Shown: positions 1-41,586 of the stretch, in pieces
How positions within the stretch are numbered: the stretch's first letter is position 1
Layout: the number at the start of each line of letters is the position of its first letter
From: Candidatus Bathyarchaeota archaeon
Lineage (GTDB): Archaea; Thermoproteota; Bathyarchaeia; Bathyarchaeales; Bathyarchaeaceae
DNA: 41,586 nucleotides
Assembly (NCBI GenBank): GCA_020352535.1
Contig: CP070679.1
Location: forward strand, 872,501 to 914,086
Direction: 5' to 3'
Made by a program: the position numbers and the translations under genes
Notes under the pieces: generated by a model
Seen by the model: the letters and a program-made list of their open reading frames with translations, nothing else
What the model was told of the DNA's origin: nothing
Databases searched by the model: none

Positions 1-386
1 ATTCCTTCTTCATCAATCAGGAACGTGGTTCGTTCTGTGCCCATGAATGTTCTACCAAAGATGCTTTTCTTCTTCCATACGCCATAGAGGTCTAAAGCCC
101 TTCCCTTTGGATCGCTGAGCAAAGTGAAAGGCAATGCATGTTTCTGCTTGAATCTCAGATGAGACTCGACGCTGTCCTTGCTTACTCCTAGTATTACGGC
201 GCCTTCTTTCTCAAACTCTTTGGCTGCATCCCTGAACTCAATAGCCTCACGAGTGCATCCTGGGGTCTCGTCTTTGGGATAGAAATAGAGCAACACTTTC
301 TTGCCCCTGTAATCTTTCAAGGATACCTTTCTTCCATTATCTGCTACCAAAGTGAAGTCTGGAGCCTCTTCTCCTTCATTGACCAT
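1..386 (-). CDS. bcp: Peroxiredoxin, Bcp/PrxQ type (N-terminus at 386; C-terminal end runs off the window)
   Basis: Not in the ORF track because it is open at the window edge. Manual minus-strand translation from the ATG at 386-384 gives MVNEGEEAPDFTLVADNGRKVSLKDYRGKKVLLYFYPKDETPGCTREAIEFRD...FTLLSDPKG...ERTTFLIDEEG. YFYPKDxTPGCT is the Bcp/PrxQ peroxidatic-Cys motif. Confidence 0.85.
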   Translation of the reverse strand, partial: MVNEGEEAPDFTLVADNGRKVSLKDYRGKKVLLYFYPKDETPGCTREAIEFRDAAKEFEKEGAVILGVSKDSVESHLRFKQKHALPFTLLSDPKGRALDLYGVWKKKSIFGRTFMGTERTTFLIDEEG

Positions 387-536
387 TTCAATTACCCTGC
401 CTAGCCTATGCCTTTGTGAGATTTAAGACAAGTGTTTCTTGGCAACTGCGAACCGACCATGTGCGCGTAGTGCCCCTCTCTATAGAAATCCTATGCAAGC
501 CAGCTAAATTACTAGCTAAGAATCATTGAATGGCTG

Positions 537-1058
537 CTATTTAAATTCGACAACTATGGCCACTTCGTTTCTACGCAAGAACCAAGGAGTGAAAGGCGCA
601 TTATATCGCATCGAAAACACCTTTCCCCTAGTCTTTATTCCTGCTCTCGCTAGTTCTTCAAGCATTTCTTTTGACTTCTTTCGAAATATTGAATCAGACC
701 AGCGACCGGAAAACCGCAGCGCAGCGACGGCTCTTTCAGGGATTTCCAAGATTTGGACGCGATCATCAAGAGGTTCAGGGGTAGTTTCAAGCGTGAACCC
801 TTCGGGCATTATAAAGGTCATAGAGTTAGTTTCGGACAAGACTGGTGCAGTCATCGCTATTTGCTCCGAAACCACAGGAGCCGTCATAGCAATATTTAAT
901 CTCTGGCGGTTATTACCTTGGATGAATCGGAATAGAATGTTGAAACCGCCATCACCATACTGATCAACTCTAGCAGCCACCAATAGCGGGTAACGTCTAA
1001 TCTCCGTCCTGCCAATTTTCTTCAGGACTTCGTATGTTGCTTGCTCGACCATAGTCAA
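537..1058 (-). CDS. SOUL/HEBP-family heme (tetrapyrrole)-binding protein
   Basis: 173-aa ORF. It has the twice-repeated IAMTAPV motif (IAMTAPVVSEQIAMTAPVLSE) and the C-terminal YNAPFTPWFLRRNEV signature remembered for SOUL proteins. The antisense ORF 526-963 is spurious. Confidence 0.7.
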   Translation of the reverse strand: MTMVEQATYEVLKKIGRTEIRRYPLLVAARVDQYGDGGFNILFRFIQGNNRQRLNIAMTAPVVSEQIAMTAPVLSETNSMTFIMPEGFTLETTPEPLDDRVQILEIPERAVAALRFSGRWSDSIFRKKSKEMLEELARAGIKTRGKVFSMRYNAPFTPWFLRRNEVAIVVEFK

Positions 1059-1198
1059 TTATCAAAAGTTGGGCGAATATATTGATTATCCTAGTCTAAC
1101 CACACTTTTATTCTACCTGACCAAGCGTAGGAAGAAGCTTCGACAGATAAATAGAAGTAAATCCTTACTCAATGTTATTCCAAGAAGAAGGTGATAGG

Positions 1199-2023
1199 AT
1201 GAATTACCGAGAGAGAATGAAGATTATAGCAAAGTCATCTATTTCCTTCAGTTACTTGAAAAAGTTCAACTTAGGCGCAGGAATCCTGCACCTATCACAG
1301 GGACTAGTAATGCTAGCCCTTGGCACACTTCTAACTTGGGAACGAGACATATACACGTTTTACTTGAAACTGGAAATTACTTTTGGGCCTCCACCCGTAT
1401 TCAACATTGCGCCAGACCCTCAAGTCTTCTTCACCCTTAGTTACCTAGGCATAATCGTTGCGTCATTTCCACTGCTTTCAGCTCTGGCCCACTTCCTAAT
1501 TGCTTATCCTAAGAACAAAGACTACAATGAGAATTTGAAGAAAGGAATAAACCCGTACCGCTGGTTCGAATACGCATTCTCCAGTTCCATAATGATAGTG
1601 TTGATTTCCATGTTTGTAGGAGTCTGGGACTTCTGGTCTCTGATAATGATTTTCGTGTTGAATGCCACGATGATTATGTTCGGATACTTGATGGAGTTGG
1701 TGAACCAGAAAACCGAAAGAACCTCTTGGTCAGCATTCATTATGGGCTGCATTTCCGGAGGCGTTCCATGGATAGTCTTATTCGCTTATTTCGCTGCAGC
1801 AATAACGTCGACAGGCACCAATCCGCCAGCATTTGTATATCTAATATTCTTCATTTATTTTGCTCTGTTCAATGTTTTCGCTTTGAACATGGTTCTGCAA
1901 TACAGAAGCGTAGGACGCTGGAGAGACTACCTCTATGGCGAACGAGTTTACATCATATTGAGCTTCATAGCCAAAACGGCACTAGCTTGGCTTGTCTTCA
2001 TTGGAGTATTCGCGCCATTCTAA
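1199..2023 (+). CDS. Heliorhodopsin (7-TM retinal protein)
   Basis: By-eye alignment to remembered HeR 48C12: FNLGAGILHL, LSALAHF, NPYRWFEYAFSSSIMIVLIS (counter-ion Glu), NATMIMFGY, GGVPWIVL, GERVYIILSFIAKTALAW (Schiff-base Lys, nt 1973-1975). The ATG at 1199 is preceded by GGTGA; an alternative ATG lies at 1172. Confidence 0.85.
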   Translation: MNYRERMKIIAKSSISFSYLKKFNLGAGILHLSQGLVMLALGTLLTWERDIYTFYLKLEITFGPPPVFNIAPDPQVFFTLSYLGIIVASFPLLSALAHFLIAYPKNKDYNENLKKGINPYRWFEYAFSSSIMIVLISMFVGVWDFWSLIMIFVLNATMIMFGYLMELVNQKTERTSWSAFIMGCISGGVPWIVLFAYFAAAITSTGTNPPAFVYLIFFIYFALFNVFALNMVLQYRSVGRWRDYLYGERVYIILSFIAKTALAWLVFIGVFAPF

Positions 2024-2062
2024 ACTTTCAAAACGAGCTGGCTAGTATTTCTTGCGTGCGTT

Positions 2063-2248
2063 GTGGGTATATGCTCAATCATAATTGGAGGGACTGCGGA
2101 AATCCTAGTGTCCCACATTATATGGTTCGGTAGAAGTTCATCTCTATATCCAATCACGTCTTGGCTTCTTTTTTGTATTCCACCAATTGTGCTCTCCATT
2201 CTAGGTCTGATTTTCATCGTGAAATCCAGGAAGGAGTTCTCAAAGTAG
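2063..2248 (+). CDS. Hypothetical small 2-TM membrane protein
   Basis: 61-codon ORF with a GTG start, 40 nt downstream of the heliorhodopsin stop on the same strand. It has two hydrophobic segments and a basic tail (KSRKEFSK). No family recognised. Confidence 0.3.
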   Translation: MGICSIIIGGTAEILVSHIIWFGRSSSLYPITSWLLFCIPPIVLSILGLIFIVKSRKEFSK

Positions 2249-2424
2249 AAGAAATGGATTAGTAGGTGTGTAGGATTCGCTAACGCGTGGCTGATTAATT
2301 TCCCAATTCCAGTCTCAAGCGTATACCCGCGGGAATTAACCTATTATTGTTTCGAGCCCCCAACCTACCGGATACTTCTCCCACAAACCATAAAACCTGA
2401 AGGAGGAGAGTATGCGATAGGTCA

Positions 2425-2886
2425 GTGGCGATGAACGGGTCAACAGTGAAGGTTGGTTCTTGGTTCATGATGGCTATGGGGTGCTTCGCCCTAGCCACAG
2501 CAGTGTTGTGGATATTTATGACTGAAGTGGCCTTTGTGAGTGATTTCGCAGCGTATACGGGTCAGCCTTACTCTGATTTCCTGGCTAACAATCCTCAACC
2601 AGCGGAGCTGTGGCTGCTCACAAAGAGGTTGATCGGAGTCGAACGACTGGTGACAGGCCTCCTGATTATTGCCATCACGCAGAAGAGCTATCGTAGAGGA
2701 GAAAGATGGGCGTGGTTTACCCTGCTGATTGCGGGAGTCTTAACGTGGGGTTGGTTGATAGGCTACCGAATGGCCATCGGATACATGGAAAGCGTGGGAA
2801 TGGTTACGCCTATAGTCGGACTAGTACTCCTCGTTGTTGGCTTGGCTCTTCCCGCCAAGGCAATCCTGGGCAAGAAGACTGCTTGA
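2425..2886 (+). CDS. 4-TM membrane protein, unknown family (paralog A)
   Basis: 153-aa ORF with four hydrophobic helices. It shares the motif SYRRGERWAWFTLL with the convergent neighbour (GYRKGEKWAWYTLW). Confidence 0.6.
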   Translation: MAMNGSTVKVGSWFMMAMGCFALATAVLWIFMTEVAFVSDFAAYTGQPYSDFLANNPQPAELWLLTKRLIGVERLVTGLLIIAITQKSYRRGERWAWFTLLIAGVLTWGWLIGYRMAIGYMESVGMVTPIVGLVLLVVGLALPAKAILGKKTA

Positions 2887-2930
2887 ATGCGCGTGCGCTA
2901 GCATAAAAAGGGGGAATTCCCTGATTCTGG

Positions 2931-3371
2931 CTATCTTGGGAAGTACTTTTTGTAAGGGAGGAGGAGCCCCAGCAGCGATATGCTCAGAATCGGGATAAAC
3001 TCTAGCATCTGAAAGACGTCACCAAGAAAGATCGCGTTGAAGAGTGCGCTGCTCACCAAGAGACCGGGCACGAGCCACAGGGTGTACCACGCCCACTTTT
3101 CTCCTTTGCGATAGCCTGTTACGGTGATGGCTAAGACTAGGAATGACCAGCTCACTTTGAGCAGCCCCAATCCCCCATACATGAAGCGAATCAAGTTAAT
3201 GGTTATAGGGCTCGAAGCCTCGAGCTCACTCCAGGATATGTTTAGGACACGTTGAACTTCATTCTCTGCTAATCCGTCCGGAAGGAATGCTTGGTTTAGG
3301 CCAACCACAACCCACAGTAACCCTAAAGCTAAGTATATCCCCCATCCGTACTTCTCGAATACCTGCTCCAT
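2931..3371 (-). CDS. 4-TM membrane protein, unknown family (paralog B)
   Basis: 146-aa ORF with the same topology and motif as 2425-2886, arranged tail to tail with it. Confidence 0.6.
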   Translation of the reverse strand: MEQVFEKYGWGIYLALGLLWVVVGLNQAFLPDGLAENEVQRVLNISWSELEASSPITINLIRFMYGGLGLLKVSWSFLVLAITVTGYRKGEKWAWYTLWLVPGLLVSSALFNAIFLGDVFQMLEFIPILSISLLGLLLPYKKYFPR

Positions 3372-3501
3372 CAGAAAACACCAGACCCAGATTGAATCAA
3401 ATGTATAAAGAGCTTATGCAAACGACCGCCTTGGGTCCGTTCTTAGTAGGGATTAGGTATCGGGTCAACGCATATACTTTAGGGTACAGGGCTACTATGT
3501 T

Positions 3502-3744
3502 CTATTGACTGAAAATCGCCTTGCATTTAAGACAAACATCGCAGACTTCTAGTCCCTTTTCTGTTGTTTGCCAAATTCCTTCAGTTTCCTTAATCCAGCC
3601 AGCTTTATTAAGAATATCCAAGTAGCCGTTCACCTGCGTAAAAGACAGATTGCATATTCCCATTATCCTTGTCTTCCTTTTTCCCTGCTTGGTAGTTTCA
3701 AGTATTTCTAATATGATTTGAGGAGAAGTCCTTCTTCTACTCAT
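3502..3744 (-). CDS. Small archaeal winged-helix DNA-binding protein (HTH_45-like)
   Basis: 80 aa: SPQIILEILETTKQGKRKTRIMGICNLSFTQVNGYLDILNKAGWIKE...WQTTEKG fits the small archaeal wHTH pattern. It has a C-terminal CDVCLKC. Confidence 0.6.
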   Translation of the reverse strand: MSRRRTSPQIILEILETTKQGKRKTRIMGICNLSFTQVNGYLDILNKAGWIKETEGIWQTTEKGLEVCDVCLKCKAIFSQ

Positions 3745-4132
3745 CCAATACCCCTTGCTTCTCTGGCACTTCAGTATTACATTCTTCTTTGTAGACCTAT
3801 AAGACTTTCAAACGTATTTATGTCCTAGATGGCTTTTCTCAGGTTTCTGATACAAGCTCTGAGAATGTATCAGTACTCTGCCTCCTTGGGCGCCTTGTAC
3901 AGTTTCCTTCGACCTTCCTTTCTGGGAATTATCCAAACCTATGGTGACCAATTCGTAAGCTCTCACATCGCCTTGAATCCAACAGGGTTGAGTTGGTATA
4001 CCGTCTAGGGGAACCCGCGAGCCCCGACCAGGGGAGATATGACGAATCAGGATTCCCGTAAATCAACCTACTAGACTTTGGCGTGCGAAAACAGCAGAAG
4101 GACTAAAGTCCTCCAGAAAGAATGATACAACT

Positions 4133-5065
4133 ATGACAGACTCTACCCTTGATACTCAGGTTCATTCCCTCAGATTCGGGATTGCTACAGTCCAGAATGT
4201 CTCTTGGAGGAACTTGGTCGAACGATGGCGGTTTATTGAGAAGGCAGGTTTTGATAGTATTTGGGTAGCTGATCATTTCTTACATTGGAACAGGCAGATG
4301 ATGCCCTTTTTCGAGTCATGGTCCATTCTCTCTGCCTTGGCTTGTCAAACTTCAAGAGTCCGTTTTGGAGCTTTAGTGACTGCGATGCATTGGCGTCATC
4401 CTGCATGGCTGGCCAGACAAGCTCTTACAGTTGACCACATCTCGAATGGCAGATTAGAGCTTGGTCTTGGGGCAGGTGGTAGTAGTGAAGTTGAATATCT
4501 AATGACTGGCGTCAAAGAATGGAAGCCAAGCGAGAAAGTAAATCGTTTCCTTGAATATGTGGAAATTGTTGATCAACTCCTTCGTAATCCTGCTACGACT
4601 TATCGTGGGAAATACTACCAACTAGAAAATGCAGTGATGCAACCTGATCCAGTACAGAAACCTAGACCCCCCATTACTATAGGCGCCTTTGGTCCTCGCA
4701 TGCTACGAATAGCAGCACGATATGCTGACACATGGAACACACTGGGAAATCCTATTTCCAGCAAAGAAAGTATGACGGCGGTCAAGAAACGCATTAGTCT
4801 GCTAGACAAGCTTTGCAGGGAAATTAACCGCGATCCTCAATCATTGAGACGATCTTTTCTACTGTATGAGCATGAGGCAATGCATAACATCAGTAACATG
4901 AGGCTCTACGAATCGACAGAGGTAATTGAAGGTGTAGTCAAAGAGTGTCTGAATCTTGGATTTACAGAAATTATCTTTCTCTATCCCTTCATAGAAGAGG
5001 AAGTTCCTGTATTCGAGCAGATAGCTAAAGAAGTAATTCCAGAACTGCGAGAAGCTAGCTTATGA
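4133..5065 (+). CDS. Luciferase-like monooxygenase (LLM) class flavin/F420-dependent oxidoreductase
   Basis: 310 aa. Contains GFDSIWVADHF, RFGALVT, NGRLELGLGAG and PPITIGAFGPRMLRIAARYADTWN, typical of LLM/F420-dependent oxidoreductases. Confidence 0.8.
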   Translation: MTDSTLDTQVHSLRFGIATVQNVSWRNLVERWRFIEKAGFDSIWVADHFLHWNRQMMPFFESWSILSALACQTSRVRFGALVTAMHWRHPAWLARQALTVDHISNGRLELGLGAGGSSEVEYLMTGVKEWKPSEKVNRFLEYVEIVDQLLRNPATTYRGKYYQLENAVMQPDPVQKPRPPITIGAFGPRMLRIAARYADTWNTLGNPISSKESMTAVKKRISLLDKLCREINRDPQSLRRSFLLYEHEAMHNISNMRLYESTEVIEGVVKECLNLGFTEIIFLYPFIEEEVPVFEQIAKEVIPELREASL

Positions 5066-5126
5066 CTCAATTATGCAATGGCATTTATTTTCGCTAACTG
5101 GCCCCCATATAGGTGTCCGAGCAGAC

Positions 5127-5133
5127 TTTTTTT
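5127..5133 (+). terminator. Oligo-T tract downstream of the LLM gene (archaeal-type terminator candidate)
   Basis: T7 run about 60 nt after the stop at 5065, in a convergent intergenic region. Confidence 0.35.
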
Positions 5134-5181
5134 CGGGAAACGGCTATAGTCGAGTCGTCTTCCCCGCGCATTCCCCGCAGG

Positions 5182-5187
5182 AAAAAA
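5182..5187 (-). terminator. Oligo-T tract (minus strand) downstream of 5205-5624
   Basis: A6 on the plus strand equals T6 on the minus strand, 18 nt after the minus-strand stop. Confidence 0.35.
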
Positions 5188-5204
5188 GCTCCGCGGATTC
5201 CAGC

Positions 5205-5624
5205 TCATTCGTGAATCTCAGTCACTCTTGATAGTACGTAAGCTTCTCTTGCCCATGTGTGAATCCAATAGTCAAGGTCGTCGCTTATACCCTTGATGTT
5301 AGACTGAGCTCCTTCGATGGTAATCTGGGCCACTATGATTGTGTTAGGTTTGAAGTGAAATCCCCACGCGTTGTTGAATTCTTGCACAATGCCGCCAATC
5401 CACATTTGTGTCTGGTTCTGATGTAACTCGACAAGCTGACTCCAAATCGTGTCGCTTGTAGTTTCTACTGCGATTATGTCGCCTTTCGAATCCGTGATGA
5501 CTGCCCATCTATCTGTTTCGTGTGTTGTCTTCCCCAGATAATCTGTATAGCTCATGTAACTATAGATTGAAGCAGCCGCAATCACAGTGGCAAGAATACA
5601 GACTAGAGCAATCCACCTTTTCAT
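5205..5624 (-). CDS. Hypothetical membrane-anchored/secreted protein
   Basis: 139 aa with an N-terminal signal/anchor helix (MKRWIALVCILATVIAAASIY) and then a soluble domain. No family recognised. Confidence 0.55.
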   Translation of the reverse strand: MKRWIALVCILATVIAAASIYSYMSYTDYLGKTTHETDRWAVITDSKGDIIAVETTSDTIWSQLVELHQNQTQMWIGGIVQEFNNAWGFHFKPNTIIVAQITIEGAQSNIKGISDDLDYWIHTWAREAYVLSRVTEIHE

Positions 5625-5697
5625 TATATCCCAACCATCCTATTGGGTATGCACATATACTTTTTCCTCGGTGTCTGCTTCATAGAATTCCATTGGT

Positions 5698-5886
5698 TTA
5701 TTCCTCCGCCAAGACTGCGCTGAACACTAGGGCAACGATGAAAAGGAGGCCTGAACCGACAAAAGGTCCCCCAATCCCAGCTGCGTACGACTCTCCAACC
5801 CAGAATAGCAGGATAGAAATTACTAGCACAAAGATCCAAATGAAGGTAATTATCAAGTTCCTGCTTCTCACGGAACCACCTTCCAT
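5698..5886 (-). CDS. Hypothetical small 2-TM membrane protein
   Basis: 62 aa with two clean hydrophobic helices, directly upstream of and co-oriented with 5205-5624. The competing 94-aa ORF in another frame looks non-protein-like. Confidence 0.4.
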   Translation of the reverse strand: MEGGSVRSRNLIITFIWIFVLVISILLFWVGESYAAGIGGPFVGSGLLFIVALVFSAVLAEE

Positions 5887-6185
5887 GACTATAATCAGGG
5901 ATTCTCAATAATCATGTTCCTGAACAAAGTTCAAATATTGAACGAAATCCCTTTAGAGAATGGAACATTATTCAATAGTGTAGTAAATCAGGATTTTTTA
6001 AATGGATACGCCATGGACCTATCTATTGCTCCTAAGGCAGAAGAGCCATAGCTTGCACTCCTGCACTGGTCACTTCTTTCCAGAAGCCTAAACTAGAATA
6101 CCCAAACCTAGAATATACAATGGGAGCTATGCGCACGTGAAGAATCCATACTGACTTACTCTATCCCCGTAAGGAGAAAGAGAGG

Positions 6186-6773
6186 ATGAGAATTATCAGA
6201 AAGCTTCTCATGAATAGTCTAGCAAAACTTTCCAGGAAGCCAAAGGCAAGTGTCTCACTCAAGCGGTTAGAAGGCTTCACCGTAGATATTGGTGCTGGTG
6301 GAGAGGGTGTAATGGCCAAGGCATGCGGAAGGAATACAGTAGGTATTGACATTAACAAGAGGGAAATTAATGAAGCTAGGTCTAGGGGTTCTCGTGCTCA
6401 ATGGGTTCTAGGTGATGCTTGCTCCATGCCCTTCAGAAATGGCAGCTTCGATGCAGCCACATTCTTCTTTTCACTTATGTACATTAAAACGACCAAACGA
6501 AAGTTGGCTACATTCATAGAGGCCAGAAGAGTTCTCAAATCGGATGGACTACTCTGCTTGTGGGCTGCAATAATCGGTGAAAAACCAGGTCTACACGCTC
6601 TATTCTTAGAGATTCGCCTACCAGATAATGGAGAAATCTTTACAGGATACGGAGTAAGGGGAACGGAAAAAAAGCAAAATCTGGAACTCATAAACAAGTT
6701 AGCCAATAAAGCAGGCTTCACAGCTACTAGTACTGAAGCCCACAAGAATTGGATTGAAGCATATTTTCGCTGA
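6186..6773 (+). CDS. Class I SAM-dependent methyltransferase
   Basis: Motif I VDIGAGGEG, post-I/II GDACSMPFRNGSFD and LKSDGLL. AGGAGAAAGAGAGG lies upstream of the ATG. Confidence 0.75.
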   Translation: MRIIRKLLMNSLAKLSRKPKASVSLKRLEGFTVDIGAGGEGVMAKACGRNTVGIDINKREINEARSRGSRAQWVLGDACSMPFRNGSFDAATFFFSLMYIKTTKRKLATFIEARRVLKSDGLLCLWAAIIGEKPGLHALFLEIRLPDNGEIFTGYGVRGTEKKQNLELINKLANKAGFTATSTEAHKNWIEAYFR

Positions 6774-6879
6774 ACACCTCTGTTATGGGCATCCAATAGT
6801 TCAGTAGGTTGATCTGCGCACGCGCATGCGCGTTTGGTTGTTGCCGGTCTATCTACCAGCCTTTCGTGCACGTGCAGTG

Positions 6880-7575
6880 CTAAGAAGAGATTGCAGCTGC
6901 ACTGAATCCCTTAACTATCAACCATATTGCTAGAACCATTTCTTGGGCAGCTATTGGAAGAGCGAAGATTTCTATCATTGGAGGACTGAAGCCGAACATA
7001 CGTATAGGCCAGGTTACCAACCACAGTGCGCCTCCAATAAGACCCCAGGTTGATAGCCATCGAGGAACAAGCTTTGACTTGTACAACACATAGCTGAACA
7101 CCGGAACACTCAGTAACCATGCTATATCCACCAGAAGGGAGCCCCAGCCAATCGCTGCTAATAGCAGAGCGCCTGAAGCTTGATAATATGAGGCATCCGG
7201 AGCTCCTGCAGCTACAAATTCTCTACTTAATGACAATAGCAGTAGCAAGCTAATTACATTAGCCGCATCGAAAATCCCCTCGAATATTCTAGCGCCAACA
7301 TACCCAAGAGCCAACCCTTCATCATGTTTTCTCAAGATTGGAAAAATCACAATCGGGATGGCAACAACTGAAGCGGTCATAGTCAACCAAAGAAGCGCTC
7401 CCACTAGAACTTGGGTTTCGTTTGCTGAAATGGCATTGAGATAGTCAGGGTCGCCCTCAGTTCCTAGGAAGCCGAGTGGTACAACGCCAAGTGGAATAGC
7501 ACTCGTGATAGGCGCTGCTGTCGCAATGATAAATAGCACTCCCGCAATCATCGCTGCTTTTCTATGTGAATCCAT
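6880..7575 (-). CDS. Multi-pass membrane protein (DUF4386-like)
   Basis: Start moved to the ATG at 7575 (MDSHRKAAMIAGVLFII), which is preceded by GGTGGTGA. Six or so hydrophobic helices. The DUF4386 assignment is from memory of that family's N-terminal pattern. Confidence 0.55.
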   Translation of the reverse strand: MDSHRKAAMIAGVLFIIATAAPITSAIPLGVVPLGFLGTEGDPDYLNAISANETQVLVGALLWLTMTASVVAIPIVIFPILRKHDEGLALGYVGARIFEGIFDAANVISLLLLLSLSREFVAAGAPDASYYQASGALLLAAIGWGSLLVDIAWLLSVPVFSYVLYKSKLVPRWLSTWGLIGGALWLVTWPIRMFGFSPPMIEIFALPIAAQEMVLAIWLIVKGFSAAAISS

Positions 7576-7669
7576 ATTCACCACCTTCTCCTCATTCCCT
7601 ATTTTTACATTTAACAATTGTTATCACACGCACAGCGTACATGCAGATTGATAAAGAGAAGCTAGAAAG

Positions 7670-8581
7670 ATGATACCTAGTATGATTGTCCCACCCAAAC
7701 CCAAGAAGGTAATCCAGGGCTACGTCCAGATTAGCCTAGCATCGGTTCTATGGGGAACCATGGGAGTCCTTGCGAAACTCTCATTTAACTTCGGCATACA
7801 TCCAACGACTTTGATTGCTCTGAGGCTGGTCACAAGCTTCGCGATATTATCAGTTGCTCTTATACTGGTCAAAAGGGATTCGTTGAGAATCTATAAAGTC
7901 GACATAATCTCTCTTCTAGCTCTTGGCATATTGGCCACAGCTCTTCAAAGAATTGCCTATTTCTACGCGGTGGATTTAACAACAGTGACTGTGGCAGCCA
8001 TCCTCTTCTACACTTATCCTATCTTTGTGACGCTTTCAGCCGTGATTTTCCTGCATGAGAAAGTCTCTTCTCGACTGCTGGTTCCAATTGTTCTAACGTT
8101 TCTAGGCGCTGCACTTGTGGTGAGAATCTATGATACGTCTTCAGTCAGTGCCAATCTTCAAGGAATTGTATTTGGACTGCTTTCAAGCCTCCTTTTTGCC
8201 CTCTACTTCCTGATGACCAAGAGACTTAGGAGGAAGTATTCTGGTTGGACAATTATCCTCTGTGGTGACGGGATAGGAGCTTTAGTACTCCTTCCAGTCA
8301 TCGCTCTTGCCACATCTGAGATTGCAGTGTTTCCGCTACAGTTGTGGCTACTGATTCTTGCCATCGCTTTGGTTCCCTCTCTTCTAGCCTACATACTGTT
8401 CTCACATGGCTTGAAGCATGTCAAGGCTTCGAAGGGGAGTATACTCTCTGTGATAGAACCTCTATCAGCAGCTCTCTTCTCCCTAATCATTCTTGGAGAA
8501 AGTTTCGAAATGCTTCAGATACTGGGTGTAATTCTTGCTTTGGTAGGTGTTGTCCTACTTCTCAGAGCAGATCCCGCTTGA
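7670..8581 (+). CDS. EamA/DMT-superfamily transporter
   Basis: 303 aa with ten hydrophobic helices in two similar halves. Typical EamA patterns are present (SLASVLWGT..., AALFSLIILGE). Confidence 0.8.
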   Translation: MIPSMIVPPKPKKVIQGYVQISLASVLWGTMGVLAKLSFNFGIHPTTLIALRLVTSFAILSVALILVKRDSLRIYKVDIISLLALGILATALQRIAYFYAVDLTTVTVAAILFYTYPIFVTLSAVIFLHEKVSSRLLVPIVLTFLGAALVVRIYDTSSVSANLQGIVFGLLSSLLFALYFLMTKRLRRKYSGWTIILCGDGIGALVLLPVIALATSEIAVFPLQLWLLILAIALVPSLLAYILFSHGLKHVKASKGSILSVIEPLSAALFSLIILGESFEMLQILGVILALVGVVLLLRADPA

Positions 8582-8618
8582 AGCTAATGCCCGTGCCCAG
8601 TTACACACGAATGAGGAT

Positions 8619-11600
8619 TTACATCTTCTCCTTTAGAACCAACTCATGCTCGAGATATTTCTGATCGTGTAACTTCCTGACTTGGAGGTACTTCCGGAGA
8701 ACTTTGTCATCCTCCTTTTCGTAGATGCTTATCTCTCCGTCAAAGAGGTCTAGAACAGCTTGGACTTCTTGAGCAGGATGCATTCCTGGATCAATCGTTG
8801 CTAGGGTCGTGAAGCCTTTAGACTTTAACTCAGGAATAAGTGATGTCAACCACCTTCTGGTGTTGATCGCGTGATGTTGGAGGAGGACGTCTGAGATTAT
8901 CGCAATACACGCTCTTCTCTCTCCAGCCTCTCCCTTGAGCTTGCGGAGCGCTGCGGTCAGGGCGATGCTGATAGCGGTGAGGTTTTCCACGCCTTTAAGC
9001 TTGACAACATTCGGTAGATCTTCTACGATCGCATCGGCTTGAGGGTTGCAGATAAACAGGTGGAAGTTTGGTTGAAGTTCCTTGGTCATTTTCCTCACGC
9101 CCATCGACTTGGTTGTAACATAGAATGTGACCTGTCCTTCTCTTCCTCCAGTTTCAAGGAAATCCCTGATTAGACGATCTGCCTCGTCAGAGGCTGATGC
9201 CGCCAATATGAGGGTATAGCCTTTTGGAATACCTCCTAAGAGGAGGGTGTCAAGCTTCTCAAATCCAGTGGCAAGGCGATCGGGAAGAACGACTCCTACG
9301 CTCTCAACGGTCACGGGATTGAGCTTTGAGGTGGCTTCATGCCCAGTTTCATCAACGTAGATAATTCGTAATTTCATCTCGTGCGTACCCTTGTCAAAGG
9401 CTCTTAGGACAAGTCGAATATCTTCGATTTTCAGAGGGTCAAGTCTTTTCCCACCCATGTTCAGTGTTGAGCCTTTGACTTGGCAGTATTCGGGTTTGGA
9501 GATTAACTCAAAACCATGCGGGATAGCTCCTTCTAGTTTGGCTAATAGGATGGTTCCTTTCCCAACGTTTGCCAGCTGTATGTCGAGGTTGAGATTCTCT
9601 CCAACAGAGACATTTCCTGCGAGTGATGTCACCTCTGCTTGTATGCTTGCATGATCAAATCGTTCTAGTCCTACTGCCGATTCCTCGCTAGGGGTTGGTG
9701 TTACGAAGCTTGCTGTTGATGATGTGATAGTTGGTGCCAGCAAAACCTCGTGAAGTGACAAGGCGAGTTCCTTTTCTTCCTTGACTTTCTCTAGGAGTCG
9801 TTGGACTTGTTCAGCTTTTGCTGGGTATCTTGCCTTTAGATAAGATTTGATTGAGGTTTGCAGAACCTTTTCGGCCACAACATAGAGCTTCGCTTTCTTC
9901 TCTGGCTCTACTTCCTTCTTGGCACTGTCCATATAGATGTAGGCATCGAAGAGGCGTTGAGTGCCCTTGGCGTATTCAGAAGCAGTTTTGAAACCTGCTT
10001 TAACATAGTGATTTGCAGCGCTCTCCAGATGCCTAATTGCTCTTTCATGTAGAGTCGTATCTCTTGAATCTTCGAATTCGGTTCCAGCAGCAAGTGCTTT
10101 GCAGAAGCGGCTATGACCCAAGGCTAGCAATCGCGCCTTTTCGTTGAAACTGTGCTCCTTGGCTTTGTCAAAGAGCTGTGCAGCCTTTGAGTACAATTCA
10201 GGAGAAGCTTCTGCCTCAGCTTTTGCCATTATCTCCCAGGCTCTACAAAGATAGATTATTGGCGTGAGTTCCTGACGGTCTTTCGCAATTGTTTCCTCTG
10301 TAAACGATGCTTCTTGCTCGATTGTTTCAAGCACTTTCTCGAATTCATCAGCTGCGTGTCGATATTTCTCTGAGCTGGCAGTGTTAGCCCCTTGTCTGCT
10401 GAGGATTTTACCTTCTTCCAGGAATATTCTTCCCTGTGAATATTCTTCTCGGATGATTAGCGCTTTGATTAGTCTCTCAGCCAGATCCTTCTCGTCCAAG
10501 TTCTCAATTTGACGTAAGGCGGCTTGGAGCGTGGTTCTTGCTTCCTGGAACAAGTTTGCTGCTTTTTGGAAGAGTTCTACAGCCTGCTCAGTTCGGTCTC
10601 TTCTACTCAGGTCTTCAGCTTCTTCTAAGCGAGCCCATGCTGAATAGTTAGGGGCTAGATAGCTCCATCGTTCGCTGGTCTCATGGAGGTTGGCAGCTTT
10701 CTCGTAATGCTCCATTGCCTCTCCATACCGTTTCTCTTTATGAGAATTCTTCGCCTTTTCGATCTCGTTCCAGGCTAGCATATAGACCGAGTGGTCTCGA
10801 TAAAAGCTTGCAAGCTTCGGGGTTTTTTGAGCAGCCTTGATGTAGCTATTTGAAGCATGTCGGAAGCTCCTTGCAGCCTCTAGGTACTCCCCCATAGTGT
10901 CCTGAGTCTTCGCGATTTTCCAAAATAGCCCTGCCATATGGCTTACCAAATCCAGCTTTTGAGCTGATTTGACCGCTTCTTTCAAGACGCTAATGGCCTT
11001 CTCAAGGTAACCATGCTTGGCTGTCAGATTGTATAGGCGCATCAAGAGGGTCGCGTAGGCTTCTTGATAGTCTCTAAGCCCGGCAAAAAGCGTAATTTCC
11101 CCTTTCCTCTCGAAATCCGGCATCACTCTGTAACAGAGGTCAAGGCATTTTTCCTTGCTTGCAGCCGCCTTTTCAAGAAGCTTGACTTTGCTCTTCAAAT
11201 CTGGCTCGATATCAGCGAGTTCAGCTTCTATTCCTGCTAGATAATTCAGCATTACTCCTCTATTCCAATAGAAGAATGGGGAAAGCTGCTCCTGAATCTG
11301 AATTGTCCTCTTTCGATGTTCCAGAGCTTTCTCCAAGAGTTTCTTCTTCTCCGAGGGATTTCGCTCAACTCGCGCTTGGTCTTGGAGGGTTTTGCTGACT
11401 ACATGAAGTACTTGTGCAATTGGCATGGGCATATCTGAGTTTTCAGCCACCCTCAAGGCTTCAATCCCGAGCGTCTCAGACTCCCTCAAGAATTCTGATC
11501 TTCTCCTTTGGTCAGACTCCCATAGAGCTAGATGATAGTAGTGTTCAGCTTGTCCAGAGGGTGGACCGATAAGGCCTCCTCGAGGGCTAACAAAGGATAT

Positions 11601-12611
11601 TATATTATAGTGATGATGCGCCTCTTCATAGAACTTCATAGCGCTATCAGTCAATTCCTTTCTCAGTTCAGGATTTTCTAGTGCCCGAGCACGTGCCTTC
11701 CAGTAGGTGTCATAGGCTAGATAATCGAGACTATGTGCGATTAGGAAATTGTCTTGTGTCTGTCTGCCACATTCCAATGAGTTCTCATGATGGATTGCTG
11801 CCTCTTCTTCTCCAGAGTTTATTCCTAGCCAAAGGTGGGACAACCCCAAGAGAAGTGTATCATTAGCTGCTTCAGCGAGTTCAGCGGCCTTGGTCAGATA
11901 TTTAATAGCTTTCAATCGGTGTGGATCTATCTCCTCTGATTCCGCAATGAGATAGAATCCAGCATCACTCAAGCAGGTTGCCAACGCAAGATATGTCCAA
12001 GCACTCTCCTCCTCATGTATGTCATCGCCGTCACGGAGAAGGTCTATTACCTTCTCTCCCCATTTCATACCCCTTTCCAGAATGCCCTTCAGAGTCTTCC
12101 GATTCCATTCAAGAAAAATCCTACAGAAGAAGATGAGGAACAACTCGTTGAATGTCCTCGCATACTCTCGCTTTTCTCCAGCTTCAAGAAGAACCTTTAA
12201 TGCCTTTTCTTCTAGCTCCAGGCTTTCATCAAGAGTCTTTCTCTTCTCAGATGGAGTGGACGCGAGCCAGTAGCCCAAATACTTGGCAATGGCTTGACAT
12301 CGCAACGCCCTTCCATTATTCTGGTTGTGCGAAACCTTTTCGTAAAGCTCCTGCGCAGCCTCGTACGCCTTAATCGCATGTTGCATCTTCTCCCTGAAGT
12401 CCTCTCTACTCTCTGCCTGCATTGCTGCTCTCTTCAAGCAGGAGCCGACCCTCTCACGGATCTCCCCAGCTTCTAGCGGCGATTCGCCTTCTTGTATACT
12501 AGCTTCCGCCTTCTCCAGCAACGTTGCAGCACGAAGCCATTGGTTCTTCCTCTCAGCTTCATTCACTTGAGCGAGGACATGTTCGAGAGGCTCTTTCAAG
12601 GACTGAATCAC
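8619..12611 (-). CDS. Giant multidomain protein: about 960 aa of TPR/SNAP-like helical repeats, a beta-sandwich, and a C-terminal KaiC/RecA-like domain with a degenerate P-loop
   Basis: Uninterrupted 1330-codon ORF with a GTG start. The C-terminal 224 aa (about 8622-9293) read TGFEKLDTLLLGGIPKGYTLILAASASDEAD...RACIAIISDV, which is KaiC/RadA-like without GxxGxGKT. Residues encoded at about 9294-9640 look like an all-beta CARDB/NEW3-like module. Confidence 0.8.
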   Translation of the reverse strand: MIQSLKEPLEHVLAQVNEAERKNQWLRAATLLEKAEASIQEGESPLEAGEIRERVGSCLKRAAMQAESREDFREKMQHAIKAYEAAQELYEKVSHNQNNGRALRCQAIAKYLGYWLASTPSEKRKTLDESLELEEKALKVLLEAGEKREYARTFNELFLIFFCRIFLEWNRKTLKGILERGMKWGEKVIDLLRDGDDIHEEESAWTYLALATCLSDAGFYLIAESEEIDPHRLKAIKYLTKAAELAEAANDTLLLGLSHLWLGINSGEEEAAIHHENSLECGRQTQDNFLIAHSLDYLAYDTYWKARARALENPELRKELTDSAMKFYEEAHHHYNIISFVSPRGGLIGPPSGQAEHYYHLALWESDQRRRSEFLRESETLGIEALRVAENSDMPMPIAQVLHVVSKTLQDQARVERNPSEKKKLLEKALEHRKRTIQIQEQLSPFFYWNRGVMLNYLAGIEAELADIEPDLKSKVKLLEKAAASKEKCLDLCYRVMPDFERKGEITLFAGLRDYQEAYATLLMRLYNLTAKHGYLEKAISVLKEAVKSAQKLDLVSHMAGLFWKIAKTQDTMGEYLEAARSFRHASNSYIKAAQKTPKLASFYRDHSVYMLAWNEIEKAKNSHKEKRYGEAMEHYEKAANLHETSERWSYLAPNYSAWARLEEAEDLSRRDRTEQAVELFQKAANLFQEARTTLQAALRQIENLDEKDLAERLIKALIIREEYSQGRIFLEEGKILSRQGANTASSEKYRHAADEFEKVLETIEQEASFTEETIAKDRQELTPIIYLCRAWEIMAKAEAEASPELYSKAAQLFDKAKEHSFNEKARLLALGHSRFCKALAAGTEFEDSRDTTLHERAIRHLESAANHYVKAGFKTASEYAKGTQRLFDAYIYMDSAKKEVEPEKKAKLYVVAEKVLQTSIKSYLKARYPAKAEQVQRLLEKVKEEKELALSLHEVLLAPTITSSTASFVTPTPSEESAVGLERFDHASIQAEVTSLAGNVSVGENLNLDIQLANVGKGTILLAKLEGAIPHGFELISKPEYCQVKGSTLNMGGKRLDPLKIEDIRLVLRAFDKGTHEMKLRIIYVDETGHEATSKLNPVTVESVGVVLPDRLATGFEKLDTLLLGGIPKGYTLILAASASDEADRLIRDFLETGGREGQVTFYVTTKSMGVRKMTKELQPNFHLFICNPQADAIVEDLPNVVKLKGVENLTAISIALTAALRKLKGEAGERRACIAIISDVLLQHHAINTRRWLTSLIPELKSKGFTTLATIDPGMHPAQEVQAVLDLFDGEISIYEKEDDKVLRKYLQVRKLHDQKYLEHELVLKEKM

Positions 12612-12769
12612 AACCCGTCAACATAAGCGGTGAACAGTTTTTCTGCAACCCGCGGCTTAAAAGAATAACTGAACCAGAGCTTCTATGAGAAAAGAAACCG
12701 GTTTCACCAACCCAACCATGAGTTACAGCGAAAAAGATTAGTCTAACATCGGGTTCATGACGTCTGTGT

Positions 12770-12844
12770 GGGCCGGTAGTTCAGCTTGGTATGAATGCCT
12801 GGCTTGCATCCAGGAGGACGCGGGTTCAAATCCCGCCCGGTCCA
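12770..12844 (+). tRNA. tRNA-Ala (UGC)
   Basis: Cloverleaf folded by hand: acceptor GGGCCGG/CCGGTCC with G3:U70, anticodon arm CCTGG-CTTGCAT-CCAGG, T arm GCGGG-TTCAAAT-CCCGC, discriminator A. CCA is not encoded. Confidence 0.9.
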
Positions 12845-12960
12845 CTATGGAACGTGCTCCATCTCTCCTTGATTAGAAGCTTTTAGCGGAGATTGGAGGA
12901 ATAAGGCTTTTAGGAAATGCAGATATTTGACATATTGTCAGGAAACCTGAGGGTAGCCCT

Positions 12961-13098
12961 ATGAGTAGCGGTGTAAGAGGTGGAAAGAAGGGGCGGGAGA
13001 GAGGCGCAGGGAAGCCTAAACCACTCACCAAGAAGGAACGAAAAGAAAAGAAGAAGAAAAAGAAGCTCGCTAAATTGGAAAGAAGGACAACTCGATAG
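12961..13098 (+). CDS. Candidate 45-aa highly basic protein (below the ORF-track cutoff)
   Basis: ATG...TAG reads MSSGVRGGKKGRERGAGKPKPLTKKERKEKKKKKKLAKLERRTTR. GAGGG lies about 10 nt upstream and an AT-rich box about 30 nt upstream. It sits between two tRNA genes. The low-complexity sequence makes the coding status uncertain. Confidence 0.3.
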   Translation: MSSGVRGGKKGRERGAGKPKPLTKKERKEKKKKKKLAKLERRTTR

Positions 13099-13139
13099 GA
13101 TCTGATTGATGAGCTTATTGGCATAATGGGAGTTGCTGA

Positions 13140-13232
13140 TGGGCCCGGGGAGACTTGAACTCCCGACCAACAGGTTATGAGCTTCGACAAGAACACTTCT
13201 CTGTCGCTCTAACCTAGCTGAGCTACGGGCCC
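13140..13232 (-). tRNA. tRNA with anticodon CAU (elongator Met or Ile2) carrying an 18-nt intron in the anticodon stem
   Basis: The minus strand reads GGGCCCG-TA-GCTC-AGCTAGGTTA-GAGC-G-ACAG[AGAAGTGTTCTTGTCGAA]G-CTCATAA-CCTGT-TGGTC-GGGAG-TTCAAGT-CTCCC-CGGGCCC-A. The cloverleaf closes only if 13183-13200 is removed. It is not an initiator (no A1:U72). Confidence 0.8.
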
Positions 13233-13430
13233 TATGACGATAATTCCATATCCAGTTGTGATTTAAGCATTTTTCGTCTTAATTCAATGGCTCACTGAAA
13301 CATGGCACTTCTTCCGTATCTGTCTAGTTCGTACTTTCTCCCTCGAAACTGAATTCTTGCTTTATGAAGTTGATGCGGAAGAAACGTTTATTACGTATTA
13401 AGATATGACATATAGTGGTGTGTATCTAGA

Positions 13431-13625
13431 ATGACCTTGGTTCGCCAAGAGGTCAAACACGGATTATCAATAAGGAGACCAGTCGACTGCGCTCACTGCA
13501 AACATGCTATCCCTTCCCCTAGGAGCTTCTTTTGCGTCAAACTCAAACAGCATGTGGAGGACAATACGCACTGCCCCTACTTTGAATCTGAACCACCAGA
13601 GTATAAGCTCTACAAGAGAATGTAA
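13431..13625 (+). CDS. Hypothetical small Cys/His protein
   Basis: 64 aa with an ATG start and an AT-rich box (tttattacgtattaag) upstream. Contains CAHC...C...HC, a possible zinc-binding pattern. No family recognised. Confidence 0.35.
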   Translation: MTLVRQEVKHGLSIRRPVDCAHCKHAIPSPRSFFCVKLKQHVEDNTHCPYFESEPPEYKLYKRM

Positions 13626-13645
13626 CTCAAACTGTACTACTGGTG

Positions 13646-14545
13646 TTAACTCAGCTTTCTCAATTGCTCGATTCTCCCGACGAAAGTTCCATCTAGAAGG
13701 TAGGTCTCTGCATGATCGACATCAACGCTTCCAAAGCGCAGAACTGGGCCTATGAATGTCCCCGATCTTCCTTTTCCACTTAGACTTTTCTTGTTAACCG
13801 TTTGCCCTCCAAGAAAATCGTTGAACGAGGGCATAATGAGAAACCTAGATGAAGCCTTCGCTCTGACCCCATAGTGCTTCCTGAGCGAAGCCACGGCGTC
13901 AGCGTCGGTCTTGACGCCCATCCTCTTGAGAATAGGTTCAGCCAGCATTTCGCAGTTGCATACCGCTTTCACCCACACTTGCCTTGTTAATCGGAAACCC
14001 ATCAGATCCCGAAATGCAACCATTGGGTGAACATGAGCTGTAACAAGGTCGCGACACCCTAGAAGTTCAGGGGCAGGCCAAGCGTGACCATGAAAGAACC
14101 CGACATTCCAGAGGATAGCACCTTTAGACGGCAGTATCTCCACATCCTTAGGGAGAAGAGGTTTGAGGCTTCCATCATGGTTCCCTGGAATAACTCGAAT
14201 ACTTGACACCTTTCTGCTGATTGTCTCGAAAAAGTCAGGAATGTCTTTCCACTCTCTCAGTTCAACCTTGGCAACTGCGTGTTTAACATCTCCAAGAAAA
14301 ACCAAGCTGGTGGGCCTACACAATTCGATGGCCTGCATCATCTTCTCGAGTATTCTCTCTGTTTGAGATGGAACGTGAATCCCCTTCTCTGCTAATGAGA
14401 CTTCCCAGCCAATATGAAGGTCTGCAACCACTAGAACTTTTTCGGAACCCTTTCGCAGTAGTAGTGCTGGGAACGATTTCACAGGTGTAATCAAATTATT
14501 GGTCACTCTTGATTGTAACTCAGAGGAAGGTGAACAAGAGTCCAC
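13646..14545 (-). CDS. Calcineurin-like metallophosphoesterase (archaeal SbcD/Mre11-related ICC family)
   Basis: Motifs VVADLHIGWE, LVFLGDVKH, IPGNHD, FHGHAWP and AHVHP. GTG start 5 nt after the IMPase stop. Confidence 0.8.
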   Translation of the reverse strand: MDSCSPSSELQSRVTNNLITPVKSFPALLLRKGSEKVLVVADLHIGWEVSLAEKGIHVPSQTERILEKMMQAIELCRPTSLVFLGDVKHAVAKVELREWKDIPDFFETISRKVSSIRVIPGNHDGSLKPLLPKDVEILPSKGAILWNVGFFHGHAWPAPELLGCRDLVTAHVHPMVAFRDLMGFRLTRQVWVKAVCNCEMLAEPILKRMGVKTDADAVASLRKHYGVRAKASSRFLIMPSFNDFLGGQTVNKKSLSGKGRSGTFIGPVLRFGSVDVDHAETYLLDGTFVGRIEQLRKLS

Positions 14546-14550
14546 TCTGC

Positions 14551-15384
14551 CTATTCAAGGCTTATGAGTTCCTGGATGTCCTCCAATAGTGAAGTATTCG
14601 CAGCTGAGATAAATGACACCTTCTGAGTCGTAGTCAATGGAGCGTTCAACTCCTCCCCTTTAAGGGAGACCATGACACCTCCTGCTTCCCGCAGGATAAG
14701 GCTGGCTGCAGCGATATCTGTAACTCGCAGCTTACCACGCAGATCTACAAAAGCATCAGTAGTCCCATCAGCAACATAGCAGAGTTCAAGAGCATTTGCT
14801 CCAAGGTGGCGAAAATGCTCAATCTTCTGAAGTAGGCCTAACAAGGGTGTAATCGATTCCTTCCTCCTCACTGCACTCAAGTCTACACCTACAACTGCCC
14901 CTTCAAGGGTCGGCGTTGAAGACGATTGGATTGCTTTTCCATTCTTGTGGGCTCCACCATCTCGACTGGCTGTGTAGGTGATGTCGTGGAACAGGTCTGA
15001 TACAAGTGCAACCTCTACATCCTTGAGATAGGTGGTTTTAGAAACCGCAATGGAGGTAGCTATGAAAGGTAGCCCTCGGACTGCGTTGGTCGTGCCATCG
15101 ACAGGATCTGTTGTCAAGAAATAGTCTGCTGGCGTTGAACCGAGTTTCTTAACTCCAGACTCTTCACTAATAAGAGTGCATGACATGTCAAGGTTCTGCA
15201 CAGTGTCAATTAGAGCCTTTTCAGCGGCCAAATCAATTCTTTTCATTACATCGCCACCTGCACCAATACCAAATCCAATAGCAGCCTCAACGGATCCGAA
15301 GAGAGGAAGAACATCCCTCCTAATCTTCTTGGAGCATTCGATGAGCACGTCTAGCCAAGTCGTCAACTTGCGGTTCCTTCTCAT
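14551..15384 (-). CDS. Inositol monophosphatase / fructose-1,6-bisphosphatase family protein
   Basis: 277 aa with EESG, DPVDGTTNA and the WDxAA-equivalent VTDIAAASLILREAGG, as in the archaeal IMPase/FBPase family. Confidence 0.8.
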   Translation of the reverse strand: MRRNRKLTTWLDVLIECSKKIRRDVLPLFGSVEAAIGFGIGAGGDVMKRIDLAAEKALIDTVQNLDMSCTLISEESGVKKLGSTPADYFLTTDPVDGTTNAVRGLPFIATSIAVSKTTYLKDVEVALVSDLFHDITYTASRDGGAHKNGKAIQSSSTPTLEGAVVGVDLSAVRRKESITPLLGLLQKIEHFRHLGANALELCYVADGTTDAFVDLRGKLRVTDIAAASLILREAGGVMVSLKGEELNAPLTTTQKVSFISAANTSLLEDIQELISLE

Positions 15385-15585
15385 TAAGAAATTTGGGTAA
15401 TAGATATTACAGTCTGCTTTTAAGGGTGAGCGTTATGGAGTTGACGCTGCTCATCTGCAGATGGAATGATCTTTCAATCGCGATTATATCCGGAGTAAAC
15501 CGCAATGTTGCTACTCATGTACAATTGGGGATATGGAGTCTAGTTAGTAAGAGTTAATTCAAAGGATTGTAGAAATTCTAGTCGA

Positions 15586-15670
15586 GCGGGGGTCGCCAAG
15601 CCAGGTTAAAGGCGCAGGGTTCAGGTCCCTGTCCCGTAGGGGTTCGTGGGTTCGAATCCCACCCCCCGCA
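15586..15670 (+). tRNA. tRNA-Leu (CAG)
   Basis: Acceptor GCGGGGG/CCCCCGC, anticodon arm CAGGG-TTCAGGT-CCCTG, long variable arm TCCCGTAGGGGTTC, T arm GTGGG-TTCGAAT-CCCAC, discriminator A. Confidence 0.9.
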
Positions 15671-15771
15671 TTAAGATATTTAGGAACTAATCCATCTCTT
15701 AGTGACTTCTTAATATTGAAATAGTGGGCGTTCACAAGTAGATTATCTCCTAGAGTCAGGAAGTTGCAGGT

Positions 15772-16437
15772 ATGAAGCTTGTACTATTCGGGCCACCAGG
15801 CTCTGGCAAGGGCACATATGCTTCTCGACTGGAGTCAAGACTGGGTATAGCTGCGATATCCACGGGAGATATTTTCCGAGAAGCCGTCAAGCAGGGCTCC
15901 ACGCTCGGTAAGGAAATCAAGGAATACCTAGATAGTGGTCGACTTGTTCCAGACGAGAAAGTGATACCGGTTGTAAGTACTCGGATTACTGGTCCAAGAG
16001 GCGGAAAGGGGTTTGTCTTAGATGGGTTTCCACGGACAGTTGACCAAGCAAGCGCTCTTGAAAATATGGTTCACATCGACGCCATCGTCAACCTATCAGT
16101 TCCAGAAGAGATAATCATCCGTAGACTTTCAACTAGGAGAACCTGCCGTGACTGTGGTGCTATATTCAACCTCAAGACTATGAAGCCCCGATATGAAGGA
16201 GTCTGTGACCGGTGTCAAGGTCCACTGGTCCAACGAGAAGATGACACAGCTCCAGTCATCAAGGAGAGACTCCGAGTTTTCGAGAAACAAAGTCGACCAT
16301 TGATAGATTACTACCGAGATAGGATTCCCCTTCTGAGCATAGCTTGTGATGACCTACCTCCCGAGGATGTAGTACAACAGATTATCACGAAACTAGAGAA
16401 GCTAAATTTACTAGGATTTACATCCACTAGCTGCTAA
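15772..16437 (+). CDS. adk: Adenylate kinase, long type with a Cys4 zinc LID
   Basis: MKLVLFGPPGSGKGT P-loop, GFVLDGFPRT, and LID CRDCG...CDRCQGPLVQREDD. Confidence 0.9.
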   Translation: MKLVLFGPPGSGKGTYASRLESRLGIAAISTGDIFREAVKQGSTLGKEIKEYLDSGRLVPDEKVIPVVSTRITGPRGGKGFVLDGFPRTVDQASALENMVHIDAIVNLSVPEEIIIRRLSTRRTCRDCGAIFNLKTMKPRYEGVCDRCQGPLVQREDDTAPVIKERLRVFEKQSRPLIDYYRDRIPLLSIACDDLPPEDVVQQIITKLEKLNLLGFTSTSC

Positions 16438-16490
16438 TCGAGCTTTATCGAGCACTTGCCTTTTTATCTAAACGTGAGTTCTATAGATTT

Positions 16491-17126
16491 ATGGATGCGC
16501 TGTACTTCGCAGCAACAGTAGTATTGGTTACCATATCTGGAGCCTTAGCCCCTGGCCCTCTATTTTTTACTACAATCTCTCATGGCACAAAGTTGGGAGC
16601 TCGAGGTGGTCTCGCATTCGCTATTGGGCACACTCTATTCGAATTCCCCCTGATTATACTGCTCGCTCTAGGCCTTGACACAATAGTGAGGGTTCCAGCA
16701 GTCCAAGCTGTGACAGGAGTGATAGGTGGGGCAGCGTTGATAGCGTTTGGCATCTTTCAAATCCGTGACTGCTATGCTTCAACACCTGACAAGCCAAAAT
16801 CCCATGGTATAATGTTCCGCCACCCTATACTAGTAGGGCTGGGCTTCACCGGCTTGAACCCGTTCTTCGTTGCCTGGTGGTTCACAGCTGGTCTAGAGCT
16901 GATTCGACTTTCATTGCTATTCATTGGCTTCCTTGGAATTGTATTTATGTATGTTTGTCACGTGTGGATGGATTATGTCTGGCTCATAGCCGTTGCACAC
17001 TTTTCACGGTTGGGCATCAATGTGGTTGATGCCAAATGGTACAGAATTGCCGTAGCCATCTTTGGAGCCATACTCATCTACTTCGGGCTTACATTTCTCA
17101 TTTCAGTCATCGAACTTCCAATCTAA
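16491..17126 (+). CDS. LysE/RhtB-family amino-acid exporter
   Basis: 211 aa with six helices and the N-terminal ISGALAPGPLFF pattern typical of LysE translocators. Confidence 0.7.
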   Translation: MDALYFAATVVLVTISGALAPGPLFFTTISHGTKLGARGGLAFAIGHTLFEFPLIILLALGLDTIVRVPAVQAVTGVIGGAALIAFGIFQIRDCYASTPDKPKSHGIMFRHPILVGLGFTGLNPFFVAWWFTAGLELIRLSLLFIGFLGIVFMYVCHVWMDYVWLIAVAHFSRLGINVVDAKWYRIAVAIFGAILIYFGLTFLISVIELPI

Positions 17127-17183
17127 TCTGGCTTCGACTTCTTTAAATAGAGAGTTCATCCTTCCTCAGATGGAGCGGGTCAA

Positions 17184-17885
17184 ATGGGCTCGTTGAACAC
17201 TGATTCACGAGAGTGGAAACACCTCTTTACCCTGTACAAGCTGGCGGAGATGGGAGCTCGCAACCGAACGATAAAGGTTTCCACAGGATATCTAGCAGGA
17301 AAATTAGGCGTGTCTCAACAGACTGCCTCACGCAATCTCATTGAATTGGAACAGAAGAAATGGATTAAGAGAACAATCACCCCTGAGGGTTGTCTTGTCC
17401 GAATTGCTGACAGTGGGGCAGCCAAGCTTAAGAAGCTGCACTCCAATCTGCGCCTGATAATGGAAGCTGCGTATCCCCCATCAGTAACACTCGAAGGGAT
17501 TCTTTTCACTGGCTTGGGCGAAGGTGCCTACTATGTGACTCGCGATAAGTATCGAAAGCAGTTCATCGAGAAACTCGGTTTCGATCCATACCCTGGAACC
17601 CTTAACCTCAAGCTCACAAGCGAATATGACGCAGAGGCCCGTTCAGAGCTTGAGACCTACCCCGGAATAGAAGTTGAAGGGTTTGACAGCGAATCACGGA
17701 CATTCGGTAACGTGAAATGCTACCCCGCTGTGATCGATAACAAGATGAAGGGAGCAGTCTTATTCGCTCTGCGGAGCCACTATGACTCCTCTGTCCTAGA
17801 AATTATCGCTCCAACTCATCTGCGTAGCAAATTAAAGCTGACGGATGGACATAAAGTGAAGGTAGAAGTTCTCGTTCTGCCATAG
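17184..17885 (+). CDS. ribK: CTP-dependent riboflavin kinase fused to an N-terminal wHTH domain (RbkR-type)
   Basis: The C-terminal half has GLGEGAYYV and YPGTLNLKL, as in the archaeal MJ0056-type kinase. The N-terminal 90 aa form a wHTH (LAGKLGVSQQTASRNLIELEQKKWI). Confidence 0.8.
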   Translation: MGSLNTDSREWKHLFTLYKLAEMGARNRTIKVSTGYLAGKLGVSQQTASRNLIELEQKKWIKRTITPEGCLVRIADSGAAKLKKLHSNLRLIMEAAYPPSVTLEGILFTGLGEGAYYVTRDKYRKQFIEKLGFDPYPGTLNLKLTSEYDAEARSELETYPGIEVEGFDSESRTFGNVKCYPAVIDNKMKGAVLFALRSHYDSSVLEIIAPTHLRSKLKLTDGHKVKVEVLVLP

Positions 17886-17907
17886 CAGAAACCACGATAT
17901 ATTCCTT

Positions 17908-18354
17908 TTACTGCTTCTCGAAAGATTCGATGATTTCCTTCTTGATTGATGAAGAGCTGTTCAACTCGTCCTCGCCAAACCTAGCAACTCTCACCACCTT
18001 GACAGTGATTCCCCTCTGATTCAAGGTTCGCTTAACATCGTCTTCGAGGTCTCCTTGGTCATGCCCAACTGCAATTACATCAGGCTTAATCCTTTCCAGC
18101 ATTCTAATCATATCAAAACCCTCAAAACCAAGAATTGCTTTATCCACTACCCTCAATGCTGCGACAAGCGACCTTCGTTGCTGTTCAGACATCACAGGCT
18201 TCTTTCCCTTCCTCCTCTTCACAGTATTATCCCTCGCAACAACAACCACAAGCTCCGCGTCTTTTCCACCAGCCTTCTTTGCTGCCTCTAAATACCTTAC
18301 ATGTCCATAATGAATGAGGTCAAAAGTGCCTGAGGCGAGAACGACCTTCTTCAC
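17908..18354 (-). CDS. ribL: FAD synthase RibL (cytidylyltransferase-fold FMN adenylyltransferase)
   Basis: VKKVVLASGTFDLIHYGHVRYL matches the archaeal RibL N-terminus. The preferred GTG start at 18354 follows GGAGGAG and overlaps the upstream stop as GTGA. The ORF-track ATG is at 18369. Confidence 0.8.
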   Translation of the reverse strand: MKKVVLASGTFDLIHYGHVRYLEAAKKAGGKDAELVVVVARDNTVKRRKGKKPVMSEQQRRSLVAALRVVDKAILGFEGFDMIRMLERIKPDVIAVGHDQGDLEDDVKRTLNQRGITVKVVRVARFGEDELNSSSSIKKEIIESFEKQ

Positions 18355-18620
18355 TTCTCTCCTCCCCATGAAAATTCAGCAATTCCCAAGAGTCGCAGGG
18401 CGTCAAGTAGGCCTTCACAATAGGCTACAGACGCCAAGCTAGTCTCCAACTTGTTCATCCCCTGATAATATCTTGCGTCTTCCAGATAATGCTTGGCAGT
18501 CTCAACGAGGCTCTCTGCCTTCTCGCTGTCAATCTGAACTGAATCCTGTGTAACCACTATTTCCCCGAGCGCATGCTTACTATTATTGATATATTTTGAG
18601 ACCAGCCTCTTCAAGCTCAT
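18351..18620 (-). CDS. DUF357-like small helical protein
   Basis: 89 aa. ...ARYYQGMNKLETSLASVAYCEGLLDALRLLG resembles the remembered DUF357 signature. It overlaps dph5 (ATGA) and ribL (GTGA). Confidence 0.5.
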   Translation of the reverse strand: MSLKRLVSKYINNSKHALGEIVVTQDSVQIDSEKAESLVETAKHYLEDARYYQGMNKLETSLASVAYCEGLLDALRLLGIAEFSWGGEK

Positions 18621-19429
18621 TGGACTCTCTCCACTACCTCTTCCGGAGCCCCTGCAAATGTGACTAGCGCTTCTGCTTCCATGAAATGAAGCTTCCCTGG
18701 AATGATGAGTGCGTGCGGTGACGCGCCAAAGTCATGGTTCATTACATCTTCTATATCACCTGCTTTGACCCTAGGTGCTTCTGAGCCAGCGCGTGCAATA
18801 CCTATAACAAGTGTCTCAGATGTGATGATATTCTGCTTTTTGTGCCCTTCCAAAGCCTGTAGTGTCTTTAGGCCCTCCAGTATCGTCATGGATTTCTCTT
18901 CATCTGCTTTGATGTCCAGAAAGCAAAGTGTATGGAGTCCTTGGGCTTTGTTTTCCCCAATTACTCTGTAAGGAGTTTCAGAGGGAAATCCGCCTTCAGC
19001 GAACGGTATCGTCACGCTTCGACCGAATTTGTAGTTCTGCAGGCCTGATAGACCGATTACCGCTGAAATGATGGATGCCCCGTGTACAACACGCGTCCTG
19101 ATTCCCTGCTTCTCTGCGCGGATTCGCAGGTCTACATGAGTAGTTGCTATGAGCGGATCCCCTGGAACCAGCAAAACAGTCTTTCCTTTCTTTGCCTGCT
19201 CCAAGATTATCCTGCCTGCATCTTCTTCTAGGACTCCTCTTGGAATGATAGAAATTCTCTTTCCAACACGCTCTTCAAGTTTCTTAATGGATAATTTATG
19301 CATCACGCTCGTATAGAGCTCTGCAAAAACTGCCCCAGCCTCTCTGATTTCGTCAAGACCACGAAGTGAGATGTCCTTCTCATCATAAAGGCCCAAGCCA
19401 ACAAAGACAAGCTCAGCCAACTTGTTCAA
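18617..19429 (-). CDS. dph5: Diphthine synthase
   Basis: 270 aa of the tetrapyrrole-methylase fold: LVFVGLGLYDEKDISLRGLDEIREA, ELYTS, LVPGDPLIATTH. Confidence 0.85.
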   Translation of the reverse strand: MNKLAELVFVGLGLYDEKDISLRGLDEIREAGAVFAELYTSVMHKLSIKKLEERVGKRISIIPRGVLEEDAGRIILEQAKKGKTVLLVPGDPLIATTHVDLRIRAEKQGIRTRVVHGASIISAVIGLSGLQNYKFGRSVTIPFAEGGFPSETPYRVIGENKAQGLHTLCFLDIKADEEKSMTILEGLKTLQALEGHKKQNIITSETLVIGIARAGSEAPRVKAGDIEDVMNHDFGASPHALIIPGKLHFMEAEALVTFAGAPEEVVERVQ

Positions 19430-19507
19430 CTCTCTGCTCAGTCAACGTTACTGGAGCGACGAAAGATATTAGGGTAACCATCCCTAAATCAGAACGCTGT
19501 AAAGGTT

Positions 19508-19581
19508 GGGCCCGTAGCTCAGCAAGGCAGAGCGGCGGACTCTTAATCCGTAGGTCGTGGGTTCAATTCCCGCCGGGCCCG
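19508..19581 (+). tRNA. tRNA-Lys (CUU)
   Basis: Acceptor GGGCCCG/CGGGCCC, anticodon arm GCGGA-CTCTTAA-TCCGT, T arm GTGGG-TTCAATT-CCCGC, discriminator G. Confidence 0.9.
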
Positions 19582-19691
19582 CTACTCAACCGTGCCTATA
19601 TTATAGGAAGACCTCAATCCCTACATCATACGGGGTTGATAAAAATTTAAGTAGAACACTCATTTCTCTATGGAATCTGAAGCTATAGCAA

Positions 19692-19769
19692 GCCCTGGTA
19701 GTATAGTCCGGTCTAGTATAGGCGGCTGTCGCCCGCCCGACCCGGGTTCAAATCCCGGCCAGGGCGCCA
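19692..19769 (+). tRNA. tRNA-Asp (GUC), with genomically encoded CCA
   Basis: Acceptor GCCCTGG/CCAGGGC, anticodon arm GGCGG-CTGTCGC-CCGCC, T arm CCGGG-TTCAAAT-CCCGG, discriminator G followed by CCA (19767-19769). The antisense ORF 19660-19872 is spurious. Confidence 0.9.
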
Positions 19770-19921
19770 TCATACTTCTAAACCAAGCTGCGGAAGCTAA
19801 ATCGCCTTTGGCGTGAAGGGTCAATCCAGTATTGTGTAAATCGGAATGTGTAACGACAGGAAATAACACCATTTAAACAGCCCACGATAGTTTTCTCTGA
19901 AGGCAGAAGGAGAGTCGAGTA

Positions 19922-20155
19922 ATGGTTAAGCTGAACACAAAAGGCAAGCCATTGATAATCATGATAGACGGCGAATTATATGGTATCGAGGAAATCTCAG
20001 AAATCGATCCTAAATATAACGAGAAGAAGAAGACCAAATTCTGTACGATAAGGGCGACAGATATCACAGGCCAACGGAGGCTAACGATTAGTCTAGACCT
20101 TCGCTTACTTGACGCCGTAAAGAAAGAAAACAGAGACATCTCATACATAAGGTAG
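19922..20155 (+). CDS. Hypothetical 77-aa protein with a possible ribbon-helix-helix-like C-terminus
   Basis: ATG preceded by GGAGAG, with TTTAAA about 45 nt upstream. The C-terminal RRLTISLDLRLLDAVKKE resembles a CopG/RHH strand-helix start. No firm family. Confidence 0.35.
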   Translation: MVKLNTKGKPLIIMIDGELYGIEEISEIDPKYNEKKKTKFCTIRATDITGQRRLTISLDLRLLDAVKKENRDISYIR

Positions 20156-20245
20156 ACTGAACACTGCCTTATTCTGCAAGTCTTCTATTTTCAAGCGTCA
20201 AGCTTTTATCTCCACAATCCAATCTAGGCTTCGAAGTGACGGATT

Positions 20246-20833
20246 GTGGTTTTATGGGCTGATCTGCTTCTGGTCAGTGTTCCCTTTACGCTAATCCTGG
20301 GCGGAGTAGCCTCGGCTTCTTGGTTGCTGGAACGAATTGTGGGGCGCTCACCGATTGCTGGAAAACCGCTTCTCTGGCTTGTGAAAATCATATCCCGTCT
20401 AGGCTTCTTCATAGGAATTCTGCTGATGGCTACAGGAGCAATTGTCTGGTGGGTTCAACCTCCATCCCTTTCTGACTCCATTACACAACTCCTACTGGTT
20501 GTCACTGGCATAGCATTATTTCTAAAACCAATCAAAGATGTTCGCTGGGCTTCGTTGACAGGGCTTGTTGCAGGAAGCCTCTGCTTCGGATACGTCTACT
20601 TGTACATCGGCCTGCCACCCGTCTTTCTTGGCATAGAATCCAGATGGATTTACCTCGCAATCTTCCTTGTTCCAGGCTTAATCGTCTATCTCCTCTTCAA
20701 ATTCGTAGAGGATTTACTTTCTTTTGTAGGATCACTGCTCTCATTCAAGGTTACAGCTATTACTTTGGGCATGCTATGCGTCGTGCAAGGAATACTTCTT
20801 TTCTTTGATAGAAGCCTGTATGACTTCCTCTAG
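20246..20833 (+). CDS. Hypothetical multi-pass membrane protein
   Basis: 195 aa with a GTG start and 5-6 hydrophobic helices. No family recognised. Confidence 0.5.
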   Translation: MVLWADLLLVSVPFTLILGGVASASWLLERIVGRSPIAGKPLLWLVKIISRLGFFIGILLMATGAIVWWVQPPSLSDSITQLLLVVTGIALFLKPIKDVRWASLTGLVAGSLCFGYVYLYIGLPPVFLGIESRWIYLAIFLVPGLIVYLLFKFVEDLLSFVGSLLSFKVTAITLGMLCVVQGILLFFDRSLYDFL

Positions 20834-20897
20834 ATTCGGTCGACTTCAATAGGCACGAAAAGGGAGGAAAGGACTCTTTGAGGTTTGAAGGGCCAAA

Positions 20898-22199
20898 TCA
20901 TCCTTTCTTGGTGATTTCTTTGATAACCCCAGCTGCGACTGTAGTCCCCATGTCTCTGATTGCGAAGCGTCCAAGCTCAGGAAAATCAGAGTAGGCTTCA
21001 ACTGAGATGGGATGAAGCGGCTCAAATCGAACTACTGCACCATCCCCTGCTTTCAAGAAATCCGGTTTCTCCTCGACCGTCTGTCCAGTACGGGGGTCTA
21101 GTTTCCGAATTAGCTCAGTGAATCTGCAAGCCACTTGGCTAGTATGGGAGTGCAACACTGGAGAGTATCCCGCAGCGATTGCCGTGGGGTGGTAGATGAC
21201 TATTATCTGTCCAATGAACTCTTTGGCAACGGTTGGTGGGTTCTTGACGTGTCCACCTACATCTCCTCTATGCACATCCTTTTGGGAAAGCCCTCGGATA
21301 TTGAATCCAATGTTATCCCCAGGCTCTGCCTTGGGCATGTTGACGTGATGTGTTTCGATTGATTTGACTTCCCCCTTGGCACCTGATGGCATGAATATGA
21401 GCTCATCGCCAACCTTCAACACCCCTGTTTCTACCCTGCCAACTGGCACTGTTCCAACTCCAGTGATTGTGTAGACATCTTGAACTGGAAGGCGCAAGGG
21501 TTTGTTGCTAGGTTTACTGGGCACTTCTAGTTGGTCAAGAGCTTCGAAAAGCGTCGGCCCCTTGTACCAAGCCATTTTTTCGCTTCGTTTCACTAGGTTA
21601 TCGCCTGTCCATCCCGATGTCGGTACAAAAGGAACCTTCTCAACTTTGTATCCAACCATCGTAAGCATTCTGGAGATTTCACCCTTAATCTCTTCATATC
21701 TCTCTTGTTTCCAGTCCACTGAGGCATCATCCATCTTATTAACTGCCACAATCAACTGGTTTATACCAAGCGTGAATGCGAGGAAAGCGTGCTCTCTGGT
21801 TTGTCCGCCTTTACCAATTCCTGCTTCGAACTCTCCTCGCTTGGCAGATACAAAGAGAAACGCTGCATCGGCTTGGCTGGCTCCTGTGATCATGTTCTTC
21901 ACGAAGTCTCTGTGGCCAGGTGCATCGATGACGGTAAAGAAGTACTTCTGTGTCGCGAATTTTAGGAAGGCAAGATCAATAGTCAGTCCCCGCTCTCTTT
22001 CTTCTTTGAGTTTGTCTAAAACCCAAGCGAACTTGAAGGTTTCTTTCCCTAGTTTTTTCGCTTCCTCTTCATAACTCTTTGAGGTTCGTTCGTCAACGGT
22101 TCCCGTGAGGTAGAACAGGTGACCTACACTGGTTGATTTCCCATGGTCCACATGTCCGATGACTATGAGGTTCAGATGGGGTTTCTCGGCTTTGCTCAT
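20898..22199 (-). CDS. tuf: Translation elongation factor EF-1alpha
   Basis: [21 protein letters not shown] and full-length similarity to aEF-1alpha. Start set to the ATG at 22199 ([11 protein letters not shown]), preceded by GGAGAAAG. Confidence 0.95.
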
Positions 22200-22384
22200 T
22201 TTGGCTTTCTCCAATCTAGTGCTATTCTATTTCCTTCTGGTTGAAGTGAAATTCGCTACTACTGACTCTCTGTTCAATTAGATAAAGCTTTTGAATCGAT
22301 GCCTGCATGTTGACACGCTCCTACTCCGGTTTCACCTGTACTCTCGAAAGAATATTAGCATCCTTGCGATGACTTAGAAGATGG

Positions 22385-23620
22385 ATGCAAGGCACCATGC
22401 CAGCGAATCTTCCTGCTGAGGCAAGGCATAAGTGGAATGAAGTTTCAATGGCGCGAACTCCTCAGGAAAAGCTTCGTGCCCTAAGAGAGTTCTTGAGCCT
22501 TGTCCCAAAGCACAAAGGCACAGAGCGCCTACGCGCTCGTGCCAAACGCCAAATCGCAGCTTTGCGGAGGGAGATTGAGGAGCGCAAGCAGAGACGGGCT
22601 GGGAAGGGTGGTCCAAGATTCTTCATTGAGAAGGAAGGCGCAGCTCAAATCGTGATTCTAGGACCAACGAATGTAGGTCGAAGTAGCTTGTTGGCTTCGG
22701 TAACAAACGCGAGGACTTCGGTTTCCAGCTATCCATTCACTACATTAGAGCCTGTACCCGGCATGCTTCACTATCAGAACCTCCAATTCCAGATTATTGA
22801 AGCACCACCACTGATAAAAGGTTCAGCTCATGGCGAAGCTTGGGGTTCGCAAACATTAGCTTTGGCACGTAATGCAGACGGATTGATCTTAATGGTAGAT
22901 TTATCAGAGAACCCTAGGAAACATCTGTCTATGATTCTCGATGAGTTGGAGAAAGCCAAGATTCTGACAGAAGAACCTCGTGCACGAGTGAATATAGAAC
23001 GAAGGCATATGAACGCAGGCCTGAAGGTACTCGTATTAGGTCGACTTGTCGGCTGTACTGTTCGAGATGTAGAGCAGCTGTTGAAGAGCTATCGAATCTC
23101 CGATGGAACGGTGAAAATCTTCGGGGAGGCAACTTTGAATGATGTGGAAGATGCCGTTTTTGAAAGCACAGTGTATCGACCAGCAGTAGTCGTGGCTAAC
23201 AAGGCAGATGTTCTTGGTGCAGCAGCAAGAGCAAAGAGGCTGGACAGATTTATCGGCAATCGGATGATGTGGATTCCGGTTTCCTGCAAGTCCAATCGTG
23301 GCTTGGAGAAGCTGGGGATTGAGCTGTTCCGGATGCTGAGTATCATTCGTGTCTACACTAAGGAACCGAGGAAGAAGGCTCCTTCCTCACGACCATTTAT
23401 CCTCAAGAGAGGTGCTGTTGTTCAGGATTTAGCCAAGCAAATCCATAGCGACTTCTACGATCGGTTCAGCTATGCGAAGGTGTGGGCTAGACCTGTCCAA
23501 AAGCGTAGAGGTGTAGAACGCTTGTCAGCATCTGGAAGGCGGGTTCGATTCAGTCCGCAAAGAGTTGGACTGGATTTTCCACTAGAAGATGGCGATGTCG
23601 TAGAACTGCATACCAGGTGA
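22385..23620 (+). CDS. OBG-HflX-like GTPase of the DRG/Rbg type with a C-terminal TGS domain
   Basis: G1 GPTNVGRSSLL, G4 NKAD, DRG-like N-terminal helix (KHKGTERLRARAKRQIAALRREIEE) and TGS end (IRVYTKEP...PQRVGLDFPLEDGDVVELH). An alternative ATG lies at 22397. Confidence 0.85.
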   Translation: MQGTMPANLPAEARHKWNEVSMARTPQEKLRALREFLSLVPKHKGTERLRARAKRQIAALRREIEERKQRRAGKGGPRFFIEKEGAAQIVILGPTNVGRSSLLASVTNARTSVSSYPFTTLEPVPGMLHYQNLQFQIIEAPPLIKGSAHGEAWGSQTLALARNADGLILMVDLSENPRKHLSMILDELEKAKILTEEPRARVNIERRHMNAGLKVLVLGRLVGCTVRDVEQLLKSYRISDGTVKIFGEATLNDVEDAVFESTVYRPAVVVANKADVLGAAARAKRLDRFIGNRMMWIPVSCKSNRGLEKLGIELFRMLSIIRVYTKEPRKKAPSSRPFILKRGAVVQDLAKQIHSDFYDRFSYAKVWARPVQKRRGVERLSASGRRVRFSPQRVGLDFPLEDGDVVELHTR

Positions 23621-23637
23621 ATTCTCGAGTCTTTGTC

Positions 23638-24213
23638 TCAGCGAGATGATGTCGCCACTCTTTCCATCTCATTCCGTTTTGATACGGCACTGCTCTTGGT
23701 GTCATTATTCGCTGCCAAGATTAGCTCTTCTGCTAACCATTCGTCTAGAGGTCGAGGATTGCCAAATGTCGATTTTCGAGCTCCCTCCGAAAGAAAGCGG
23801 AGGGCTAGGTCTACTCGTCTCTGAGGAGAGATATCCACAGCCATGTGGTAGGTTACACCGCCATAGCCAAGTCTGGTAGTGTCTTCACAAGGTGCCGAGT
23901 TTTCCACAGCGCTGACAAGGATTTGAACCGGATTCTTCCCGGTGCGAAGATGGATGATTTCGAAGGCGTTTTTCACAACATTGATGGCTCTGGTCTTCTT
24001 GCCAGCACTCAAACCAGGTCGCATAAGGTTATTCACAAGTCTCTCCACAATGTTAACTTGAGACTTGCGGAACCTTCCATGCTCGTGGCGTCCCATGCTG
24101 TGTGGAACATAAATGGGTTTGAGGGAGATATAGCTCTTCAGACCTGGGGTCTCAGCTTCGACGCCTTCGAAACTCCATTTCCCAAAGAGCTTCATCTCTT
24201 GGCTTTTACTCAA
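23638..24213 (-). CDS. rps7: 30S ribosomal protein uS7 (archaeal S7)
   Basis: KLFGKWSFEGVEAETPGLKSYISL...VPHSMGRH...IVERLVNNLMRPG is the archaeal S7 N-terminus. Confidence 0.95.
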   Translation of the reverse strand: MSKSQEMKLFGKWSFEGVEAETPGLKSYISLKPIYVPHSMGRHEHGRFRKSQVNIVERLVNNLMRPGLSAGKKTRAINVVKNAFEIIHLRTGKNPVQILVSAVENSAPCEDTTRLGYGGVTYHMAVDISPQRRVDLALRFLSEGARKSTFGNPRPLDEWLAEELILAANNDTKSSAVSKRNEMERVATSSR

Positions 24214-24412
24214 TTATGTGCACCTAACAAGCGTTCTACGTTGGTGAGATTCAATTTAAACGTTGCCTTCTGCGTATATCCACGCTGGATACCCTAAAGG
24301 TAAAGGCCAAGTCATGCACATGAAGGTTGATCACAACATCCCCCATGGCTTCATGATGCATGATATGAACATATTAGACCGACCTGTCGAATACTAGGTT
24401 ACAGCGATTCAG

Positions 24413-25126
24413 GTGAGTGACTTGTCGGGAACAGAAACCCTCATCCCTTATGTCAAATCTCAAGACAAACAAGCACGACCTACTGTTATAATCGATACTA
24501 GGGAAGCGTCTACAGCGACAAAGATTGTTAAAGGTCTGAAGGAACACGGTGCTGAAATAAGAACACAGATGTTAGAGAAGGGTGATTATGTGTTATCTGA
24601 CCGGTGTGCAGTGGAAAGGAAAACAGTACACGATTTCGTTTACACGCTCACACGACGATACTTATTTGAGCAGCTGTTTGGACTGAAGGAGACCTACTCC
24701 CAGCCTTTTATCCTCATTGAGGGGTACTTTCCCATCATCTACAAGTACAGCAGAATTCAGCCTGCTGCGATATGGGGTGCCATGTTTGCTCTTGCAAAGC
24801 AGGGGATTCTCTTGATGCAGACAACCAGCTACAAGGAATCTATCGACTTTCTGTATACAGCAGCGAGACAAGAACAAATAGTCGAGAAGAGGACACCAAT
24901 GGTGCATCCATTCAAGAAGCATGAGTCGTTGGCTGATGCACAGATATTTTTCATAGCCAGCCTCCCAAAAATCGGACGAGAAAAAACAATAGCGCTTCTC
25001 AGTTCGTATCAGACCCCTATGAATGTTCTGCTAAATGTAGATCAATGGGCTAAGGATGTTCATGGACTTGGTCCTAAAATCACCGAGAAAGTCAAAAGGG
25101 TCTTACACGCCCGATACAACGAGTGA
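24413..25126 (+). CDS. Short XPF/ERCC4-type structure-specific nuclease with a C-terminal (HhH)2
   Basis: ERCC4 motif GDYVLSDRCAVERKTVHDF, then LPKIGREKTIALLSSYQTPMNVL...HGLGPKITEKV (tandem HhH). No helicase domain. GTG start. Confidence 0.75.
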   Translation: MSDLSGTETLIPYVKSQDKQARPTVIIDTREASTATKIVKGLKEHGAEIRTQMLEKGDYVLSDRCAVERKTVHDFVYTLTRRYLFEQLFGLKETYSQPFILIEGYFPIIYKYSRIQPAAIWGAMFALAKQGILLMQTTSYKESIDFLYTAARQEQIVEKRTPMVHPFKKHESLADAQIFFIASLPKIGREKTIALLSSYQTPMNVLLNVDQWAKDVHGLGPKITEKVKRVLHARYNE

Positions 25127-25255
25127 CCTGGGTGTGACAGCGCTGTATGATCATCTCCAAGTCTGAGACATTACGCATGAGCAGAACGACCATCAAGTAG
25201 GCTGGCGAAAGCCTAAAATCGACAGGTTAGGCACCTAGTCATCTGTGGTGTCAGT

Positions 25256-26782
25256 ATGGATTCTTTCCCATGGTGGACTGCAAAACAGAGAGATTTGATG
25301 ACAGCGACCAAGTCCTTTGCTGATGATAACTTATCGAGGGGCGAAGAGGTGTCTTGGACAAGAGTCTACCCGACTGACCTTCTGAAGGAAGTAGCTAGAA
25401 GGGGATGGTTTGGTGCCTTGATTCCCAGGGAGTATGGTGGTATTGATGTTGGGGTCACGGGTTGTTGCATCGTGGCTGAGCAGCTCAGTCGTATCTGCAT
25501 TGCATTGGCTGGGGCTTGTTCCGTAACTATGTATGGTGGGGCTGAACAGCTTCTGAAGTTCGGGCTTGAAGAGCAGAAAAGGCGGTGGCTTCCTCGCTTT
25601 GTGAACGGTGTTGTTGGAGCTATATGTATAACAGAGCCGACTGTTGGCTCAGACGCTGCAAGCATTGATACGACGGCAAAGCGGAGTAACGACGAATACA
25701 TAATTGATGGAAAGAAGCGTTTCATAACGAACGCTGGATTGGCTGACATCTACCTAGTGTTCGCAAGGACTAGTGATTCACCGAGGGATATAGCCCGACA
25801 TCAACACTTAAGCGCATTTATTATTGAAAGAGGTGCCCCTGGCTTCACAGTTGAGCGTATTAATGAACTTGGCGGATGGGTTGGTCTTCCGAATGGTTTT
25901 CTAGACTTCAATGAAGTTCGAGTTCTTGCTGAGAACAGGATTGGAGCTGAGGGGGATGGCTGGAAAATTCTTGTTGATGGCTTGAATTTCGAGAGAACTC
26001 TTTTCTCCGCTGAGAAGCTGGGACCTATGGGCGAGGCGATTCGATACGCCGTCTGCCATGCTCAACGAAGAATCCAATTCGGGCAGCCAACAATCGAGTC
26101 GGAGGTCACTCGATTCAAGATAGCTGATATGATTGCCAGGTTTAAAACCGCGAGATTGGTAATATACCATGCTGCTCAGCTGCTGGACTTGAACGCTGAG
26201 GCAGCCCTTGAGACTACTCTAGCGAAGCTTCATATTCCTGATGCCTATGATTTCGTGATGAACGAGGCCTCGCAGGTCATGGGGGGCGATGCTTGGACAA
26301 GGTTCTACCCTCTCAATGGCTTCCTAAGGGATGCTAGGGTTAACCACGTAGCAGCCGGGACAGACGAAGTAATGAAATTAGTCATCTTCAAACAGGGTAT
26401 GCGGGCTCTAGCAAAGGACTTGAAGATGCCTACCCGAAGAATCCATGAAAGGCTGAATGCGCCGATGTCAACACCTACACCTATAATCATGGAGATGATG
26501 AATGAAGCCAATCTACTATCAATCCTTGCAGATGATTACCGGGTGAATCCTGGCCTTCACATGAGTCGTGAAGATGTCAAGAGGCGATTTGATAGGATTG
26601 ATGATGAAACTTTGGATAATGCGTTGATTGGGCTCGAACAGAAAGCGCTTGTCAGGCTTCATAGAGATCGTAAGAACGTGATTCAATTAGTCAAGGCAAC
26701 TTATGCCGGTTTAAGGAAAGCCAACCCACAGGAGCACTATCAATGGTTTCCGGAATGGATGAATAAGAACTTCATATTCTAG
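25256..26782 (+). CDS. Acyl-CoA dehydrogenase with a C-terminal extension of about 120 aa
   Basis: ACAD core: GAICITEPTVGSDA, KRFITNA, GDGWKILVDGLNFERT, FLRDARVNHVAAGTDEVMKLVI. Residues about 390-508 lie beyond the normal ACAD end. Confidence 0.85.
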   Translation: MDSFPWWTAKQRDLMTATKSFADDNLSRGEEVSWTRVYPTDLLKEVARRGWFGALIPREYGGIDVGVTGCCIVAEQLSRICIALAGACSVTMYGGAEQLLKFGLEEQKRRWLPRFVNGVVGAICITEPTVGSDAASIDTTAKRSNDEYIIDGKKRFITNAGLADIYLVFARTSDSPRDIARHQHLSAFIIERGAPGFTVERINELGGWVGLPNGFLDFNEVRVLAENRIGAEGDGWKILVDGLNFERTLFSAEKLGPMGEAIRYAVCHAQRRIQFGQPTIESEVTRFKIADMIARFKTARLVIYHAAQLLDLNAEAALETTLAKLHIPDAYDFVMNEASQVMGGDAWTRFYPLNGFLRDARVNHVAAGTDEVMKLVIFKQGMRALAKDLKMPTRRIHERLNAPMSTPTPIIMEMMNEANLLSILADDYRVNPGLHMSREDVKRRFDRIDDETLDNALIGLEQKALVRLHRDRKNVIQLVKATYAGLRKANPQEHYQWFPEWMNKNFIF

Positions 26783-26916
26783 AGTAATATTGTTAGGCTT
26801 GCCGATTGGTTCTATATCTATTCACTTGATTTTTGAGTCACAGAACGAGTCTATAGGGCTTTCACGGTACTCTTATATTGATTGAACGATTTTTATCAGC
26901 AAAGAAGTGGTATGTG

Positions 26917-28065
26917 ATGAGCGTAGCAATTGTGGGAGTTGGTCAGACACCCTTTCGCAGAAGCTGTGGTTCAAGCATCAGAGAGCTCTGTTTTGAGGCC
27001 TTTCGAGATACCTTGACTGACATAGACCTTGTTCCTAAGGGAATAGATGCTTCCATAATTTGCTCTGCTCCAGAGTATGATAAGCAGAGAAGCCCGGCAG
27101 GACTAATCTCCGAATATCTTGGCTTGAATCCTCAACCAACCTTCTATGCCGAGTCTATCTGCTCATCTAGCAGCACCGGCGTGAAAGTTGGCTACAGCTT
27201 CATCAAATCCAAGCTTCATGATGTAGTGGCGGTAATTGGTTTCCAGAAAATGTCAGAGATTTCCTCTGCAGAAGTACAAGAGCGGATGGGCCGAGGAGCA
27301 GATATCCAGTGGGAATCCCCCTTCGGTACGATGATGCCAGCTGGATATGCGATGTTCGCCAGAGCCCATATGCAGACATACGGGACCTCGGAGGAGCAAT
27401 TGGCAAGGGTCAAGGTGAAGAGTAGCAAGTACTCGTTTCTCAACCCTTTAGCCATGTATCGACGAGTTGTAACATTAGAGGAGTGTCTGAAAGCTCGAGT
27501 CATAGCTAATCCACTGAAGATGTTCGATTGTTGTGCTAACGCTGATGGTGCCTCTTGTGTGATTCTTGCGAGTGAAGAGAAAGCTAGGAAGATAACTGAT
27601 ACTCCAATTTGGGTAGCAGGGATTGGTGCTGCTAGCGACACCTTATCTACCACAGCTCGTACAAACCTGACCGGACTGACATGTGCAGTTGAGGCTGGAA
27701 GGCAGGCTTATAGGATGGCGAGGATAAAACCTGAAGATGTTGATGTTGCAGAGGTGCATGACTGCTTCACGATTGCTGAGATTATGGCCTGCGAGAATTT
27801 AGGCTTCTGCAAACCCGGCGAGGGCGGGAAACTAGTAGAAGACTCGCAGACATACATTGGAGGTAAGATTCCTGTGAATGTAGACGGTGGATTGCTATCG
27901 AAGGGGCATCCGATAGGTGCTACTGGGGGTTCCCAGATTCGAACGATTGTGCTTCAGTTGCAGGGGCAAGCTGGTAAGACACAGGTTGATGGCGCCGAGA
28001 TAGGATTAGTCCATAACATTGGAGGAATTGGATTATACGGTAATGTGACAATTCTACGAAGGTGA
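26917..28065 (+). CDS. Thiolase-fold protein (SCP-x/archaeal acetyl-CoA acetyltransferase-like)
   Basis: MSVAIVGVGQTPF, nucleophile region ESICSSSSTG, VHDCFT, GHPIGATG, HNIGG. Start moved to the ATG at 26917 from the TTG at 26878. Confidence 0.85.
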   Translation: MSVAIVGVGQTPFRRSCGSSIRELCFEAFRDTLTDIDLVPKGIDASIICSAPEYDKQRSPAGLISEYLGLNPQPTFYAESICSSSSTGVKVGYSFIKSKLHDVVAVIGFQKMSEISSAEVQERMGRGADIQWESPFGTMMPAGYAMFARAHMQTYGTSEEQLARVKVKSSKYSFLNPLAMYRRVVTLEECLKARVIANPLKMFDCCANADGASCVILASEEKARKITDTPIWVAGIGAASDTLSTTARTNLTGLTCAVEAGRQAYRMARIKPEDVDVAEVHDCFTIAEIMACENLGFCKPGEGGKLVEDSQTYIGGKIPVNVDGGLLSKGHPIGATGGSQIRTIVLQLQGQAGKTQVDGAEIGLVHNIGGIGLYGNVTILRR

Positions 28066-28484
28066 TCCTTGTGAGTTTCAGCAGTTTTGGGAAGATTGGC
28101 TATGTTTCAGAGACGAAAGTCGAGGATTTTGTTAGGTTCTTGGAGAAAGGAAAGATTATGGCGACGAAATGCCGTAGATGCGGAAAGCTGTATTTCCCTC
28201 CACGAGCGGATTGCCCCGACGATTTATCATCTGATGTTACTTGGCAGGAGTTGAGTGGACATTGCAAGCTACTTACCTTCACTACGGTTTATTTCGCCCC
28301 GACGGGCTTCCAGGATGATCTGCCCTATTCGCTTGCCCTTGTACAGTGTGAAGAGGGCGTAAAGGTTTTCGCGCCTTTCAGCAAAGATGTGGATGAAGGC
28401 AAGGTTCACATCGGCATGAATCTTAGACTTGCTCCTAAGAAGTTGCCAAATCGTCGAATCACGTATGAGTTAAAGCAGACATAA
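28062..28484 (+). CDS. DUF35 OB-fold/zinc-ribbon protein (thiolase partner)
   Basis: GKIMATKCRRCGKLYFPPRADCP zinc ribbon followed by an OB-like domain. The GTG start overlaps the thiolase stop (GTGA). Confidence 0.8.
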   Translation: MILVSFSSFGKIGYVSETKVEDFVRFLEKGKIMATKCRRCGKLYFPPRADCPDDLSSDVTWQELSGHCKLLTFTTVYFAPTGFQDDLPYSLALVQCEEGVKVFAPFSKDVDEGKVHIGMNLRLAPKKLPNRRITYELKQT

Positions 28485-28515
28485 TCTTCTGATTTGATAA
28501 AGGCTGAGTGTTTGT

Positions 28516-29595
28516 ATGGGTCTCCGGGAATCAGTGAAATTCGGTGTTGAAGGCCCAAACTATCCTTGGGAAGCTGTCCGCGATATTGCCTTATTAGCTG
28601 AGAAAACAGGTTTTGACTCCTTCTGGATGCCAGATCATCTGGTTGCCACGGGGGTCAGGCGCTGGGATGCTTTGCATGCATGGGGCGCTCTCTGTGCTCT
28701 CGCAGTGCAAACAAAGCGAATCAAGCTGGCTACTGGAGTAAGCGATACTTTTCGCCATCATCCCGCATCATTGGCTCAGATGGCGGCAACATGTGATGTC
28801 CTGTCGAATGGTCGGGCAATACTTGGAATAGGAATTGGTGAGGCAATGAACCTAGTGCCGTTTGGCATCCCCTTTGACAAGCCAGTTGGACGAACGATTG
28901 AGGCTATTCAGATTATTCGAAGACTGTTTTCGGAGGATTTCGTAGATTTCAAGGGGGAGTATTATGAGCTGAAGCATGCTTTTCTTCGACCTAGACCTGT
29001 TGTTCCCCTCTCAGAAACCAAGAATCGATCAACTGTTCCAATTTTCATAGCAGCAAGCTCACCAAGGACTATGAAAGTGACTGCTCGATATGGAGATGGC
29101 TGGTTACCAGCAAACCTGACGCCGGACGAGTATAAAGACAATCTAAAGAAGATTCGGGAGAACGCGAAAGCGTTTCAGAGGGCACCTTCAAGCATCGAAC
29201 CTGCCCACTTCATGTACGTGGTTGTGGCCAATGATGTCGAGACTGCAAGAAAGGCGATTATGCCGACTGGTAAGATGATGTTGCTTTCAAGGCCACGGAT
29301 AATAGAGAAACTTGGATTTCAGCCTCCCAGCTATGACTTCGAGATGACATTCAAACTCGTTTTTCCACGCGATGGAGAAGCTTGGTTGACTAAATCGCGA
29401 GAGATTCCGGATGAGGTTGTGGAGAGGGCTCCATTTCTATGGGGCGAGCCTGATGACATAGCTGATAAGATTGACAAGTTCGTTGAAGCAGGCTGCAGCA
29501 ACTTCGTGCTTAATTTCCAGGTTTCGCGCAGATTGTTGAAGGAAACCTGCAAGCTATTCGCGGAGAAGGTCATGCCGCATTTCAGGGAAAAGTAA
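28516..29595 (+). CDS. LLM-class F420/flavin-dependent oxidoreductase (Mer-like)
   Basis: GFDSFWMPDHL, NGRAILGIGIGEAMN and IFIAASSPRTMKVTARYGDGWLP. It is a paralog-type relative of 4133-5065. Confidence 0.8.
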   Translation: MGLRESVKFGVEGPNYPWEAVRDIALLAEKTGFDSFWMPDHLVATGVRRWDALHAWGALCALAVQTKRIKLATGVSDTFRHHPASLAQMAATCDVLSNGRAILGIGIGEAMNLVPFGIPFDKPVGRTIEAIQIIRRLFSEDFVDFKGEYYELKHAFLRPRPVVPLSETKNRSTVPIFIAASSPRTMKVTARYGDGWLPANLTPDEYKDNLKKIRENAKAFQRAPSSIEPAHFMYVVVANDVETARKAIMPTGKMMLLSRPRIIEKLGFQPPSYDFEMTFKLVFPRDGEAWLTKSREIPDEVVERAPFLWGEPDDIADKIDKFVEAGCSNFVLNFQVSRRLLKETCKLFAEKVMPHFREK

Positions 29596-29622
29596 GCCGT
29601 CGTTGAGTCTGCATGTTTCCTG

Positions 29623-30606
29623 CTAGGAGGCCTTAAGTTTAGTTCCGCATCGTAGACAGTATTTTGATTCTTCCGGAAGGTATTCTGCGCCACATTTGTT
29701 GCACTTCTGCATGTATGGACCATGAGGAATCCGTGGGTCTCCACCTTCAGCGATGAATGCCCGAATTCTTTCCATGTTAACCTTTCGTTTCTGCTTGAAG
29801 GCCCACAAGCCTTCGGTCGGTTCAACAGATCCTATGTTGAGGGCAAACCAGGCTTTTCCATGCTCCCATGTGAGACGCCAGACCAGCTCTTTCCACCAAT
29901 TGTGATGGACCTTGAAATACCAAAGGCTGGATGGCGACAACTTCTTCATCCTATCTATGTACTCTTTCACTTTGGCGTCTAAGGAGTCCTTCGACACAAC
30001 CTCGTTTACGACGCCGTACTTGAGGGCTTCTTTTGCGTCTAGCTGTGAGCTTAGGAGAACCATCTCTGCTGATTTTTTAATACTCATGTGCAGAGGAAGC
30101 CATTGTGACAGTCCTCCAATAGAGGTCATGCCTACGCGGGGCCCAGGTGATATGAAGCGTGCATGGTCTGCAGCAATGGCGAGGTCGCAGCAGGCTACAA
30201 ACTCCCAGCCACCACCCGCGACTGCTCCGTTCACTCTGGCGATTACGGGCTTGCCGCAGTGCATTATCAGGTCGAAGACTCGACCGTAATATTCTCCCCA
30301 TTCCCAGAACTTATGTGGCTTTCGATTGTATATTTCGGCGTATTCGTGTACATTTCCGCCGGTGCAGAAAGCCTTGTCACCTACCCCTGTCATTACTATG
30401 AACTGGACAGTATCGTCGCCCATTGCCCTCTCGTAGCCAGCGCATATCTCCTTTAGGGTTCCAAGGACGTAGGAGTTCATCTCGTCAGAGTTGTTAATGG
30501 CGATACGGGCTGTGTGGTCATGCCAATCTGAATCATACTTGATGGTTCGCCACCTCTTTGGATTTTCTTCTGGATACCAGTCAAATTCTCTTCCTGCCAT
30601 GCCCAT
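29623..30606 (-). CDS. Crotonase-superfamily enzyme of the MenB/BadI/Oah-like subgroup with a C-terminal zinc ribbon
   Basis: VMTGVGDKAFCTGGN...PVIARVNGAVAGGGWEF...CDLAIAA. The C-terminal CNKCGAEYLPEESKYCLRCG is at about 29623-29715. Start set to the ATG at 30606 (MGMAGREFDW); the longer ORF to 30738 would overlap the divergent gene. Confidence 0.8.
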   Translation of the reverse strand: MGMAGREFDWYPEENPKRWRTIKYDSDWHDHTARIAINNSDEMNSYVLGTLKEICAGYERAMGDDTVQFIVMTGVGDKAFCTGGNVHEYAEIYNRKPHKFWEWGEYYGRVFDLIMHCGKPVIARVNGAVAGGGWEFVACCDLAIAADHARFISPGPRVGMTSIGGLSQWLPLHMSIKKSAEMVLLSSQLDAKEALKYGVVNEVVSKDSLDAKVKEYIDRMKKLSPSSLWYFKVHHNWWKELVWRLTWEHGKAWFALNIGSVEPTEGLWAFKQKRKVNMERIRAFIAEGGDPRIPHGPYMQKCNKCGAEYLPEESKYCLRCGTKLKAS

Positions 30607-30692
30607 CACGTCAACCCGAATTACTTTCCAAATATATTTAAGACTTGTTGGACGTGGAAATTGTATCAAGACGCCGCATCTAGAGTGGAAAA

Positions 30693-32204
30693 ATGGACAT
30701 CCAAACAGTCGTAGACTATCTAAAGCAGATAGTAACAACGGAACAGATTCTCACAGATCAGGAAGACCGCTATGTATATTCGTTTGAGAAGCTCTTTGAG
30801 GAAAAGAGCGCAGCGCCAGATATTATTGTCACCACGTCTTCACCTAGGGAAGCTCGAAGGATTTATGCAGTTGCTGAACATGAAGGCTTCACAGTAGCTA
30901 GGCGTGGGGAGATTTCGAATCCGCAAGATTTGAGGAGACCATTTGTACTAATTGACGACATCCCCATTCCTGAACTGAAGAGTATTCCGACAAGCAAAAG
31001 CGAAACCATCAGTATCTTGCAGGAAATCCGCAAAAGTGGGTATAGAAACCCTCAGAATCTCGCTTCTGCCATCAAGGCTCTGCTTTCAGGTCGGCGTCAG
31101 AGTCAATGCATGGAGTGCAGAACCTGCAGTGGCTATTGCACAATTGCTTCCTCATTCAAAAGTGTGGAGACATGGTCCTCAAAGGGACGAACCGTCGTGG
31201 TTCGGGGTCTCCAAGACGGAACGCTTCCGATATCCAAGAAAATTGCTGACATTCTATACACCTGCACAGAGTGTGGCCTGTGCTTTGCCCAGTGTTTTTC
31301 GGATCTTCAGGTTGACGAGGCTATACGAGTTGCCCGAAATAAGATTGCAGAAGAGGGGTTTGCACCAGAGGTTTTCCACACGGTCGCTGAGAACATTATG
31401 AGAACTGGCGACCCAGGTGCAGTGCCAGTGAAGCAGCGTCTTTTGTGGATGCAGGGCTTGTCTTCTCAGCAGCTGCCTGAAGAAGCTGAAGTGTTGTATT
31501 GGGTCGGTTGCACCGTGGCGAATAGAACGCCTAAGACTGCTGTAGCTCTGCTGAATATTCTGAATCAAGGAAAAGTTCGCTTCACGATACTCAACGAACA
31601 AGAGGGATGCTGTGGGTATGTTCTACTGGCGACAGGGCTTTGGGATAAGGCGAAGAAGGTCGCGGACGAAGTGTCGCTAAAGGTGAAGCGAATCGGTGTG
31701 TCAGCGCTCGTAACGCCTTGCGCTGGTTGTTACTACACCTTCAAGAAACTCTACCCTGAAATCCTAGGAGTTTCCCTTCCATGTGAAATCCTTCATTCAT
31801 CACACCTAATTGAGCGATTGGTCAACAATGGTAGGCTGAAACTGAAACCAATAGGTTTCACGGTAAGCTACCATGATCCTTGCTCGTTGGGTCGGCATAG
31901 CCAGGTCTTTGAGGCTCCCCGCAGCGTGTTGAGGGCAATACCTCGTCTTACACTAGTTGAAATGCCCTTGAACAGGCAGTCCGCAAGATGCTGTGGAGGT
32001 GGAGGTGGTTTATGGTCGTTTAACCATGAGGTCAGTATGGAGGCTGCCTCTTGGAGATTGAGGGATTTGGACCAATTGAAGAGTGATGTGTTAGCCACTG
32101 CGTGTCCGCTATGTCAGATGAACTTTCGATATACTGCAGCGCGACGAGGTGTCTCCCTTAAGGTTTGTGACATAGCTGAGATTGTGGAATCGGCGCTCGG
32201 TTAG
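30693..32204 (+). CDS. HdrD/GlpC/GlcF-like Fe-S oxidoreductase (2x[4Fe-4S] plus two CCG domains) with an extra N-terminal domain
   Basis: CMECRTCSGYC and CTECGLCFAQC ferredoxin motifs. CCG-type motifs VGCTV...CCGY and HDPCSLGR...CCGGGGG...CPLC. The N-terminal 130 aa or so resemble the start of a GlcD-type FAD-binding domain. Confidence 0.8.
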   Translation: MDIQTVVDYLKQIVTTEQILTDQEDRYVYSFEKLFEEKSAAPDIIVTTSSPREARRIYAVAEHEGFTVARRGEISNPQDLRRPFVLIDDIPIPELKSIPTSKSETISILQEIRKSGYRNPQNLASAIKALLSGRRQSQCMECRTCSGYCTIASSFKSVETWSSKGRTVVVRGLQDGTLPISKKIADILYTCTECGLCFAQCFSDLQVDEAIRVARNKIAEEGFAPEVFHTVAENIMRTGDPGAVPVKQRLLWMQGLSSQQLPEEAEVLYWVGCTVANRTPKTAVALLNILNQGKVRFTILNEQEGCCGYVLLATGLWDKAKKVADEVSLKVKRIGVSALVTPCAGCYYTFKKLYPEILGVSLPCEILHSSHLIERLVNNGRLKLKPIGFTVSYHDPCSLGRHSQVFEAPRSVLRAIPRLTLVEMPLNRQSARCCGGGGGLWSFNHEVSMEAASWRLRDLDQLKSDVLATACPLCQMNFRYTAARRGVSLKVCDIAEIVESALG

Positions 32205-32207
32205 TTC

Positions 32208-32693
32208 CTAGACTTGAACCATTCTTTTCATCAGGTCAGACAGCTTCTCAGCTGCAGCTCTTCTTTTCTTGAGGTTGACTGCCGTTGCGTCGAGATAGCG
32301 TAAGGCTTGAGGCTCGCAAAACTTCACGCAGAGAGGATTCCCGTCACAGAGATCGCATTTGAGGACTTTGCTGCTCTCAGTATCTACGTTGATACCCCCT
32401 AAGGGGCAGAATACAACGCAGAGTCTGCAGCCAACACATAAATCATAGTCGACTAGCACAGCACCCGTTTTATCATCTCTCTTCAGCGCATGCATTGGGC
32501 AGACAACCTCACACAGCGGGGTTTCGCATTGCTGGCAGACCATGGGAACGTAGAGGCCTGAAGTTTCCCATTTGACTGTGTGGATTCGAGCGCGATTGGG
32601 GTTGCAGACCTTCTCGTGATGGAGTGAGCACACAATCTCGCAGTTTCGACATCCCGAGCATTTCTCAGGGTCGATGAAGAGGATTTTCTGCAT
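32208..32693 (-). CDS. Polyferredoxin, four [4Fe-4S]-type Cys motifs (DmsB/AorA/BamC-like)
   Basis: CSGCRNCEIVC, CQQCETPLCEVVCP, CVGCRLCVVFCP and CDLCDGNPLCVKFC. The ATG at 32693 is preceded by GGAGGAACC, which overlaps the AOR stop. Confidence 0.85.
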   Translation of the reverse strand: MQKILFIDPEKCSGCRNCEIVCSLHHEKVCNPNRARIHTVKWETSGLYVPMVCQQCETPLCEVVCPMHALKRDDKTGAVLVDYDLCVGCRLCVVFCPLGGINVDTESSKVLKCDLCDGNPLCVKFCEPQALRYLDATAVNLKKRRAAAEKLSDLMKRMVQV

Positions 32694-32703
32694 CTGGTTC
32701 CTC

Positions 32704-34593
32704 CTAGACTTGATGAGAGGGTTCTTGGTCAAGATTTAGTTTCTCAAGGGTTTCCTTCTTTGGGACTCCATTTTCATCCCAGCCATGGAGTAGGTAGTAC
32801 TCATCTAGCATCTTCTTGAATCGTTCTCGATTGATTTTCTTGCCTTTCGCTATTGGCAGCCCAATTGGCGTTGCTTCGTCAAAGTAGCGGTCAGGTAGCC
32901 AATCATCTTTCCTAGAGAAGCCTTCTCTGAGATTAAACAGCCGTTCAATAGTGTATATTCGTTCGCCCACTTGCATCAGCTGGTCCTCTGAGAGCTGGAG
33001 GTCAGTAGTGAGGTAGATTAGCTTGGAGAACTCGTCCCATTTGGGTGCGTTAACTGAGCAGAAGACTGTTTGGAACTTGCAGATTCCGATAGAGTCTGTG
33101 ACTGCGTAGAGGCGTTCCTGCCATGCAACCATGTGGGCTTTTCCTTCGTAGGATGTGTAGTCAGCAGAGACGGGTACTCCGTAGATTTCTTCTAGGAGTT
33201 CCTCTGGAAGGCCATAGAGATCTATTGCTGGTCTGCTTCGTAAGTGGTCTGCTCCACGGGTTGAGGTAGCGATGTTGAGGGCTAGACTTGGGGTAGGGCG
33301 TTCATCGGAATGTAGGTTGCTCATCCCTTTGATTTGGATGGCGTAGGAGGCTGAATCCTTGCCTATCGCAGTGATGGCTGGTTTGAATCCATCGGCAAGA
33401 GTGCTCCCGAAGCCTTCTCGGTGGGCGATCTGTTTAATGAGTTTGAAGAGTGCATCTTCGTTTCCCCATGTAAGCTCTAGTCCTGCGGTGTCTTGTTTGT
33501 TGATGATTCCCTTTTCATAGAGTTCCATCGCCCATGCGATAAGACCACCTGTTTCGAGGGTGTCGAGTCCATACTTGTTAACAAGGTGGTTGGCAACGAG
33601 GATTGTGTCCATTTTCTTGCAGTCAACCATTGTGCCGAAGGCGCCAAGTGAAGTGTATTCAGGTCCTTCGCCGAATATCGGGGCATATGGGCCTTCCTTC
33701 AAGACGTATCGGTGCCGGCAGTGTACGCTGCATCCGTAGCAACCGGACATTCCAATCGTATATCGGTCCATGCTTTCCGGTTCGAGGTCCTCACCGTTCT
33801 CCAGCCGGTTCCGCTGAAAGTTTCTGGTTCGGATGAGCCCGGTGGTATTTGTGTTGCTGTAGATGATTAGGGTTCCCCATCTCGATTGTGCCTTCGCCCA
33901 ACGCGTGTTCAGAATCTTGTCATTCATCTCAAGGCTATATTCAATAAGCTCGTCAGGATGGGCGAACTCGATGTCTAGGGTGCCACGGGCAGCGATGGCT
34001 TTCAGATTTTTTGCTCCCATTATGCAGCCCATGCCTGTTCGACCTGCTGCATTCTTCATGCCGGTTCGGATGTTCGCGAATCGAACCTGCTTTTCGCCAG
34101 CGATTCCAATAACCAAGGATTTGACTTCATCATCTTCGGCATCATCCCTGATGATATCCTGTGTCTCGAACGTGTCCTTCTCCCAGAGATGTGTTGCATC
34201 GCGAATCTCGATTTGTCCGTCATTCACCCATAAGTAGGATGGCTTTTCAGCTTTCCCGGTAATCACCAAATGGTCGAAGCCAGCTAATCTTAGCTCTGGG
34301 GCGAAGAATCCGCCGATATTCGAGTCACCAACCGCGCCTGTCAGTGGAGACTTGGCAGCGATGTCGCATCGTCCGGAGCCGAGGGCTGGGATTCCGCAGA
34401 GCATACCAACTCCGATTAAGAGGATGTTTTGTGGGCTCAGCGGGTTAATTCTTGCCTCTAGGTGATTGTATAATAGATACATATCTATGCCCCTGCCACC
34501 GAGGTAAAGTCGCCTGAGGTCTTTTGGAATGGGTTTTGCGATGATGGTTCCTTGTGTTAGGTCAATGTAGGCGACTTTCCTCGTCCAAACCAT
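32704..34593 (-). CDS. aor: Aldehyde:ferredoxin oxidoreductase (AOR) family tungstopterin enzyme
   Basis: LGGRG, Fe-S motif CYGCSVHC, EGPEY, pterin motifs GLDTLETGG and DSIGICKF, and RGADHL. Start set to the ATG at 34593 (MVWTRKVAYIDLTQG), which aligns with the P. furiosus AOR N-terminus as remembered. Confidence 0.9.
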   Translation of the reverse strand: MVWTRKVAYIDLTQGTIIAKPIPKDLRRLYLGGRGIDMYLLYNHLEARINPLSPQNILLIGVGMLCGIPALGSGRCDIAAKSPLTGAVGDSNIGGFFAPELRLAGFDHLVITGKAEKPSYLWVNDGQIEIRDATHLWEKDTFETQDIIRDDAEDDEVKSLVIGIAGEKQVRFANIRTGMKNAAGRTGMGCIMGAKNLKAIAARGTLDIEFAHPDELIEYSLEMNDKILNTRWAKAQSRWGTLIIYSNTNTTGLIRTRNFQRNRLENGEDLEPESMDRYTIGMSGCYGCSVHCRHRYVLKEGPYAPIFGEGPEYTSLGAFGTMVDCKKMDTILVANHLVNKYGLDTLETGGLIAWAMELYEKGIINKQDTAGLELTWGNEDALFKLIKQIAHREGFGSTLADGFKPAITAIGKDSASYAIQIKGMSNLHSDERPTPSLALNIATSTRGADHLRSRPAIDLYGLPEELLEEIYGVPVSADYTSYEGKAHMVAWQERLYAVTDSIGICKFQTVFCSVNAPKWDEFSKLIYLTTDLQLSEDQLMQVGERIYTIERLFNLREGFSRKDDWLPDRYFDEATPIGLPIAKGKKINRERFKKMLDEYYLLHGWDENGVPKKETLEKLNLDQEPSHQV

Positions 34594-34604
34594 GCTCTCA
34601 TCAA

Positions 34605-34754
34605 CTACTCTCTTACCAAGCCACGGATTTTTGGCTGATCTGGGCGAGGCCATGAGATGCGGTATCGTGTCTTGCAATTGGGGCAGGTGCTCTCTGTAGA
34701 TTCAGCTGCCACTGGGAACCGTTTAAGACAGTTCAAACACCTCACATCACTCAT
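34605..34754 (-). CDS. Unannotated 49-aa zinc-ribbon protein
   Basis: Manual translation: MSDVRCLNCLKRFPVAAESTESTCPNCKTRYRISWPRPDQPKIRGLVRE (CxxC-x14-CxxC). GAGGAGTGG lies 5 nt upstream of the ATG. It fills the MoaD-AOR gap, 11 nt before the AOR ATG. Confidence 0.5.
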   Translation of the reverse strand: MSDVRCLNCLKRFPVAAESTESTCPNCKTRYRISWPRPDQPKIRGLVRE

Positions 34755-34767
34755 GAGCCACTCCTCA

Positions 34768-35049
34768 TTATCCTCCGCCAACAGGGATTGAAAGCATTAC
34801 GACATCATTGTTATTTAGCTTAGTGTACACGTCTCTTGTGACCTGTCCATTGATGGAGACAAGGAATTCCAAGGAGGTCTTACCTTCTCGCTGATCTACT
34901 ATTTGCTTGAAATCTTTCCCATACATTTGGGCTAGTTTATCCAGAAGGTGTTTCAATATTGCGGGTGAGTGAACTTCTTCAATAATTTCCCGTTTCCCCA
35001 CGATTTCTCGAAGGTTAGCATGCAGCAACACTTTAACCTGGATACTCAT
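34768..35049 (-). CDS. MoaD/ThiS-type beta-grasp (ubiquitin-like) protein with a C-terminal GG
   Basis: 93 aa: MSIQVKVLLHANLREIVG...VVMLSIPVGGG, with the length, pattern and di-glycine terminus of MoaD/SAMP proteins. Confidence 0.7.
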   Translation of the reverse strand: MSIQVKVLLHANLREIVGKREIIEEVHSPAILKHLLDKLAQMYGKDFKQIVDQREGKTSLEFLVSINGQVTRDVYTKLNNNDVVMLSIPVGGG

Positions 35050-35240
35050 GCATATGCACCGCTATGCGTGTCGATAGAACCTAGAGATGTCTTCGAGATA
35101 TAAGGGCTGGTCTGACACCTCCTGGAGAGTGGTATTCCGGCGTGAGAGTAGGTTCAGAATAGAATTGATCGATGGAGTGTCTTATGTCAGACAGATACTA
35201 TTATCAACTCTAGATTTCTATAAATTATATAGGGTCTGCA

Positions 35241-36257
35241 TTGGAAGTTAGACGATTACAACACATCAAGGGCGGGAGCTTCACCCTATCCTTGCCGCGA
35301 AATTGGGTTGGGAAGCATAGTCTTCATCGAGGGGACGGAGTAAGCGTATTTGAGGAAGAAGACGGATCGCTACGGCTTTCCCCTTTGAATATGGAGCACA
35401 AGGGAACTGAAGCAGTCTTGGCGGTAGCGGATTTTGCGGGAGTGCGCTCTCTCGAATACTGTGTCGGAACGTACTATATCCAAGGGGTCAATAGAATTCG
35501 AGTAACCTCGAAGAAGACGATTCCCGCGGATATGAAAAAGCGGCTTAAGCTGCTTCGCATGAACCTGCCTGGTGTCGAGGTTGCAGAGGAAAGGGCTGAT
35601 GCTATCGATTTTCATGTGATTATTGATCCAGCCGCCTTCCAGCTAAAAGACCTCATCGAAAAAACCTCGTCCTTCTCTCTCCACCTGCAGGAAGATGCCG
35701 TCAAATCCCTTCTGGAGAAAGACTTCCAGCTTGCTGATGAGGTGATTGAGCGAAGTAAGGAAGCCTTGCGGCACTATCGAATGACCATACGGCAGGTCGC
35801 CCTAGCCAGCTCCAACCGTGCTATCGCTCGAGAGGTTGGAGTCCGGAACTGCCGAGAATGTGTCACCTACGCTTTGATTGCTCGAGATCTAAACAGGTTA
35901 GTCTATCACTCATCATCAATTGCTACACATGTCCTCCTTCTGAAAGGCAAGGCGAAGATTAGTTCTGAGATTCTGGGATTGATACAAGACATATCTACAG
36001 TTGTTTATACGATGCAGATGGACACAATTCAAGCCTTTCTGAAGAAGGATATCAAGCTGGCCATCACTTCTATAGGAAAGATGCAGGATGTCCGACGGAT
36101 GGAAAAGGTGCTATTGACAGCTATTATGAAGATAGTTAAGGATGCTAATTTAGCAGTGGGGTTAAGCCACATTGCTCGAGACTTGCGTCGAATTGCAGGC
36201 TACGCTGTGGCGATTGCCGATGATGCTATGAATCGAACTCTCGCCCCGACACCTTAA
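35241..36257 (+). CDS. AbrB/SpoVT-like N-terminal domain plus tandem PhoU domains (archaeal PhoU-type regulator)
   Basis: TTG start. GGSFTLSLPRNWVGKHSLHRGDGVSV (swapped-hairpin-like) is followed by two helical repeats ending ...ARDLRRIAGYAVAIADDAMN, typical of PhoU. Confidence 0.7.
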   Translation: MEVRRLQHIKGGSFTLSLPRNWVGKHSLHRGDGVSVFEEEDGSLRLSPLNMEHKGTEAVLAVADFAGVRSLEYCVGTYYIQGVNRIRVTSKKTIPADMKKRLKLLRMNLPGVEVAEERADAIDFHVIIDPAAFQLKDLIEKTSSFSLHLQEDAVKSLLEKDFQLADEVIERSKEALRHYRMTIRQVALASSNRAIAREVGVRNCRECVTYALIARDLNRLVYHSSSIATHVLLLKGKAKISSEILGLIQDISTVVYTMQMDTIQAFLKKDIKLAITSIGKMQDVRRMEKVLLTAIMKIVKDANLAVGLSHIARDLRRIAGYAVAIADDAMNRTLAPTP

Positions 36258-36304
36258 GTTTTATATGACGCCCTAAATCATCTGCAAGCACGAGAGGAAA
36301 TCAG

Positions 36305-37318
36305 ATGAAGGCTGCAGTTTTTCATGGGCCTGATCAACCACTCAAACTAGAAGATGTTCCAATACCCGAAATCAGCGCTGAGGAAGCTCTTATTAAAATT
36401 GCTGCCTGCGGTGTTTGCCACACTGATCTCCACTACTTGGAGGGTGTTCCGACTTTTCAAAAGCCACCGCTGATTCTAGGGCACGAAGCATCAGGCATAG
36501 TGACGCAATTGGGTGAAAAAGTAACGAATGTCAAAGAAAAGGATCGGGTGCTCATCCCACCGGTGTTGACTTGTGGTTCCTGTCGCAACTGTCGATTAGG
36601 TCGAGAGAACCTATGCCGCAATATCATTATGATTGGAAACAGCATCGATGGAGCCTACGCAGAGTATGCCAAGATTCCAGCGAAAGACCTCGTTAAATTA
36701 CCTGCTGAGATTCCGTTGGAAGAAGCGTCAATTATCTCTGACGCAATGTCCACCCCGTTTCATGCATTGAAGAATCGTGCTGGCGTCCGACCTGGCGACT
36801 CTGTCGTAATCTACGGAGTTGGTGGCGTCGGCTTGAATGCAGTTCAGATTGCTGCAGCTTTAGGTGCTTTCGTGATTGCTGTAGATAAGGTGGATGCAAA
36901 GCTAGAGATGGCACGAGACTTGGGAGCTTCTGAAACGATTAATGTTGATGCTGAAAACCCAGTGAAGGCAGTGAAGAAGATTACTGGAGGAGGGGCTGAC
37001 ATTGCGATTGAAGCTATTGGCATCCCCGAGGTTATGAAGATGGCCTATGATAGTGTCCGATGGGGTGGACGGGCGGTGATTGTTGGGTACACCCACAAGG
37101 ACCTGACGATTAGTGCAGCACGTTTGATGTTTCGGGAAATCGAGATTTGCGGGTCTCTCGGCTGTCGAATCGTGGATTATCCTCCATTGGTGGATATGAT
37201 TAGGCGTGGGCGCCTTAAGCTTCTGGTCTCTGATAAGATGCCGCTTGACAAGATTAATGAAGCTTTGGAGATGCTTAAGCAGGGGCAGATCAAGACGAGG
37301 GCAATCGTTCTGCCCTGA
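36305..37318 (+). CDS. Zinc-dependent medium-chain alcohol dehydrogenase family protein
   Basis: CGVCHTDLH, GHEASG, structural-Zn CGSCRNCRLGRENLC and the Rossmann motif GVGGVGL. Confidence 0.85.
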   Translation: MKAAVFHGPDQPLKLEDVPIPEISAEEALIKIAACGVCHTDLHYLEGVPTFQKPPLILGHEASGIVTQLGEKVTNVKEKDRVLIPPVLTCGSCRNCRLGRENLCRNIIMIGNSIDGAYAEYAKIPAKDLVKLPAEIPLEEASIISDAMSTPFHALKNRAGVRPGDSVVIYGVGGVGLNAVQIAAALGAFVIAVDKVDAKLEMARDLGASETINVDAENPVKAVKKITGGGADIAIEAIGIPEVMKMAYDSVRWGGRAVIVGYTHKDLTISAARLMFREIEICGSLGCRIVDYPPLVDMIRRGRLKLLVSDKMPLDKINEALEMLKQGQIKTRAIVLP

Positions 37319-37319
37319 T

Positions 37320-38093
37320 CTACTTCTCTTTCCAAACGGGCTTTCGTTTCTCGAGAAAGGCCTTCAAACCTTCAACAGCATCTTCCGTTGTGATTAGCTT
37401 GTTCAGGTAGATCTCAGTTACACCCTCCAAGGCTTCCTTGAAGTCTTTGTGTAAGCCTTGATGGACTGCTTCTTTGATGAGTGGAAGCACGGCGGAGCTC
37501 TTTGTGCGGAATCGGTCAATCAGTTTGCTAGTGGCAGCTTCAAACTCTTCTACTTTGTAGACATTGTTGACTAGACCGATCTCCTTTGCTTCCGTTGCGG
37601 GTATGGTGTTGCCTAGCAGAACCATCTCTAATGCTTTTTTCCTGCCGACTAGTCTTGGTAGCAGTACAGTTGCGACTGTGGGGATTGCTCCTACCTTCAC
37701 TTCTTGCTGCCCAAATTGGGCATCTTCTGAGGCTACGATGATGTCGCAGGCTGCGGCTAGTTCGCAGCCTCCGCCATAAGCAAAACCGCGGACAGCTGCT
37801 ATTGTTGCCTTCTTGATGGATATGAGTGTGTAGAAGACATTGTGGAAGGCTTCCAAGGTTTTTTCAATCTTGTCTGGGAGGTGGTCTTCGATTTCCACGC
37901 CAGCAGAGAAGGCTTTTTCTCCTGTACCGGTTATGACCAAAACTTTGAGGGCCTCGTCTTTCTGAACATCATCTAGAGCTTTGCTGATCTCTTGTAGTGT
38001 TTCAACATTCAAAACGTTGAGTGGTGGACGATTGATGGTGATTGTGGCAGCACCATTGTCTTTAGTGAAGACTATGTTCTTGTATTTAGCCAT
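37320..38093 (-). CDS. Enoyl-CoA hydratase/isomerase (crotonase) family protein
   Basis: 257 aa: ITINRPPLNVLN, GEKAFSAGVEI, AAVRGFAYGGGCELAAACDI and the C-terminal EGLKAFLEKRKPVW. Confidence 0.85.
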   Translation of the reverse strand: MAKYKNIVFTKDNGAATITINRPPLNVLNVETLQEISKALDDVQKDEALKVLVITGTGEKAFSAGVEIEDHLPDKIEKTLEAFHNVFYTLISIKKATIAAVRGFAYGGGCELAAACDIIVASEDAQFGQQEVKVGAIPTVATVLLPRLVGRKKALEMVLLGNTIPATEAKEIGLVNNVYKVEEFEAATSKLIDRFRTKSSAVLPLIKEAVHQGLHKDFKEALEGVTEIYLNKLITTEDAVEGLKAFLEKRKPVWKEK

Positions 38094-38192
38094 CGCTTAC
38101 CAATCCTAGGTCTGCACATTCTGTCTTCCACGATTTATAGATTTACGCTTGTATGGTTGTGCCCGTTTTTATTTTACATCTAGTGTGTTTCG

Positions 38193-38921
38193 TTATTTCA
38201 TCTTCAGTGACTCGATAATGATTGATTGAGGTCTGATTAGTGACTCTTTGAAGTAGGGGTGTTGTTTTACTGATTCCGTGTCTGGTCTAGGCTCCACCAG
38301 TCTTCTCACGAGCAGCTTGTTGAGGTATAGTGAATGGAAATACGCTGTTAGTGTTCGATGTATTGATGTGGTGGTGAACTGTTTTGTGAGTCTTTTCATG
38401 TTCCAGTCGATGTGATACTCCAGTGTTTTGAAGTAGTTTTCAGCTGCTGGGGCTCTCTTTTCACCAATGGGAATCTTCTCGAAGCATGGGTGGGGGATTG
38501 AGAAGATGAAGTGCCCACAGTTCTTCAGGACTCTCGCAACCTCTGCAACCGCCTTTTCGTAGTCTTCTATATCCTGGAGGGCCATGAAGCAGGTTACAAG
38601 GTCAAACTGGTTTCCTGCTAATCCGTTAAGGTTTGTAGCATCCATAGCTTCATAGTGGATGCCCAGCTTCTCCTGCGCTTCTTCTTGCTTAGCATATGTA
38701 ATCAGTTTCTCGGAGAAATCTACTCCTGTGACTTCTCCTCCCTTTCTGGCGAGGATTCGGGTGTTGAAGCCTTCGCCGCAGGCGAGGTCCAGTACTCTCT
38801 TTCCTCTAATTTCGCCTATCAGCTTGAAGGTTGCTGGGTTGTTCACTCCAGTTCTGTTGTAGTCCTTTCCTGTTCTCACAAAGTCTGCCCAAGCGTCTGC
38901 TGCTTCATTCCATTCTTGCAT
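38193..38921 (-). CDS. Class I SAM-dependent methyltransferase
   Basis: Start moved to the ATG at 38921 (MQEWNEAADAWADF). Motif I VLDLACGEG, plus DLVTCFMALQDI and LKNCGHFIFS. Confidence 0.75.
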   Translation of the reverse strand: MQEWNEAADAWADFVRTGKDYNRTGVNNPATFKLIGEIRGKRVLDLACGEGFNTRILARKGGEVTGVDFSEKLITYAKQEEAQEKLGIHYEAMDATNLNGLAGNQFDLVTCFMALQDIEDYEKAVAEVARVLKNCGHFIFSIPHPCFEKIPIGEKRAPAAENYFKTLEYHIDWNMKRLTKQFTTTSIHRTLTAYFHSLYLNKLLVRRLVEPRPDTESVKQHPYFKESLIRPQSIIIESLKMK

Positions 38922-39031
38922 TATTTCGTGTTTGCCAGTCAAGGATATCCCTGCTGAATCAATAGGTATACTACATTTCATAAGCGTCTTTACATTTGAA
39001 GGAAATCTTAGTATGAGCTGGCAGCGTAGGC

Positions 39032-39253
39032 CTAGCAGGTTGGACTCTTTCGATGGCACTTGCACTTGTTCTCTTCTATGGAAAACTCTAGATCCATTAT
39101 CATGTCTTGGACTTCTTCAACTCCCTCTAAGTCTTTTCTCTTTGTTGCCTGTTCCAAGGCTTGCTGGGCTCCGGCTCTAACTTCTAGACTGGGCTCTTTT
39201 CCACTCTTGAACCGCTTGTACTTTGTTCGTAAGCTGTCGATATGAGTTTTCAA
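39032..39253 (-). CDS. Candidate 73-aa helical protein with a Cys-rich tail
   Basis: Part of track ORF 39032-39319. A TTG at 39253 is preceded by GGTG. The sequence is ...KTHIDSLRTKYKRFKSGKEPSLEVRAGAQQALEQATKRKDLEG...EENKCKCHRKSPTC. No family recognised. Confidence 0.25.
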   Translation of the reverse strand: MKTHIDSLRTKYKRFKSGKEPSLEVRAGAQQALEQATKRKDLEGVEEVQDMIMDLEFSIEENKCKCHRKSPTC

Positions 39254-39301
39254 GGAGCACCAACAAAGAGAATCATAAAAGCGAAATAAATCTTGATGTG
39301 A

Positions 39302-39319
39302 GTGCCAGTTACCTGGCAC
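39302..39319 (-). terminator. Perfect 7-bp hairpin with a GNRA-type loop, followed by a T-rich tract
   Basis: Minus-strand RNA GUGCCAG-GUAA-CUGGCAC, 40 nt after the peptide stop. TTTATTTCGCTTTTATGATT follows on the minus strand (39290-39271). Confidence 0.4.
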
Positions 39320-39358
39320 AAGACGAAGGAGTTGCGCAGTGCGCTAATGGCACGTTGT

Positions 39359-39433
39359 TTAGCAGGAGCTGCAACAACTTCCGCGCTTTTCAGCCTTCTC
39401 TTCTTTCTCTTTGACTTTCTTTTCTTCGTTCAC
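39359..39433 (-). CDS. Candidate 24-aa peptide with a Lys/Glu-rich N-terminus and a GSCCSSC C-terminus
   Basis: AGGAGGTG (39447-39440), a 6-nt spacer, then GTG: (M)NEEKKVKEKEEKAEKRGSCCSSC, stop TAA 39361-39359. A hairpin and a T-rich tract lie downstream. It is below the track cutoff. Confidence 0.35.
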   Translation of the reverse strand: MNEEKKVKEKEEKAEKRGSCCSSC

Positions 39434-39492
39434 AAGTCTCACCTCCTAACGTATTCCAGCGTAATAGGTTCCAATGGAATATAATCCATCGG

Positions 39493-39504
39493 AATATATA
39501 TAAA
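39493..39504. promoter_or_regulatory. TATA-like box in the divergent PadR/small-peptide intergenic region
   Basis: aatatatataaa lies about 36-47 nt upstream of the PadR ATG (39540). It is flanked by ATGGA-N6-TCCAT (39474-39489) and a repeated GGAATATA (39476-39483 and 39491-39498). Confidence 0.35.
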
Positions 39505-39539
39505 CATTTCGCCACTTAGACAAAGATGAGGAACTGGCA

Positions 39540-39905
39540 ATGTGGTGTTGTTGTGGACCAAGCAATCTCTCACCGATTCAATTCTTGGTGCTTCTCCTTC
39601 TATCCAAGCAGCCGATGCATGGGTATGAGTTATTCAAGATGATCAATGACCAGTTCGGTGAGAAGTGGAAGTTGAATCCTGGGGCCATCTACAAGACATT
39701 AGCCAAGCTAGTGGAAAAACAATTCATCACAGCAGAAGAGACTGTGAAAGGCAAGACGATCTATCAACCCACAGCGAAAGGCAGAGCGGCCCTTACGAAA
39801 TGCATTGAGTGGTCTGAAGATTGGATAGAATTCACCAGAAGCTGCTCTTCCCCAGGCTCTAAAACTGAGTCCAAGCCCAGCGCCGGGTCAAGCGAGAAAC
39901 CCTGA
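39540..39905 (+). CDS. PadR-family transcriptional regulator
   Basis: LSPIQFLVLLLLSKQPMHGYELFKMINDQFGEKWKLNPGAIYKTLAKLVEKQFI is the PadR wHTH signature. The N-terminus MWCCCGPS is unusual. Confidence 0.8.
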   Translation: MWCCCGPSNLSPIQFLVLLLLSKQPMHGYELFKMINDQFGEKWKLNPGAIYKTLAKLVEKQFITAEETVKGKTIYQPTAKGRAALTKCIEWSEDWIEFTRSCSSPGSKTESKPSAGSSEKP

Positions 39906-39995
39906 TGCACTAATTATACGCAAGCTTTCCCTGAATGGGTTTCGCGAAAGATAAAAGAGGGAGAGCCCAGTCTGCATTGACTGGAGATTCTGCAC

Positions 39996-40460
39996 ATGTC
40001 TAATCAGAATTTGGTGGGTAGATGCGGCCTTTACTGTGGAGCTTGTGGGATTTATCGCGCCTACAAGGATGGGGGCGAATATCGGCGACGCGTCGCTGAG
40101 TTCTTCAAGTGTCCTCCGGAGAAGGTGCGTTGTGAGGGTTGTCAGGTGTTGACGGCGCAGTGTTGGGGTCAGGACTGCAAGATGGTGCAATGCTTGAATG
40201 CTAAGGGATTGAGCTTTTGTTACGAGTGTCCTGACTTTGAGAATCATGGTTGTGAGAAGTTCGAGAAGTTCTCCAAGGACTACTTGAAAGAGGATGATGT
40301 GGATTTGAAGGCGAACCTCGCCCGCATCAAGGCTGGTGAAGTTGATGCGTGGCTTGAGGAGTCGGAGCGTAAATTCCGGTGTCCTTATTGTGGGAAGCCG
40401 CTACCGACCAACTCGTTTCGGAAGCGTTGTTATCACTGCAGCAGAGAGCTCACAGGCTGA
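39996..40460 (+). CDS. DUF3795-like Cys-rich (zinc/Fe-S) protein
   Basis: The N-terminal CGLYCGACGIYRAY plus multiple further CxxC pairs (CEGC, CYEC, CPYC, CYHC) match the remembered DUF3795 pattern. Confidence 0.65.
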   Translation: MSNQNLVGRCGLYCGACGIYRAYKDGGEYRRRVAEFFKCPPEKVRCEGCQVLTAQCWGQDCKMVQCLNAKGLSFCYECPDFENHGCEKFEKFSKDYLKEDDVDLKANLARIKAGEVDAWLEESERKFRCPYCGKPLPTNSFRKRCYHCSRELTG

Positions 40461-40470
40461 AATGCGTATA

Positions 40471-40593
40471 TTACTTGGGTCTGTCTTGGGTTCTCCTGCC
40501 TCGTAGGGCATAACCCAAGACGACAGCTGCTGCCCCCACCACGATGACTATTGCTACAACTGTCCAGGTTGGGAAGGGTCTGATTTTGATCAT
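40471..40593 (-). CDS. Candidate 40-aa single-TM peptide
   Basis: Manual translation MIKIRPFPTWTVVAIVIVVGAAAVVLGYALRGRRTQDRPK. It is co-oriented with and 77 nt downstream of the radical SAM gene. The RBS is weak. Confidence 0.25.
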   Translation of the reverse strand: MIKIRPFPTWTVVAIVIVVGAAAVVLGYALRGRRTQDRPK

Positions 40594-40670
40594 GTCAACC
40601 GCCCTAACTAGCCCTTTCTAGGGAGATAAGGATAACGTCACCGTGAGCTGGAACCTGTGAGTGGCTGCAA

Positions 40671-41429
40671 TTACTCTGGTCGTCGTTGAGCGGTTTCGCG
40701 TTTGTCAAAAGGCTTGACTCTCAGCTTCCTGGAGTCGTAGTATGATATGTAGTTCATTCGGTTGAAGGCTTCAGATACCCTTCCTAGCTCGCTTGGGCTT
40801 AGTTTCGGTTTGTTTGCTCTGGATGGCGTGTTGATTTGCACTTCATTAGGCTGGATTTCCTCAGCAATTGCTCTCATCTCCTCTGCGTATCGTTTGTTTT
40901 GCTCAACGAACATCATCTGTAGTGCGTAGGTTTTGCGGAATTCCTGCCTGAACTTCTTCATACCATCTAGCATAAAGTGGAAGTTGATATCTGGATGGGG
41001 CTGATCGATTTCTTGGAAGAGGCGCTCATTTGGTGCATCAAGTTTTGCTACAACGATGTCAGCTTGGGCTAGTTCCTTTCTTACTTCTTGTTTGTCCATT
41101 AATGATGAGTTGGTCAGCACGGCCACCGGGAGTTCCGTACAATCTCGGACGACTTCAATTAGCTGCCCTAATCTTTGGTTTAGGGTCGGCTCTCCTGAGC
41201 CAGAGAAGGTGGCAATATTAGCGACTTGGGAGATGTACGGATATCTGCTCAGTTCTTCCTTCAGCGTCTTAGGGTCTGCAAATGCTTCTCGTTCTGCGAT
41301 TCTTCTCGTGGTCCTTCCGCATTGGCAGTAAATGCAGTCGAAGGAGCAGACTTTCATTTCGCAGATAGAGTCTATCCCTAGTGAGATTCCAAGTCTCCAA
41401 GATGCAACTGGACCATAGACAGCTTGCAC
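40671..41429 (-). CDS. Radical SAM protein (short, no SPASM domain), unknown function
   Basis: YGPVASWRLGISLGID...CSFDCIYCQCG (CxxxCxxC), then the SGSGEPTL SAM-binding motif. GTG start preceded by GAGGGT. Confidence 0.8.
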   Translation of the reverse strand: MQAVYGPVASWRLGISLGIDSICEMKVCSFDCIYCQCGRTTRRIAEREAFADPKTLKEELSRYPYISQVANIATFSGSGEPTLNQRLGQLIEVVRDCTELPVAVLTNSSLMDKQEVRKELAQADIVVAKLDAPNERLFQEIDQPHPDINFHFMLDGMKKFRQEFRKTYALQMMFVEQNKRYAEEMRAIAEEIQPNEVQINTPSRANKPKLSPSELGRVSEAFNRMNYISYYDSRKLRVKPFDKRETAQRRPE

Positions 41430-41586
41430 TCACTAACCCTCTTCAGCAGCTTCATCTTCATTTGGAAGTATACTCGCTTCGGATAGTATTAATACTCTGT
41501 TTGAAGAGGGCAGAAATTGTGTGCGAACCAGCGTCTCTGAATTACGTATGCAGCAGATTATATTTCGAAATCTGGAATATGTTTCT

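Follow-up and report, generated by a model that had tools for sequence, protein, structure and literature searches.

Does an archaeal gene island with an AOR-family tungstopterin enzyme, a polyferredoxin and an HdrD-like protein encode the core of a tungsten-dependent, class II (Bam-type) benzoyl-CoA reductase? A sequence-only reading had proposed this, together with Dch/Had/Oah-like ring-cleavage enzymes, for part of a 41,586-nucleotide stretch of a Candidatus Bathyarchaeota genome (the window).

Gene content of the island

The six gene families named in that reading were found at their coordinates by Pfam and motif location, and the acyl-CoA dehydrogenase (ACAD), thiolase and DUF35 genes lie upstream as described. 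The nearest relatives were Bathyarchaeia MAGs, which bears out the archaeal host. Three genes within the span had been overlooked: a ThiS/MoaD-like ORF, a 49-aa zinc-ribbon ORF and a PhoU-type regulator. The features are as follows.

25256..26782, plus strand: ACAD, 508 aa, C-terminal extension; three ACAD Pfam domains
26878..28065, plus: SCP-x/archaeal-type thiolase; Thiolase_C_1 E 8e-47, NF004720 431 bits (cut-off 420)
28062..28484, plus: DUF35 protein (ChsH2-type Zn-ribbon and OB fold), thiolase partner; Pfam zf-ChsH2, OB_ChsH2_C
28516..29595, plus: luciferase-like (F420-type LLM) oxidoreductase; Bac_luciferase E 4e-67
29623..30606, minus: MenB/BadI/Oah-subgroup crotonase (crotZn), candidate ring-cleaving hydrolase; ECH_1 E 1e-41
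30693..32204, plus: HdrD-like Fe-S protein; Pfam CCG x2 (E 9e-30), Fer4_8
32208..32693, minus: four-cluster polyferredoxin of AorA/Wor5S type; four CxxCx(2-6)CxxxC motifs
32704..34593, minus: AOR-family tungstopterin subunit, 629 aa; AFOR_N E 4e-73, AFOR_C E 1.5e-120
34605..34754, minus: unannotated 49-aa zinc-ribbon ORF, 11 nt ahead of the start codon of AOR
34768..35049, minus: ThiS/MoaD-like small protein with a GGG C-terminus; translation, Pfam ThiS
35241..36257, plus: AbrB/MazE-like and PhoU-domain regulator, divergent from the AOR operon; Pfam MazE_antitoxin, PhoU
36305..37318, plus: Zn-dependent medium-chain dehydrogenase (Zn-ADH), candidate Had-like hydroxyacyl-CoA dehydrogenase; best NCBIfam model Had
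37320..38093, minus: 257-aa crotonase (ECH257), candidate Dch-like hydratase
38193..41429: methyltransferase, PadR, DUF3795 and radical-SAM genes (annotation), at the position where relatives have bzdNOPQ

The six genes alternate in strand and make up four transcription units or more, not a single operon. The same gene set was found again in related Bathyarchaeia loci; the grouping goes beyond chance. The thiolase and DUF35 genes are invariably paired in relatives' loci, the ACAD keeps its synteny in loci L083 and L020, and the LLM oxidoreductase stands beside the crotonase also in L001, L083 and L099. NCBIfam matches of the ACAD were sub-threshold only (acryloyl-CoA reductase 250 bits, glutaryl-CoA dehydrogenase 182, cyclohexane-1-carbonyl-CoA dehydrogenase 181), and the LLM oxidoreductase matched several F420 LLM subfamilies, all below cut-off. 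The PhoU-type regulator keeps its position in Bathyarchaeia, and the ThiS/MoaD-like gene upstream of AOR is kept in Bathyarchaeia and Asgard loci.

The tungsten subunit belongs to an unusual AOR clade

Among solved structures the tungsten subunit matched Pyrococcus furiosus AOR best (360 bits), followed by AorB (324) and BamB (251), with the BamB match broken into three pieces. Residue mapping placed a Gly in the column of Cys322, the tungsten ligand of BamB, and the BamB insertion was missing from the alignment. Cys322 is conserved in all BamB/YdhV proteins and missing from other clades (PMC12096430). In a neighbour-joining tree the clade of the window protein stood next to P. furiosus AOR, AorB and 9mqx (AOR sensu stricto), with BamB distant. 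In a Spirochaete MAG (L034) a clade member adjoins genuine bamBCD genes, so the clade is a distinct paralogue. BamB identity was ruled out by these residues, scores and the tree, and the tungsten enzyme is not a benzoyl-CoA reductase. Grouping with bona fide AORs and absence of BamB-specific residues, which the sequence-only reading had itself named as evidence against a class II core, are what we found.

Judged by its residues, the enzyme is not a canonical AOR either. Thr243, Glu311, Tyr312, His448, Tyr452 and the four cluster cysteines are retained, and in all clade members examined Thr and Ser stand at the positions of catalytic Glu313 and Tyr427. The EGPEYT motif was found in 120/120 close homologues and in 69 of the 80 clustered ORFs in loci; the remainder were mostly truncated, and two were second, paralogous AORs. 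Glu313 and Tyr427 have been called universally conserved in aldehyde-oxidising AORs (PMC12096430), and since the clade lacks both, plain aldehyde oxidation is not assured. An ordinary AOR with its ferredoxin, beside a generic beta-oxidation cluster, had been offered as the conservative alternative, and it was only half right: the enzyme is AOR-like, but two catalytic second-shell residues are missing. The real novelty lies in this unusual clade and its partners.

Partners of the tungsten subunit

In about 69 of 80 loci the ferredoxin gene comes after that for AOR. Its product had been taken for BamC, which was not borne out: it has four clusters and matched 9mqx_E (142 bits), AorA (8c0z_C, 140) and the WOR5 small subunit (102) better than BamC (56).

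The HdrD-like protein consists of an N-terminal domain of about 135 aa, two CxxCxxCxxxC [4Fe-4S] motifs and two CCG domains. It showed 31% identity to true BamD over 369 aa, and its best NCBIfam model was TfrB (185 bits, cut-off 385). The N-terminal domain is kept in archaeal orthologues and missing from BamD. An HdrD-like gene lies less than 10 kb from the AOR-ferredoxin pair, mostly adjacent, in 19 of 23 archaeal loci, and the association occurs in three different arrangements.

The zinc-ribbon ORF (MSDVRCLNCLKRF...CPNCKTRYRISW...KIRG) was found by tblastn beside AOR in 87 archaeal and bacterial loci (E down to 1e-22) and matched no Pfam family above threshold; the public gene call stretches the AOR to 657 aa over it. 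Among bacterial clade members an FAD/NAD subunit follows the ferredoxin in 17 loci and PaaK is nearby in 14, with IOR also in the context. Such a subunit in an IOR/PaaK context is the known logic of AorABC in phenylalanine degradation.

Candidate ring-processing enzymes

The crotonase crotZn carries FCTGGN at residue 80 and a C-terminal zinc ribbon with a CNKC...CLRC tail. Its best NCBIfam model was Oah, with 141 bits (cut-off 464) and over the N-terminal half only (MenB 127, BadI 123), and identity to true Oah was 41% over 170 aa of that half. It represents a separate family, about 310-330 aa long, that occurs in archaea and in several phyla of bacteria; its orthologues adjoin bzdNOPQ or HGD-D/BcrAD genes as well as aryl-CoA ligases. 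The Zn-ADH scored best with Had (237 bits against 339) and was 34% identical to true Had; in L086, L091, L095, L099 and L101 a copy with 84-85% identity is found next to bzdNOPQ. ECH257 was generic by HMM (PRK05809 211 bits; Dch 153 against 292) and showed 36% identity to the Dch-like hydratase of L034, itself below the Dch cut-off. Of the 58 bzd loci with enough flank, 32 have an orthologue of 50-72% identity upstream of bzdN. An operon in L084 encodes an aryl-CoA ligase, a crotZn, an ADH (51% identical to the Zn-ADH) and an ECH, the last three matching the Oah, Had and Dch models best.

The proposed Dch/Had/Oah-like character thus drew contextual support from the best Oah and Had models, the ligase operon and the bzdNOPQ adjacency, with scores that stayed below the NCBIfam cut-offs. 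Best-model matches and conserved synteny suggest that the three enzymes are Oah-, Had- and Dch-like; as they score well below those cut-offs, their substrates are read from context only.

Link to class I benzoyl-CoA reductase in relatives

In close relatives the same island abuts genes for a Bzd-type class I benzoyl-CoA reductase, bzdNOPQ. L001/L086 has 61-87% identity to the window over the island genes in common (AOR 79%), in an unchanged order wherever the two overlap. Its reductase scored 383 bits for BzdQ (cut-off 380), 550 for BzdO (449) and 445 for BzdN, which is below its cut-off of 454, and the bzd genes adjoin those for ECH, ADH, regulator, AOR, ferredoxin, HdrD and crotZn. The L086 bzd island has its own ferredoxin and ferredoxin-reducing flavoprotein. 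We surveyed 80 metagenome bzd loci, counting those with enough flank: crotZn or ADH was present in 11 of 37 and AOR in 10 of 27. The relatives behind much of the synteny in Bathyarchaeia are fairly close, and common descent could be part of the reason for it; the linkage outlasts rearrangement in L112, L137 and L144.

In the window tblastn gave no bzd, HGD-D or BcrAD similarity, and neither a ring reductase nor an aryl-CoA ligase was found, so the pathway may be incomplete or serve another substrate here. HdrA- and NuoEFG-type genes were likewise missing from the window's ORF translations and Pfam matches, as had been noted. That absence of the BamE-I electron module had been put down to a different or distant module; it is explained differently: the relatives use an ATP-dependent class I reductase, which is absent from the window. 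Class I bcr genes with oah, dch and had have already been published for Bathyarchaeota MAGs (PMC6472368), and the window without bzd genes would be a reductase-less copy of that pathway.

Proposed function and alternatives

We consider it rather probable that the region represents a version, lacking the reductase, of a catabolic island common to many Bathyarchaeia, with two modules. One is an operon in the order thiS/moaD-like gene, zinc ribbon, AOR-family subunit and four-cluster ferredoxin; the tungsten enzyme that it encodes falls in an uncharacterised AOR/WOR clade, the sister group of AOR sensu stricto. This enzyme most likely oxidises aldehydes, probably aromatic ones (benzaldehydes, arylacetaldehydes), to acids for CoA-dependent catabolism, and its electrons may exit via the polyferredoxin to the HdrD-like protein in archaea or the FAD/NAD subunit in bacteria. 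The other module would handle alicyclic or dearomatised acyl-CoA through ECH257, Zn-ADH and crotZn as hydratase, dehydrogenase and ring-cleaving hydrolase, continuing with ACAD, thiolase/DUF35 and the F420-type oxidoreductase. In the window unrelated genes take the place of the relatives' bzdNOPQ.

An archaeal BamBCD-type core made of AOR, ferredoxin and HdrD-like protein, working with Dch, Had, Oah and a further electron-input module, is highly improbable. The three-family architecture does mirror BamB, BamC and BamD, the HdrD-like protein aligns full-length with BamD, the AOR-HdrD association is kept in archaea and the relatives' island is tied to the benzoyl-CoA pathway. The missing Cys322 and insertion, five retained AOR second-shell or neighbouring residues, the higher AOR scores and the AorA-like ferredoxin speak against it, as do the HdrD-like gene on the opposite strand (in L083 three unrelated genes separate it from the AOR-ferredoxin pair), the complete class I reductase of relatives, which comes with a ferredoxin system of its own, and the real bamBCD alongside the clade in L034. 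Chance juxtaposition is unlikely, although all three CoA-ester enzymes are sub-cut-off, the best model of ECH257 is a short-chain enoyl-CoA hydratase and the window has no ring reductase or ligase. Here a peptide-fermentation AOR, detoxifying aldehydes from 2-oxoacid oxidoreductases, would lie beside generic beta-oxidation genes for straight or branched acyl-CoA rather than rings; Anaerolineae and Asgard clade members do occur in amino-acid/2-hydroxyacid fermentation-type clusters (ACAD, EtfAB, FixCX, ACD). Against this stand the tight and specific position of ECH257 orthologues upstream of bzdN, crotZn and ADH orthologues in an operon with a PaaK-type ligase, the membership of crotZn in a C-C-cleaving subgroup and the linkage that survives rearrangement.

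We regard as quite doubtful a new tungsten complex of zinc ribbon, AOR, ferredoxin and HdrD-like protein with a role other than simple aldehyde oxidation. Such a complex might be a donor or acceptor of very low-potential electrons for radical enzymes of the BCR/2-hydroxyacyl-CoA-dehydratase type, or it might carry out another reduction that is linked to thiol/disulfide chemistry at the CCG clusters. The clade-wide replacement of Glu313 and Tyr427 fits this idea, since second-shell changes go with new chemistry in WOR5/ASOR and lost activity in WOR4. So do the clade's own small zinc-ribbon protein, the adjacent HdrD-like gene in three independent arrangements (Bathyarchaeia, Asgard, the Nitrososphaerota-labelled L017 and Nezhaarchaeales L019), and BcrAD ATPase (18 loci) and HGD-D genes (16 loci) recurring near the clade in both domains. 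However, the clade is sister to broad-spectrum AORs with five of their residues kept, its bacterial members have the AorABC-like partner and a context typical of aldehyde oxidation, and the L086 bzd island already has dedicated electron carriers.

Comparison with known systems

The window resembles BamBCD of Geobacter metallireducens (PDB 4Z3W) in an AOR-family tungsten subunit followed by a polyferredoxin, a nearby HdrD-like 2x[4Fe-4S]/2xCCG protein and the four conserved cluster cysteines. It differs in the absent Cys322 ligand and insertion (about 30% identity to BamB), the four-cluster ferredoxin, the extra N-terminal domain and convergent transcription of the HdrD-like gene, and the lack of BamE-I genes. 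P. furiosus AOR (PDB 1AOR) shares the five residues and FeS cysteines with the window protein; it has the catalytic Glu313 and Tyr427 that the window protein lacks, and is a homodimer without a ferredoxin subunit.

Compared with the Bzd-type class I clusters of Azoarcus/Aromatoleum, Ferroglobus placidus and Bathyarchaeota MAGs (PMC6472368), the L001/L086 island likewise holds bzdNOPQ, a small ferredoxin, a ferredoxin-reducing flavoprotein, hydratase, Zn-ADH, a MenB/Oah-type crotonase and beta-oxidation genes. The window has neither bzdNOPQ nor its ferredoxin system, its three lower-pathway enzymes fall far under the curated cut-offs, and the C-terminal half of its crotonase is different, with a zinc ribbon. 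crotZn shares the KAFCTGGN..EYAE motif with Oah/BamA, BadI and MenB; it is similar to MenB and BadI over its full length and lacks the Oah-type C-terminal region.

AorABC of Aromatoleum aromaticum (PDB 8C0Z) and the AOR complex 9MQX match the window in the tungsten subunit (324-357 bits) and the AorA-type ferredoxin (140-142 bits), and the clade's bacterial members share the third FAD/NAD subunit and aromatic-catabolic neighbours (IOR, PaaK). Unlike them, the window enzyme has Thr for Glu313 and Ser for Tyr427, its tungsten subunit gene precedes the ferredoxin gene with the conserved zinc-ribbon ORF upstream, and in the clade's archaeal members an HdrD-like partner replaces the FAD subunit.

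Gene content of the island

The window is archaeal, with genes for EF-1alpha and ribosomal protein S7 close by, and Bathyarchaeia MAGs are the nearest relatives of its proteins. With Pfam we recovered all six gene families that the sequence-only reading had named in the island, each where it had placed them. Three genes within the same span had been overlooked, namely a ThiS/MoaD-like ORF, a 49-aa zinc-ribbon ORF and a PhoU-type regulator. The genes considered below are:

29623-30606, (-): crotonase with a C-terminal zinc ribbon (crotZn)
30693-32204, (+): HdrD-like protein
32208-32693, (-): ferredoxin
32704-34593, (-): AOR-family tungsten (W) subunit, 629 aa
34605-34754, (-): 49-aa zinc-ribbon ORF (CxxC...CxxC), 11 nt upstream of the AOR start, unannotated
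34768-35049, (-): ThiS/MoaD-like protein, 93 aa, ending in GGG, first gene of the AOR operon
36305-37318, (+): zinc-dependent alcohol dehydrogenase (Zn-ADH)
37320-38093, (-): 257-aa enoyl-CoA hydratase (ECH257)

The island genes lie on alternating strands, forming at least four transcription units, and no RNA elements were found in the island by Rfam and tRNA scans. ACAD, thiolase and DUF35 genes are found upstream of the island, as had been claimed, together with a luciferase-like oxidoreductase of the F420 type. Two such oxidoreductases are encoded in the window (28516-29595, (+), and 4133-5065, (+)). The former is kept beside the crotonase in three related loci (L001, L083 and L099), and we know of no counterpart of it in bacterial benzoyl-CoA clusters. 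Elsewhere in the window there is a heliorhodopsin gene (1172-2023, (+); PF18761, 312 bits) next to a gene for a SOUL heme-binding protein (537-1058, (-)). A 1330-aa protein (8619-12611, (-)) combines long helical-repeat (SNAP/Sel1-like) regions with a C-terminal KaiC/RecA-type ATPase domain, and a tRNA-Thr gene (13140-13232, (-)) is 93 nt long, consistent with an archaeal intron.

The tungsten subunit is AOR-like and not BamB-like

The W subunit belongs to the AOR/WOR family (Pfam AFOR_N, E 4e-73; AFOR_C, E 1.5e-120) and keeps the equivalents of the four [4Fe-4S] cysteines Cys288, 291, 295 and 494. AOR and BamB share a common fold. Among solved structures the subunit scored highest against 1AOR of P. 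furiosus (360 bits), followed by 9MQX (357), 8C0Z (AorB, 324) and FOR (302), whereas the match to BamB (4Z3W) reached 251 bits and was split in three pieces. For reference, the BamB from a true bamBCD set in a Spirochaete MAG (locus L034, fetched for synteny) scored 1280 bits against 4Z3W. In a simple neighbour-joining tree of 18 sequences, the clade of the window protein was placed beside AOR sensu stricto and well away from BamB.

Residues were mapped by sequence alignment, anchored on the FeS motif and flanking conserved blocks, with 4Z3W, two more BamB orthologues, three AOR structures and nine clade members. Cys322, a protein ligand of W, is present in all BamB/YdhV and in no other AOR/WOR clade (2025 review, PMC12096430). 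In this column the window protein has Gly and its relatives have Ala, Asp or Asn, while Cys was seen in 4Z3W and the two true BamB orthologues. The W-ligating cysteine of the BamB structure is thus not kept. The alignment also showed that the BamB-specific insertion (INITQIEGQFPQAP..., after the residue 440 region) is absent from the window W subunit, which keeps five AOR second-shell or neighbouring residues, Thr243, Glu311, Tyr312, His448 and Tyr452. Another cysteine, in a MVDCKK motif about 33 residues past the FeS motif, was considered as W ligand and rejected, because it falls outside the Cys322 column and L034 has Asn in its place.

The W enzyme is thus AOR-like. BamB identity is ruled out by the Gly in the Cys322 column, the missing insertion, the scores, the tree and an AorA-like ferredoxin. 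The class II (BamBCD) core proposed by the sequence-only reading had to be abandoned, as the phylogeny led to the AOR side and BamB residues were not found. This removes a false positive: AOR, polyferredoxin, HdrD-like protein and crotonases together are not evidence of archaeal class II benzoyl-CoA reduction, and MAG annotations that name such genes bamB should check Cys322.

A conserved clade that departs from canonical AOR

Judged by its residues, the W subunit is not a textbook AOR either. From the second-shell set of AOR sensu stricto (Thr243, Glu313, Tyr427 and His448) it has Thr243 and His448, with Thr in place of Glu313 and Ser in place of Tyr427. Glu313, Tyr427 and His448 are universal in known AORs, and changes in the second shell have been associated with a new activity in WOR5/ASOR and with lost activity in WOR4 (PMC12096430). 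Both replacements were constant in the clade members examined. The EGPEYT motif was found in all 120 close homologues from the protein search and in 69 of 80 AOR-clustered ORFs from the fetched loci; the remainder were mostly truncated, and two were second paralogous AORs with another motif.

The clade is very widespread and highly conserved in archaea and bacteria, at 55-80% identity. Bathyarchaeia and Asgard members are 73-82% identical, and most loci from bacteria (among them Anaerolineae and Desulfobacteraceae) reach 54-60%, with 50% in one truncated locus. Lacking two residues supposedly universal for aldehyde oxidation, and with its own zinc-ribbon protein and an archaeal HdrD-like partner, the clade is a concrete target for tungsten-enzyme biochemistry.

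In the Spirochaete MAG (L034, 1-18400), and also in L031, an AOR-clade gene was observed within a few kb of bamBCD, true had and oah and a dch-like gene. The L034 member is flanked by paaK, iorAB and a gene for an AorC/PadH-like FAD subunit. Because true bamBCD stands beside a clade member in L034, the AOR clade is a separate paralogue that co-occurs with bacterial aromatic catabolism. A conserved cluster of the AOR clade with AMP-forming CoA ligase, thiolase, HGD-D, BcrAD-type ATPase and ApbA/PanE-like reductase was also observed. Clusters with HGD-D/BcrAD occur in Asgard archaea (L007-L015, L018) and in Anaerolineae and related Chloroflexota (L022-L033, L038, L069, L077). MaoC and HdrD-like genes are added in the former, and ACAD, EtfAB, FixCX and ADP-forming acyl-CoA synthetase genes in the Anaerolineae. 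The cluster looks like a 2-hydroxyacyl-CoA-dehydratase-type pathway common to both domains.

Partners of the tungsten subunit

The ferredoxin, encoded directly downstream of the AOR gene, has four Cys motifs, corresponding to four clusters. It scored 142 bits against the 9MQX subunit and 140 against AorA of AorABC, versus 56 against BamC. In a survey of 80 genome loci, a ferredoxin gene was located 3' of the AOR gene in about 69.

The HdrD-like protein has [4Fe-4S] motifs at residues 139 and 191 and CCG motifs at residues 306 and 433 (two Pfam CCG stretches), which is the composition of an HdrD-like CCG protein. Its gene lies within 10 kb of AOR in 19 of the 23 archaeal loci and is the immediate neighbour in most. 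Three arrangements were seen: convergent downstream in Bathyarchaeia, upstream on the same strand in Asgard archaea, and downstream on the same strand in L017 (labelled Nitrososphaerota) and L019 (Nezhaarchaeales). BamD is 31% identical to the window protein, but the latter is encoded on the strand opposite to AOR and has an extra N-terminal domain of about 135 aa (30693-31100, (+)), which is lacking in BamD and conserved only in AOR-linked archaeal orthologues. By eye, the first ~70 residues resemble a GlcD-type FAD-binding start, with no Pfam hit to back it; this likeness suggests descent from a GlcD-GlcF/LdhH-type fusion. Bacterial members of the clade instead have an FAD/NAD and Fer4 oxidoreductase after the ferredoxin (17 loci), often with PaaK nearby (14 loci), and with IOR nearby.

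The BamC/BamD/BamE-I partner set was therefore not recovered, as the ferredoxin is AorA-like, the HdrD-like protein differs from BamD and, as had been noted before, no BamE-I-like ORFs (HdrA-, MvhD- and NuoEFG-like) were found in the window by Pfam and ORF translations.

In 87 archaeal and bacterial loci a homologue of the 49-aa zinc-ribbon ORF adjoins the AOR gene; the conserved motif is RCLNC...CPxC..[YW]RI[SA]W...K[IV]RG. The ORF matched no Pfam family above threshold, and it is masked in the public gene call by an AOR extended to 657 aa across it. Its product may be a small subunit or a maturation factor of the AOR clade. The ThiS/MoaD-like ORF is kept upstream of AOR in Bathyarchaeia and Asgard loci and could encode a sulfur carrier for tungsten cofactor synthesis.

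Genes for CoA-ester conversion

The products of the three remaining island genes had been likened to Oah, Had and Dch. According to the curated HMMs, none is a member of these families.

Scores of the island proteins against curated family models
Protein; model; score and cut-off; rank
crotZn; Oah (TIGR03200); 141 bits, cut-off 464; top-ranked, model positions 38-212 of 360 (N-terminal half)
Zn-ADH; Had (TIGR03201); 236.7 bits, cut-off 338.65; top-ranked
ECH257; Dch (TIGR03189); 153 bits, cut-off 292.5; not the top model

The true Had and Oah of L034 scored 469 bits (cut-off 339) and 531 bits (cut-off 464), respectively. The crotonase carries FCTGGN at residue 80 in addition to its C-terminal zinc ribbon; it scored 123 bits against BadI and 127 against MenB versus the partial 141 against Oah, and its relatives in the PDB are of the MenB type only. 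It is 41% identical to the L034 Oah over 170 aa (BLASTP) and is part of a family of its own, whose members are ~310-330 aa long and carry generic names. The Zn-ADH is 34% identical to the L034 Had, and ECH257 36% identical to a Dch-like protein of L034 that itself falls below the Dch cut-off. The earlier proposal was thus upheld in part: Oah and Had were the top models, and FCTGGN and synteny agree with it, but all three proteins fall below the family cut-offs and Dch was not the top model. For ECH257 as Dch the sole positive evidence is synteny with bzdN in relatives.

Gene context tells more than HMM scores for these genes. An operon in L084 encodes a PaaK-type ligase, a crotonase, an ADH and an ECH, the crotonase and ADH being 63% and 51% identical to those of the window, and adjoins 2-oxoacid:ferredoxin oxidoreductase and HGD-D genes. 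In L085 the crotonase gene follows an AMP-ligase gene, two HGD-D genes and a BcrAD gene.

Linkage with bzd genes in related loci

In relatives, genes of a class I benzoyl-CoA reductase are linked to the island. L001, the nearest relative to share the gene order, encodes a Bzd-type class I reductase directly beside the hydratase, with scores of 383 bits for BzdQ (cut-off 380), 550 for BzdO (449) and 445 for BzdN (454). A metagenome scan with the L001 BzdO gave 80 loci at 77-100% identity. Counting only loci with sufficient flank, an ECH257-like gene was found upstream of bzdN in 32 of 58 bzd loci, a crotonase or ADH gene in 11 of 37 and the AOR clade in 10 of 27, and the linkage outlasts rearrangement in L112, L137 and L144.

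No tblastn match to bzdNOPQ was obtained in the window at E < 1e-3, and their spot is taken by methyltransferase, PadR, DUF3795 and radical-SAM genes. The window is a copy of the Bathyarchaeial island without bzdNOPQ and its ferredoxin system. The gene association itself is conserved, as L001 and L083 both have the order of the window. In L083 (crotonase 87% identical) it extends from the Zn-ADH, inside which the locus ends before reaching the bzd side, to housekeeping genes past ACAD, with three unrelated genes between the ferredoxin and HdrD-like genes.

In L086, from the close relative with bzdNOPQ, the reductase genes are followed by genes for a BzdM-like ferredoxin, a NuoG/GltD-like flavoprotein, thiolase/DUF35, a second crotonase and a 3-hydroxyacyl-CoA dehydrogenase. 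The first two (13045-15864, (+), downstream of bzdQ) encode a 94-aa 2x[4Fe-4S] ferredoxin and a 744-aa NuoG-like/Fer4_20/Pyr_redox_2 flavoprotein. The flavoprotein is likely to serve the class I enzyme as NAD(P)H:ferredoxin reductase.

Class I bcr genes with oah, dch and had have already been published for Bathyarchaeota MAGs (PMC6472368; see also PMC12694404). Our results agree with the published metagenomic inference of an ATP-dependent class I reductase in Bathyarchaeia, and show that some lineages retain the lower-pathway island without the reductase beside it.

Proposed function and comparison with known systems

We propose that the W enzyme oxidises aldehydes, probably aromatic, to acids that would enter CoA-dependent catabolism, with electrons passing to the polyferredoxin and on to the HdrD-like protein. 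The hydratase, ADH and crotonase would turn a dearomatised or alicyclic acyl-CoA into an open-chain product, to be degraded by ACAD and thiolase/DUF35. As the contig has no ring reductase, entry of a cyclohexanecarboxylate-type substrate via ACAD is a possible variant.

Non-canonical chemistry is conceivable, given the changed active site and the HdrD-like partner. With Glu313 changed to Thr, Tyr427 to Ser and no Cys ligand, the site could catalyse something other than plain aldehyde oxidation, such as low-potential electron exchange with class I benzoyl-CoA reductase or 2-hydroxyacyl-CoA-dehydratase-type radical enzymes, or a thiol/disulfide-coupled reaction. A role of the AOR as dedicated electron donor of the class I reductase was downgraded because the L086 island has the BzdM-like ferredoxin and NuoG/GltD-like flavoprotein after bzdQ. 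We consider it unlikely, compared with the aldehyde-oxidising role, that the zinc-ribbon protein, AOR-clade subunit and four-cluster ferredoxin, joined in archaea by the HdrD-like protein, make up an undescribed tungsten complex with non-aldehyde chemistry. If they do, the complex would be a cousin of BamBCD in architecture and may be its evolutionary precursor.
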